This document shows, piece after piece, positions 1 to 64,000 of a DNA stretch of 64,000 nt. The stretch spans positions 9,796,001 through 9,860,000 of the forward strand of contig OZ176053.1 in the NCBI GenBank assembly GCA_964247055.1, in the 5' to 3' direction. Each line of letters starts with the position of its first letter. The first letter of the stretch is position 1. The stretch comes from Paragordius varius (lineage: Eukaryota; Animalia; Nematomorpha). The position numbers and the translations under genes are program-made. A model generated the notes under the pieces. The model was not told the origin of the DNA. It saw only the letters and a program-made list of their open reading frames with translations, and did not search any database.

Positions 1-878
1 TTTGCACACATTTTGTTAAACAAAACTTTTTCGATGAAAGTCAATGTTACATTCCAAAAAATATTGCTAAAATATACCATAAACTACATAGTAAAATAAA
101 AACAATAAAACTATAAAATTTAATTTTTAATGTGGGCGCCGAAAGTCCTATATTTTTTCGCTTCTAAAATGGCCTTACTCTCAAAATAATCGCAAAATTT
201 CCAAGATTTCCTCATAAAATTGAATATGTGCTAAATTATGGTATCAAAAAAATTATTTAAAAAATAGTTTTATAAAAATTTAATTTAACAAAATTTTGTT
301 GGAGCGTACTTCATACTATTTTGTGGCATTGGAAACGGTAGAAAGGCGCTTTAAGAGATATATTTTCTTTATACTTCTATGATGCCAAAATTTACTTTTA
401 AATTTTGGTAAATTTTTGTGAAAAACGCAATTTAAATTTACATAAATTTGAAGACGAATGAATACATTAATCGGGATTTTGAGATGATAGAAAATTTCAG
501 CATTATCGAACTTCATGGTTAATTTGATAATATCTTAAAACGTCCCACCGTTTCCACCAGTCTCATATAGTGTGAAGTACGCTTCAACAAAATGTAGCTA
601 AAAATTAAATTTTTGAAAAAATTATGCATTTTTTTAAATATATTTTTAGTAGATATCTAAAATTAGCATTTATATAAAATTTTTATCGCGTAATATCGGA
701 TTTTTGCATTTATTTTATGAAAACTAGCTCAGTTTAAAAGCGCGAAAGAACTTGGAACGATCGGGACCCAAATCTAAATATATTTTTTTAAAATATAATT
801 TCGATTTTTATATGAAGATTATAATATATTTCGGAACTATTTAGCTTTCACCAAAAAATTTTAATAAATGTGCGCAAA
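1..878. repeat. Degraded long inverted repeat (foldback/MITE-like), centre ~443; may extend left of the window
   Basis: 294..319 ttttgttggagcgtacttcatactat pairs with 567..592 atagtgtgaagtacgcttcaacaaaa. tggaaacggtagaaaggcg..taagagata pairs with tatcttaaaacgtcccaccgtttcca. 1..9 tttgcacac pairs with 870..878 gtgcgcaaa. Confidence 0.7.
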
Positions 879-2053
879 TTTTGCCATTTTCTGATATGGA
901 GCAATTACCACAAAAGTGTAAATCAAAATATATAATATATGTATATATATATAATCAGGATATTTATTTTGAGGACTCTGTGTAAATGATATTTTAATAT
1001 CTCCATTCTTTAGAAAATGTAATTTTACAAATATTCGTCACTAAAAATAATTTAATATCAATATTTTAACTGGGTATATATTATGACATCTATTTATTAA
1101 AATGTAAAATATTTAATCCAGAAAACGTGTAGTGTCAAATGCAACAATAAATATTTTATCCTCATTTATATATTAACCGAGCATATGTGGGTTTTTTGAA
1201 TATCCATCTCATATTTTTAAAAAGCATTTATAATTTATATATGTAGTAAAATGTAATATGATGGCTTTGAAGCAATTATCTAATTTGCGACTATTAGAAT
1301 AAATGATATTTATTTGATTGGAAAATACGCAGATATTCGCGCTATTTTTTGACTAAGCGAATTAGTTGATCTTTTCCATGTAAAATAGGATTTTAATTCC
1401 AAAAAATCGTGCTTTTGAAACAATTTTATATGTGAACCCTTTTAAATTAGAATAAAGCGCATTGCAATTAGAAATTTATAAATATGAACTTATATCCCAT
1501 CTGAAAATCAGTTTTTTAGCTTTTATCGCTCCAACAGTAGCATGATCCCAATTTTCGATTCTGAAAAAACCGTATTTTACTCTTGCCAAAAATACCATAA
1601 GTTCAAAAACTACCCTTTTTAAATTATATAAACTGAGCTGATGTGGTTTTGTAGTTTGGTTCAACCTGAGTTGACCAATAAGTCATTTGTTTAGGCGCAT
1701 TTTGCAAATGTTTAACCGATGGTCTGTGTGTTTGATCCCTTGGCGCGCCGTTTAAGCCTACAAAGCATAACTCTCATTTTTCTAATTTTAATTTCCATAT
1801 GTTTTGCTTTTCTACTGTTTTATCTCCGCGATTCGGTGCAAATCAATAAGTCTATGGACGCGGTTTAAGAATATAATATTCGGCGCTTTTAGCCATAAAC
1901 TGCACCGTAAAGAATACAAAATTAAGTATACTATGCTAGAATATTTTTTAGGCCCAATAACTTGTCCGTTAGATTCTTATATTTGAAAATGGACCTGGCT
2001 AGATATCAACCCTATGTTGCATCTCAGTATAAAAATAATTCTTAAAGTTTGCG

Positions 2054-2081
2054 ATATATATATATATATATATATATATAT
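2054..2081. repeat. (TA)n microsatellite; others at ~39064..39093, ~43023..43050 and ~56126..56158
   Basis: Direct reading of the dinucleotide runs. Confidence 0.9.
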
Positions 2082-2082
2082 G

Positions 2083-2651
2083 CTAGCGTAAATCTCGTGC
2101 TTCTACGCAGCCCAAGGAAGTCTTTCGGACTTCTGGAGGGGGGGGGGGTTATTTGAAAAAAGGGACAATAAATTGATCCACATATGTGGATTATTTCGAA
2201 AAATTATTTAATAGCTATGATCTCATAGGAATTTCAAAACGGTGCTCTAATATATTGTTTACTTGGGCGAAAATTAGATTCAAATTTTGTGTACTTAATT
2301 TTTTGAAAAAAATGGCATTTTACGAGGGGGGTGGTAAAAAGAGAGCCTAAATTAAAAAAGCGATCCGACTATGTTCGGTACAATCGAAAATAAGTAAACA
2401 AAAATCATATTTGAAATTGAATCGTCCAACACGTTCTTCGGAAAATTGTCTCAAAGACACGATTTTTGTGGATTTAAACCCGTTTTTTACACGGGGTGGG
2501 CCCGAAGTGGGGGCCTAATCAAAAAAAAGGGCGAAGCTATTGTCGGGACATTCATTAATGATTATACTTTTTATGACATTTGGATTTGAATGGGTCTACC
2601 GGTTTTCCGGAAACAGACCACAAAACCAGCATTTTCCATTTTATATATATA
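2083..2651 (-). mobile_element. Non-autonomous Helitron copy, decayed, single core
   Basis: Starts (plus) ctagcgtaaatctcgtgcttctacgcagcccaaggaagtctttcggacttctgg plus a G tract, which is the family 3' end with mismatches. One diverged core follows, then ccagcattttccattttatatatata (5' end, TC lost), abutting a MITE. Lies next to (TA)n. Confidence 0.75.
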
Positions 2652-2928
2652 TACCATTTACATTCAAATTCAGCCTTAAACTCAAATTCACCCTCAACAA
2701 TTCAAATTCACCCTTAAATAATTTATTTGTTTTTTTAAGATTAAAAATTACATATATTTTAATATATTTTTAAAAAATAAAATTTTATTTTAAATTAAAA
2801 TAATACTGAAATAATAAACTTAGCCATAAAGATGTATTTCATATTAATAAAGAGTTATATAAGTTCGAAAACATGGTGAATTTGAATTGTTTAAGGGGGG
2901 ATTTCAATTGTTAAAGGATGAATTGGTA
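2652..2928. mobile_element. TA-flanked MITE, degraded copy of the 56291 family
   Basis: Left end taccatttacattcaaattcag..ttcaaattcaccc; right end ggtgaatttgaattgttt..gaattggta; TA runs on both sides. Confidence 0.65.
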
Positions 2929-3468
2929 TATATACTTGAATATTGGCTTTTTACAAAGTTGAATTTTTTGAATATTAATATGTTTACAAGCATAGCCGTT
3001 ATTCCAATAAGGATTTGTTTAAATTAGTTTAAAAATAATTTGTGTAAATTTTAGATTAAATCACGACAAATGCTATTAAATTTGAGATTATTTTTAGTAA
3101 AATTCTCGTTTAAAACAGCTTTGGAAAATTGGCATGAAACCATAATTCCATAAATAATTTTCAGCATTTCGCAACCATTTTTGGTACTTTGAGAAGGACA
3201 ATGGTGGTAGAGTGGTTACAATTTCGAACTCAACTATGCCTTTAGTATGCATGTCAAAGTTCGAGACCTGTTTGTTAACTTTTGTATCATTAATGTCAGT
3301 AAAATCTTTCCAAAATCGAATTTCTTACCCCTCAAGATAATATAGAAAGAGACCATAAGGTGTATATTTTATTAGCTATTTTTGAAATAAACCGGGTGTA
3401 GTCATATTTTTTACCGATTTTTTTGGTTAAAAAATTATAGTTTTGAAAAAAAAAATCAATTATTTATT

Positions 3469-4448
3469 TTATTTAGAATAGTTTACGTAGGCTTCTACGC
3501 ATTTCGCCCATCTCTCAGGTAATATAGGAATGCCGTCTAGAAAATTTTGCGGAAAACCATTTGTCAAGCCATTCAACTTCATTATTAAAAAGCTGCTCTG
3601 AAAGGGCGTGTCCCATTGATGCAAAACTGTATTCAGTTTAGCGGATGCGAAAGAATTTCCCATCCAATCGATTTCAAAATGTCTTTCACTGGTTTTGCTA
3701 CTATGTGAGACGGAGCATTGTCATGTAGCATAATTACTTTTCAATATCTTTTGGCAAATCCGGACATTATTTGATTACATGGTTATAATTAATCATTTGT
3801 TGGTGATAGCGTTGTGTATTAACGGTTTCACCGGGTTTCCAAAGTTCACCAATAGCTCTACAGAGCACAATCTTCTCGCTGAAGCGATTTGGCATTGGTA
3901 TTTATGGACCAGTTTGGCAAAGTAAGGCCACACGCCATATATTTGTAAAATAAAGCAATTTCTCATCATTCTTCCATTTCGATGCAAAATGATTTTTTTC
4001 TGACGTTGAAGCAGGATTTCACAAGTCACATTGCGATTTTTAATTTGCCGTTCATTCAAACCCATTTACCGAGTTTATTATTCTTACTATTGCTTGTATA
4101 TATATGTATATATCTAATGATTGATTTTGTGATATATGTAATGCTTTTTTCAATTGTTGTTAATTTTAAGTTGGGTTATTATCCAATTACTCTCACACTT
4201 AAGCGTTTTTGTGTTCTGTGGTATAGCGCTTAAACTGTTTAATATGAAATCGCAAATTTTTCAATATTTCAAAACCATTTTTCACAATTTTAATTAATGG
4301 AGTATGTTGACCATATGTTTCTGCCAGCAAACCATAATTTTCAAAGGTCTTTTTTTTCTGATAGCCATGTGCCGCACTTTTCAGGTTCAAAATTTGATAC
4401 GGTAAATAATAAAAAGGCGCTAATTTTTGGCGAACATAACTTGTCTAT
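3469..4448 (-). mobile_element. Degraded mariner (Mos1-like) transposon
   Basis: Frameshifted fragments in the correct order: N-terminal LKSAAHGYQKKKTFENYGLLAETYGQHTP (4199..4390), central LNERQIKNRNVTCEILLQRQKKIILHR (3793..4065) and C-terminal [18 protein letters not shown] (3469..3663). TIR-like cataacttgtct at ~4437..4446. Confidence 0.85.
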
Positions 4449-4545
4449 AAATTGTGTGGGAACGACGAATGGGTGAAAAATTTGAGTTTTTAATAAATTT
4501 ATTTTTATTCCCTACATTATTTACGACTTTAATGGTTGGTTTTTC

Positions 4546-7412
4546 CTAAGTCGTAAACGACTTTTTGGATATAGTTTTAACTATTTCTTTCCATTTTTTT
4601 CTATCTTTAACCGCTATATTGAGCTCTTTCAGTGCATTTTGGTCTCTTCTTTTATCATATCCAACCACCTCATCGGTGGTCGGCCTCGTTTCCTTTGCCC
4701 TTCTACCTTCCCAAACATTGTATCTTTCTCCAGAGAATTCGATCGCATGACATGACCAAAATATGTTAACTTTCTTTTTAGAATTATCTCCATGATGTTT
4801 GTTTTAGGTTTTATTTCCGTAGTTAGACTTTCATTCTTAATTTTATCCTTCCAGGTGTATCCTAGCATCCTACGCCAGCAGCTCCTTTCAAAAGCCATGA
4901 GCCTTTCTTTGTCCCTTTTTTTGAGGGTCCAACTCTCACATCCATATGTGGTGACCGGGAGAACGAAACAGTAGAGTAATCTTTTTTTGGTTTCAACTCC
5001 TACGCTTTTGTTTTTCCAAATCTTTATTAATTTGGTCATCGCTTCTCTACCCAATCCTATTCTCTTTCTGATGTCAGGAGTTGAAGACCCATCCTCTGAA
5101 ATTATTGCGCCCAAAAACGTTAACTGTTTAACTATTTCTATTTCTACTCCTTCTATTATAATTGTAGGCTTTTTTCCTGTACATAATATTTTGGTTTTGT
5201 TAGGATTAAGCCTAAGACCATACCTCAAACTTTCCTTTCGAATCTCTTCAATCAATTCCTTCAAATCATTTGCACTTTCAGCTATAAGAGTGGTATCGTC
5301 TGCAAACCTTAAATTATTGATTGTTCTCCCTCCTATTCTTACTCCTATATTTTTACCATCCAACTTCCTCATTATCATTTCTGTGCACATATTGAACAGA
5401 TAAGGGGATAAGCAACACCCTTGTCTGACTCCTTTCAAGATTGGTATTTCGTCTGTGTCCCCCGCTGGTGTTCTAATAATCGCTCTTTGTTTTACATACA
5501 GAGAGCTAATCAATCTTATTAAGTGAGACGATACCCCTACTAACTTTAATGTTTCCCACAAGGAGTCATAGTTAATTGAATCGAATGCTTGTCTGTAATC
5601 AATAAAACACATGTATAATTCTTTCTGGAACTCTTTTGATGTTTCCATTATCCTTCTCATGTTTGAGATATGGTCTCTTGTGCTTTTTCCCTTCATAAAT
5701 CCAGCTTGATTTTCTGGTATTTCTGTCTGTATGATACTGTGCATTCTGTTTTGTATTACTTTTAGTAAGACCTTACTAGCGTGGCTAATAAGAGATATGT
5801 TCCGATAATTCTCGCATTGGAGTACATCTCCTTTTTTATATATTGGGAGATATACAGATGATGCCCAATCGTTTGGCCACTCACATGTTTCCCACACCTT
5901 TTGACATAGCTGGTGTAACTTTTCAACGGGAATAGCTTTTATGAACTCTATTGGGATATTGTCTAATCCCGTCGCTTTGTTGTTAGGAATTTGTTTTAAG
6001 GCTAATTCAACCTCCTCTCTTAATATATCTGGATCACGTTCTTCTTCTTTTAATTGCAACACCTTTGTTTGAGGAGCCTGATAGAGTTTTTGGGTGTATT
6101 CCTTCCATCTTTCTCGTACTTCTGTTTGTTTGCACAATATGGTGCCATTCTCTTTTTTAATCTTTTGTGATGATATAAAAGGTTTATGAGTCATTTGCTT
6201 CAGTTTCTGGAACATTGGTTGCATTAATCCTTTTTTGTTATTTAATTCCACTTCCAGACATTGTTTATTAAGAAAATCTTCGTAATCCTTCCTTGTTTGT
6301 CGTTGAAATTCTTTGTTATATAATTTTACCATTTTATTATCACCTCTTGATTTAGCTTTTCTCCTCTTTTCTGCTATCTCTATACTCTTTTCTGATATCC
6401 ATTTGTTATCTTTCCTCTTTACTCTCTGCACTTTTTCTTTTGCCACTTCATTAACAACATTTTTTATCGTTCCCCATAATTGTTCTGAGCTACATCCATT
6501 GTCTAATCTTTCTAATCTATCTTTGGTTTCTGTTCTAAAACTATTTGGAATGTTCCGAGTGTCATATCTGTATATCTGTTTAACCTTATTTTTAATTATT
6601 TTAAGTTTGATTTTGGTTATTAAAAGCTCATGATCGCTAGAGCAATCGCTGCTTTTGCTTGTTTTGGTATCAATTATAGAGCTTTTCCATTTTTGAGGAC
6701 ACATTATGTAATCAATTTGATTCTTATATTTACCACATGGAGAGGTCCATGTGTATAACCTCCTATTGTGTTGTGGAAACCATGTGTTGGTTATCATCAT
6801 CTCATTTTCTTGACAAAAATTGATCAGTGCTTCCCCGGCCTCGTTTCGTTCTCCCAATCCATATGGCCCGACTATTTGATCTACTCTGCCTCTACCAACT
6901 TTGCTGTTCCAATCCCCTCCTATGATAATCATATCTCCTTTCTTCGTTTCATCCAAAACTATTTGCAACGTTGCATAAAAGTCCTCTATGTCTTCTTTGG
7001 GAGCGTTTGACGTAGGAGCATAGACTACTATGTATGTAAATTTAAGTGGCTTGGCATTCAGCCTAATACTCATGATTCTGGGTGTATATGGTGTATAACT
7101 AATGAGACTTTTATTTAATTTGTTTTTTATTAATACTGCAACGCCTTCAGATTTCTGGTCATCTCTCCCCGATCTTAACAATGTATAATTTTCGTTTTGT
7201 ACTTTCGCGCTACCTTTTTGCTTGGTTTCCGTTAGACCCAGTATATCTATGTTCAATCTTTCCATTTCCTTTTCAATTATCACTTGTTTGGTTGATGTTA
7301 AGGAACGTACATTCCAGCATCCAACTTTGAAAATTCTTGTTAAGTTCATTTAGTAAAACTATTTTTTGGCAGTAATAAACGAGGGTGGTTTGCCATTGCC
7401 TTCCCTCTCACT
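4546..7412 (-). mobile_element. RTE-clade non-LTR retrotransposon (LINE), near full length
   Basis: Single APE+RT ORF with no RNase H; RTE-type 5' motif gagagggaaggcaatggcaaaccaccc at ~7384..7410; RTE-type C-terminal tail down to ~4546. No TSD identified, so the ends are approximate. Confidence 0.9.
4629..7349 (-). CDS. AP endonuclease + reverse transcriptase polyprotein of the RTE LINE (906 aa; C-terminal tail frameshifted)
   Basis: APE motifs GCWNVRSL, ILGLTETK, GGDWNSKVG, IDYIM and SSDHELL. RT motifs ENYRNISL, QAGFMKGKST, FIDYRQAFDSI, GVRQGCCLSPYLFN, NLRFADD and FLGAIIS. ATG at 7349. Confidence 0.93.
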   Translation of the reverse strand: MNLTRIFKVGCWNVRSLTSTKQVIIEKEMERLNIDILGLTETKQKGSAKVQNENYTLLRSGRDDQKSEGVAVLIKNKLNKSLISYTPYTPRIMSIRLNAKPLKFTYIVVYAPTSNAPKEDIEDFYATLQIVLDETKKGDMIIIGGDWNSKVGRGRVDQIVGPYGLGERNEAGEALINFCQENEMMITNTWFPQHNRRLYTWTSPCGKYKNQIDYIMCPQKWKSSIIDTKTSKSSDCSSDHELLITKIKLKIIKNKVKQIYRYDTRNIPNSFRTETKDRLERLDNGCSSEQLWGTIKNVVNEVAKEKVQRVKRKDNKWISEKSIEIAEKRRKAKSRGDNKMVKLYNKEFQRQTRKDYEDFLNKQCLEVELNNKKGLMQPMFQKLKQMTHKPFISSQKIKKENGTILCKQTEVRERWKEYTQKLYQAPQTKVLQLKEEERDPDILREEVELALKQIPNNKATGLDNIPIEFIKAIPVEKLHQLCQKVWETCEWPNDWASSVYLPIYKKGDVLQCENYRNISLISHASKVLLKVIQNRMHSIIQTEIPENQAGFMKGKSTRDHISNMRRIMETSKEFQKELYMCFIDYRQAFDSINYDSLWETLKLVGVSSHLIRLISSLYVKQRAIIRTPAGDTDEIPILKGVRQGCCLSPYLFNMCTEMIMRKLDGKNIGVRIGGRTINNLRFADDTTLIAESANDLKELIEEIRKESLRYGLRLNPNKTKILCTGKKPTIIIEGVEIEIVKQLTFLGAIISEDGSSTPDIRKRIGLGREAMTKLIKIWKNKSVGVETKKRLLYCFVLPVTTYGCESWTLKKRDKERLMAFERSCWRRMLGYTWKDKIKNESLTTEIKPKTNIMEIILKRKLTYFGHVMRSNSLEKDTMFGKVEGQRKRGRPPMRWLDMIKEETKMH

Positions 7413-10400
7413 TACCCTCTTTACAAAAAATAAATATCTAGAATAATTAAAATTAAAGAGTAATCTTTATAAATGTTGTTAATTTGGATAAATTATAAAT
7501 ATTGATATTTTGCTCTGTCTGGCAATCATAAAGGAAAAATATAAAGAAATTATGGCTAGGCTAGTAAAAATAAAATAATTAGGCACCAAGGAGTAGAGAA
7601 AAAAAAAGAGAGAGATCTGTATAACAATGATTTTTGATGACTTAAGAATTATGTTACTCTTTAAATTACATACTTAGCATACAAATAAAATAAAAACACT
7701 ACAAAACAAAGAAAAAGATTAATAATTACTAAAAGGAAACCTATTTTTTAAATATATTTATAGTATATAATAAAAATACTATCCTTGAATATCCTCCCGC
7801 TTTCAATCACATGGTTTCATGCATGAATTAAAACATAATTTCACGACTTTAATAGGAATCTTATATAACTTGTGTATGTTCATTTGAAAGATAAAAAAAC
7901 AGGGTCTATATCATAATCGTCTACATACTATTCACTGATTTCTTCTCTTAGTTAAACTATTACATTTCATGATTAATTTTAACACAATTGTTTAGTATAT
8001 TTATTAAATGGGTTAACGCTATTAAAAGCGAAATTCTCGTTTATTTTTTTATTTTTTAACTACAAAAAAACTTTCGATTTCTTTGCCCCAGTGAATCTTG
8101 ACTTGAAATTAAAAAGTTACATTTTCAAAAAATGTCATATCTGATATTTATAACATTAACCTGATCCTTATCATATCAGACAAGTTGATGACATAATTGA
8201 AAAACAAGTAGAGAAGGGATTATTATGTAATTAATAAGAAATAATTATATTCAGTGCAATTAATAATATGTTTGTTAGGTTACAAAAGATATTTATTACC
8301 CCCTAAGGATGATTACCTGATATCTTGTAACAATTCTCTTAAGATTTTTATATATATATGTTTGCAACAACAGTTTTCAAAAGAGATTTCCTGAAACTTG
8401 AAACTACATTTGGCTTAATTATATTATGTATGGTATAATGATAGGGAAAGAGAAGAAAATTCATCTTTACTTGTTTGATTTATACTAAACTTTTCAATTT
8501 GGATGTCTTAACAGAACTAAAAAAAATTTAATATAATGATTATTAAAAAATGTAAATGACCTAAATTTAAATTATGAAACTTTTTTTACATAATTATACT
8601 ATGTTTATCCACCATCATTTTCAATTTTTGTAAGTATTTATCACCAAATATAATTGATTGATTGTAGAATCCCTGAATATATACAATGCTAGGATCTTGC
8701 TGTCTGGTAATTTTAGTGTCATTTAGTTTACCATAATTAATTATAACAATACTTTTTTTATTTAATAATTTTAAGTGATTTTTTCATTATTATAAATTGA
8801 AATTGTTTTTTACAAATTAACAATATTGCTGCAACTTGACAAATTAGTTAATCCCTTCACGCATAAAATCACTTATTAAATTGAACATTACACATGCCTA
8901 TATAAGGGTCAAGATCAATTATTCTTTTATTCTAAAATATATATTAAATTTTTTTTATTTAAATAAATAATAAATTTATAGTACATACCTTTTTAGACGG
9001 ATTGTCTTGCATACGTTGAAGTTAGAATCTAGAAAATATTTAGAAAATTTTTAGTTATACGATAAATATTAGGTAGAGTGTTCGCATAAAACAGATTCTT
9101 TGAATAGTCATATTTTTTTACCTTGGTAGGGTAAAGTAGCCTTTAAATCCAAATTTTCTAGATAAACTTAGGAAAAAATGATATATTTAATTTTAATGTT
9201 CAATTATGCGAATCAACTCAAAAATAGTAAGGAATGTTACATATTTTATCCATAATACTTTATCGCCCTTCTTTGATTTAGTTGTTGTAGTATGTCTAAT
9301 TTTTAATTTTTACGTTACCCATTATGAACTTGCGCGTTTCACTAAATTACATTTTAAAGCATTTTTTACGTTGAGATATCTTTTGATCCAGTTTTTGAAT
9401 GAATCATGGTACAATGTTCATATACGTCAACTATAATTTACTTTGGATCTAAAATTATTATTGGTAAAACAATTGTTGTAAATTTATCAAAGGCACCATA
9501 TATGGGAGTCTATCACACAACCTTTTAGCGAGATATGATTAGAATACAAAAGTTTATTAAATAATTGTTAGGTAACATTTCGGTAAATTGGTACATAAAC
9601 TACTTTATTTTTATGAGCATTAAAAAATTAGATTGATGCTAAATTTTAGCAACTATTTAACTTACTGTATTGGCCAATATAAACGCATCAAAGAGACCTT
9701 TGATTACAAGAAATTTCCTATTTGCAAAAATCATCATTATCATTCAGTATCTCTTAGTGGTGTAAAATACAAGTGTGTTTTTCTCAATTAACAAGGTGTG
9801 ATAATGAGGAGATGTAGTTGGTGATTTATACCTATTCTCCAGGATTTCTAAACAAACAATCACAACATTTATCATTATTTTTTATGTAAATGTACATAGA
9901 TAGATAGATAGATGATACCATAATAATCATAGTGTAATCATTTCAAAAACATACATATATTACAGTAGCGTATGGAGTAAACAATATTAGTCCATAAAAG
10001 AATAAAAAAATGTTTTTTTTAAAAAAAACAAGCTTAGTTGTATATACACATATCTATAATATCCCCTTGTTTTTTTAAAAAAACAATTTTTTATTCTATT
10101 ATGGACTAATAATGTTTTATGTCATACGCTACTGTATATAAAAAAGATCCCCTATCATCATCCTCCTTTTTCATTAGAAATAGAAAATATATTTTTTTAC
10201 CTGTTTTAAATGTTGTTCATAAGCACACACCTGAAAAAAAAACATTTACAGGCCAAAATGCAAATTTTATCGTAACAACACTAATTTTTTGTTATAATCA
10301 TTTTTTCCATAAATATCTTTTAAGGTGTATCTTCTCTTTATATGTGTGTGGTGTAGGTGGTAGAAACATGTTAAGTGTGAATTTTTTTTTTTAAAAAGAA

Positions 10401-11153
10401 AATTAAGCTTGAGGATAAATATTGTAATTTTATGAGAATTATAAGATTTATGCAATATCTGTATAAATACATCCATACATCACAATATAAATTATAATTT
10501 GTTGGATATTTTGCTAACGTACAAAATACAACCATATTCATCTTCTTTTTTTGGTATCTATTGTAATATTTTTATTGCAAATCTCATCTTTCTAATTACT
10601 TTAACATAACTAACTAACTAATTTCTATCCAATCTTTTATCTTTGGCTACAAAACACAGTTAATATATATATATATATAAATATATATAGTTTGAAAATT
10701 CGTGTGAGAGATCTAAACATATAAAGTACAAGGTACATACACATATTATGGTTAAAATTTCTCAGTTGGATATCTTCTCTAAAAGGATGCTGCCATAGCT
10801 ATATTACCTAAAAATATCTTTTTATTAATGCACACACACAAAAAAACATTTTTTACCGGATTTTTACAGATGATATATTATTGGCAAATTTATTGTTCAT
10901 AACTATGTGAGGAGCGAGAGTGTTGAAATATGCGCTAAAAATCTCTTAATCTACTTATTTTACTTGCGCTTCTTGTATAAATATATATATGAAATTCAAT
11001 TCATTTTCCACCACCTAAAGAAAAAAAAGGGGATAAAATTTACTTTTTGATTTTAAAATCAACCCGTTTTTTTGTTTTTACAAATTTTTTATTTCCCATC
11101 AGATCAGCTATATTCCAGTTCTAAGGTTAGCAGCCATATTAATTTATTTTATA

Positions 11154-14100
11154 CTAGCGTGAATCTCGTGCTGCTACGCAGCCCGAGGAAGTCCTTCGGA
11201 CTTCTGGGGGGGGGGGGGGGTTCTAAGTGAATGGGTCTACCGTTTTTCCTGTAGATCACAAAGCCAGCATTTTCCATTTTTATAAATATATAGATTACCA
11301 TAAATAATGTTTTAATATCCATATATCTTTTAACATGCTATACATATGATAGATACTCCTTACTCAGCAGCTATCATCAAAGAAACGCTTGACTAAAATT
11401 TTTGCCTTTTAACAGGCAATACGAAAAATCTTTCTCGAATTTTTACAGTCTCATACCTAGGGCGAAAAATCGATTTAGAAAATTATTTTTGTGGACTTTG
11501 TTTTTTGAAAAAAATGGCATTTTACGGGGGTAGCGGGTAAAAAGAGGGCCTAAATCAAAAAAGTGACTCGACTATGTTCAGCGCGATCAAAAATAAGTAA
11601 ACAAAATTCATATTTGAAATTGAATGGTCCAACACGTTCTCCAAAAAATTGACTTAACCCAATTTTCACACGGGGTGGGCCCGAACTGGGGACCTAATTC
11701 CAAAAAAGGGCGAAGCTATTGTCGGGGCATTTATTAATGATTATATTTTTTTGATATTTGGATTTGATTGGGTCTACCGGTTTTCCTGTACCAGATCACA
11801 AAGCCAGCATTTTCCATTTTTATAAATATATAGATGAGGATAAATAATGTATTAATATCCATATATCTTTTAACATGCTATGCATATGATAGATACTCCT
11901 TACTCAGCATCTATCATCAAAGAAACGCTTGACTAAAATTTTTGCCTTTTAACAGGCAATACGAAAAATCTTTCTCGAATTTTTACAGTCTCATACCTAG
12001 GGCGAAAAATCGATTTAAAAAATTATTTTTGTGGACTTTGTTTTTTGAAAAAGGTGGCATTTTACGGGGGGAGCGGGTAAAAAGAGGGCCTAAATCAAAA
12101 AAGTGGCTCGGCTATGTTCGGCGCAATCGAAAATAAGTAAACAAAAATCATATTTGAAATTGAATGGTCCAACACGTTCTCCGGAAAATTGTCTCAAAAA
12201 CACGATTTTGTGGACTTCTGTTTTTAAAAAAAACCCGTTTTTCATACGGGGTGGGCCCGAACTGGGGGCCTAATTCCAAAAAAGGGCGAAGCTATTGTCG
12301 GGGCATTCATTAATGATTATATTTTTTCGATATTTGGATTTGATTGGGTCTACCGGTTTTCCTGTACCAGATCACAAAGCCAGCATTTTCCATTTTTATA
12401 AATATATAGATGAGGATAAATAATGTATTAATATCCATATATCTTTTAACATGCTATACACATGATAGATACTCCTTACTCAGCAGTTATCATCAAAGAA
12501 ACGCTTGACTAAAATTTTTTTCTTTTAACAGGCAATACGAAAAAACCTTCTCGAATTTTTAGAGTCTCATACCGTGGACAAAAAAATACAATCAAAAAAA
12601 TATTTTTGTGGACTTTGTTTTTTTTGAAAAAAAATGGCATTTTACGGGGGTAGCGGGTAAAAAGAGGGCCTAAATCAAAAAAGTGACTCGACCATGTTCA
12701 GCGCGATCAAAAATAAGTAAACAAAAATCATATTTGAAATTGAATGGTCCAACACGTTCTCCAAAAAATTGACTTAACCCATTTTTCACACGGGGTGGGC
12801 CCAAACTGGGGACCTAATTCCAAAAAAGGGCGAAGCTATTGTCGGGGCATTCATTAATGATTAAATTTTTTCGATGTTTGGATTTGAATGGGTTCACCGG
12901 TTTTCCGGAAACAGATCACAAAGTTATATGAAAAATCAGTTTTTAGCGGGTAGCTCCTTACCCAGCAGCTATCATCAAATAAACGGTAGACTAAAATTTT
13001 TGCCTTTTAACAGGGAATACGTGGAATCCATATAGAATTTTTACGGTCTCATACCTAGGGCGAAAAATCGATTTAAAAAATTATTTTTGTGGACTTTGTT
13101 TTTTGAAAAAGGTGGCATTTTACGGGGGGAGCGGGTAAAAAGAGGGCCTAAATCAAAAAAGTGGCTCGGCTATGTTCGGCGCAATCGAAAATAAGTAAAC
13201 AAAAATCATATTTGAAATTGAATGGTCCAACACGTTCTCCGGAAAATTGTCTCAAAAACACGATTTTGTGGACTTCTGTTTTTAAAAAAAACCCGTTTTT
13301 CATACGGGGTGGGCCCGAACTGGGGGCCTAATTCCAAAAAAGGGCGAAGCTATTGTCGGGGCATTCATTAATGATTATATTTTTTCGATATTTGGATTTG
13401 ATTGGGTCTACCGGTTTTCCTGTACCAGATCACAAAGCCAGCATTTTCCATTTTTATAAATATATAGATGAGGATAAATAATGTATTAATATCCATATAT
13501 CTTTTAACATGCTATACACATGATAGATACTCCTTACTCAGCAGTTATCATCAAAGAAACGCTTGACTAAAATTTTTTTCTTTTAACAGGCAATACGAAA
13601 AAACCTTCTCGAATTTTTAGAGTCTCATACCGTGGACAAAAAAATACAATCAAAAAAATATTTTTGTGGACTTTGTTTTTTTTGAAAAAAAATGGCATTT
13701 TACGGGGGTAGCGGGTAAAAAGAGGGCCTAAATCAAAAAAGTGACTCGACCATGTTCAGCGCGATCAAAAATAAGTAAACAAAAATCATATTTGAAATTG
13801 AATGGTCCAACACGTTCTCCAAAAAATTGACTTAACCCATTTTTCACACGGGGTGGGCCCAAACTGGGGACCTAATTCCAAAAAAGGGCGAAGCTATTGT
13901 CGGGGCATTCATTAATGATTAAATTTTTTCGATGTTTGGATTTGAATGGGTTCACCGGTTTTCCGGAAACAGATCACAAAGTTATATGAAAAATCAGTTT
14001 TTAGCGGGTAGCTCCTTACCCAGCAGCTATCATCAAATAAACGGTAGACTAAAATTTTTGCCTTTTAACAGGGAATACGTGGAATCCATATAGAATTTTT

Positions 14101-14526
14101 ACGGTCTCATACCTAGGGCGAAAAATCGATTTAAAAAATTATTTTTGTGGACTTTGTTTTTTGAAAAAGGTGGCATTTTACGGGGGGAGCGGGTAAAAAG
14201 AGGGCCTAAATCAAAAAAGTGACTCGACCATGTTCGGCGCAATCGAAAATAAGTAAACAAAAATCATATTTGAAATTGAATGGTCCAACACGTTCTCCGG
14301 AAAATTGTCTCAAAAACACGATTTTGTGGACTTCTGTTTTTAAAAAAAACCCGTTTTTCATACGGGGTGGGCCCGAACTGGGGGCCTAATTCCAAAAAAG
14401 GGCGAAGCTATTGTCGGGGCATTCATTAATGATTATATTTTTTCGATATTTGGATTTGATTGGGTCTACCGGTTTTCCTGTACCAGATCACAAAGCCAGC
14501 ATTTTCCATTTTTATAAATATATAGA
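11154..14526 (-). mobile_element. Non-autonomous Helitron with internal tandem array (3373 bp, five 5'-end motifs)
   Basis: On the minus strand: A|TCTATATATTTATAAAAATGG at 14526, ending GAAGTCC-GAA-GGACTTC CTCGGGCTGC-GTA-GCAGCACGAG ATTCACG CTAG|T at 11154 (AT target, no TSD). 5'-end motifs at 11294, 11834, 12410, 13468 and 14526 (spacings 540, 576, 1058, 1058). Confidence 0.88.
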
Positions 14527-14806
14527 TGTCTAACTTTGATTTTGATATACATATTATTGTATTTTTTTCGATCAAAGGAATAGTAAAGTATTGTTACGCA
14601 TGACTAATCAAAAAAGATAATTTAATTTAAGAAGTAATTTTATAAATAACAATGTATCTATGTTTTTTTGACTATAATCTAATCTTATTTGTCCATATAT
14701 ATGATTATATTTATAATTTTTGCGATGGGTATCTACCACATATTTATTTAAAACACAATGTTTGAGTTGCTTTAAATCAATAACATATATCTATAATATT
14801 ATTATA

Positions 14807-17800
14807 CTAGCGTGAATCTCGTGCTGCTACGCAGCCCGAGGAAGTCCTTCGGACTTCTGGGGGGGGGGGGGGGGTTCGAAGTTTGGATTTGAATGAAAAT
14901 CAGTTTTTAGCGGGTAGCTCCTTACTCAGCATCTATCATCAAAGAAACGCTTGACTAAAATTTTTGCCTTTTAACAGGCAATACGAAAAATCTTTCTCGA
15001 ATTTTTACAGTCTCATACCGTGGACAAAAAAATACAATCAAAAAAATATTTTTGTGGACTTTGTTTTTTTTTGAAAAAAATGGCATTTTACGGGGGTAGC
15101 GGGTAAAAAGAGGGCCTAAATCAAAAAAGTGACTCGACTATGTTCAGCGCGATCAAAAATAAGTAAACAAAATTCATATTTGAAATTGAATGGTCCAACA
15201 CGTTCTCCAAAAAATTGACTTAACCCATTTTCCACACGGGGTGGGCCCGAACTGGGGACCTAATTCCAAAAAAGGGCGAAGCTATTGTCGGGGCATTCAT
15301 TAATGATTATATTTTTTCGATATTTGGATTTGATTGGGATCACCGGTTTTCCGGAAACAGTTCACAAAGTTATATGAAAAATCAGTTTTTAGCGGGTAGC
15401 TCCTTACCCAGCAGCTATCATCAAAAAAACGGTGGACTAAAATTTTTGCCTTTTAACAGGGAATACGTGGAATCTTTATTGAATTTTTACGGTCTCATAC
15501 CTAGGGCGAAAAATCGATTTAGAAAATTATTTTTGTGGACTTTGTTTTTTGAAAAAAATGGCATTTTACGGGGGGAGCGGGTAAAAAGAGGGCCTAAATC
15601 AAAAAAGTGGCTCGACTATGTTCGGCGCAATCGAAAATAAGTAGACAAAAATTATATTTGAAATTGAATGGTCCAACACGTTCTCCGGAAAATTGTCTCA
15701 AAAACACGATTTCGTGGACTTCTGTTTTCAAAAAAAACCCGTTTTTCATACGGGGTGGGCCCGAACTGGGGGCCTATTTCAAAAAAAGGGCGAAGCTATT
15801 GTCGGGACATTTATTAATGATTATATTTTTTCGATATTTGGATTTGATTGGGTCTACCGGTTTTCCCTTACCAGATCACAAAGCCAGCATTTTCCATTTT
15901 TATAAATATATAGATGAGGATAAATAATGTATTAATATCCATATATCTTTTAACATGCTATGCATATGATAGATACTCCTTACTCAGCATCTATCATCAA
16001 AGAAACGCTTGACTAAAATTTTTGCCTTTTAACAGGCAATACGAAAAATCTTTCTCGAATTTTTACAGTCTCATACCGTGGACAAAAAAATACAATCAAA
16101 AAAATATTTTTGTGGACTTTGTTTTTTTTTGAAAAAAATGGCATTTTACGGGGGTAGCGGGTAAAAAGAGGGCCTAAATCAAAAAAGTGACTCGACTATG
16201 TTCAGCGCGATCGAAAATAAGTAAACAAAATTCATATTTGAAATTGAATGGTCCAACACGTTCTCCGGAAAATTGTCTCAAAAACACGATTTCGTGGACT
16301 TCTGTTTTCAAAAAAAACCCGTTTTTCATACGGGGTGGGCCCGAACTGGGGGCCTATTTCAAAAAAAGGGCGAAGCTATTGTCGGGACATTTATTAATGA
16401 TTATATTTTTTCGATATTTGGATTTGATTGGGTCTACCGGTTTTCCCTTACCAGATCACAAAGCCAGCATTTTCCATTTTTATAAATATATAGATGAGGA
16501 TAAATAATGTATTAATATCCATATATCTTTTAACATGCTATGCATATGATAGATACTCCTTACTCAGCATCTATCATCAAAGAAACGCTTGACTAAAATT
16601 TTTGCCTTTTAACAGGCAATACGAAAAATCTTTCTCGAATTTTTACAGTCTCATACCGTGGACAAAAAAATACAATCAAAAAAATATTTTTGTGGACTTT
16701 GTTTTTTTTTGAAAAAAATGGCATTTTACGGGGGTAGCGGGTAAAAAGAGGGCCTAAATCAAAAAAGTGACTCGACTATGTTCAGCGCGATCAAAAATAA
16801 GTAAACAAAATTCATATTTGAAATTGAATGGTCCAACACGTTCTCCAAAAAATTGACTTAACCCATTTTTCACACGGGGTGGGCCCGAACTGGGGACCTA
16901 ATTCCAAAAAAGGGCGAAGCTATTGTCGGGGCATTCATTAATGATTATATTTTTTTGATATTTGGATTTGATTGGGATCACCGGTTTTCCGGAAACAGTT
17001 CACAAAGTTATATGAAAAATCAGTTTTTAGCGGGTAGCTCCTTACCCAGCAGCTATCATCAAAAAAACGGTGGACTAAAATTTTTGCCTTTTAACAGGGA
17101 ATACGTGGAATCTTTATTGAATTTTTACGGTCTCATACCTAGGGCGAAAAATCGATTTAGAAAATTATTTTTGTGGACTTTGTTTTTTGAAAAAAATGGC
17201 ATTTTACGGGGGGAGCGGGTAAAAAGAGGGCCTAAATCAAAAAAGTGGCTCGACTATGTTCGGCGCAATCGAAAATAAGTAGACAAAAATTATATTTGAA
17301 ATTGAATGGTCCAACACGTTCTCCGGAAAATTGTCTCAAAAACACGATTTCGTGGACTTCTGTTTTCAAAAAAAACCCGTTTTTCATACGGGGTGGGCCC
17401 GAACTGGGGGCCTATTTCAAAAAAAGGGCGAAGCTATTGTCGGGACATTTATTAATGATTATATTTTTTCGATATTTGGATTTGATTGGGTCTACCGGTT
17501 TTCCCTTACCAGATCACAAAGCCAGCATTTTCCATTTTTATAAATATATAGATGAGGATAAATAATGTATTAATATCCATATATCTTTTAACATGCTATG
17601 CATATGATAGATACTCCTTACTCAGCATCTATCATCAAAGAAACGCTTGACTAAAATTTTTGCCTTTTAACAGGCAATACGAAAAATCTTTCTCGAATTT
17701 TTACAGTCTCATACCGTGGACAAAAAAATACAATCAAAAAAATATTTTTGTGGACTTTGTTTTTTTTTGAAAAAAATGGCATTTTACGGGGGTAGCGGGT

Positions 17801-20800
17801 AAAAAGAGGGCCTAAATCAAAAAAGTGACTCGACTATGTTCAGCGCGATCAAAAATAAGTAAACAAAATTCATATTTGAAATTGAATGGTCCAACACGTT
17901 CTCCAAAAAATTGACTTAACCCATTTTTCACACGGGGTGGGCCCGAACTGGGGACCTAATTCCAAAAAAGGGCGAAGCTATTGTCGGGGCATTCATTAAT
18001 GATTATATTTTTTTGATATTTGGATTTGATTGGGATCACCGGTTTTCCGGAAACAGTTCACAAAGTTATATGAAAAATCAGTTTTTAGCGGGTAGCTCCT
18101 TACCCAGCAGCTATCATCAAAAAAACGGTGGACTAAAATTTTTGCCTTTTAACAGGGAATACGTGGAATCTTTATTGAATTTTTACGGTCTCATACCTAG
18201 GGCGAAAAATCGATTTAGAAAATTATTTTTGTGGACTTTGTTTTTTGAAAAAAATGGCATTTTACGGGGGGAGCGGGTAAAAAGAGGGCCTAAATCAAAA
18301 AAGTGGCTCGACTATGTTCGGCGCAATCGAAAATAAGTAGACAAAAATTATATTTGAAATTGAATGGTCCAACACGTTCTCCGGAAAATTGTCTCAAAAA
18401 CACGATTTCGTGGACTTCTGTTTTCAAAAAAAACCCGTTTTTCATACGGGGTGGGCCCGAACTGGGGGCCTATTTCAAAAAAAGGGCGAAGCTATTGTCG
18501 GGACATTTATTAATGATTATATTTTTTCGATATTTGGATTTGATTGGGTCTACCGGTTTTCCCTTACCAGATCACAAAGCCAGCATTTTCCATTTTTATA
18601 AATATATAGATGAGGATAAATAATGTATTAATATCCATATATCTTTTAACATGCTATGCATATGATAGATACTCCTTACTCAGCATCTATCATCAAAGAA
18701 ACGCTTGACTAAAATTTTTGCCTTTTAACAGGCAATACGAAAAATCTTTCTCGAATTTTTACAGTCTCATACCGTGGACAAAAAAATACAATCAAAAAAA
18801 TATTTTTGTGGACTTTGTTTTTTTTTGAAAAAAATGGCATTTTACGGGGGTAGCGGGTAAAAAGAGGGCCTAAATCAAAAAAGTGACTCGACTATGTTCA
18901 GCGCGATCAAAAATAAGTAAACAAAATTCATATTTGAAATTGAATGGTCCAACACGTTCTCCAAAAAATTGACTTAACCCATTTTTCACACGGGGTGGGC
19001 CCGAACTGGGGACCTAATTCCAAAAAAGGGCGAAGCTATTGTCGGGGCATTCATTAATGATTATATTTTTTTGATATTTGGATTTGATTGGGATCACCGG
19101 TTTTCCGGAAACAGTTCACAAAGTTATATGAAAAATCAGTTTTTAGCGGGTAGCTCCTTACCCAGCAGCTATCATCAAAAAAACGGTGGACTAAAATTTT
19201 TGCCTTTTAACAGGGAATACGTGGAATCTTTATTGAATTTTTACGGTCTCATACCTAGGGCGAAAAATCGATTTAGAAAATTATTTTTGTGGACTTTGTT
19301 TTTTGAAAAAAATGGCATTTTACGGGGGGAGCGGGTAAAAAGAGGGCCTAAATCAAAAAAGTGGCTCGACTATGTTCGGCGCAATCGAAAATAAGTAGAC
19401 AAAAATTATATTTGAAATTGAATGGTCCAACACGTTCTCCGGAAAATTGTCTCAAAAACACGATTTCGTGGACTTCTGTTTTCAAAAAAAACCCGTTTTT
19501 CATACGGGGTGGGCCCGAACTGGGGGCCTATTTCAAAAAAAGGGCGAAGCTATTGTCGGGACATTTATTAATGATTATATTTTTTCGATATTTGGATTTG
19601 ATTGGGTCTACCGGTTTTCCCTTACCAGATCACAAAGCCAGCATTTTCCATTTTTATAAATATATAGATGAGGATAAATAATGTATTAATATCCATATAT
19701 CTTTTAACATGCTATGCATATGATAGATACTCCTTACTCAGCATCTATCATCAAAGAAACGCTTGACTAAAATTTTTGCCTTTTAACAGGCAATACGAAA
19801 AATCTTTCTCGAATTTTTACAGTCTCATACCGTGGACAAAAAAATACAATCAAAAAAATATTTTTGTGGACTTTGTTTTTTTTTGAAAAAAATGGCATTT
19901 TACGGGGGTAGCGGGTAAAAAGAGGGCCTAAATCAAAAAAGTGACTCGACTATGTTCAGCGCGATCAAAAATAAGTAAACAAAATTCATATTTGAAATTG
20001 AATGGTCCAACACGTTCTCCAAAAAATTGACTTAACCCATTTTTCACACGGGGTGGGCCCGAACTGGGGACCTAATTCCAAAAAAGGGCGAAGCTATTGT
20101 CGGGGCATTCATTAATGATTATATTTTTTTGATATTTGGATTTGATTGGGATCACCGGTTTTCCGGAAACAGTTCACAAAGTTATATGAAAAATCAGTTT
20201 TTAGCGGGTAGCTCCTTACCCAGCAGCTATCATCAAAAAAACGGTGGACTAAAATTTTTGCCTTTTAACAGGGAATACGTGGAATCTTTATTGAATTTTT
20301 ACGGTCTCATACCTAGGGCGAAAAATCGATTTAGAAAATTATTTTTGTGGACTTTGTTTTTTGAAAAAAATGGCATTTTACGGGGGGAGCGGGTAAAAAG
20401 AGGGCCTAAATCAAAAAAGTGGCTCGACTATGTTCGGCGCAATCGAAAATAAGTAGACAAAAATTATATTTGAAATTGAATGGTCCAACACGTTCTCCGG
20501 AAAATTGTCTCAAAAACACGATTTCGTGGACTTCTGTTTTCAAAAAAAACCCGTTTTTCATACGGGGTGGGCCCGAACTGGGGGCCTATTTCAAAAAAAG
20601 GGCGAAGCTATTGTCGGGACATTTATTAATGATTATATTTTTTCGATATTTGGATTTGATTGGGTCTACCGGTTTTCCCTTACCAGATCACAAAGCCAGC
20701 ATTTTCCATTTTTATAAATATATAGATGAGGATAAATAATGTATTAATATCCATATATCTTTTAACATGCTATGCATATGATAGATACTCCTTACTCAGC

Positions 20801-23800
20801 ATCTATCATCAAAGAAACGCTTGACTAAAATTTTTGCCTTTTAACAGGCAATACGAAAAATCTTTCTCGAATTTTTACAGTCTCATACCGTGGACAAAAA
20901 AATACAATCAAAAAAATATTTTTGTGGACTTTGTTTTTTTTTGAAAAAAATGGCATTTTACGGGGGTAGCGGGTAAAAAGAGGGCCTAAATCAAAAAAGT
21001 GACTCGACTATGTTCAGCGCGATCAAAAATAAGTAAACAAAATTCATATTTGAAATTGAATGGTCCAACACGTTCTCCAAAAAATTGACTTAACCCATTT
21101 TTCACACGGGGTGGGCCCGAACTGGGGACCTAATTCCAAAAAAGGGCGAAGCTATTGTCGGGGCATTCATTAATGATTATATTTTTTTGATATTTGGATT
21201 TGATTGGGATCACCGGTTTTCCGGAAACAGTTCACAAAGTTATATGAAAAATCAGTTTTTAGCGGGTAGCTCCTTACCCAGCAGCTATCATCAAAAAAAC
21301 GGTGGACTAAAATTTTTGCCTTTTAACAGGGAATACGTGGAATCTTTATTGAATTTTTACGGTCTCATACCTAGGGCGAAAAATCGATTTAGAAAATTAT
21401 TTTTGTGGACTTTGTTTTTTGAAAAAAATGGCATTTTACGGGGGGAGCGGGTAAAAAGAGGGCCTAAATCAAAAAAGTGGCTCGACTATGTTCGGCGCAA
21501 TCGAAAATAAGTAGACAAAAATTATATTTGAAATTGAATGGTCCAACACGTTCTCCGGAAAATTGTCTCAAAAACACGATTTCGTGGACTTCTGTTTTCA
21601 AAAAAAACCCGTTTTTCATACGGGGTGGGCCCGAACTGGGGGCCTATTTCAAAAAAAGGGCGAAGCTATTGTCGGGACATTTATTAATGATTATATTTTT
21701 TCGATATTTGGATTTGATTGGGTCTACCGGTTTTCCCTTACCAGATCACAAAGCCAGCATTTTCCATTTTTATAAATATATAGATGAGGATAAATAATGT
21801 ATTAATATCCATATATCTTTTAACATGCTATGCATATGATAGATACTCCTTACTCAGCATCTATCATCAAAGAAACGCTTGACTAAAATTTTTGCCTTTT
21901 AACAGGCAATACGAAAAATCTTTCTCGAATTTTTACAGTCTCATACCGTGGACAAAAAAATACAATCAAAAAAATATTTTTGTGGACTTTGTTTTTTTTT
22001 GAAAAAAATGGCATTTTACGGGGGTAGCGGGTAAAAAGAGGGCCTAAATCAAAAAAGTGACTCGACTATGTTCAGCGCGATCAAAAATAAGTAAACAAAA
22101 TTCATATTTGAAATTGAATGGTCCAACACGTTCTCCAAAAAATTGACTTAACCCATTTTTCACACGGGGTGGGCCCGAACTGGGGACCTAATTCCAAAAA
22201 AGGGCGAAGCTATTGTCGGGGCATTCATTAATGATTATATTTTTTTGATATTTGGATTTGATTGGGATCACCGGTTTTCCGGAAACAGTTCACAAAGTTA
22301 TATGAAAAATCAGTTTTTAGCGGGTAGCTCCTTACCCAGCAGCTATCATCAAAAAAACGGTGGACTAAAATTTTTGCCTTTTAACAGGGAATACGTGGAA
22401 TCTTTATTGAATTTTTACGGTCTCATACCTAGGGCGAAAAATCGATTTAGAAAATTATTTTTGTGGACTTTGTTTTTTGAAAAAAATGGCATTTTACGGG
22501 GGGAGCGGGTAAAAAGAGGGCCTAAATCAAAAAAGTGGCTCGACTATGTTCGGCGCAATCGAAAATAAGTAGACAAAAATTATATTTGAAATTGAATGGT
22601 CCAACACGTTCTCCGGAAAATTGTCTCAAAAACACGATTTCGTGGACTTCTGTTTTCAAAAAAAACCCGTTTTTCATACGGGGTGGGCCCGAACTGGGGG
22701 CCTATTTCAAAAAAAGGGCGAAGCTATTGTCGGGACATTTATTAATGATTATATTTTTTCGATATTTGGATTTGATTGGGTCTACCGGTTTTCCCTTACC
22801 AGATCACAAAGCCAGCATTTTCCATTTTTATAAATATATAGATGAGGATAAATAATGTATTAATATCCATATATCTTTTAACATGCTATGCATATGATAG
22901 ATACTCCTTACTCAGCATCTATCATCAAAGAAACGCTTGACTAAAATTTTTGCCTTTTAACAGGCAATACGAAAAATCTTTCTCGAATTTTTACAGTCTC
23001 ATACCGTGGACAAAAAAATACAATCAAAAAAATATTTTTGTGGACTTTGTTTTTTTTTGAAAAAAATGGCATTTTACGGGGGTAGCGGGTAAAAAGAGGG
23101 CCTAAATCAAAAAAGTGACTCGACTATGTTCAGCGCGATCAAAAATAAGTAAACAAAATTCATATTTGAAATTGAATGGTCCAACACGTTCTCCAAAAAA
23201 TTGACTTAACCCATTTTTCACACGGGGTGGGCCCGAACTGGGGACCTAATTCCAAAAAAGGGCGAAGCTATTGTCGGGGCATTCATTAATGATTATATTT
23301 TTTTGATATTTGGATTTGATTGGGATCACCGGTTTTCCGGAAACAGTTCACAAAGTTATATGAAAAATCAGTTTTTAGCGGGTAGCTCCTTACCCAGCAG
23401 CTATCATCAAAAAAACGGTGGACTAAAATTTTTGCCTTTTAACAGGGAATACGTGGAATCTTTATTGAATTTTTACGGTCTCATACCTAGGGCGAAAAAT
23501 CGATTTAGAAAATTATTTTTGTGGACTTTGTTTTTTGAAAAAAATGGCATTTTACGGGGGGAGCGGGTAAAAAGAGGGCCTAAATCAAAAAAGTGGCTCG
23601 ACTATGTTCGGCGCAATCGAAAATAAGTAGACAAAAATTATATTTGAAATTGAATGGTCCAACACGTTCTCCGGAAAATTGTCTCAAAAACACGATTTCG
23701 TGGACTTCTGTTTTCAAAAAAAACCCGTTTTTCATACGGGGTGGGCCCGAACTGGGGGCCTATTTCAAAAAAAGGGCGAAGCTATTGTCGGGACATTTAT

Positions 23801-26596
23801 TAATGATTATATTTTTTCGATATTTGGATTTGATTGGGTCTACCGGTTTTCCCTTACCAGATCACAAAGCCAGCATTTTCCATTTTTATAAATATATAGA
23901 TGAGGATAAATAATGTATTAATATCCATATATCTTTTAACATGCTATGCATATGATAGATACTCCTTACTCAGCATCTATCATCAAAGAAACGCTTGACT
24001 AAAATTTTTGCCTTTTAACAGGCAATACGAAAAATCTTTCTCGAATTTTTACAGTCTCATACCGTGGACAAAAAAATACAATCAAAAAAATATTTTTGTG
24101 GACTTTGTTTTTTTTTGAAAAAAATGGCATTTTACGGGGGTAGCGGGTAAAAAGAGGGCCTAAATCAAAAAAGTGACTCGACTATGTTCAGCGCGATCAA
24201 AAATAAGTAAACAAAATTCATATTTGAAATTGAATGGTCCAACACGTTCTCCAAAAAATTGACTTAACCCATTTTTCACACGGGGTGGGCCCGAACTGGG
24301 GACCTAATTCCAAAAAAGGGCGAAGCTATTGTCGGGGCATTCATTAATGATTATATTTTTTTGATATTTGGATTTGATTGGGATCACCGGTTTTCCGGAA
24401 ACAGTTCACAAAGTTATATGAAAAATCAGTTTTTAGCGGGTAGCTCCTTACCCAGCAGCTATCATCAAAAAAACGGTGGACTAAAATTTTTGCCTTTTAA
24501 CAGGGAATACGTGGAATCTTTATTGAATTTTTACGGTCTCATACCTAGGGCGAAAAATCGATTTAGAAAATTATTTTTGTGGACTTTGTTTTTTGAAAAA
24601 AATGGCATTTTACGGGGGGAGCGGGTAAAAAGAGGGCCTAAATCAAAAAAGTGGCTCGACTATGTTCGGCGCAATCGAAAATAAGTAGACAAAAATTATA
24701 TTTGAAATTGAATGGTCCAACACGTTCTCCGGAAAATTGTCTCAAAAACACGATTTCGTGGACTTCTGTTTTCAAAAAAAACCCGTTTTTCATACGGGGT
24801 GGGCCCGAACTGGGGGCCTATTTCAAAAAAAGGGCGAAGCTATTGTCGGGACATTTATTAATGATTATATTTTTTCGATATTTGGATTTGATTGGGTCTA
24901 CCGGTTTTCCTGTACCAGATCACAAAGCCAGCATTTTCCATTTTTATAAATATATAGATGAGGATAAGTAATGTATTAATATCCATATATCTTTTAACAT
25001 GCTATGCATATGATAGATACTCCTTACTCAGCATCTATCATCAAAGAAACGCTTGACTAAAATTTTTGCCTTTTAACAGGCAATACGAAAAATCTTTCTC
25101 GAATTTTTACAGTCTCATACCGTGGACAAAAAAATACAATCAAAAAAATATTTTTGTGGACTTTGTTTTTTTTTGAAAAAAATGGCATTTTACGGGGGTA
25201 GCGGGTAAAAAGAGGGCCTAAATCAAAAAAGTGACTCGACTATGTTCAGCGCGATCAAAAATAAGTAAACAAAATTCATATTTGAAATTGAATGGTCCAA
25301 CACGTTCTCCGGAAAATTGTCTCAAAAACACGATTTCGTGGACTTCTGTTTTCAAAAAAAACCCGTTTTTCATACGGGGTGGGCCCGAACTGGGGGCCTA
25401 TTTCAAAAAAAGGGCGAAGCTATTGTCGGGACATTTATTAATGATTATATTTTTTCGATATTTGGATTTGATTGGGTCTACCGGTTTTCCCTTACCAGAT
25501 CACAAAGCCAGCATTTTCCATTTTTATAAATATATAGATGAGGATAAATAATGTATTAATATCCATATATCTTTTAACATGCTATGCATATGATAGATAC
25601 TCCTTACTCAGCATCTATCATCAAAGAAACGCTTGACTAAAATTTTTGCCTTTTAACAGGCAATACGAAAAATCTTTCTCGAATTTTTACAGTCTCATAC
25701 CGTGGACAAAAAAATACAATCAAAAAAATATTTTTGTGGACTTTGTTTTTTTTTGAAAAAAATGGCATTTTACGGGGGTAGCGGGTAAAAAGAGGGCCTA
25801 AATCAAAAAAGTGACTCGACTATGTTCAGCGCGATCAAAAATAAGTAAACAAAATTCATATTTGAAATTGAATGGTCCAACACGTTCTCCAAAAAATTGA
25901 CTTAACCCATTTTTCACACGGGGTGGGCCCGAACTGGGGACCTAATTCCAAAAAAGGGCGAAGCTATTGTCGGGGCATTCATTAATGATTATATTTTTTT
26001 GATATTTGGATTTGATTGGGATCACCGGTTTTCCGGAAACAGTTCACAAAGTTATATGAAAAATCAGTTTTTAGCGGGTAGCTCCTTACCCAGCAGCTAT
26101 CATCAAAAAAACGGTGGACTAAAATTTTTGCCTTTTAACAGGGAATACGTGGAATCTTTATTGAATTTTTACGGTCTCATACCTAGGGCGAAAAATCGAT
26201 TTAGAAAATTATTTTTGTGGACTTTGTTTTTTGAAAAAAATGGCATTTTACGGGGGGAGCGGGTAAAAAGAGGGCCTAAATCAAAAAAGTGGCTCGACTA
26301 TGTTCGGCGCAATCGAAAATAAGTAGACAAAAATTATATTTGAAATTGAATGGTCCAACACGTTCTCCGGAAAATTGTCTCAAAAACACGATTTCGTGGA
26401 CTTCTGTTTTCAAAAAAAACCCGTTTTTCATACGGGGTGGGCCCGAACTGGGGGCCTATTTCAAAAAAAGGGCGAAGCTATTGTCGGGACATTTATTAAT
26501 GATTATATTTTTTCGATATTTGGATTTGATTGGGTCTACCGGTTTTCCCTTACCAGATCACAAAGCCAGCATTTTCCATTTTTATAAATATATAGA
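14807..26596 (-). mobile_element. Non-autonomous Helitron with 11.8 kb internal array (twelve 5'-end motifs, one 3' end)
   Basis: CTAG|T at 14807 with the same twin hairpin and 16 G on plus; A|TCTATATATTTATAAAAATGG at 26596. Internal 5' motifs at 15914, 16494, 17552, 18610, 19668, 20726, 21784, 22842, 23900, 24958 and 25538. Confidence 0.88.
14875..26596. repeat. Higher-order tandem repeat: 1058 bp unit = 580 bp + 478 bp homologous subunits
   Basis: The ORF track shows identical ORFs every 1058 bp (16955, 18013 ... 24361). The anchor ggcattttacggggg recurs at 15560, 16140, 16720, 17198 and 17778. There are twelve 580-type and ten complete 478-type subunits, nearly identical. Confidence 0.97.
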
Positions 26597-29500
26597 TTCC
26601 CGATTTCGGGGAAAATATTAGAATATTGGGTTTTATTTATTAGTTTCTCAAATGGGCGTCTAGTCTAACTTGTGCCAGATTTATTTAAATAAGGATATTC
26701 TTATATAAGTTATTGAGTTTACACCTAAAGTGACATAAATATTGGTTTTTCAAAATGCTGTTTGTTTAGTTTTAGACAAATTCTATGATATGATTGAAAG
26801 CCCATTGAATATTTATTTTGTTGCTTGGAAACTTTTTCATCATATAAAATTATATTTAAACTTAACTTTTAAATCTTGAATGTTCCGATTTTAGTAATAT
26901 CTTTACCAAGTTTTTTTTATCGAAGATAATGCTATACTATTTATACAATAAATAGCAACACATATTAAACAATTTGTAGTTAATTTATTCACTCTGCACC
27001 ACTTCTCATAATTAATAATAATATGGTTGAGTTAAAATGAAAAATGTTGAAAAAAATTATAACTTTATATAAAAAATTATCCGTCAATTTAGGCATCCAA
27101 TAATCCCCCTTATTCAACTTTCATACTCTGCTTTTATTTTTTAATTTATATTTACTCTTCCCAATGATTGATTGATGATGATTTTTCATAATTCACTTTT
27201 TGTTTTAATATAGTGAATGGCTCCTTGCATAGGTATGTTTGTTTGTTTTGTATATAGTTAATTAATTAATATTACAATATTGACTTTTAAATGTTGACTC
27301 TATAATTAAATAAAGTTGAAAAATTACCTAATTTTTAGGTTTTTTTTTCCAAAACATACATAAATCATGTGATCTTACCAAATTAATTTCGAGGGTTTAG
27401 TTAAATGTCCGAGACTGTGACCGATTATAATAACCGGCCAAAAAAACTCGCATAAAAGTTTTTTTAGTGATAATAAAACTTTAAGCTAATGAAAATGATA
27501 GAAATATTTTTATTAATTAACTAACAATTTTGAGCTCTAATTTGTTTTTGCAGCGCAACATTTTTCAACAGGTGTTTAACCCAACAACCCTGGCTTTAAA
27601 TTTTTATAATATATTTTTTAATATTTTTCAAGTTTTCGCAGATTGGCTTCTTTCGCTAAAAAACCTTATTTTTTATCTAAATATATAATTTTTTTGTATT
27701 TTATGGTGATAGTAATTGATATCTATTGATTGTGCTGGCTGAGTAAATAATATATTGTCATCTAGTTAATAAAAAAATAACCACATGTTTATCAAAATTA
27801 TTTTTATTGTACATTGTATAATAAGGATGTAATTATTAATTAAATTATATTTTAATATAACAATGGATATTGTTAAATAATGAAGAACACATATTAAAAG
27901 TTATATTTATATTTAACAATATGATGACATCTATATTGTTAGGACTCGTGTCAAGTGTTATATAAGTAAAAAATTCCCTCCTCAAAATTTAATATTTATT
28001 TCTTTTATAAATTTTATTTTAATTTTTTTTCTTTTTTATTGGCTCTATTATGACACGATACATCTTTGCACCATAGCAATCAATAGTTTTAATTAAAAAT
28101 TTGGAATACAAAATAATTTTTAGCTCAAAATCGGATGGTTTTTATATCCATTCTTTTAACCTTTATAATAACCATTATTTAAAATCAAAAAATCATTAGT
28201 TACTTCTATAAAGTATCTTTCTATTAGAGATCGTCCTATCCTTTACACATACAATAAATATTACTGTCATCACAGCCTTTTTTTATTGTAATCATTTTTA
28301 GATTGGAAAAAAGCGCCCAACTTACTCATCATAAAAACACCATAATTATTTATTTTATTGCAAAACTTTTATTTTTTACAATCTCGAATCGAAATAATTT
28401 ATTTGAATAATATATGTTGGAAAGTATTGTATTATAATTTGGCGGCATATTGCTTCATTTTATTCTTCTGTGCCGAGAAATTATTGCTATTAACAATTAT
28501 ATTTTCTCTATTATCCATCGTATAATTATGGTTTATTTTATTGTTATCTTACACTCATTGTGCTCTTTATATTAGCAAATAGTATATTCTAAAAAGTTCT
28601 AAAAGAAGAAGGAAAAAAAGCATTCATCCAGGTATCAAATTTCATCTTGAGATTTTTATCATTTTAATTTATATTCCACTTTGAGTTGTTGAAATTAAAT
28701 CAAATAAACTAATTTTTTTTCCGGTTAAATCAATTTGATTCGATTCGATTGACAATCAAGTCTCCTATAAATGCTTTATTAAGTTTGTTATAAATGTGAT
28801 CAGTTAATAGATAATTACTTATTTTTAGGATGGTTAGGTTTAACTAGGATACCTTGAGCGTAACTATTACCAACTTCAAAATTTTGAACTTTATCTCGTC
28901 TACTGAATAACTATTGTAGTATAATTTTTGTCCTAATAATGAATATTTTTGATCAAAATATAATCGTAATCTTAATTTTATATAGAAAATATAGTAAATA
29001 TAGCTAAGTTTGTTTTCTAAAAACAACTTAAGTTTTACCGTGAAGGAATGTCTTTATCAGCCGGTCAAATCTTTATTTTTTTCAAAAATTTAATTGTCAA
29101 CAGATTTTATTTATACTTTAAATAATCAAAATTTATTTCATACTAAATTCATTCCCTAGAAATTTTAAAGCTAAGTGCCGATTTAAACGTTTACCTAAAT
29201 TTGACAAATTAAATGTATCAAACATCTTGAAAAAAAAACGATAATATAGCATATAATTTAAAAGAAACTGGTACAATATTGAGACTGTGGTTAGCAAATA
29301 CCAAATTCAATACCGTTGGATTTTTAATATTCACACCAGAATGTTATATTTTTAATTACCAAGCACACTACTTTTGCAAGCCAGCTAGTGGTCTTATTTT
29401 GATTTTTTGATTTTATTTTTTAATTGCTACTAGAAAGTTATTAATTATTAGAAAATATCATATGCAACAAAGGGAAGTATTATTGGCTTATAGTATTTTT

Positions 29501-31600
29501 TTTACTTTTTAACCTTATTAGTCAATAATAATTCTCTTTGACGCATATGATTTTTGGTAATAATTAATAACTTCTAGCAATATATACTTACTCATACTGT
29601 ATATTGGTATTTATTACATTAAACGATCCTCCTTTAATCGTTTAAGATATTTCATCTATTATCAAAAATATTGACCCATATAATTTAACATCATTTTCAA
29701 CGGATTCGGGGCGCTTATAATTTTTTAATTAACTTGATATAATCATATTTTTATATATCGTTTTTTAAATTATGATTTTGATGAAATGAATTAAATATAA
29801 ATATTAAAATTATAAAATTTGTCAAATAAAATAGCTCGCTTACAGTTTCAATTGCGATCAAATAAGCTAGTATACAAAATATGTAAAAAAATTAAATTTA
29901 AATAAAAAAACATTTTTCTATATTCTTGTTTTCAAAAAAAATTCAATTTACAAGATGTTTGTATAATAGCTATTTAATTTAAATTTTGATTTTGCATAAA
30001 CAATTGACAAAAGAAAATTGTGAAAGAGAACCAAATTTTTTTTTGCTTAAAAGTTCTCTTTTAACAATTGGTTTTATATTCATACTATTATCAATTCAAT
30101 TATTTTTTTACTTAAGGTTAAGTAGCGATATATGAAACAGATATAACTGTATATGCAAATTTTCACTTAGGAATTATTGAAATTAATTATTATTAAATTT
30201 AATTAATTTTTGCTGAGAAATTAAAACATACCAGCAATTTTTGTAAATTTAAAAGGTTGTGATTTTATTTTATGTTTCTAAAAGAAAGGAATTGTAAATG
30301 ATATATATGGATATAGGAATAAAGCTAAATGCGTGTATAAAGTTAATTTTTTTTGTAATTTTTTACAAGAAATACAGGTTACATTTTTAAGTAATTACAA
30401 TTTATGAATATATATATATCTCTCTTTCAAAATTTTGACTATCACTCACTATCTTTTCTTTTTCGGAAAATTGGTATGTTTGAATGAATATCATAAAATA
30501 TTCTTTTGATGTTTAATTTATTGTTTCATTTGTCTTAAAGACAACATTTATGTTATCTGCGGTTTTTTATGTGCGTTCAAATTTCTTACCTTTTTACTTA
30601 CTTACTTTTACTAAATGATGAGAAATTGTAATTAATATTTTAACCATTAAATAATTTTTGTCTTTGGATTTTATGTCTATTTGTGTGTGTGTCATTTCAT
30701 TTTTTCCTTGCTATCTTATTTGGTTTTAATGTCATTTTTTAAAATGCCATTTTGAATTGGATAGATTCCTGACATATAATTAACCCCAACAAGGTATTTT
30801 ACAAATAAAATTAATATAAACTTAACTTTTTTTATACAGTTTTGAGCTCAGCCATACACAACTTTTGGAGTGAACACTACCGTGCTTTAATATTTGTAGT
30901 TTATCCGTCACGATAGTAACAAACATTTTTGCATTTTTGAATTTGGGAACCTTTCTTTATTATGATAATTAATCATTTTCTGTGATCTCTCAAATAATTT
31001 GTATATTACCCAAAAATTTGTATTAATATATCATCTTTATGAGAGTTTTTCTCCCATATATCTAAATCTTTAAGGTTTATTTGAAGGATAGATATATATC
31101 CCAGGTTTTTATTTTCCTCCATAATTCATATGTATGAACTTTAGCTGTGTATGCAGACTTTTTACGCACAACTTTTTTTGGGTTTTAAAGCAAAATCTTC
31201 CAAAAAAATATATTTTATGTGAGCATTTTATTATCCCTTAAATACTGGGTGCACTACTAATATAGTTTTTTCATATTAATTTTATTGCGAATTTTAATGG
31301 TTAATATTAACAACCATCCACTAAAATTCCAAAACTTTTTAACACATAAACTTTTAAAATGTTAGCATTTAATATTCTACGATTTTTTTCACTAGCAACC
31401 TTTTAGTACCTTAGCTTAAAAAACGCATATAAATTTGGGCGTTTTCAATTGTTTTTGCACATGTTTGAGAACGAACTTTAGCTTTGTTCAGCATATTTGC
31501 ATAAATTCCTAAGCAATTAAATTTGCAATAAACAGTGGAAACCCAATCAACCTTAAAAACTTTTTTAAACTTTTAAATATATTTTATTTTATATCCACAG

Positions 31601-34600
31601 AGCTGTCATTTCCAAGATTCGCCTAACCTTTCTTCACATCTGCAAAGGAAACAAAAACATTTACGCCAAAACACATCTTGTCCAAACATTATTGAAGAAG
31701 ATTTTGATGATGGGAATGCCAATAATACAGATAATAATGTTAAAAACAGCAATTTACTAAATTTCATTAATGATTTTGCCCTACATCATCAGGATGTTGG
31801 ATTTTACGAAAAAAATGAAGCAAATTCGTTTATCATTCCTACCACTAAATCATTACAAACAAACAATAACTTTGATGATGAAAAACAAAGCGATAACAAT
31901 CCATCATCGTCCTCCAAAGAAGCATTTGTCAACACTGGGAAAAGATTGATTTCAAGTACGCTCATGAAGTTTTTACGCGGTTCACATATGTGCGCGGCAC
32001 CGCCCTCCTTAACATCAGACCAACGAAACCCTAGTAGTAAAAAAAGGGGTTCTTCTACCACCGCTACTAAAAAAGCAATATCTAATCCAGTTACACCTCA
32101 AGATACTGTCACAGATACTGAAGGAGGAACAAAAACGTATGACATTTACTAATATATTCAAAGCCTTTTGTGAATAAGCTTAAAATTGAATAACTTGAAA
32201 CATTTTTCTAGGACGGTTTGTCATATTAAACTTAAACGGTAATTGGAATTATAAAAACTTTATATTTGAACATCCAGTGTAATTAATTTAAAATCGTTAA
32301 TTAATTATTATTATAAAAGAATTTGATGGAAATAAATTTTACGTTTAAATTGCCATATAACTCAAATATTATCGGCTAACTTCACTATATTTTAACACAC
32401 TCCATTACGTATATCAATTAAATAAAAATGCGTTTAGGTCAAATTTAAATATTTTTAGAGTACAAAATATTTACCTAATTATACAAGTTCAATAATTTAT
32501 TTGTTTTTGATATGGGAGTTTTATGATACCGCATATACAACATTAGTACTAAAAGCATTTTGTTTTTTCAAGAGTCGTTTGCTATTGTCATAAACTCTAT
32601 ATCATAAAATTAAAATTGCGCTACAAAATCCATTATAAAATTTCAAAAATTGAAATATACATTTTAAAATAGCCAACTATCTAGCTAGACATAACATTGT
32701 ATCATCCATTAAGTTAATTGGGAATTCGCACAAATTATAATTGGCTGGTAAAAGCTATCAATTGAGTAATTTAAAAAATATATATGCCAGTGCCACACTC
32801 TAAAACTCTCTCTATCAAGGTCTCTAACGTCGCATTATTCTCTTTTTTGTGTAATGCAAAATGGATAAAACTCTGTAAGTTAAGCCTTTTTATTTTAGCT
32901 AAAATGTTTTATATATATGAATTGCGAATGAAATGATTGGAAAATAGCTATGAGACATAATTTATTCATTAATTTTATTCAGATAATGAATGCTACGCTT
33001 TTTACCAAAATATTAAACGTTTTTATTGTACAATTATTCTTTTTTCTGGTGGGATTAATTTTAAAATCAGTTTTTTACCCTAGTTTTTAGATTTATAAAA
33101 AAATGAACATTAGTCGCGCAAAAATTCGGTTAAAAAGCTGGTTTCTTTGAGATAAAATGATAACTATAATTTTAAAGAAGGTCAATTAAAATTTTGTTTT
33201 AACCAAAAATTATATTTTTTAGCTCAAAACTTGTATTTGGCCAAAAATTCAAATTTTACATAGGAATAAGGGATTATGTGAGAATAATATAAAATAAATT
33301 TATGCTATTTCATTTGCAACAACGATTCCTTAATTAATACGGATATCTGTAGGATTATGTGTGCCACACTCCTCAATGGAATATTTATAATATTTTAGGC
33401 AGCAGATTGATTGGACACGTGCATATATAATGAGATTAATAATCCCTTTTTATCCTGTGATGTTTTTTGAAAGTTTCTAAAATATTTATTTCTGACACAC
33501 TATAGAGGCGTATTTTGATTTAAACCATTTATGCACATATACTGGCATATTTTCACGGTAAAAATATAAATATGATATATCGATTAAATATTTATATCAT
33601 CATTATTCGACGATTGTAGTATTCCAAATATTTTTGATTTATAATTTTAATTACCGTTTTTTATGGTTTTTAGAAATATCATTAAATGTAAGGCAAATGG
33701 GGAGATCCCCAACCAAAAACAAATATCCATGAATGGATTTGCTAATCCTATTCCTAACGGACATTTACCCTACGAATACTTAAACATATCAACGGCGCCG
33801 AGAATTTTGCGGGAAAATTGGCTTTTCTTTTTGGTAAGTTACAACAGCAGTTTAGATTATTATTTTTTTAAAAAACTAGTTTTGACTTAACCTATAATTC
33901 GTTTGTTGTGATACCAATGTGCATCTCTATTTTTTATTTAGCCAATTAAAACGATAGGGATATTGTGAAATCATTTAATGTTCTTTAAAAATAGTCTTTT
34001 ACTTTTTATGTTGGGTCTTTTTAATTTAATTTAATGCTGTATCATGAAATTGGACGGCTTTTGATTTTATTGTTATTAATCGAACCTTAATCACGATATT
34101 AATCTAATATGGACATATATCATGCTCATTATTTTTTTAATTTATCCAATATATTTGCGTTTAGGAAAAAGTTCCAATCATTCACTGGGTCAAAAAATGG
34201 GTTATCCTGGATGAAGTCTCGTTGCTCATATTCCCTAGTAATATAAATTATAAAAATATCAGCATAAAATTAAATATAAGTTAATTTTGAATTTATAAAT
34301 AATCTTTTGACAGCACGTCCCACCAACACAGCTAACAAATCGGTTACTCCGAATAGCGTTCATGATATATCATACATTGATGAATCAAATATACCCAAAC
34401 TCCTTTCATTCATAAATACCAGTGATGATGATGAAGGGCAAGACAATGCTATGCGAACTTTTTCCCTAAAAATCCCGGCACCCCTTGGCAATTTGCAAAA
34501 TGTGATTGGAAACTACACGCCTCCCTTCCAAGAGCATAATGACACGACGACTAAATATGATTCTTTCCCTCAGGAAAAAGGTAGCCAAAGAAAAGACTGC

Positions 34601-37600
34601 AAGACGTCCGTGGGGGAGAATGGCACACAAAAAAATAGTACCTTAATGTACTCTTTTGCCTTAGAAATTGAGACAACTACCACCATGGTAACAACATTGA
34701 ATCCTGACGTTGTTAATTGCAATGGACAGGAGATGAATAATCATCCAGTTCCCTTATGCAATAGTATGTTTATTAACCTATGAAATGTTTTCTATAAAAA
34801 CAATTAAAACTAAAATTTTGGCAACAATATTTTTTAATTTATGTAACATTTATGTTTGCATTCAGGTACACCCAACGCTAAAAATAATCCTATCAATCAT
34901 CTCACTAATAACAATAGTGATCAGAATCAAAAATCTATGCGGAGAAAACGTAAAAAACTGGAATACCTCACTATGGCCACTATGAATGGCGCTGAACGTG
35001 ATGAATGGGTCAAAACTTTCAGCTGGATCATAAGTCATCACAGAACTTTGGCGCTAAAAGCTAGACAGAAACAGACATTTGCAAAGTATTTTATGATTCC
35101 TTTAATCGTTAATTAATTCAAACTATTTTATTTATATCTCCGAATTTATTATCAATATAAAATGCAGTATGAGAAAAAATAGATTGCTGGCTTTTCATAT
35201 AATTGTATAAAAGCAGGAAAAGCAAAAAAATGCATTTTTGTTTGTGGGCCAATTAGGTTTTTTCTTATTGTGAATTCTATCTGATCTAAAACACCTTTTG
35301 GTTTAAATCCATTCTCACCCATCATAACCATTTGAAATTGTACGGACAAAACGTAGAAATTAAAAGATAAATATTTTTAATTTTTTTCGTAAACCATATT
35401 ATTATAATTTTGAAATATATAATTGAGTGTGATGTCAATTAACGAGTAAATATAATCAAAATATTGAATTTTTCTGTAATATCTATCTTATATTTTGGTC
35501 AGGAATTTGACGCAACCCACTTTAAATTACAATGGTCAACAACTGAATAACGAACCCAATGTTAATGGTTTACATTCAACCAATAATTTAAATAATGGTA
35601 ACAATAACCCTATTCAGAGTGTGTCACCAATTGAACTATCGTCACGTTTTAGAGAAAGATGCAAAACAGAAATATCAATCAAACGAAACTCTGTCCTACA
35701 AAGCCAACAACACAATGTAGATAATAATGATGCTAATAACAATCAAAATATAACAGATTATTTAACACTTAAACGGGAAAATTGTCGCCAACGGGATTCG
35801 CAATCATCACCTCTCAAAGAGGATTTGGTAATATATCATCATGATTTGATTTACTTAATTAATAGGCTATAAAAAAACCTACAAAACTAATATTATTTTA
35901 TGAAATAACCTTTGTGGTTCCAATTTTTATTTCTAAATGTCTAGAGTTTAATATATTTATTTATATTTTAAGAAAAAGACAGGTTAAAATAAATTTTAGC
36001 CAATTACATCGGCTAATATATTATTATATATAAACAAATATGTATACATATACGTAGATATTAATTCTTATCCGTAATCGACGGGAGTTAAGCAAACTCA
36101 AACAAGAATTATCTGACATTGTTCAAGCGCAATCATCCCTGCAGTATACTAACTCTAATTCACTATCATCTCAAAACACGTCATCATCTACGTTGCAGAA
36201 TGAATTGAAACGTTTAAGGTAACAAATAATCTATTAATTATATTTCACATAATTAAATTTAGCGATATTTTATGTGTAGTATATTTATTTTTGACCATTC
36301 TTTATGCATCTGATCGTTTTAAATAACCAGTCGAAAATTTTCTAACAAAGGTTTAGTACAAAGATGGCCCATAAGTTAAATTTGAAAAAAAAATTATTAT
36401 TAATATAACATTTTAACTCTATTTAAACGGATGTCCAACACTCTTTTTTTCGGGACGCAAAAGTGCTTTAAAAATGTTAATTGGATTGTAATCAAAAATT
36501 TAAGATTATTTTGAAGATACACCATTTAAAATTGGGCTCAAAATAAATAAAAAAACCAATAATTGTCAAAGCAGGCGTGAACATTGTTACCTGGTTAAAA
36601 CTAATATCATTGGTTGATTTTGTTTTTCTAATTCGACAAGCACATTTTAGGTATTATTGACTGGTTATGACCGTGAATGACCTGATTTTTTTCCGACCGG
36701 TTATTTTGGTCCAAAGTTATGATTCAAATACTTTAAAATCAATCCCTTATCACATCATATATTAATTAGAAATTTGATGTACAAGTTACGTAAATAATAT
36801 AACCATTAAAATTTTATTAAACTCTCTCAATATTTTCCAATTAGTGAAAACAAACAAACCATTAGACAAAAGATCCAAAAATATGAGGCAGTTATAAGTA
36901 CTCTGGAGGGATTACTTAAACAAACTGATACATATTCTAATAATAAAAAAGAAAATACCACTTTTGTGACTACTCAAAATAATAATGTCAATATGAGCAC
37001 GAAATATCCACAATACAATCATCAATATCATTTATCTGATATCTCTCCTCACACAAATCAATCCGTAACCTATATTTTTTACTAATTTTTGCCCGTATAA
37101 AGCTTTTATTGTAGTGCAATTAAGTTATATATCCAATCTTCAAAATTTTACATATTGAAAAGTTTATTGTTATAAAAAATTTACATTTGAATATGTGGCA
37201 TATTATTGATAAAAATTTTTAGAATCAAAATGTTCATCGACAAACACTGCAAAATGATTCATCTAATAAAACTAACTCAATTGAACATAGCTATCAAATG
37301 TCATTACCTAATTATCGAGAACAAATTTTAATGCTTGATAAACTTGCCATGGATTATCAGGTTAAATAGTTTATATTTCAGCATTGGAGATTTGGAGAGG
37401 CGAGGGCATATTTTAATATTCATAATCTTTAGCAAAAAATATTTTTTATTTAAGCATTCCATTTACCTGGCTTTGTAAACGATCCCTGATGTATTTATTA
37501 TTAATACAACCTATTGATTTTTTGAATTATATTATAATTTGTCTGCCTAAGAATATCCCGATTACATACCTTCCACTCTAACTACAACAATTTTTTCATA

Positions 37601-39056
37601 AACTTTTGATATGTATATAGAAACTAATTGATGACGTTACAAGTCTCACAATTCGTACATATCCTCAATTCCTGGCCCGGTATAATTGCATTGGCGAAGA
37701 GATTAAAGAAAATTTACAAATTTTGAGCAATAATGGCGGCAACAATGAAAGTTCACAAATGTTTGATAATAATATGTTGGCCCGAAGAGAACGCATAGCG
37801 CATATACAAGTTTGGCAATAGCATTTTTTTGAAAATTTAATAATTTTTCAGTGTTTGAAAATATTATTTTTATGTTTTGGGTGTTTATTAACTAAAACCA
37901 TGTAATGATTATACAGGGCAAATTAGAGATGCTAAAAACCAAAGCACATAAATTTTACAATCAACGGGAAGAATTGTTGTTAAATACATCATCCGAAAAT
38001 ACTACTTTTCAAAGGTCTGTCTTACACAATCTAGGGTCAAAAACCACAAATAGAAGTGAAAGAGACGAAACTTTTGCAAATTATTACACTAATAATAGGG
38101 ATAGAGTAGAACATAATAAAAATCTACACCAAAATTACAATAATAATAGATTTGATAAAAACTATTTACATTATTCTCAAAATGTAAGAAATGGTTATCA
38201 TAACTCGGATGAACACGAAAACCTTAATGCGTCAAAACCCAATGGTCACAATACTGATGCTAATAATACTAATTTAAATTCTCAAAATTATAAATTTGAT
38301 CACAAGTTGTCTAACACATATCACGAATCTCAAATGAATCAAAACTCTAAAAACAACTTTATATTAGTTGATAAGAACGTAAATTATGATAGAGCTGGCA
38401 TAATATACAGCAATAATTCCGAAAGCCCTGTTACCCTTAAACGCATTAGGATGGGCCATCATGGGATAAAACAGAATTTCGATCATTTACCTTCCACGCT
38501 AAGGCGATCACTTAAAAACCGATCACCACAAGGTATCATATTTAGTGTGTATGTACATCATGCATTTTGTTTCTATTTTCTTAATTTACAAGGCCAATTA
38601 AAATTTTGAGAATTTGGTTAAAAATTATTTTCAATGACATAATATTATTATCTCACATGCAAAACCCGTATGCATTTTTATTACACTTAAACCTAAGTTG
38701 GGATCTCTTCTGCAAAAGCCTATGTACTAGCTAGAATTATAGACCAAAATTTATGTTTTCTCCATTTTAGAAGTGTCTTTTGAATCCGATTGCCATATAC
38801 CACGCGTGTTGCGCCGAGCCCATAATGCTAATGAATATGAACAAAAACGGAAAAACCGTTCACAAAGTGTCCCGCCTCCTGATACGGTGGAGGAAATGCT
38901 TTATGAACGAAAAAGCCCACCAGATGCATCAAATAATCGACCAAATGCACAAAGTGACCACGCAAATATACAAAATGAAAGGGTAAATGATTTTACTAAA
39001 ATACAATATTTATGAGTGTGCCATAAAAATTATACCTGTAATATAATAATTGGTTT

Positions 39057-39098
<42 letters not shown>

Positions 39099-42000
39099 TT
39101 ATCTATGCTTATTCGATTTTTCGTTTGCCACATTGATAACCCTTTTTTTCATGAAGAATCGGAAATCATCAATAACGGTGAATAAAGGATCCATGTATGA
39201 TACAACTTTTCAACCCTATTCCGCCCAACCTACTCTGTCTAATCCACAATCATACCCCATGTATATCAGTTATCAAAATAACCAAACCACAGCTACCATG
39301 GAATCAACTCATAATAATCACAGTAATGCCAAATGTGGCGAATCGAAATTGACTCCCCCACAAACTTATTATCATGTCAACTGTGATAAAAATTTACCCA
39401 ACCAATTTTATTCCAATGAGGGTCGTCGTCCTTCCTGCAGTAAAGTCTCAGAATTTATTGAGCACACAGTGGATCGAAATGGACAAATTGATTCAAGCAG
39501 GCATCAAACTAACGTATATTATATGCGTGCTTATGGTCGCTCACCATCAATCCCGATATCTCCCAAATCACCCAATCATGAACGGGAGGAACGTAAATGT
39601 TCAATAAATGGTAGAAATTTTCAAACTAATTATCCACAACTACATCAGCTTAATGCAAACTCTCCCATCGTTGAAACGTATAAAGATTTGAATGTTTTAT
39701 CCATCAAAGAAACACCCATTGAGCAAATATCAGCATATCCCCCGAACAATTATTATCAAGCACAGCAAACGCAATCAACCACCCCTGGAAATCAAAGTTA
39801 CCCAACTTTCTTTTAATATCTTGTTTGACAAATGTGTATAAGTGTGGTGTGGTAAGTTAGATTCATTAATATTTTCCAAATTTGAATGCCTTTAAAAACT
39901 CTCAAAAGGGATGGTTTCTATCGGGAAAAATAGCTTTTCAGTTAGTTCCGAAGTTAATGAATGTAGCCCACGCCCTATTGAAAAATATTTTGACATAAAT
40001 ATATAATGTTTTAATAGAACAATTTAGGAGTTATTTATACTTACTGACAATTTTTTGTCAAGTGTATGGGTTTGTTAATATTATCATAAATTATTTAAGC
40101 GTTTTTTATCAAGACATTTTATATTTTTATCATAGCAAAAACGGTCATCTTAGTCGAACCCAAATGCAAAACGGCTGGGGGAAAAGGAGCGAATCCAAAG
40201 ATATTTACCAAAGAATCCTCCCCATGTAGCTTGGCAAACAGTGTTTACAGCGCTGAAATCGGTTTAGAAACGATAGATCAAGAGGTTATGCTCTTTTTAT
40301 TATATTGACTCTCGTTTAGTTTTGAAGCAATAAAACGATCAGATTTGATATAACATTCAAAAAAATAAAACTATTATCTTGTTGTCACACACAAGATTTT
40401 TTATAATTACTGCGAGTCCAGTAAATAATGAAGCTAATATTGTCAAATTATCCTTAATATTAAACCACAACTTATTTAACACTTTACATATGATTTTTTG
40501 ATTCCAACTTAAAATAAATTAATAAACAATAACCTATATATATATCGTTTTAGTTGTCAAGGCCACAAAAGATAAATATCCCTGAGCGGTTACGTGACGA
40601 AGAACTCGTTTTGTGCGAATTGATGGCCAATCAGGCTAACCTTACACCAGCCCACGGTCAAGCTGGTTTTGATTCGTTAACTCAAACACAAATTAACGAA
40701 TACATTTTGGCTCAAAAGAATTATGCCACTTCATGCGGTATTTTTCGATTATTGAATTATAATTATCTTATCAACAAAAATTAATTGTTAGGCACTGTTA
40801 TTATTTCACTTTGGGTTATGGGGTTTTAAGGTCAAATGTAATGCTAAAATGCTAATTCGAAAGATATGAACCTTTAATTAAAAACAGAATTATTACTTTC
40901 GGGTAAAATTTGTATATTGCGATTAATTTCAAGCGCTTTTTAGAATGTAATACTTTTTACAAATAACTCTCATGCTACTATACCCTTTTTTTATTTAAAT
41001 CTTCCGTTTTTAATTGATCGGACATAATACATAAATGGTAAAAACCAATTATCATGTACAGGTTTAGATTCCCCAAAACAGCACAGCACAAGTGCCAGTT
41101 TATCTTTGGATTCATCCACACCTCCTTTGGCTAACAAAGCACATAATCATCACTCTACCAGAAACAATGAAAGCGTTTTTGCACCTCTTAAGGTACAAAT
41201 ACCCCCACCTCCACCCCTCCTGCATTCAAATGATAATAAATTTCGTACTATACAGAATAGCAATAAATATAACGATCAAAGATCACTTACTACTACTGAT
41301 TACAATAATAACAATATTGAAGCATATAGGGGTGATAAAATATTATCGCCCCTGTATAAAGATGAAAAAATGAATCACACGAACCATGTAAGTCCTGAGG
41401 AAAAGGAAACGAAAGAACGTGTAAAAGCAGCAATCAAAAAAGAATACTTAAAAAATTTGTTATCCAATTATGGGTAAATTTGATTGTATTATGCATAAGG
41501 GGATCTTAATTTAAAATTCCGACCTAATTTTTTTTTGTAATTGTGTAGAGAAAAGTTTTTTACTAACTTTATTTGGAATATTATCTTTTGTCTTTTAACT
41601 TTAAAGATTTTATATTTTGCTGAAATTGAGAATTTTTGTCAATGTAAGACATGGTTTAATCTTACGTTAAATATCTTTAGTTTGTTGATTTATGTTATTA
41701 TTTTATTTTTAAGGTGGTGGAACGCTTAAACATTAGTTTTTATAAGGTTTAAACATTTTTGTTGGCCAATTTTTTGATGTGGCATATATGTTATAACAAT
41801 AGTTTATTATAAAAAAATATCCAAGGGAAAGGTTTAGAATTATATGGCTTACATTTGAAAGTAATAAATAAAAGGTCTATACTTTAATCTATATAAAAAT
41901 GCATGCTTTGTACTAAACGCTAAGTTTCTTTTAACAGATCTCACGATTTGTCCCCTCAAATCGCACATGGCAGAACGACATCATCACCGTATATCCGTTC

Positions 42001-42508
42001 AAGTCTTTCCTCTTCAACAAATGACTCTCCTAACGTTAACCATCAAAGACTTGGGACTGATTTCCCATGCGTTGAATCAAATATGAATAATAGTTACCAT
42101 ATGAATGGTGGAGATAAAACATCACCCAATATTAATAATAATAATCAAAGTCAATCTAAAGATTTTACGGGTGAGAGGGCCCTTTCCCATAATGGACACT
42201 CCAACTCATGGTTAGAGGAGGAACGATGTCGCCGGGAAAAATTGTTGAATCTCAACGAATTACTTGCCAAAGAAGTAGCCGCTAAAACACGAAAAATGAT
42301 GCTAAATAATGCCCTAAGTCGGGAGAATGCCGCTGCTAATAATGAGACCTTTTCCTCCTTATCATCACCCCCAGACCAAAGTGGATCAAAGAAATTTGAA
42401 AATTATATTCCTTTTACCACCACCGTTATAGAAGAGCAAAACAATAGTCCAAGGACAGATATTGATCAATATCTGCATTATAATTTTTCTGAATCTAATG
42501 GGTTTTAA
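31601..42508 (+). CDS. PH-domain and coiled-coil scaffold protein, PLEKHA5/6/7 (kramer)-like; spliced, 5' end unresolved
   Basis: Phase-consistent GT-AG exons: 31601-32136, 33674-33833, 34165-34237, 34314-34763, 34866-35085, 35503-35827, 36058-36218, 36845-37064, 37223-37360, 37621-37809, 37917-38532, 38771-38982, ~39157-~39796 (boundaries less sure), 40136-40284, 40554-40737, 41062-41473 and 41938-42508 (TAA). PH strands RENWLFFL/EKVPIIHWVKKWVILDEVSLLIF and PH helix MATMNGAERDEWVKTF; coiled coils. LSRPQKINIPERL, SPEEKETKERVKAAI and RREKLLNLNELLAKEVAAKTRK resemble remembered PLEKHA6/7 C-terminal motifs. Confidence 0.7.
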
Positions 42509-43023
42509 CTATGTTGTATTTTTCGATAAGTTATTTGAATACTAACTAATAATTAAATACCAAACACATCGATAATAAACGTGCTTGGCCATGAAAAAAA
42601 GTTTATGGCACACGAAATATTTTATGATTCCTATAAGTGTTAGTTAGGATAATAAAAGTGCGTTCGCTCTTAAACAAATTATTAATTTTAAACAATCTCC
42701 TTTTGCTATAATTACATATAATGTTAAATAGTTTAGGCGTGACTAACAATTTAGTGTGAAGCGTACGCAAAAAACTATAAATTTTATTTTAGTTATAATA
42801 TATATTTTATTAATTTAAATAAAAAATAATTTATTACATCTTTTTTATTTGTCATTTGTGAAAACAAAGTTTCATTAAATTGTTTGACAAAAAAATCTTG
42901 AAAGATTAAAATATACATTATGTCCTCGAATGTGACTTCCACAAAACTTTCTTAATTAAAAATTTATTATATGATATCGTGGTTTTTTTTATAGCCAATT
43001 AAAAACAAATTAAATTTTATTTG

Positions 43024-43054
<31 letters not shown>

Positions 43055-46000
43055 GTAACGCACTCACTATTCTTATATATTCTTTTCTAAGAAAGCATTT
43101 TATACGTAATAAGTCACCACTGCCTGTATACCACTAAAACAATGTATTTTTATACATGTATCGAAAAAAATGACCATATATAATCACACACTCATACTTT
43201 TTACTTTTTGTATTTTGAGAATCTACATTTTAGCATTTATATATTAAACCATATATGACCGATGTTTTTTGAAATATTGCAATAAATTACTAAATCCTTA
43301 CCTCATATTTACAACATTTCTACATAAGCAGAGATTGTATTCCATTAGGTTTCTTTTTGATCTCGTTTTCTACACCTAGTGTCCATATTGAATGAAAACA
43401 GTGCGCTATATAAAACTATATTCTTAGTGCTTTGTAAAAAATATAGCCTAAAGCGAAAATTTTTAACATATATTTATAGTATAATTAAAATCAAAAAATG
43501 TTTTATGCACATTTTGGGAAATATCTAAATATATATTATAAATGTTTCATATTTTCTGCAAAATTTGTTAGAAACTATAATATGTAAAGTTAGATATTAA
43601 AACCTGAGGATAATTTTATGCAATGGTTTTTTAGGGAGGTTGGCGTTTATTTTCAAGAACTCTATAGATAGGGATTTTAAGATTCAGTATAATGTTTGAA
43701 AAGAAAAACTGCGAACGTCAGTATTTTCAAATTATATATTTACATGTTAGCACTCATCAGCACGGAACAACTATTTGGCTTTAAAATTTAATTCAAATCG
43801 TATATATAAACCGTTGTGAGTTTGGTATATCATCGTGACTAATACAAATTATTACTTTATAACTTAAATTTGAGCCGTAATTATCATATTACAATATAAA
43901 ATATGTCATGTTGATCAAAATGAACAGATAATCTAGTTCAGTGGTAGTCATCAGCCAATTTTGACAGGACGAATAAAATGATTTTGTCTCAAGGATGATA
44001 TTGAAAAATATTTTATAGCTTCATATGCATTTACCGCGTTAAACACATAAAGGATATCATCTTTTATAGATTGGATTATTATTAACCAATATTTTTTGAC
44101 AAATCTGGTTACATAATAATAAGTCAATCGAACGGAATACTCATTTTTTTTTGAATATCCACCTCTATTTAAGTTGACAAAACAATAAGGAAAACTTAGA
44201 AAAATTTTATTTTAAATAATTATTTTGATCTTACCAAAATATACGATTTTTACTTGGATCTCTTTTTTAATTATCTTCGAAATTGGAATCATGATCGAAT
44301 ATTAACAGGCTACATATGATTATAAATGACGCATATTTTTCATGGAAACCGGCAATTCTCATCATGTATGAGATTTAGAAAAAATGGAATTTAAAATACT
44401 GAAAAATATATAAAAAATAAAATCACCAAAATTTTTGAATTATTTCAAAGCAATCAAAAAATACAATTTAGTGATTCAGTGCCATACACTTTTAGGCGGC
44501 GGTTTGAGATCACTGCTTTAGCATGACCAGTCTTAACCGTGTCCAACACAAATGGCTTTAGGGGACGCATTTGAAATATATATGGCTATTAAAAAATATT
44601 TCATTGGATTATAAATACAAGACTGTAAATGCAAAAGGATAGACCTATTAAAAATTGTAACTTTTTTGCAAATAATGGATTTCCAACCTACCATTTATGT
44701 TATACTTCAATATAAGATCAATTTTTGAAATAGCGATTGCAATAAAATCGTAGTGTTGGATATATAAATTTTTGTCTACAAAGACACAAAGTCAAAAAGA
44801 TGTTTCGTACTGATGAGTGCTAACATGAACAAAAGAATTAAAAGTTTCATTTTTTGTAATTGCTGTTTTCAAATTTAATTTTAAATATAACATCAATAAA
44901 TATCTGGTTTATTGAATATTTACCCAACATCTATCCTTTGTTCTTATATTGAGGAGACGAATTTGTTAAACGAATTAAAAAATATAACACTTTTACATAT
45001 AAATAACTACGTAAGGCAAACCATGTTTATATATTAAGGACTTATTTTTTGAAATGACGCTACCAGTAAAAGCCCATTGATTTTGTATAAGCTGTTAAAG
45101 ATAGAGCAATAAAAAGTAAAATTATTTGCCATCATTTAATTGTTATGCAATCAATAAAAAAAATGTGAATTGGTTAGCATTTACACTTTGCCAAAAACGT
45201 TGGCTTTAATGTGCCAAAATATTCTAATTTTGGCACAATGTGGGAAATAATTCATGTAGCACCATGAGAACGGTGAGGAAGTTAATTCCAAATATGCAAG
45301 GTGGTTCTCAAAAATCTAAACTTTCTAAAATATAGAAGTGGCTTCCTTCTTTTATCCCAAAATGTATTTGGATATAAATTACATATTTCATATGTAACAT
45401 GTATAAATGAAATTTATTTTCAAATTATGGGCCCTGGTTCGATCGGCGCATATACGGCTTAAACCATGATTTTACCTTAAAATAAGTAATATCAAGTATT
45501 TTGTATGACTTTCTTTATATTTCGGTTTATTAATGTTATATAAAGAGAAAATGCCATTGTTTTAATTTATTCCATATTTTTTTAATTATTTAATTTTGAA
45601 CAGACCTGGGTTATCCAACGACCCCAATTTGAATCAAAGGATTGAATTTGTATCCAAGTGTTAAAATTGGTTGATACATTACTATTATTTCTAAATAAAT
45701 GTGGGCATTTTTTACCAAATTTCGCGTGCACGGCCTTTTAATTATTAATAAGCAAGTCAAGCTTTTTATAGCGATGTGTTTTCTTTAAATTAATTAGATA
45801 TTCATATAAACTGCTATCAGATTCTTTCGGAAAACTAATTAATAATATTAGTAAACACATCGTTCCTTTAATTAAATATTAAAATTTTATTAATGAGTCT
45901 TACTGGACAAAGAAAATATGCTTATTGGAATTTTATTAACATTTAACCAAAGAGAAAATAATCAGGTTTTTAATGTTGTTTGGGAAAATTTTACATGTTA

Positions 46001-48023
46001 TTAATGTATAGGGTTTTCTTTATCAAAGGATTTTGCGAAAATCTCTTATAGGAAAATGATCAAAAGTAAATTAGTTGAGCTTACATTATGCTTGTATCAA
46101 TACATTTCCAAAAATATCTAATTATCGGAAAACAAAATTAGGTTTGTATTTAAAAAGCGTCTTCCCTTATTTAGATTTAAATTAAGCCAAATTTAAATGA
46201 GGATAACACAAATAAAAAATTAATTAAATATAAGTAGGATCATTCCATCACAACGTAAAATATTAGCCGAAAATTAAGATGTTCAAAGGAGGAAAAGTCG
46301 AAAAGAATCATTTATAAACAATGGTGACCGCTCCTTTTAATAGTGAAGTTGTTTGAAGTTCCCTCGCCCAATGTGAATTGTTTGGATTACATAATTGTTA
46401 CTTTTCAACAATTATCCATTTCCAAGATTTCGTTCCTTAGGATGAAAGAAAATAAATGGGTAAAGAACAATCCAATCAATATGGAAATATAAATTGTATA
46501 ATAAATTTATTAAGGGCCATTAATTTCTAGAAATATAAAATTTTGATTCAATTTGTTATTAGTATAAAATATTTTTTTATATTCAACCGTAACGAATTTT
46601 GTTTTGTCCACAGTTTGTTGAAAATAAAATTAAAAATAAATAGGTATTTATTTCTGAAAATTAATATAAATTAATTTTGGTTTATATTAAAATACATGGT
46701 ATTCAACAAAATAAAGATAAAATGTTGAATATAATGGTATTAATTTGTATTAAGTAACTTTTCAAAAACCCGAAATTCATATCGAAAACTTAAAATCAAA
46801 TTCCCAAGATTATATATAATTTTCGTGCTTAAAAATTTAATGGGACTTCGAATATTATTATTCAGCTGTTTGGCGCTTAATATGAAAATTGAAAACAATG
46901 ACCGTTGACTTTCAATAACAGTTTAAAATATATTTTAACTGATGTCTGAAACCTTTAATCCTATTATTATATGTTATGCTTTTACAAAAATTTATGCAGA
47001 AGCTTTATGCAATTCATAAAAATAAAAAAGTTATAAATAAGTAAAGTCAAAATTATGGTTTTGGAAAATGCTGATGGCAGCTTTTTTCATATGATATATC
47101 ATTCATTCGTTTATGACCACAATTTACATAAGATTGGGTTGTGTATAAAGACGGTTAAAACCTAAGCTTAATTATAACAAACTAATATATTTTTTTTACT
47201 TAATTTATGAATAATTTCCTAGCCTTCAAAATGTTAGCTTATGAATAGGGAATCGTTTTTAATGTGTTTATTTATATTATAAAAATAAGTAATATTGGGC
47301 CCTGGACGAGACATTTATATACCATATTAGGACACGGAAGGGAGTCGATAAATTATTTACATACATCTAATTAATAAATATTTTATTGATCATACCTTTT
47401 CTGACAAGACTTATAAGCACGTAAAAAAATGCTTAACAAAAAATGAAATCGTATATTTTAATTTATATCAATTAAAACATCTTTTCCCTTCATTTTGGAA
47501 TTGTTGGGTAGCAAAATTTGGCTTCTTCGCTTAAATTTACAATATTAGCGTTGACATATGTGTAATTTAAAATATTTCATAATCTTTTTTTAATCAAAAA
47601 CCAGTTAATCCTTGCAATGCATGCAGGTAGGGTGCAAGAGATATAAAGTTAGGCATAATTATGTATGCAACTAAAATTAAAGCCATACAAAACGCGTAAC
47701 TAAATTAATATTATTATTATTATTAGGAGATTTTAGAGAAGAAGACAGAGCGAGAGAAGGTGCTTCGAACATAATGTGTCAACATGAAATGGCAACATTA
47801 ATCGTGAATCCTTGCTTGTATATTTTAGATTTTAAGAAAGAATAATTACATATTTCTTTGATATAATCTTAGTGGGAAAACACACACACTAATATCTTGA
47901 AATAAATAGGTTTGTCTTTTAAATCTTATAAAGAGTCGTGATATTAAAAATTTTGCACATATTTTTTAAAACTCTTTAACTATACTTTATTATCGTTATT
48001 ATTCTAAATTATATCGTCATTTA

Positions 48024-50382
48024 ATGTTGCTTAAATTGTATCATATACCGCTCATATTTATATTGGCTTTGATTGGATTCAAACCATTAGAAGTAAATGG
48101 TAAACCCCTTTTAAGTTACTATCCATGGTATGTCTTAATTATAATTTAACCCATATAGAAAATATTTTAAATATATAGTACAATTTTGCACATATAAATA
48201 TTTTAAATATATAATGTTACATTGCCAATTTGGATATCCTTATGGTTTATACACAACGTTAAGTGATTGATGCCGGTATACCGTAAATTATGTCTTTCTA
48301 TCATTATAAATGTTTAAATTATCCACTTTTTATGGGTAAATTTTAAATTAATTACCTATTTATTTATTTTAGGGGTTCTTTTGACCTTTGAATACTTATT
48401 CTAAAAAATAAATTATGTAATGCAGAATCACTTAGATCCATTATCTTTTTTTAATGATATTAATTTTAGCATGTTTTATAAATTTCTAACAGATAATAGT
48501 GGACCGTGAACCGCTCCTTAAATATGTAGCTAAATATTTTAACAATTATTTATAATTAAGTATATAATAAAAATATGAAATAAAAATCAAATTTTGGTAA
48601 TAATTAATATATGGTCCCATTTTTGTGGTAAGATATTGATCATGAGGATCATTCATAATTGACATCGGTTATTTTTTGATCAGCAATTTTAATAATTAAC
48701 ACATATTTAGCCTTTAATATTCAACGTTAAAACAAACAAATAGTTATCTTAAGGTTAAAAATTTTTTTATATATTGATTCTGTCGTATCAGCCAGTTGTT
48801 TTTAGCTCTATTTTTGAACCTTATGCTGTTAATCGGTAAAATTTTACATATATTGTCACAATTATTTTATATAAGCTTTTAATTGTTAATGCTGTATGTT
48901 AATTAGATATATAATGTTTGTAAAATTTCAATGGCCACAAATAATTTTTATGGTGGTTTTTTTAATGGTTTATTGGATTATTCCCCTGTTGTAAACCTAA
49001 AAATGTACTTTAATTTTTTAAACTTTGATGTAAAACAGCCAACTTTAATGATAAAAATATAATTTTTGGCCGGTCACCATCCCAATATAAATATGAACAT
49101 GCTGCTTTTAATATTAGTTGACGCATTTAGCAACTGGGAAAATGCTACAATTGAAGTTTTACAAATTTCTAATATTTGGTGTTATACAATGCATATGTAA
49201 TTAACAGTCCATCACCCTTTGGGTTTATATCACAAACCGATTTAAAATTGGAATATCTAAAAAAGTATAAGGTTTTAAGCCGAATTTAAATATCCTTTCA
49301 TTAGTTTTTTAAACGTATTATACTAATTTTTTTATAGAAATAAAAAATTGTAATAAAATCCTCATCTAAAACTTTTTGCGGCCATTTTCAACGCAAATAT
49401 ATGCACAATATGGAAATGTAATTTAAAACAAAAAAGCTTTCAGGCTACGTTTTAGCAGCAAAAAACTTGATATATTTTGATTTTAACATCAGATGGTCGT
49501 TTCGATCGTATTTTGGAGCTGTCCCAATTTTACACTCTAGAAGTCATAAATCTGTAAAAAATGTAAGATTTTTTTATCAAATAAATGAGAACAATGTTGA
49601 TAATAAATTTTAATTAAAATCCCTTTAGAACTGTAGTTTTTTTACAAAATTGAACTCTGGGATATAAAACTATTCCAATATGTAAACTAGGACAAAAAAG
49701 AGAAAGGTAATGAATTGCTAAACATTGATAATGAATGATAAGAGAGGTTGTCTATTGCGGTTAGGTGTTAAATAAAATTTTAAAAATCTTACACTCCACA
49801 AATCGACTTGGATAAGATAAGGGTACCTCAGGTCTGTTTATAACCAAATTATAAAAAGCAATATAACAAAAATTGCATATTTTTACATATCAGTAAAAAG
49901 AGTTATAACTTTTTTAAAAATTTATTCTCAAATGCATCCATCCTTGGTATTATATAAAAATGCAAAAACGACCCAAAAATATGTTATTACATTATTTCTC
50001 TGAATATAAAGAACACCTCTAATTTTCGGAAAGCAAAAGGAAAAATCAAATAAATACGGCCAATGTTATCTTACTGGTCAATCATTAATAATAATTTATA
50101 ACCACTAATTTATACCCGAATTATATCCTATTTAGGGATCAAGAACCTATGGGATTATCATATAAAGAGAAAAGGTATTTATAATACTTAAATTATGTCA
50201 AAAGTTTTTATACAATATTAAATTGTTTAATGTCCTAACTTAGACTTCTGGGACTAGATAGAGATCACTCCGCTGCACAAATGGCTCTCCTTCAAACAGG
50301 GTTAGGCGCGGCTAGTGCGGGAGGTCCTGGAAAGAAACGATACTATCCTCAAGATGATTTTCATGTGGATAATTATATTTAG
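48024..50382 (+). CDS. DH31-like (calcitonin-family) neuropeptide precursor, 93 aa minimal three-exon model
   Basis: Exons 48024-48127, 50136-50174 and 50244-50382, all joins phase 2, GT-AG. Protein: MLLKLYHIPLIFILALIGFKPLEVNG/KPLLSYYPWDQEPMGLSYKE-KR-LLGLDRDHSAAQMALLQTGLGAASAGGP-G-KKR-YYPQDDFHVDNYI*. It has a signal peptide, dibasic sites and an amidation Gly, and aligns to insect DH31 ([31 protein letters not shown]-amide). Extra phase-2 exons in the 2 kb intron are possible. Confidence 0.78.
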
Positions 50383-50498
50383 TAGTGAAAGACAAATTCT
50401 TTATTATATATAAAATAAGTGTTTGTGGTTAAAATATATTTATCTATCTATATCATGATTTAAAATCATATATGTATATATATTACAATCATTAAATA

Positions 50499-50721
50499 AA
50501 TATCTGTCAAATATTTCGCTTTTAAAAATTTTATATTTTGTGTGAGCATAAGTTATAACTTAAATTATATTGCATTGCCACCAGAGAATGTAATATTTAA
50601 AAAATATGTCAATATATCTGTCAAATATTTCGCTTTTAAAAATTTTATATTTTGTGTGAGCATAAGTTATAACTTAAATTATATTGCATTGCCACCAGAG
50701 AATGTAATATTTAAAAAAATA
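50499..50721. repeat. 114 bp direct tandem duplication (2 copies)
   Basis: tatctgtcaaatatttcgcttttaaaa...gccaccagagaatgtaatatttaaaaaatat starts at 50501 and again at 50615. Confidence 0.95.
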
Positions 50722-50806
50722 TAATTAATTTTCATATAAATTTTGGGTTAAAGCAAAAGTATTTGAGTTAAATTTTATACAATCAAAGGCGTCTTAAAAT
50801 TAATAG

Positions 50807-53800
50807 TTATGGTTTATAATGGTGATTAAAAAATGTTATCATTCTTTGTGCGGCTGTCTTAACCATTTCTGAGGGGAGAATCAGTGATAAACGCAAATAA
50901 TTCTTGATCCCAAACATCTATAAAATATCAAGTAAAAATTTGAAATTATAAAGACTGAACGTTACAACCAAAAAACAAATATTTATTTTTCAAAAGACAA
51001 ACATACTTTTTTAAACTTAATTTTACCTATATAAACTATTGAATAACAATTATAAAACTAACTGATTGTGTTGCCAACATACATTATATCATACTTGGCA
51101 GTTCAAAACAAGCTAAAAATTAAATTAAAAAAAACAGCAGCTTTTATGCTATTTGTCTTATGTTTTTACATTTTGTTGGCATAATTTTTATTGTAAGTAT
51201 CACGTTTAATTATGTGCTCTAAAAGTTAGATAATATTAATTAATATTTTTATATTCATAATTTTATTAACTAAAACAAATGTAAAAAGTTTTCTTCTAAT
51301 TTTGAAGGCTAATTTTATCCAAAAAAAAGAAAATAAAATAAATATCCATAAATTACGCTTGATGGAAAAGGGAAAACAGCTTCCTCTCGTATTAAAGATT
51401 CAACCAATTCAACTTCACTCGTGTACTCAGGAAAATGTTCAATGTCTATTCTTATCTAAACAATTTGGATAAAACGTTACAAAATTACATTATATTGTTT
51501 GTGCATCAATATTTACAAGCAATGATAGCGTTTTGTCGAAACAAAATAAGAACTTATTTGAAACACAATGGAAATTATTAATTTTTCAAATTGATCACTA
51601 AAATACATTAACTTATCTTGTTTTTACCCTATTAAATTTTAAAAAGTAATATAGTGATAAAATTAGTAAAATTTTACCATCATAAACATTGAACCCTTCG
51701 GCATGATTGGATAAATTCCGGGAATGGTGTTTAACATAGTCGTCAATGTATTTGCATTTTCCTAATATTATATGATAAATAAAAAAAATTACATAAAGAT
51801 TAGAGATTTTTAATTTGATTAATTTTCAAAAAAACAAAATTTACATAGGCAAGTGAAACAGCTTTCGTGAAGTAGGATTCCGGCGTTTTGGATAAAATTT
51901 CAGGGAGTGCAGCTTGTATGAGGGAATTTACTCCAAAACTAGTTTGACAAAATTTGTTGATACCTTCTCTAACCTATTTGAAAATATTGTATATAATAAT
52001 TATAATGAAAATTTCAAAAATAATTTGTTGATTTTAGCAAAGTTATAACAATTTAACTCTCTTGCAGCAATAAAACAATTTACAAATGAGAAGACCTCCT
52101 TGAGCCTCCAATTATGAAATTGTAAATTTTTTAAGTTCTTTATTTAAATATTAAATCTATATATTTATAAAAATGGAAAATGCTGGCTTTGTGATCTGGT
52201 ACAGGAAAACCGGTAGACCCATTCAAATGCAAACTTCGAAAAAATATAATCATTAATGAATGCCCCGACAATAGCTTCGCCCTTTTTTTGAAATAGGCCC
52301 CCAGTTCGGGCCCACCCCGTGTAAAAAACGGTTTTTTTTGAAAACAGAAGTCCACAAAAATCGTGTCTTTGAGACAATTTTCTGGAGAACGTGTTGGACC
52401 ATTCTATTTCAAATGTGATTTTTGTTTACTTATTTTCGATTGCGCCGAACATAGTCGAGTCACTTTTTGATTTAGGCCCTCTTTTTATCCGCTACCCCCG
52501 TAAAATGCCATTTTTTTCAAAAAACAAAGTCCACAAAAATAATTTTTTAAATCTATTGTTTGCCCTAGGAATGAGACCGTAAAAATTCAATATGGATTCC
52601 ACGTATTCCCTATTAAAAGACAAAAATTTTAGTCAGGCGTTTCTTTGATGATAGCTGCTGGTAAGAAGCTCCGCTAAAAACTGATTTCTCATGTAACTTT
52701 GTGATCTGTTTCCGGAAAACCGGTGAACCCAATCAAATCCAAATATCGAAAAAATATAATCATTAATGAATGCCCCGACAATAGCTTCGCCCTTTTTTGG
52801 AATTAGATCCCCAGTTTGGGCCTACCCCGTGTGAAAAATGGGTTAAGTCAATTTTTTGGAGAACGTGTTGGACTATTCAATTTCAAATATGATTTTTGTT
52901 TACTTATTTTTGATCGCGCTGAACATAGTCGACTCACTTTTTTGATTTAGGCCCTCTTTTCACCCGCTCCCCCCGTAAAATGCCATTACCCCCCCCCCCC
53001 CCCCCCCAGAAGTCCGAAGGACTTCCTCGGGCGCAGCCCGAGATTTACGCTAGTATTTATATAAATATCCAAAAAATCGCAGGCATGCCAATATACTTAA
53101 TAAGTAAATTAATTAAAATCCCTTGCCTTTAGACCAACTGAAATTTAAAAAGTATCATTATAACTTAAAATGTAATGAAATTTACCCAAAATACTTTAAT
53201 ACCGTTAAAAAGACTGTCATACTGGAGAGAAAATTCACTCGATATTTTTAACAATAAAATTAATACATTAACACCAATTAATGTCAATAAAATCGGTTTA
53301 GCATTTGGATACAACACATTCATTTCAATCATCCGATTAGAATTAAGGTCTCTGGAGACCCCAGGCCTGGTTAAAATCAAATATTTCAAGGAACAAATTA
53401 AACCATTGCAAAAATTGGCACTTATATAACATTTACTTATTTTATGGATAAACATCAAGGTAAAATTTTAGTCAACATGACATGTGTGCATTAGTTAAAT
53501 ATAAAATTAATGCAAAATAAACCACCGTTTCTGTTTATATGAATGTTGAATGTATTTTAGATTTTAAATTAGCTTTAATTTAAGCCTAGAATTAAGTAAA
53601 CACGAACGATATTTTGCGAAATGTTGTAAGATAAAAATGACGTCAAAGTAGTTTGACATGGAAATTATTTGGATATTTTGGCTTATTCTATAATTTATAG
53701 AAGCCGTTTCTTTCAGTTATTTTATAAAAATATTAATTAAAATATAGTCTGGGTCGCTAGATACCCGAATTTGAATCAAAGTGTTAAACCATTGAAACCT

Positions 53801-56122
53801 TGGACTTTATCGTTTGTTTAAATATTATTGTTTTAAATTAATTTTTATCTTTTAATTTTATTTCTATAGAATAGCTTTATCTTCATTTTTTTTTAATAAA
53901 AATAAACCTCGGTCAAAACATGCATAGGATCATAAACAGCAACCCAACCGATTCGCCAACCGGGAACAATATACCTATATAATATATACCTTATATTCAT
54001 AATTAAATAAAAAAATAATTTTCATAAATTAACTGATTAATTACCGTTTACTTAAAGAACTGCAAATCAAAATGGGAACAGTTTGCGTAAGTTCCGCTAA
54101 GGAAATAAACTTTTCTCCCGGAAATACCTAATAAACAATTTAAAACTCTTATTAAAATTTTAGTGTAAAAGTAAAGGTTAAAATAAGACAAAAGATAAAA
54201 AATAAAGGATTAATATTTTTTTAAAAGAAAACCATAATTTTTGATCCTTGATTTTTCTTATGACCTATTTATAATTGATAAAAATTGTACATCTGTATTT
54301 CGCAACCCAAAACGATAAATCACATTTAAAAACATCAAGGTTGGGTATCATATATGTTTTTTACTATTTATTTTAGTTCATATAATTTCAATTTTTACTG
54401 GAAATATTAGAATGTATGCTTACAAAGTGAGCATAAACTTCATCCGCCACAATAGGAATGTTATGGCGAGAAGCAACTATTAAGATATCTTGCAAATGTT
54501 TTCGCGAATAAACGCTTCCACAAGGATTTGAAGGATCATTAATAACTATAGCCTTCGTATTTTCGTTAATCAATGATTCCAAATGGTTTAAATCGATTTC
54601 CCAATTCTTATGTGGCTAATATATTTTTAATATAAAAAATATTCTTTATTTGGCATATTAATCGAAGTGGGCTTTAAATCAAAAGTTTTGCAAGATTTAA
54701 ATACTTGTAAATTGTAATCAAAAAAATTGATTCCATTCATTTGAGCAAATGTTTTATAGATTGGGAAGCAAGGTTTGGGCACTAATATATTGTCACCCGG
54801 ATTAGCAAGGGCTTCAATGCTCCATAAAAGTGCTTGAGTACAACCAGTTGTCAAAAATATGTCCTAAAATAAAAATAGTAATAGAGTTAACCAAATATGA
54901 GTCAAATTTATTATCACTCCTATATTATACCAGGCGTAATTATAAGTTTTTCCCGTTTTTTAATTAAAAAATGTAATTTTGAAAGGAAGTAAATTATTTA
55001 TTTTGATCATAATCTTGTTATCCGGCTTCTACACATTTCGCCCATCTCAGAAAATATAGGAATGCTGTGGCAGAAAAACTGATTTTTAAGCTGAAAACCA
55101 CACGTCAAGCCATTTTCCAACGTCTTCAAATTTTTGAAAAGCTGCTCTCCGAGAATGTGTCTCATTGAATCGAGGTTTAAGCAGATGGCGCCAGGCTAGA
55201 AAAATTCAGCGTGCAAAATAATTTCCCATCGAAGCGTTTCAAGGTGTCTTTCACTGGTTTTGCTGTGTAAGAGGGAGCATATGTCATATAGAAAAATCCC
55301 TTTGCCGTGTATTCTGACCCATTCCGGTCATTTTAAACGAATGCATGGTCTACATTAATAAATTGTTAGCGATAGCGTTGTTATAAACGATCAAGCGTCA
55401 AAAGTCATAATTTGCAACATCGTTCTGGCCCCAGAATTCACAGAGCATGGTCTTCCTACCGACGCAATTCTGCCTTGTTATGGATGGAGCGGCTTGGCAA
55501 GGTGAAAGTCACGAGAGCTTTTAATCCAAATATAGCCACTTCTATCACCTGTCTCAATTTGATGCACAAATGTTATCGTGACGTTGAAGCAGGATTTTAC
55601 AAATCACTGCGCCCTATTTTGACGTTCATTCAAATTGTTGGGGACCAATTTACCGAGTTTAGTAGTCTTTCCGATTGCTCGTAGACATGTATAGATGTTT
55701 TTGTGATATAAGTAATGCTTTTGCCAATTCTTATTAAGTGTGAGTTGGGCATCATACTCTTAACATCTTCGCACTTGTGTAATCTATCAGAGCGCTTTCA
55801 CTCTTTCCTATGAAATCACAACTTTTAACGTTTGGAAACTATGTTTTACATTTGTTAATCAATAGAGTTCACCATAAGTTTCTGCCAGCAAACGATAACT
55901 TTCAAACGACTATTTTTTTCTGATGGCAATGCGTGCCACAAATATTCCTTTTCAACACAAAATTTGACATTATTCTTGAATGATTAATATAGGACCAAAG
56001 TTTTTGGCAAACTTAGCTTGTGTGTCTTCGTTTAATGTCAGATGAACAAAATGGAGTCTGTGTCAAATTAATGGCCATCTACTCTCATGTCTTCTCAAAG
56101 TTAAACTAAAAAACTATGGATA

Positions 56123-56162
<40 letters not shown>

Positions 56163-59100
56163 TCCTGGAGTGGTTTTATTATAAAACTATAATCCTAAAT
56201 ACTTACATTATGGCTAACTGATATACCCTGAGACGCATAATGATCTGACAAAGCGATTCTAGCACTCTCAAGCCCTAAAAAAATAATATATACCATTTAC
56301 AGTTCAAATTCACCCTTGAACAATTCAAATTCACCCTCGAACAATTCAAATTCACCCTTGAACAATTCAAATTCACCTTCGAACAATTCAAATTCACCCT
56401 AAAAATAAATTATATGTTTTCGAACTAATATAATTCATTATTTATATGAAATATATGTTTATGGTATAGTTTATTATTTTTTCAGTATTATTTTGATTTA
56501 AAACAAAACTTTTATTTTTGAAAAATATATAAAATATAGATAATTTTTAATCTTAAAAAACATATATTTTATTTGAGGGTGAATTTAAATTGTTCGAGGG
56601 TGAATTTGAATTGTTCAAGAGTTTTGAATTGTTTAAGGGTGAAATTGAACTGTAAATGGTATATATCATATTTATGCGCTAAAAAACTAAACTAATTTGG
56701 ATTTTTCAGGGTTAGGTGTGATCGGTTTGGATGCATTCATGATGACCACTGGGACCGGAAATAACCAGATACAAAATTAAACTATACCATTAATTCAAAT
56801 TCACCCTTGAACAATTTAAATTCACCCTAAAAATAAATTATGTATTTTCGGGCTAATATAACTCATTATTAATAAGAAATATATTCTTATGGTTTAGTTT
56901 ATTATTTTTCATAATTAAATTATTTTAAACTAAATTTCATTTTTAAAAAATATAAATAATATAGGTAATTTTTACTCTTAAAAAACATAATTTACAAGGG
57001 TGAATTTGAACTGTAAATGGTTAGGTATAAATTTGTATTTATAATTTTTTTAAATTATAATAATGACTGCATGTGTAAGCGGTCCGACCGGTTTTTATTT
57101 TTTAATTGGTCAAAACAACTCTAGAATTTGTATAAAACTAAATAAACGTTGTGAACTAGCAGGGGCGTACCGAGGGGGGGGGGGGGGGCAAGGGGGTGCA
57201 TCATGCCCCGGACGCCGTTATTTAGGGGCGCCTAAATGATTTTTTAAAATTAAATTTTAATTATGCAAAAATAATAAGAACTTTAAAATGAGATTTTTCA
57301 GCATTTTAGGTAATAATGCCTAAATACATACTCTATTATTCACCTAATTAGTACCATAAAACGAGAATGACTTAACATTGTTGAGAGTGGAAAAAGAAAT
57401 ATGATAGATTTTAATGATATAATTGATAATTTTGCAATATCAAAAGCCAGAAAAATTTTTACATAAAAGATATTTTCTCTTAGTTGCTTTTTTCCTTTGC
57501 AAGTGATAAAATCTTCATATAATTAATATTTTATTAAATAAATTGCATTATAATTCTGTTAAAATTGCATTGTAAAATTCGCTAAGATTTACAATTATTT
57601 TTTATTGTTCGCCATTATCATAAGATCAATTCAATATATGCAACAAAAACCTTATTTTTATATATAACTAGCGTGAATCTCGTGCTGCTACGCAGCCCGA
57701 GGAAGTCCTTCGGACTTCTGGGGGGGGGGGGTTCAAAGTTTGGATTTAAATGGGTCTACCGGTTTTCCTGTACCAGATCACAAAGCCAGCATTTTCCATT
57801 TTTATAAATATATAGATGAGGATGATAGATACTCCTTACTCAGCATCTATCATCAAAGAAACGCTTGACTAAAATTTTTGCCTTTTAACAGGCAATACGA
57901 AAAATCTTTCTCGAATTTTTACAGTCTCATACCGTGGACAAAAAAATACAATCAAAAAAATATTTTTGTGGACTTTGTTTTTTGAAAAAGGTGGCATTTC
58001 ACGGGGGGAGCGGGTAAAAAGAGGGCCTAAATCAAAAAAGTGGCTCGACTATGTTCGGCGCAATCGAAAATAAGTAAACAAAAATTATATTTGAAATTGA
58101 ATGGTCCAACACGTTCTCCGGAAAATACTCTCAAAAACACGATTTTGTGGACTTCTGTTTTCAAAAAAAACCCGTTTTTCATACGGGGTGGGCCCGAACT
58201 GTGGGCCTATTTCAAAAAAAGGGCGAAGCTATTGTCGGGGCATTCATTAATGATTATATTTTTTCGATATTTGGATTTGATTGGGATCACCGGTTTTCCG
58301 GAAACAGTTCACAAAGTTATATGAAAAATCAGTTTTTAGCGGGTAGCTCCTTACCCAGCAGCTATCATCAAATAAACGGTGGACTAAAATTTTTGCCTTT
58401 TAACAGGGAATACGTGGAATCTTTATTGAATTTTTACGGTCTCATACCTAGGGCGAAAAATCGATTTAAAAAATTATTTTTGTGGACTTTGTTTTTTGAA
58501 AAAGGTGGCATTTCACGGGGGGAGCGGGTAAAAAGAGGGCCTAAATCAAAAAAGTGGCTCGACTATGTTCGGCGCAATCGAAAATAAGTAAACAAAAATT
58601 ATATTTGAAATTGAATGGTCCAACACGTTATCCGGAAAATTGTCTCAAAAATACGATTTTGTGGACTTCTGTTTTCAAAAAAAACCCGTTTTTCATACGG
58701 GGTGGGCCCGAACTGGGGGCCTATTTCAAAAAAAGGGCGAAGCTATTGTCGGGACATTTATTAATGATTATATTTTTTCGATATTTGGATTTGATTGGGT
58801 CTACCGGTTTTCCTGTACCAGATCACAAAGCCAGCATTTTCCATTTTTATAAATATATAGATTTCCATATTATGGAATTCATTAGAATACTTATGTATTT
58901 AAAAATGAATAAATTTAGTATCATATAAATATATATATTTAATAGATTTAAAATTTATATGACTGTGTTGTCTTATCTATGGTGTTTAGGATGCAACGTT
59001 TATATTTTTTTTACTCAATTGTTTTATTGGCTTTTAAAAAAAAGGGGGGGGGGGGGGGGGGGCATAAAAGTTTTATGCCCCGGGCGCCAATGCTCGGTAC

Positions 59101-62100
59101 GCCACTGAGAGCCCACATTTTCCTTTGAAAGAGTCATTTTATTTATCATAACAACGAAAAAGTAATTTTAATTTAATATCAAACCGTTAAAAATCTTAAT
59201 ATACTGAAATTACAAGCTATCTATTTGAACAAAAAATGTATTGATATCTACTTTTGATTTACAGTATCAAATAGGGCAACTCTTGTAATTTAATTTACAC
59301 CTAAGTAGTTTTTGCCAGGCTATTTAATAATGTAATAGATTATCCACCTTTATAAATTTGTATCGATCAACTTACCCGAAGAACATAGATAGGAATTATG
59401 ATTATTTTCTTGTATGACTTTAATGAGGGCGGTTTTCATTACTTCATGAGCTGGGAAAAGGTCATATAACGATGGATCTCCTAATTATAAAGCATTCAAA
59501 GCATTTATAAAATATTTCTAACAAATTAACTGAAAATATATTTAATATATTAATGGATATTGCTGTTTCACAAATATATTTTTTTGTCGTTACACTTATC
59601 AGAGACGTATAAAAGTTGATATCACTAAAACTTTTTTTCAAATAACGCTTCACATATAAAGTGCGATAACCGACCCCAAGTTTGCTTATATTCAAGTAGG
59701 TAAAATGAAACTGACATTATAATTAGGAAAATTTCGTACAAACCAAAATGAGTAGATAAAAGTTTTCATTGTAGGAATAGTGTTTATTATAGCCACGACC
59801 ATCCTTTATGCAAAACATATTATTTTTAAATTTTATTTTTTCAATTAATATTTTAAAATACCGTTATCAACTATCACATTATTGATATATTATTTCGTCT
59901 CAAGCGCCATTAACGATAATCCAAATTATTCTTAAAAAAGCTACATATTTTTACCTACATTGGGGAAATATTGGTTTTGTATTAAATACAGACAGAATAG
60001 AAGCAGCTATCTTTTAAAATAAAAATTGGTTTTCTAAATTTTGACATAGTTCATGTTTTTGTTTTGAAATTGAATGATACTATTTTGCAAATAAAACATA
60101 TATCATTTACCTTGTGCTAAAGATATTAATGGTTTTCCTGGTGTTGTTTCAACTTTGAGATTTTCCAAAACTATTCGGATAGGATTAATACAATCTCTAG
60201 CTCTTCTGGAACTTGGTATCTATAAAGTTAAAATTAAAAACCACATCTTAATGATTAAAACAAACAAATAAATAATATATCTGTGTAAACCCTATATGAT
60301 ATTAAAACACTTAAGAGTTATTATACAAAATGAGAAAGATAGGTTTCACCTGTTTATTTTTATAAATTTACAGTTTAATATATATTTTTATTTTAATTTA
60401 AATAAAAATTAATAATTTCAATTATTAAATGCTGTTTGCATCAGATCATTCCAAAGAAAATTATTAATTTGTCCTTTCTTGTTAATACTAAATTGTTTAT
60501 ATTCATTCCCAAAAAGTTAAAGAATGCGTGCTTATTAACTTTCAAATTAATTATGCAGTCATCTGGTCGAAACAATGAGTTGCCATTCAGCTTTTTAATG
60601 CCTGATGCTACGAAAAGCGCATTCGCATAGCAAACGGTTATAATATAAAAATGCTGTAAGTCTTACGTAATATTGTTTCAAAGTTTTTTTTTATCGGGTT
60701 GGAATATTATATATTGGGGCTAACTTAAAGAGCACGTAAACATATTCGGCATCACAAGGGAAAAATGACTATTAATAAATTCATGTACTCTCACTACCAA
60801 AAAATTTGAAAATATTTTGGGAATTTGACTTTATTGGAGAAAGCCAAATTTTGCATTGGATGGAATGCAAAAAAGTGGCTAAATAATGCTGTACTCATAC
60901 ATAAACATTAATTAGTTCTAGATTTGAATGGACCTTCCTGCTTTTCGGACAATTACAGTAAAGCACGACTCTCGAACCTCTATTTTTACACGTCGTTGAG
61001 CTGAACTCAGGGTTTAATATGGCTCAAATATTCTCAGCGCATTTATCTATTATTTATAAAAATGGAGAATGGTGACTTTGTGATTTTCCGGAAACCCAGT
61101 AGACCCATTCAAATCCAATTAATATAATGATTAATGAATCCCCCGACAATAGCTTCGCCCTTTTTTTGAATTAGGCCCCCAGTTCGGGCCCACCCCGTCG
61201 AAAAAACGGTTTTTTTGAAAAAAGAAGTCCACAAAAATGGTGTTTTTGAGACAATTTTCCGGAGAACGTGTTGGACCATTCAATTTCAAATATGATTTTT
61301 GTTTACTTATTTTCCATTGCGCCTAACATAGTCGGCTCACTTTTTGATTTAGGCCCTCTTTTTACCCGCTCCCCCCGTAAATTGCCACTTTTTCAAAAAA
61401 ATTAGGCCTACAAAAATAATTTTTTGAATCTATTTTTCGCCCAAGGTATGAGACCGTAAAAATTCAATAAGGATTCCAGGTATTCCCCGTTAAAAGGCAA
61501 AAAATTTAGTCGTGCGTTTTTTATATTGGCCGCTGGGTAAGGAAATTTCTACTAAAAACTGACCCGTCATATCGAAATTGCGTGCCTTTGGGGCTGAATT
61601 TCAGAAAACCTATCAGGCCATATGAGTTCAATAGGTGCTTAAAATATTACCCGTAACAAGGCAAAAATTTAGGTCACGCGATTTTTATAAAATTAGGCGT
61701 TAATAAGGCCCTTTACGCCCTGAAAAATGCGCCACCATAAAATGATTTTTTAGTTTTGAGGCATTTTTTCCAAAAACTAATGATAGCATATGGAATCAAT
61801 CATGATTCCAGGTATGCCCATATAATGGCAAACAAAACGCCTTATATTGGCCTCTGGGTAGGGGGCTACCCACGTAAAAATGCGTCAATATATCGATACA
61901 GCATGCCTTTGGAGCCAAATTTCAGAAAACCTATGAGACTATGTAACTTCAATAAGGGCCTAAAAATTTATTACCCCTTACAAATATTTTAGTATAGGGG
62001 GTTATTTCAATGAGTCGCTAAGAAAATTTTTACGCCCTGAAAAATTAGCCGCCATAAAACAATTTTTTAGTTTTGAAGCAATATTTCCAATAGCTTATAA

Positions 62101-62788
62101 GAACATATGGACATCATAATTCCAGATATTCCCCATATTATAAAAATTTTGCCCGACGCTTTTTTATACCTGCCTCTGCGCCAAAAACTACGCCACTATA
62201 TAGAAATTGCGTTAACTTATGCCATTTGAGCTCATTTAAAGTTCGAATTACTACCCGTCACTAGGTAAAAATTAAGGTCAGGCCTTTTTTTATTAGCCGT
62301 TATGGGGCCATTATGCCCTAAAAATACGTCATCCTATAACGATTATTTAATGTTGAGGTATTTTTTCTAATAACCCATGAGACGATGGTCTCAAAGATGA
62401 TTCCAAATATTTTCCCTATAAAGGCAAAAAATTTAACTTAGCGCTTTTTCCATATAGGCCTATGGGTAGGGGTCTACCGGTTTAAAACTGAGACACCATA
62501 CAAAAATGACGTGGCTTTGGAGCTAAATTTCAAAAAACCTAAGAAGCCATACGAGTTTGATAAAGGCTTTAAATATTACCCAAAAAAGGTAAAAATTATA
62601 GTACATATTTAGTACAAAAGTCAATAAATATGAATGAAAATGTATTTATTTACCTTTTTGACAATGCCGTTAGATAGCATAGTTTTCGGATCATCATTAT
62701 TGGAACATTTAATGTTATCTAGAAATTTTTCTTTAGAATCGGGTTTATTTTCTTGCGATATTGGATAATAGCCATTTTTTATGGACAT
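50807..62788 (-). CDS. TAT: Tyrosine aminotransferase (PLP-dependent class I), spliced, ~484 aa
   Basis: Exons in transcript order: 62788-62654 (putative ATG exon), 60653-60540 (uncertain), 60219-60111, 59480-59376, 56274-56207, 54863-54705, 54615-54424, 54127-54045, 53974-53908, 51973-51845, 51761-51678, 51455-51357 and 50917-50807 (TAA); phases all consistent. Motifs: [60 protein letters not shown] (PLP Lys), PKGSMFMM and YLRL. Confidence 0.92.
52156..53053 (+). mobile_element. Non-autonomous Helitron, complete 898 bp copy in a TAT intron
   Basis: A|TCTATATATTTATAAAAATGG at 52156; two cores; C19 tract; GAAGTCC-GAA-GGACTTC, CTCGGGC-GCA-GCCCGAG, then ATTTACGCTAG|T at 53053. Confidence 0.92.
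55007..56026 (-). mobile_element. Degraded mariner relic, related to the 3.5-4.4 kb copy, in a TAT intron
   Basis: Collinear similarity to the first relic, e.g. cgcccatctcagaaaatataggaatg versus cgcccatctctcaggtaatataggaatg, gacgttgaagcaggattt in both, and tttttggcaaacttagcttg versus tttttggcgaacataacttg. No intact ORF. Confidence 0.8.
56291..56661. mobile_element. MITE with 25 bp TIR, 21 bp subterminal repeats and TA flanks
   Basis: TACCATTTACAGTTCAAATTCACCC ... GGGTGAAATTGAACTGTAAATGGTA; ttcaaattcacccttgaacaa is repeated about 5x on the left and about 4x inverted on the right. Confidence 0.85.
56785..57021. mobile_element. Second, shorter copy of the same MITE
   Basis: taccattaattcaaattcacccttgaacaa ... 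gggtgaatttgaactgtaaatggt; the internal AT-rich part resembles 56400..56570. Confidence 0.75.
57160..59107 (+). mobile_element. Internally deleted hAT (Tip100-like) element with a nested Helitron
   Basis: TIR CAGGGGCGTACCGAG (57160) / CTCGGTACGCCACTG (59093..59107), 14/15 match. Remnant [36 protein letters not shown] at ~57344..57466 resembles the hAT C-terminal dimerisation region. No matching 8 bp TSD. Confidence 0.7.
57668..58861 (-). mobile_element. Non-autonomous Helitron, 1194 bp, two 5'-end motifs
   Basis: CTAG|T at 57668 with the canonical twin hairpin and G12; A|TC at 58861; internal 5' motif at 57816. Confidence 0.9.
61046..62600 (+). mobile_element. Old diverged Helitron-family copy followed by ~290-320 bp degenerate tandem repeats; 3' end not found
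   Basis: A|TCTATTATTTATAAAAATGGAGAATG at 61046, one diverged core to ~61560, then the anchor ctttggRgc..aatttcagaaaacct at 61586, 61907, ~62223 and 62515. Lies in TAT intron 1. Confidence 0.7.
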
Positions 62789-64000
62789 AATATCAACCAG
62801 GGAGTTTTAACTATATATCAATAATTAAAAATGTTATATATGATTGGAATCGGGAAATAAACAATATTGTTCATATTGCAATTTTGCATCATGAATAATA
62901 GACACACCCTGTCTCATTTGTTAAAAAACCGATAATTTTATGAGAATAAAGTATATAAGAGAAAAATAACCTGAATATAATTATTAGTTTAATTCTTCGG
63001 TATTAGCAATGTTTTTATGAAATTAAAGAAAAATGAAAAAATGAAAATATAATACAGTAGCTTATATGGTTTTGGCAAGATGTAAGATTTGCTAATGCTT
63101 TAAACTCTTTAAACACATGATTTATAAGTAGCACACTACCGTAAATATGATATGTCGTTGTTTACTTTTTTGAAACACACATTTGATGTCCAACTTTAAT
63201 AATTGTTTATAAACAACAGAAGGAGTTATTTTGTTTAATTTTTTATATACACAAACGAGGAGAAAGTTTTGAGTTGGATTGATTGATCGATTTCAATACA
63301 CAATACACAGATGTTAGTTTAGCAATTCCAATAAAAAGATTAAATTTTATCGATTAACATATAGTAAAAAACTTTTGTAAGGGCAATCACCTTTAAATCA
63401 TGCATTCTGAACCCATATTAGCGTTTATTTATAATTATTGGAGTGTTGTTTTTTAGTATTAATAAAAATTACCCAATTTTTAAAAATCAAATAGAATTTT
63501 TTTACATTACCTAAAAAACTCTTAATCGAAATTCTAACGAGTATCCCGTACCATACCTAAAACCTTGCAATCTCCGCCCACAGTTATAAATATATCACAA
63601 GATGCACTTAGAAAAGTGCACAAACACAATTTTTAATACCTGATAATTCACTATCTTATCTTATCGATTGATTTAAAGTGTATTTGTTTTAATTCAAGAT
63701 AAACTTATGTCGTTTGTGATAGGATTATTTTGGGAAATTAGAAAGAATTTGATACCGTGATTCAATTTACGATGTTGTATAACTCACAAATTTGAGCGTG
63801 TAATAATGATCGAAATTACGTGTAAATTATTTAAAAGATAATTTAAAGCAAACAACCTGGATATGTTGTATAAAATAAAAGGATTACCCAAAAGTGAATT
63901 TGTAGTTAGACCACGCTCAGAACTGAGAATTTTGGGAATCAAAGGACGTAACTACTCTAAAATCAGTAATAGTTTGCTTAGTATAACAGTATGGGTAAAT

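Follow-up and report, generated by a model that had tools for sequence, protein, structure and literature searches.

The window (the whole stretch of DNA that was analysed, 64,000 nt of a nematomorph contig) holds a hidden three-exon gene at 48024-50382, which is confirmed as a sequence observation and which we consider, with a probability of about 0.7, to encode a nematomorph's own DH31-type neuropeptide, calcitonin-like and free of Cys. On the best reading, it adds a new and diverged member to a known family, from a phylum not studied so far. The DH31-type assignment of the original prediction is supported by a profile score, by shuffled controls and by receptor and enzyme genes present in the same genome, while exons 1 and 2, both splice junctions, the signal peptide and expression are predictions.

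Gene model and processing sites

Re-derivation of the reading frame bore out the proposed arrangement of three in-phase exons with GT/AG borders on the plus strand (Table 1). The predicted spliced total of 282 nt would provide 93 codons and a stop, encoding in order a start that resembles a signal peptide, KEKR, a peptide of 28 residues that has no Cys and ends in AGGP, and G-KKR; exon 3 by itself reads LLGLDRDHSAAQMALLQTGLGAASAGGP-G-KKR-YYPQDDFHVDNYI*. In this model the codons that span the junctions read TGG (W) and AGA (R); exon 2 contributes the K of the KR site together with two bases of its R codon, and exon 3 the last base. As direct joining of exon 1 to exon 3 creates a TGA, the middle exon is required by the model; this predicted exon 2 is also its least secure piece, and 39-nt in-frame linker exons are readily found by chance. 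The predicted intron borders fit the types of splice site inferred for the calcitonin-receptor-type gene of this genome (donors GTAAAT, GTATAA and GTAGAA; acceptors TTTTAG, ACAG, TATAG and TGCAG). Furthermore, the signal-peptide-like start claimed for exon 1 was seen by a crude rule-based scan, in which its ATG was the sole one of this kind on the same strand within 5.2 kb upstream of exon 3; since the window-wide rate of such ATGs (0.27 per kb per strand) predicts one within ~5 kb by chance in A+T-rich DNA, its lone occurrence lends the model weak support.

Table 1. Features of the predicted DH31-type gene (positions are those of the window)
Feature	Positions	Strand	Details
Predicted exon 1	48024..48127	+	104 nt; ATG...CCATG, donor GTATGT, phase 2; start of propeptide
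Signal-peptide-like segment of exon 1			MLLK / LYHIPLIFILALIGF / KPLEVNG; likely cut after G26
Predicted intron 1	48128..50135	+	2008 nt, 25% G+C; borders GTATGT...TATTTAG
Dispersed repeat inside intron 1	49184..49729		~530 bp; many copies at 70-83% identity
Predicted exon 2	50136..50174	+	39 nt; (W)DQEPMGLSYKEK(R); acceptor TATTTAG before GGATC, AAAAG then donor GTATTT
Predicted intron 2	50175..50243	+	69 nt, 17% G+C; exon-border reading
Exon 3	50244..50382	+	139 nt; acceptor AACTTAG, starts ACTTCTG, ends TAG; holds last base of R codon, 28-residue peptide, amidation Gly, KKR, 13-residue C-terminal peptide, TAG
Predicted mature peptide coding sequence	50245..50328	+	28 aa; amidated monoisotopic mass 2689.397 ([M+3H]3+ 897.473)
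Gly amide donor and KKR convertase site	50329..50340	+	exon 3 reading
AATAAA	50495..50500	+	113 nt past stop codon; weak, expected ~once per 360 nt at such A+T content

The processing sites that had been described, KR in front of the peptide and G-KKR behind it, are present (in the translation of exon 3 and in predicted exon 2) and enclose 28 residues, as against 31. Exon 3 is devoid of Cys, in agreement with the stated absence of the Cys pair, and DH31-type peptides are defined by the missing N-terminal cysteine pair (PMC12638048). The DH31 landmarks were likewise recovered, as LGL-R--S--Q-A----GL-AA--AGGP, collinear with DH31. The peptide closes with the C-terminal Gly-X-Pro feature (...AGGP-G-KKR in exon 3), from which we infer its amidation; a Gly-X-Pro end with an amidated proline is a conserved, activity-critical mark of CT/DH31 peptides (PMC3961327; PMC12638048). 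A DNA pattern scan of the 110.6 Mb genome for GGPG followed by two AAR/AGR codons yielded 16 sites, among which (C5:5648537 left out) the 50329 region is the only one placed after a DH31-like sequence, the others (seen or letter-identical) belonging to a single repeat family, to a collagen or to a Gly-rich frame. Given that the assignments of exons 1 and 2 are predictions, exon 3 might be imagined as part of another, larger gene in which GPGKKR is not a processing site. We find this scarcely credible, as the open frame around the peptide spans only 47 codons from stop to stop, with its TAG 13 codons past KKR, and both strands are free of ORFs of at least 100 aa from 42.5 to 58.1 kb.

Similarity to DH31 and its specificity

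Using a profile of seven published DH31 peptides (pancrustacean only), we observed that the exon 3 frame came out on top when the window was split into 2038 six-frame fragments, with 16.5 bits and a window-scale E of 7e-4 (runner-up 4.8 bits), and that the 28-residue peptide scored 18.6 bits over profile positions 4-32. The alignment is collinear over 28/29 positions with one gap, ends in AGGP-G, and keeps 11/16 of the invariant DH31 columns. In line with the claim that the similarity exceeds background, none of 20,000 composition-preserving shuffles reached 18.6 bits, and 3/20,000 reached the real score when GGPG was anchored. As these shuffles are beaten and the same profile gives the Cys-pair peptide of this genome (contig 5, see below) -2.2 bits, the similarity to DH31 is specific. 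Extrapolation from the window profile scan puts E at ~1 on the scale of the whole genome; because the score alone is not significant genome-wide, the case rests on the score taken together with the processing sites, the base composition and the uniqueness.

The peptide-coding DNA (84 nt) has 56% G+C as compared to 25% in the flanks, with 31% in exon 1, 33% in exon 2, 45% in exon 3 and the introns as listed in Table 1. When the segment 47950-50450 was searched against the genome, the exons matched only themselves (i.e. single copy), and only query positions 1235-1780, the intronic repeat, matched elsewhere, with 1556 candidates at the first look and 40 places that were scored. The open frame could also be due to chance or be decayed, a G+C-rich remnant that happens to resemble DH31 without being expressed as a prohormone. 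Such a reading would be compatible with the genome-scale E of ~1 and with the ease by which a signal-peptide-like ATG and a linker exon can be found by chance. We nevertheless regard it as unlikely: no composition-preserving shuffle attains the score, the match begins exactly after the R behind an AG acceptor and ends exactly at Gly-KKR, neutral DNA would not be expected to reach such a G+C content over 84 nt where the background is 25%, and the frame is intact in a genome that retains the cognate receptor and the processing enzymes.

General searches were silent within their respective scopes. A word-based first look with insect DH31 and the DH31 profile against the genome produced no match at E<=10. 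The exhaustive search of exon 3 against a protein library returned only three repeat proteins, with scores summed over repeats; as a 45-aa query needs ~41 bits there, distant DH31s could not surface. A word-index search of exon 3 among proteins of 25-79 aa (precursors falling outside this range) gave no match, Pfam contained no match for the peptide, and a PDB sequence search together with an ESM Atlas look-alike search supplied nothing usable for it.

The arthropod DH31 signature is XXDXGLXRGXSGXXXAKXXXXXXXANXXXGP-amide (PMC7212414). Of its 13 defined positions, which were derived from pancrustaceans only, the worm peptide keeps eight (G5, L6, R8, S11, A16, A25, G30 and P31) and loses D3, G9, G12, K17 and N26; the invariant H18 of DH31 is also lost, and the N-terminus of the peptide, the activating end, lacks 3 residues. 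This partial retention (8/13), together with a length of 28 rather than 31 residues and a diverged middle, could also be read as the mark of a real secreted amidated peptide that is no DH31 orthologue, being lineage-specific or belonging to another family (e.g. PDF-related) and resembling DH31 by Gly/Ala/Leu-rich convergence. The phylogenetic signal of short peptides is small, and the LLGL start resembles the LLSL/ILGL core of PDF. We judge such convergence to be quite improbable, since the DH31 alignment is collinear over nearly its whole length with a single gap and an AGGP-G end, and since PDFs (by inspection against Drosophila PDF) have ~18 residues, an N-terminal NSE(L/I)INS and an Ala-amide end, sharing only the LLGL/LLSL core with the worm peptide. 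Moreover, the DH31R/CALCR-type receptor of this genome needs a ligand, and the only other candidate found is a Cys-pair CT-type peptide.

Receptor, enzymes and possible sites of action

Looking for a DH31 receptor in the genome, we found a calcitonin/DH31-receptor-type class B1 gene on contig 6 (~6.9157-6.9217 Mb). Its ectodomain exon NGTWFRHPITQRIWSNYTTC scores 33 bits to CLR/CTR as compared to 22 for PTH1R and carries H-P and W-S-N-Y-T, in keeping with H-P and W-S/T-N-Y-T as the defining ectodomain motifs of DH31R/CALCR (PMC3961327). For the TM3 exon, CTR gives 50 bits and the next family 31, the TM6-7 exon matches CLR/CTR exclusively, and HRM-domain exons lie upstream in the same gene. The genome also contains a PHM exon, whose sole match is peptidylglycine monooxygenase (the peptide-amidating enzyme), and convertase P-domains. 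A separate Cys-pair CT-type peptide gene is located on contig 5 (7231762-7231869, minus strand) and has a C-(x)2-N-[AG]-G-L-[ST]-x-x-C-D core with two N-terminal cysteines ~9 residues apart, a disulfide core that is absent from the 28-residue candidate. The existence of this separate gene means that the genome would hold both of the paralogous peptide types described for protostomes (PMC12638048).

If the locus is a DH31-type gene, the three exons would be spliced to encode a 93-residue prepropeptide, from which the signal peptide would be removed, probably after G26. Prohormone convertases would cleave behind KEKR as well as in front of or inside KKR, a carboxypeptidase would remove the basic residues, and peptidylglycine monooxygenase would act on the exposed Gly to leave a Pro-amide. 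The contig 6 receptor of the worm itself would bind this 28-residue product, the Gly-X-Pro-amide C-terminus of the peptide sitting in the ectodomain and its N-terminal part activating the transmembrane core, as in other animals. DH31 acts on the PDF receptor in Drosophila, and the worm amide may also act on the two PDF-receptor-type genes that lie on contig 3 of this genome. Throughout this scheme, transcription, the junctions, all the processing steps and the ligand-receptor pairing are what we infer from the sequence.

The mitochondrial contig of the genome contains perfect coding palindromes, a feature described only for Nematomorpha; the source, for which the original prediction had raised the prospect of an arthropod parasite, thus appears to be one. 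Hairworms manipulate their arthropod hosts, and host DH31 and PDF receptors control water balance, gut motility, activity and temperature preference. Action of the peptide on the insect host is speculation: as a host-directed mimic, the amide would be released into the insect and act on its DH31 and/or PDF receptors, adding to the water-seeking manipulation instead of or besides a role as a worm-internal hormone; alternatively, the gene would have been acquired from a host. Centipedes, spiders and a caterpillar have been reported to carry DH31-like peptides in the transcriptomes of their venom glands, their function unassayed (PMC13311285). We hold a host-directed role to be highly improbable, as the host orders possess an almost invariant 31-mer (PMC7179676) with which the worm peptide shares only 15/28 residues, and the N-terminal GLD is missing, so that nothing points to recent transfer or close mimicry; the introns are of worm type with a worm repeat within, and the worm's own matching receptor suffices to explain the gene. 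Host-to-worm gene transfer was rejected on the identity to the invariant host peptide, the worm-type introns and the intronic worm repeat.

We found no neuropeptide inventory of Nematomorpha in the searchable literature. For the sister phylum, Nematoda, only the disulfide CT-type NLP-73 and a 'cluster A' receptor were found, with no DH31R orthologue (PMC7615250, PMC11004728, PMC3961327). On the assumption that the gene is real, Nematomorpha would still possess the ancestral protostome calcitonin/DH31 system with its two arms (DH31-type and CT-type peptides, together with a receptor bearing the DH31R/CALCR motifs), and the loss of the DH31 arm would be placed within or at the base of Nematoda. 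The amidated peptide (28 aa, 2689.40 Da) is cheap to synthesise, and represents a concrete candidate for the worm receptor and a long shot for the DH31 receptors of crickets and mantids.

Comparison with known systems

Arthropod DH31/CT-DH (Rhodnius, most Polyneoptera; PMC3843727, PMC7179676) is, like the worm peptide, Cys-free, with collinear landmarks and a Gly-Gly-Pro followed by an amidation Gly. Its precursor (PMC7179676) is short, with a single peptide copy in the middle, KR before it and a basic cluster after it; the worm prohormone predicted from the three-exon model, with its rule-based signal-peptide call, would follow this architecture. The differences lie in the predicted precursor length (93 aa as compared to 107-178 aa), in the basic cluster (KKR instead of RRRR), and in the peptide itself, which beyond having 15/28 identities to insect DH31 misses three residues at its start, the invariant Asp3 among them, has G9, G12, K17, H18 and N26 replaced, and shows one deletion before AGGP. 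Its 28 residues contrast with the 31 that are constant in Polyneoptera DH31 (PMC7179676) and with the 33-34 that also occur in other arthropods. The krill Euc-CLDH33 (PMC3749230), a divergent DH31 paralogue, has, like the worm peptide, Ser where Asn is usual towards the C-terminus (AAS-AGGP), but has 33 aa and keeps D3, G9, G12, K17 and H18, whereas the shorter worm peptide loses all five.

The 'doppelganger' peptides that resemble DH31 in centipedes, in spiders and in one caterpillar (PMC13311285) come, as in the hairworm, from animals that interfere with arthropod physiology; they were recovered from venom-gland transcriptomes, whereas the worm gene gives no sign of host-directed secretion and is accompanied by its own receptor. 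In the sister phylum, C. elegans NLP-73 (CTDH-1) acting on SEB-2 (DHRR-1) (PMC7615250, PMC11004728) constitutes a calcitonin/DH31-family system whose peptide is amidated and ends in Gly-Pro like that of the worm. NLP-73 is, however, of the disulfide (CT) type, and its counterpart in the worm genome is the contig 5 gene rather than the DH31-type gene; similarly, SEB-2 falls in 'cluster A' and is without the DH31R/CALCR ectodomain motifs (PMC3961327), whereas the contig 6 receptor of the worm possesses them.

Anatomy of the candidate precursor gene

Reading the candidate neuropeptide gene one exon at a time, we found the three exon positions of the original prediction borne out exactly, and we could confirm from the sequence its observation of a hidden, prohormone-like gene. 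The model totals 93 codons (with TGG and AGA as the codons across the exon junctions) and needs its linker exon, because a direct splice of exon 1 to exon 3 gives TGA. Exon 3 alone translates to LLGLDRDHSAAQMALLQTGLGAASAGGP-G-KKR-YYPQDDFHVDNYI-stop; the R preceding the peptide straddles the exon 2/3 junction and the K before it is supplied by exon 2, which creates the KEKR site of the precursor. The splice sites (donors GTATGT and GTATTT, acceptors TTTAG and CTTAG) belong to the types that a conserved gene of the genome was inferred to use (donors GTAAAT, GTATAA and GTAGAA; acceptors TTTTAG, ACAG, TATAG and TGCAG).

Exon 3 is the firm part of this model; less certainty attaches to exons 1 and 2. 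Within the 5.2 kb preceding exon 3, a crude rule-based scan returned a single signal-peptide-like ATG, the one at 48024, and about one would be expected there by chance, since the same scan recovered 35 of 2246 ATGs window-wide (0.27 per kb per strand) in A+T-rich DNA; chance would also readily supply an in-frame 39-nt linker such as exon 2. Points in favour of the two exons are the splice-site types, the compact intron 2, the KEKR site that exon 2 creates, and a G+C content somewhat above that of their surroundings. The TATAAA 92 nt 5' of the ATG and the AATAAA 113 nt 3' of the stop carry little weight because of the base composition. We treat exons 1 and 2, as well as the expression and function of the gene, as predictions.

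Coordinates of the candidate exons, other features of the window and related genes of the assembly
Feature	Location	Strand	Remarks
Candidate exon 1	window 48024-48127	+	ATG, MLLK, 15-residue hydrophobic stretch, KPLEVNG; end CCATG/GTATGT, phase 2
Candidate exon 2	window 50136-50174	+	39 nt; preceded by TATTTAG, end AAAAG/GTATTT
Candidate exon 3	window 50244-50382	+	preceded by AACTTAG; ends in TAG
Dispersed element	window 49184-49729		about 530 bp, inside intron 1
Non-LTR retrotransposon	window 4629-7349	minus	intact 906-codon frame; AP-endonuclease E 2e-12, reverse transcriptase E 1e-39
Long tandem array	window 11154-26621		106-107-codon open frames every 1058 nt (e.g. 16187, 17245, 18303 ... 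25231)
Open frames of 186-234 codons	window 37905-38609, 39133-39816, 41948-42508	+	without Pfam match
Peptidylglycine alpha-amidating monooxygenase (PHM) exons	contig 4, 12375554-12376655	+	C-terminal domain model
Proprotein-convertase P-domain exon	contig 4, 9885459-9885641	+	44 bits; about 25 kb past window end
Second convertase P-domain	contig 3, 7.7085 Mb		
Calcitonin-type (disulfide) peptide gene	contig 5, 7231762-7231869	minus	C. elegans NLP-73 query, E 0.29, full-length
Class B1 receptor, calcitonin/DH31-receptor type	contig 6, about 6,915,700-6,921,700	+	multi-exon; ectodomain motifs, TM3 and TM6-7 exon matches
Two further class B1 receptors	contig 3, 8.7237-8.7301 Mb and 8.0759-8.0785 Mb		G-W-T ectodomain motif of PDF receptors
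Class B1 receptor	contig 2, 5.5356-5.5387 Mb		W-x-N-Y-S of 'cluster B'; best matches glucagon/PTH-like
Class B1 receptor	contig 5, 2.871 Mb		CRF-receptor-like

Likeness to DH31 at the scale of the window and of the genome

Seven published DH31 peptides were aligned (A1), and the resulting profile was scored against every one of the window's 2038 six-frame fragments, among which the exon 3 frame ranked first (16.5 bits, E 7e-4 at window scale; runner-up 4.8 bits). The peptide with its amidation Gly (29 residues) reached 18.6 bits, a score matched by none of 20,000 same-residue shuffles (best 17.6) and by 3 of 20,000 when the GGPG end was held fixed; the residue order is therefore DH31-like beyond a Gly/Ala/Leu-rich composition, and the similarity proposed originally stands above this composition-matched background. 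The alignment to A1 runs collinearly from profile position 4 to 32, interrupted by one gap of a single residue, and retains 11 of the 16 invariant columns.

The assembly comprises 110.6 Mb in 44 contigs, and includes the mitochondrial genome (contig 44, 15.7 kb; COX1 with six in-frame TGA codons) with many perfect, spacer-less inverted repeats (arms up to 208 nt); coding palindromes of this kind in mitochondrial DNA have been described for Nematomorpha (PMC6649704, PMC10380579), and on this ground we ascribe the genome to a horsehair worm. Extrapolated to the 110.6 Mb, the sequence score corresponds to an E of about 1, and a genome search with insect DH31 or A1 as query returned no match; independent features are for this reason needed. 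Protein searches with a piece of 45 residues likewise gave no informative match. The DH31 match starts directly 3' of the basic site and stops exactly at the amidation Gly, which KKR follows. G+C amounts to 56% over the 84 nt of peptide-coding DNA, as compared to 25% in the flanks and 25% and 17% in the introns (the latter being the compact, 69-nt intron 2). The candidate exons are single copy in the genome, and the sole repeated DNA at the locus is the dispersed element of intron 1 (40 scored genome places at 70-83% identity, about 1500 first-look candidates), as expected of an intron. Furthermore, a DNA pattern scan for GGPG followed by two Lys/Arg codons found 16 sites genome-wide: the ten translated ones comprise seven copies of one KKWHFTGGPGKK-type repeat, one collagen, one Gly-rich frame and the candidate, and among the other six, of which all but C5:5648537 were inspected, five have letters the same as or near this repeat. 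We regard the candidate as a DH31-type peptide gene with a probability of about 0.7.

Processing enzymes, a calcitonin-type gene and receptors

The PHM exons on contig 4 were detected by the C-terminal domain model and missed by the Pfam N-terminal one at E<=0.001; the exon at 12.3756 Mb has a PDB match to peptidylglycine alpha-amidating monooxygenase only (41 bits), and a second copper monooxygenase gene of the genome is dopamine-beta-hydroxylase-like. The P-domain exon on the same contig places a processing-enzyme gene about 39 kb downstream of the candidate.

Searching the genome with C. elegans NLP-73 gave one match, on contig 5, whose frame reads KKR-SPNLACIINGGLTHSCDHQEMSEAMRRLKYISAIHGP-GKR, has a Gly-Pro-amide end and shares the CxxNxGLxxxCD core of NLP-73 and shrimp calcitonin; this gene is probably the worm's NLP-73/calcitonin orthologue. 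It and the candidate are of distinct types, since the DH31 profile gives it -2.2 bits versus 18.6. Such a pair fits the view that protostomes inherited one calcitonin-type and one DH31-type gene (PMC12638048).

A DH31 receptor, the search for which had been suggested along with the gene, was sought in a genome scan with the class B GPCR domain and the hormone-binding ectodomain, followed by a reading of the exons, and a matching gene was found on contig 6. Its second ectodomain exon (NGTWFRHPITQRIWSNYTTC) aligns to human CLR (33 bits versus 22 for the next family), and the ectodomain carries H-P and W-S-N-Y-T, fitting the H-P and W-S/T-N-Y-T motifs that human CALCR shares with DH31R/Hector and that C. 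elegans SEB-2 lacks (PMC3961327). With the TM3 exon, CTR gives 50 bits and no other family more than 31, and the TM6-7 exon matches CLR and CTR only. Judged by these motifs and scores, the gene is of calcitonin/DH31-receptor type, a label that spans the DH31R and protostome CTR clades of PMC12638048.

Divergence and relation to known systems

The predicted peptide has clearly diverged from DH31, as originally claimed: it is identical to the insect consensus 31-mer at 15 of 28 residues, lacks three N-terminal ones, has Leu in place of both K17 and H18, and keeps 8 of the 13 positions of the pancrustacean signature. Horsehair worms are arthropod parasites. As the 31-mer is almost invariant in the main host orders (PMC7179676), this divergence lends no support to a recent acquisition from the host or a close mimicry of its peptide. 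Participation of the peptide in host manipulation has a low probability, and the worm's own receptor would be a sufficient reason for the gene's existence.

Our literature searches yielded neither a paper about nematomorph neuropeptides nor one in which parts of the candidate peptide occur. DH31 has been reported from most protostome lineages (PMC13311285), and a hairworm DH31 is therefore unsurprising in kind: the candidate would add to a known family a new member from an unstudied phylum. In C. elegans, the disulfide-containing calcitonin-type peptide NLP-73 activates SEB-2 (PMC7615250, PMC11004728), and nematodes are described as having a calcitonin-type ligand only and no DH31R orthologue (no DH31R/CALCR-type receptor in PMC3961327). 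The hairworm appears to possess the two together, a peptide of DH31 type and a receptor bearing DH31R/CALCR motifs.
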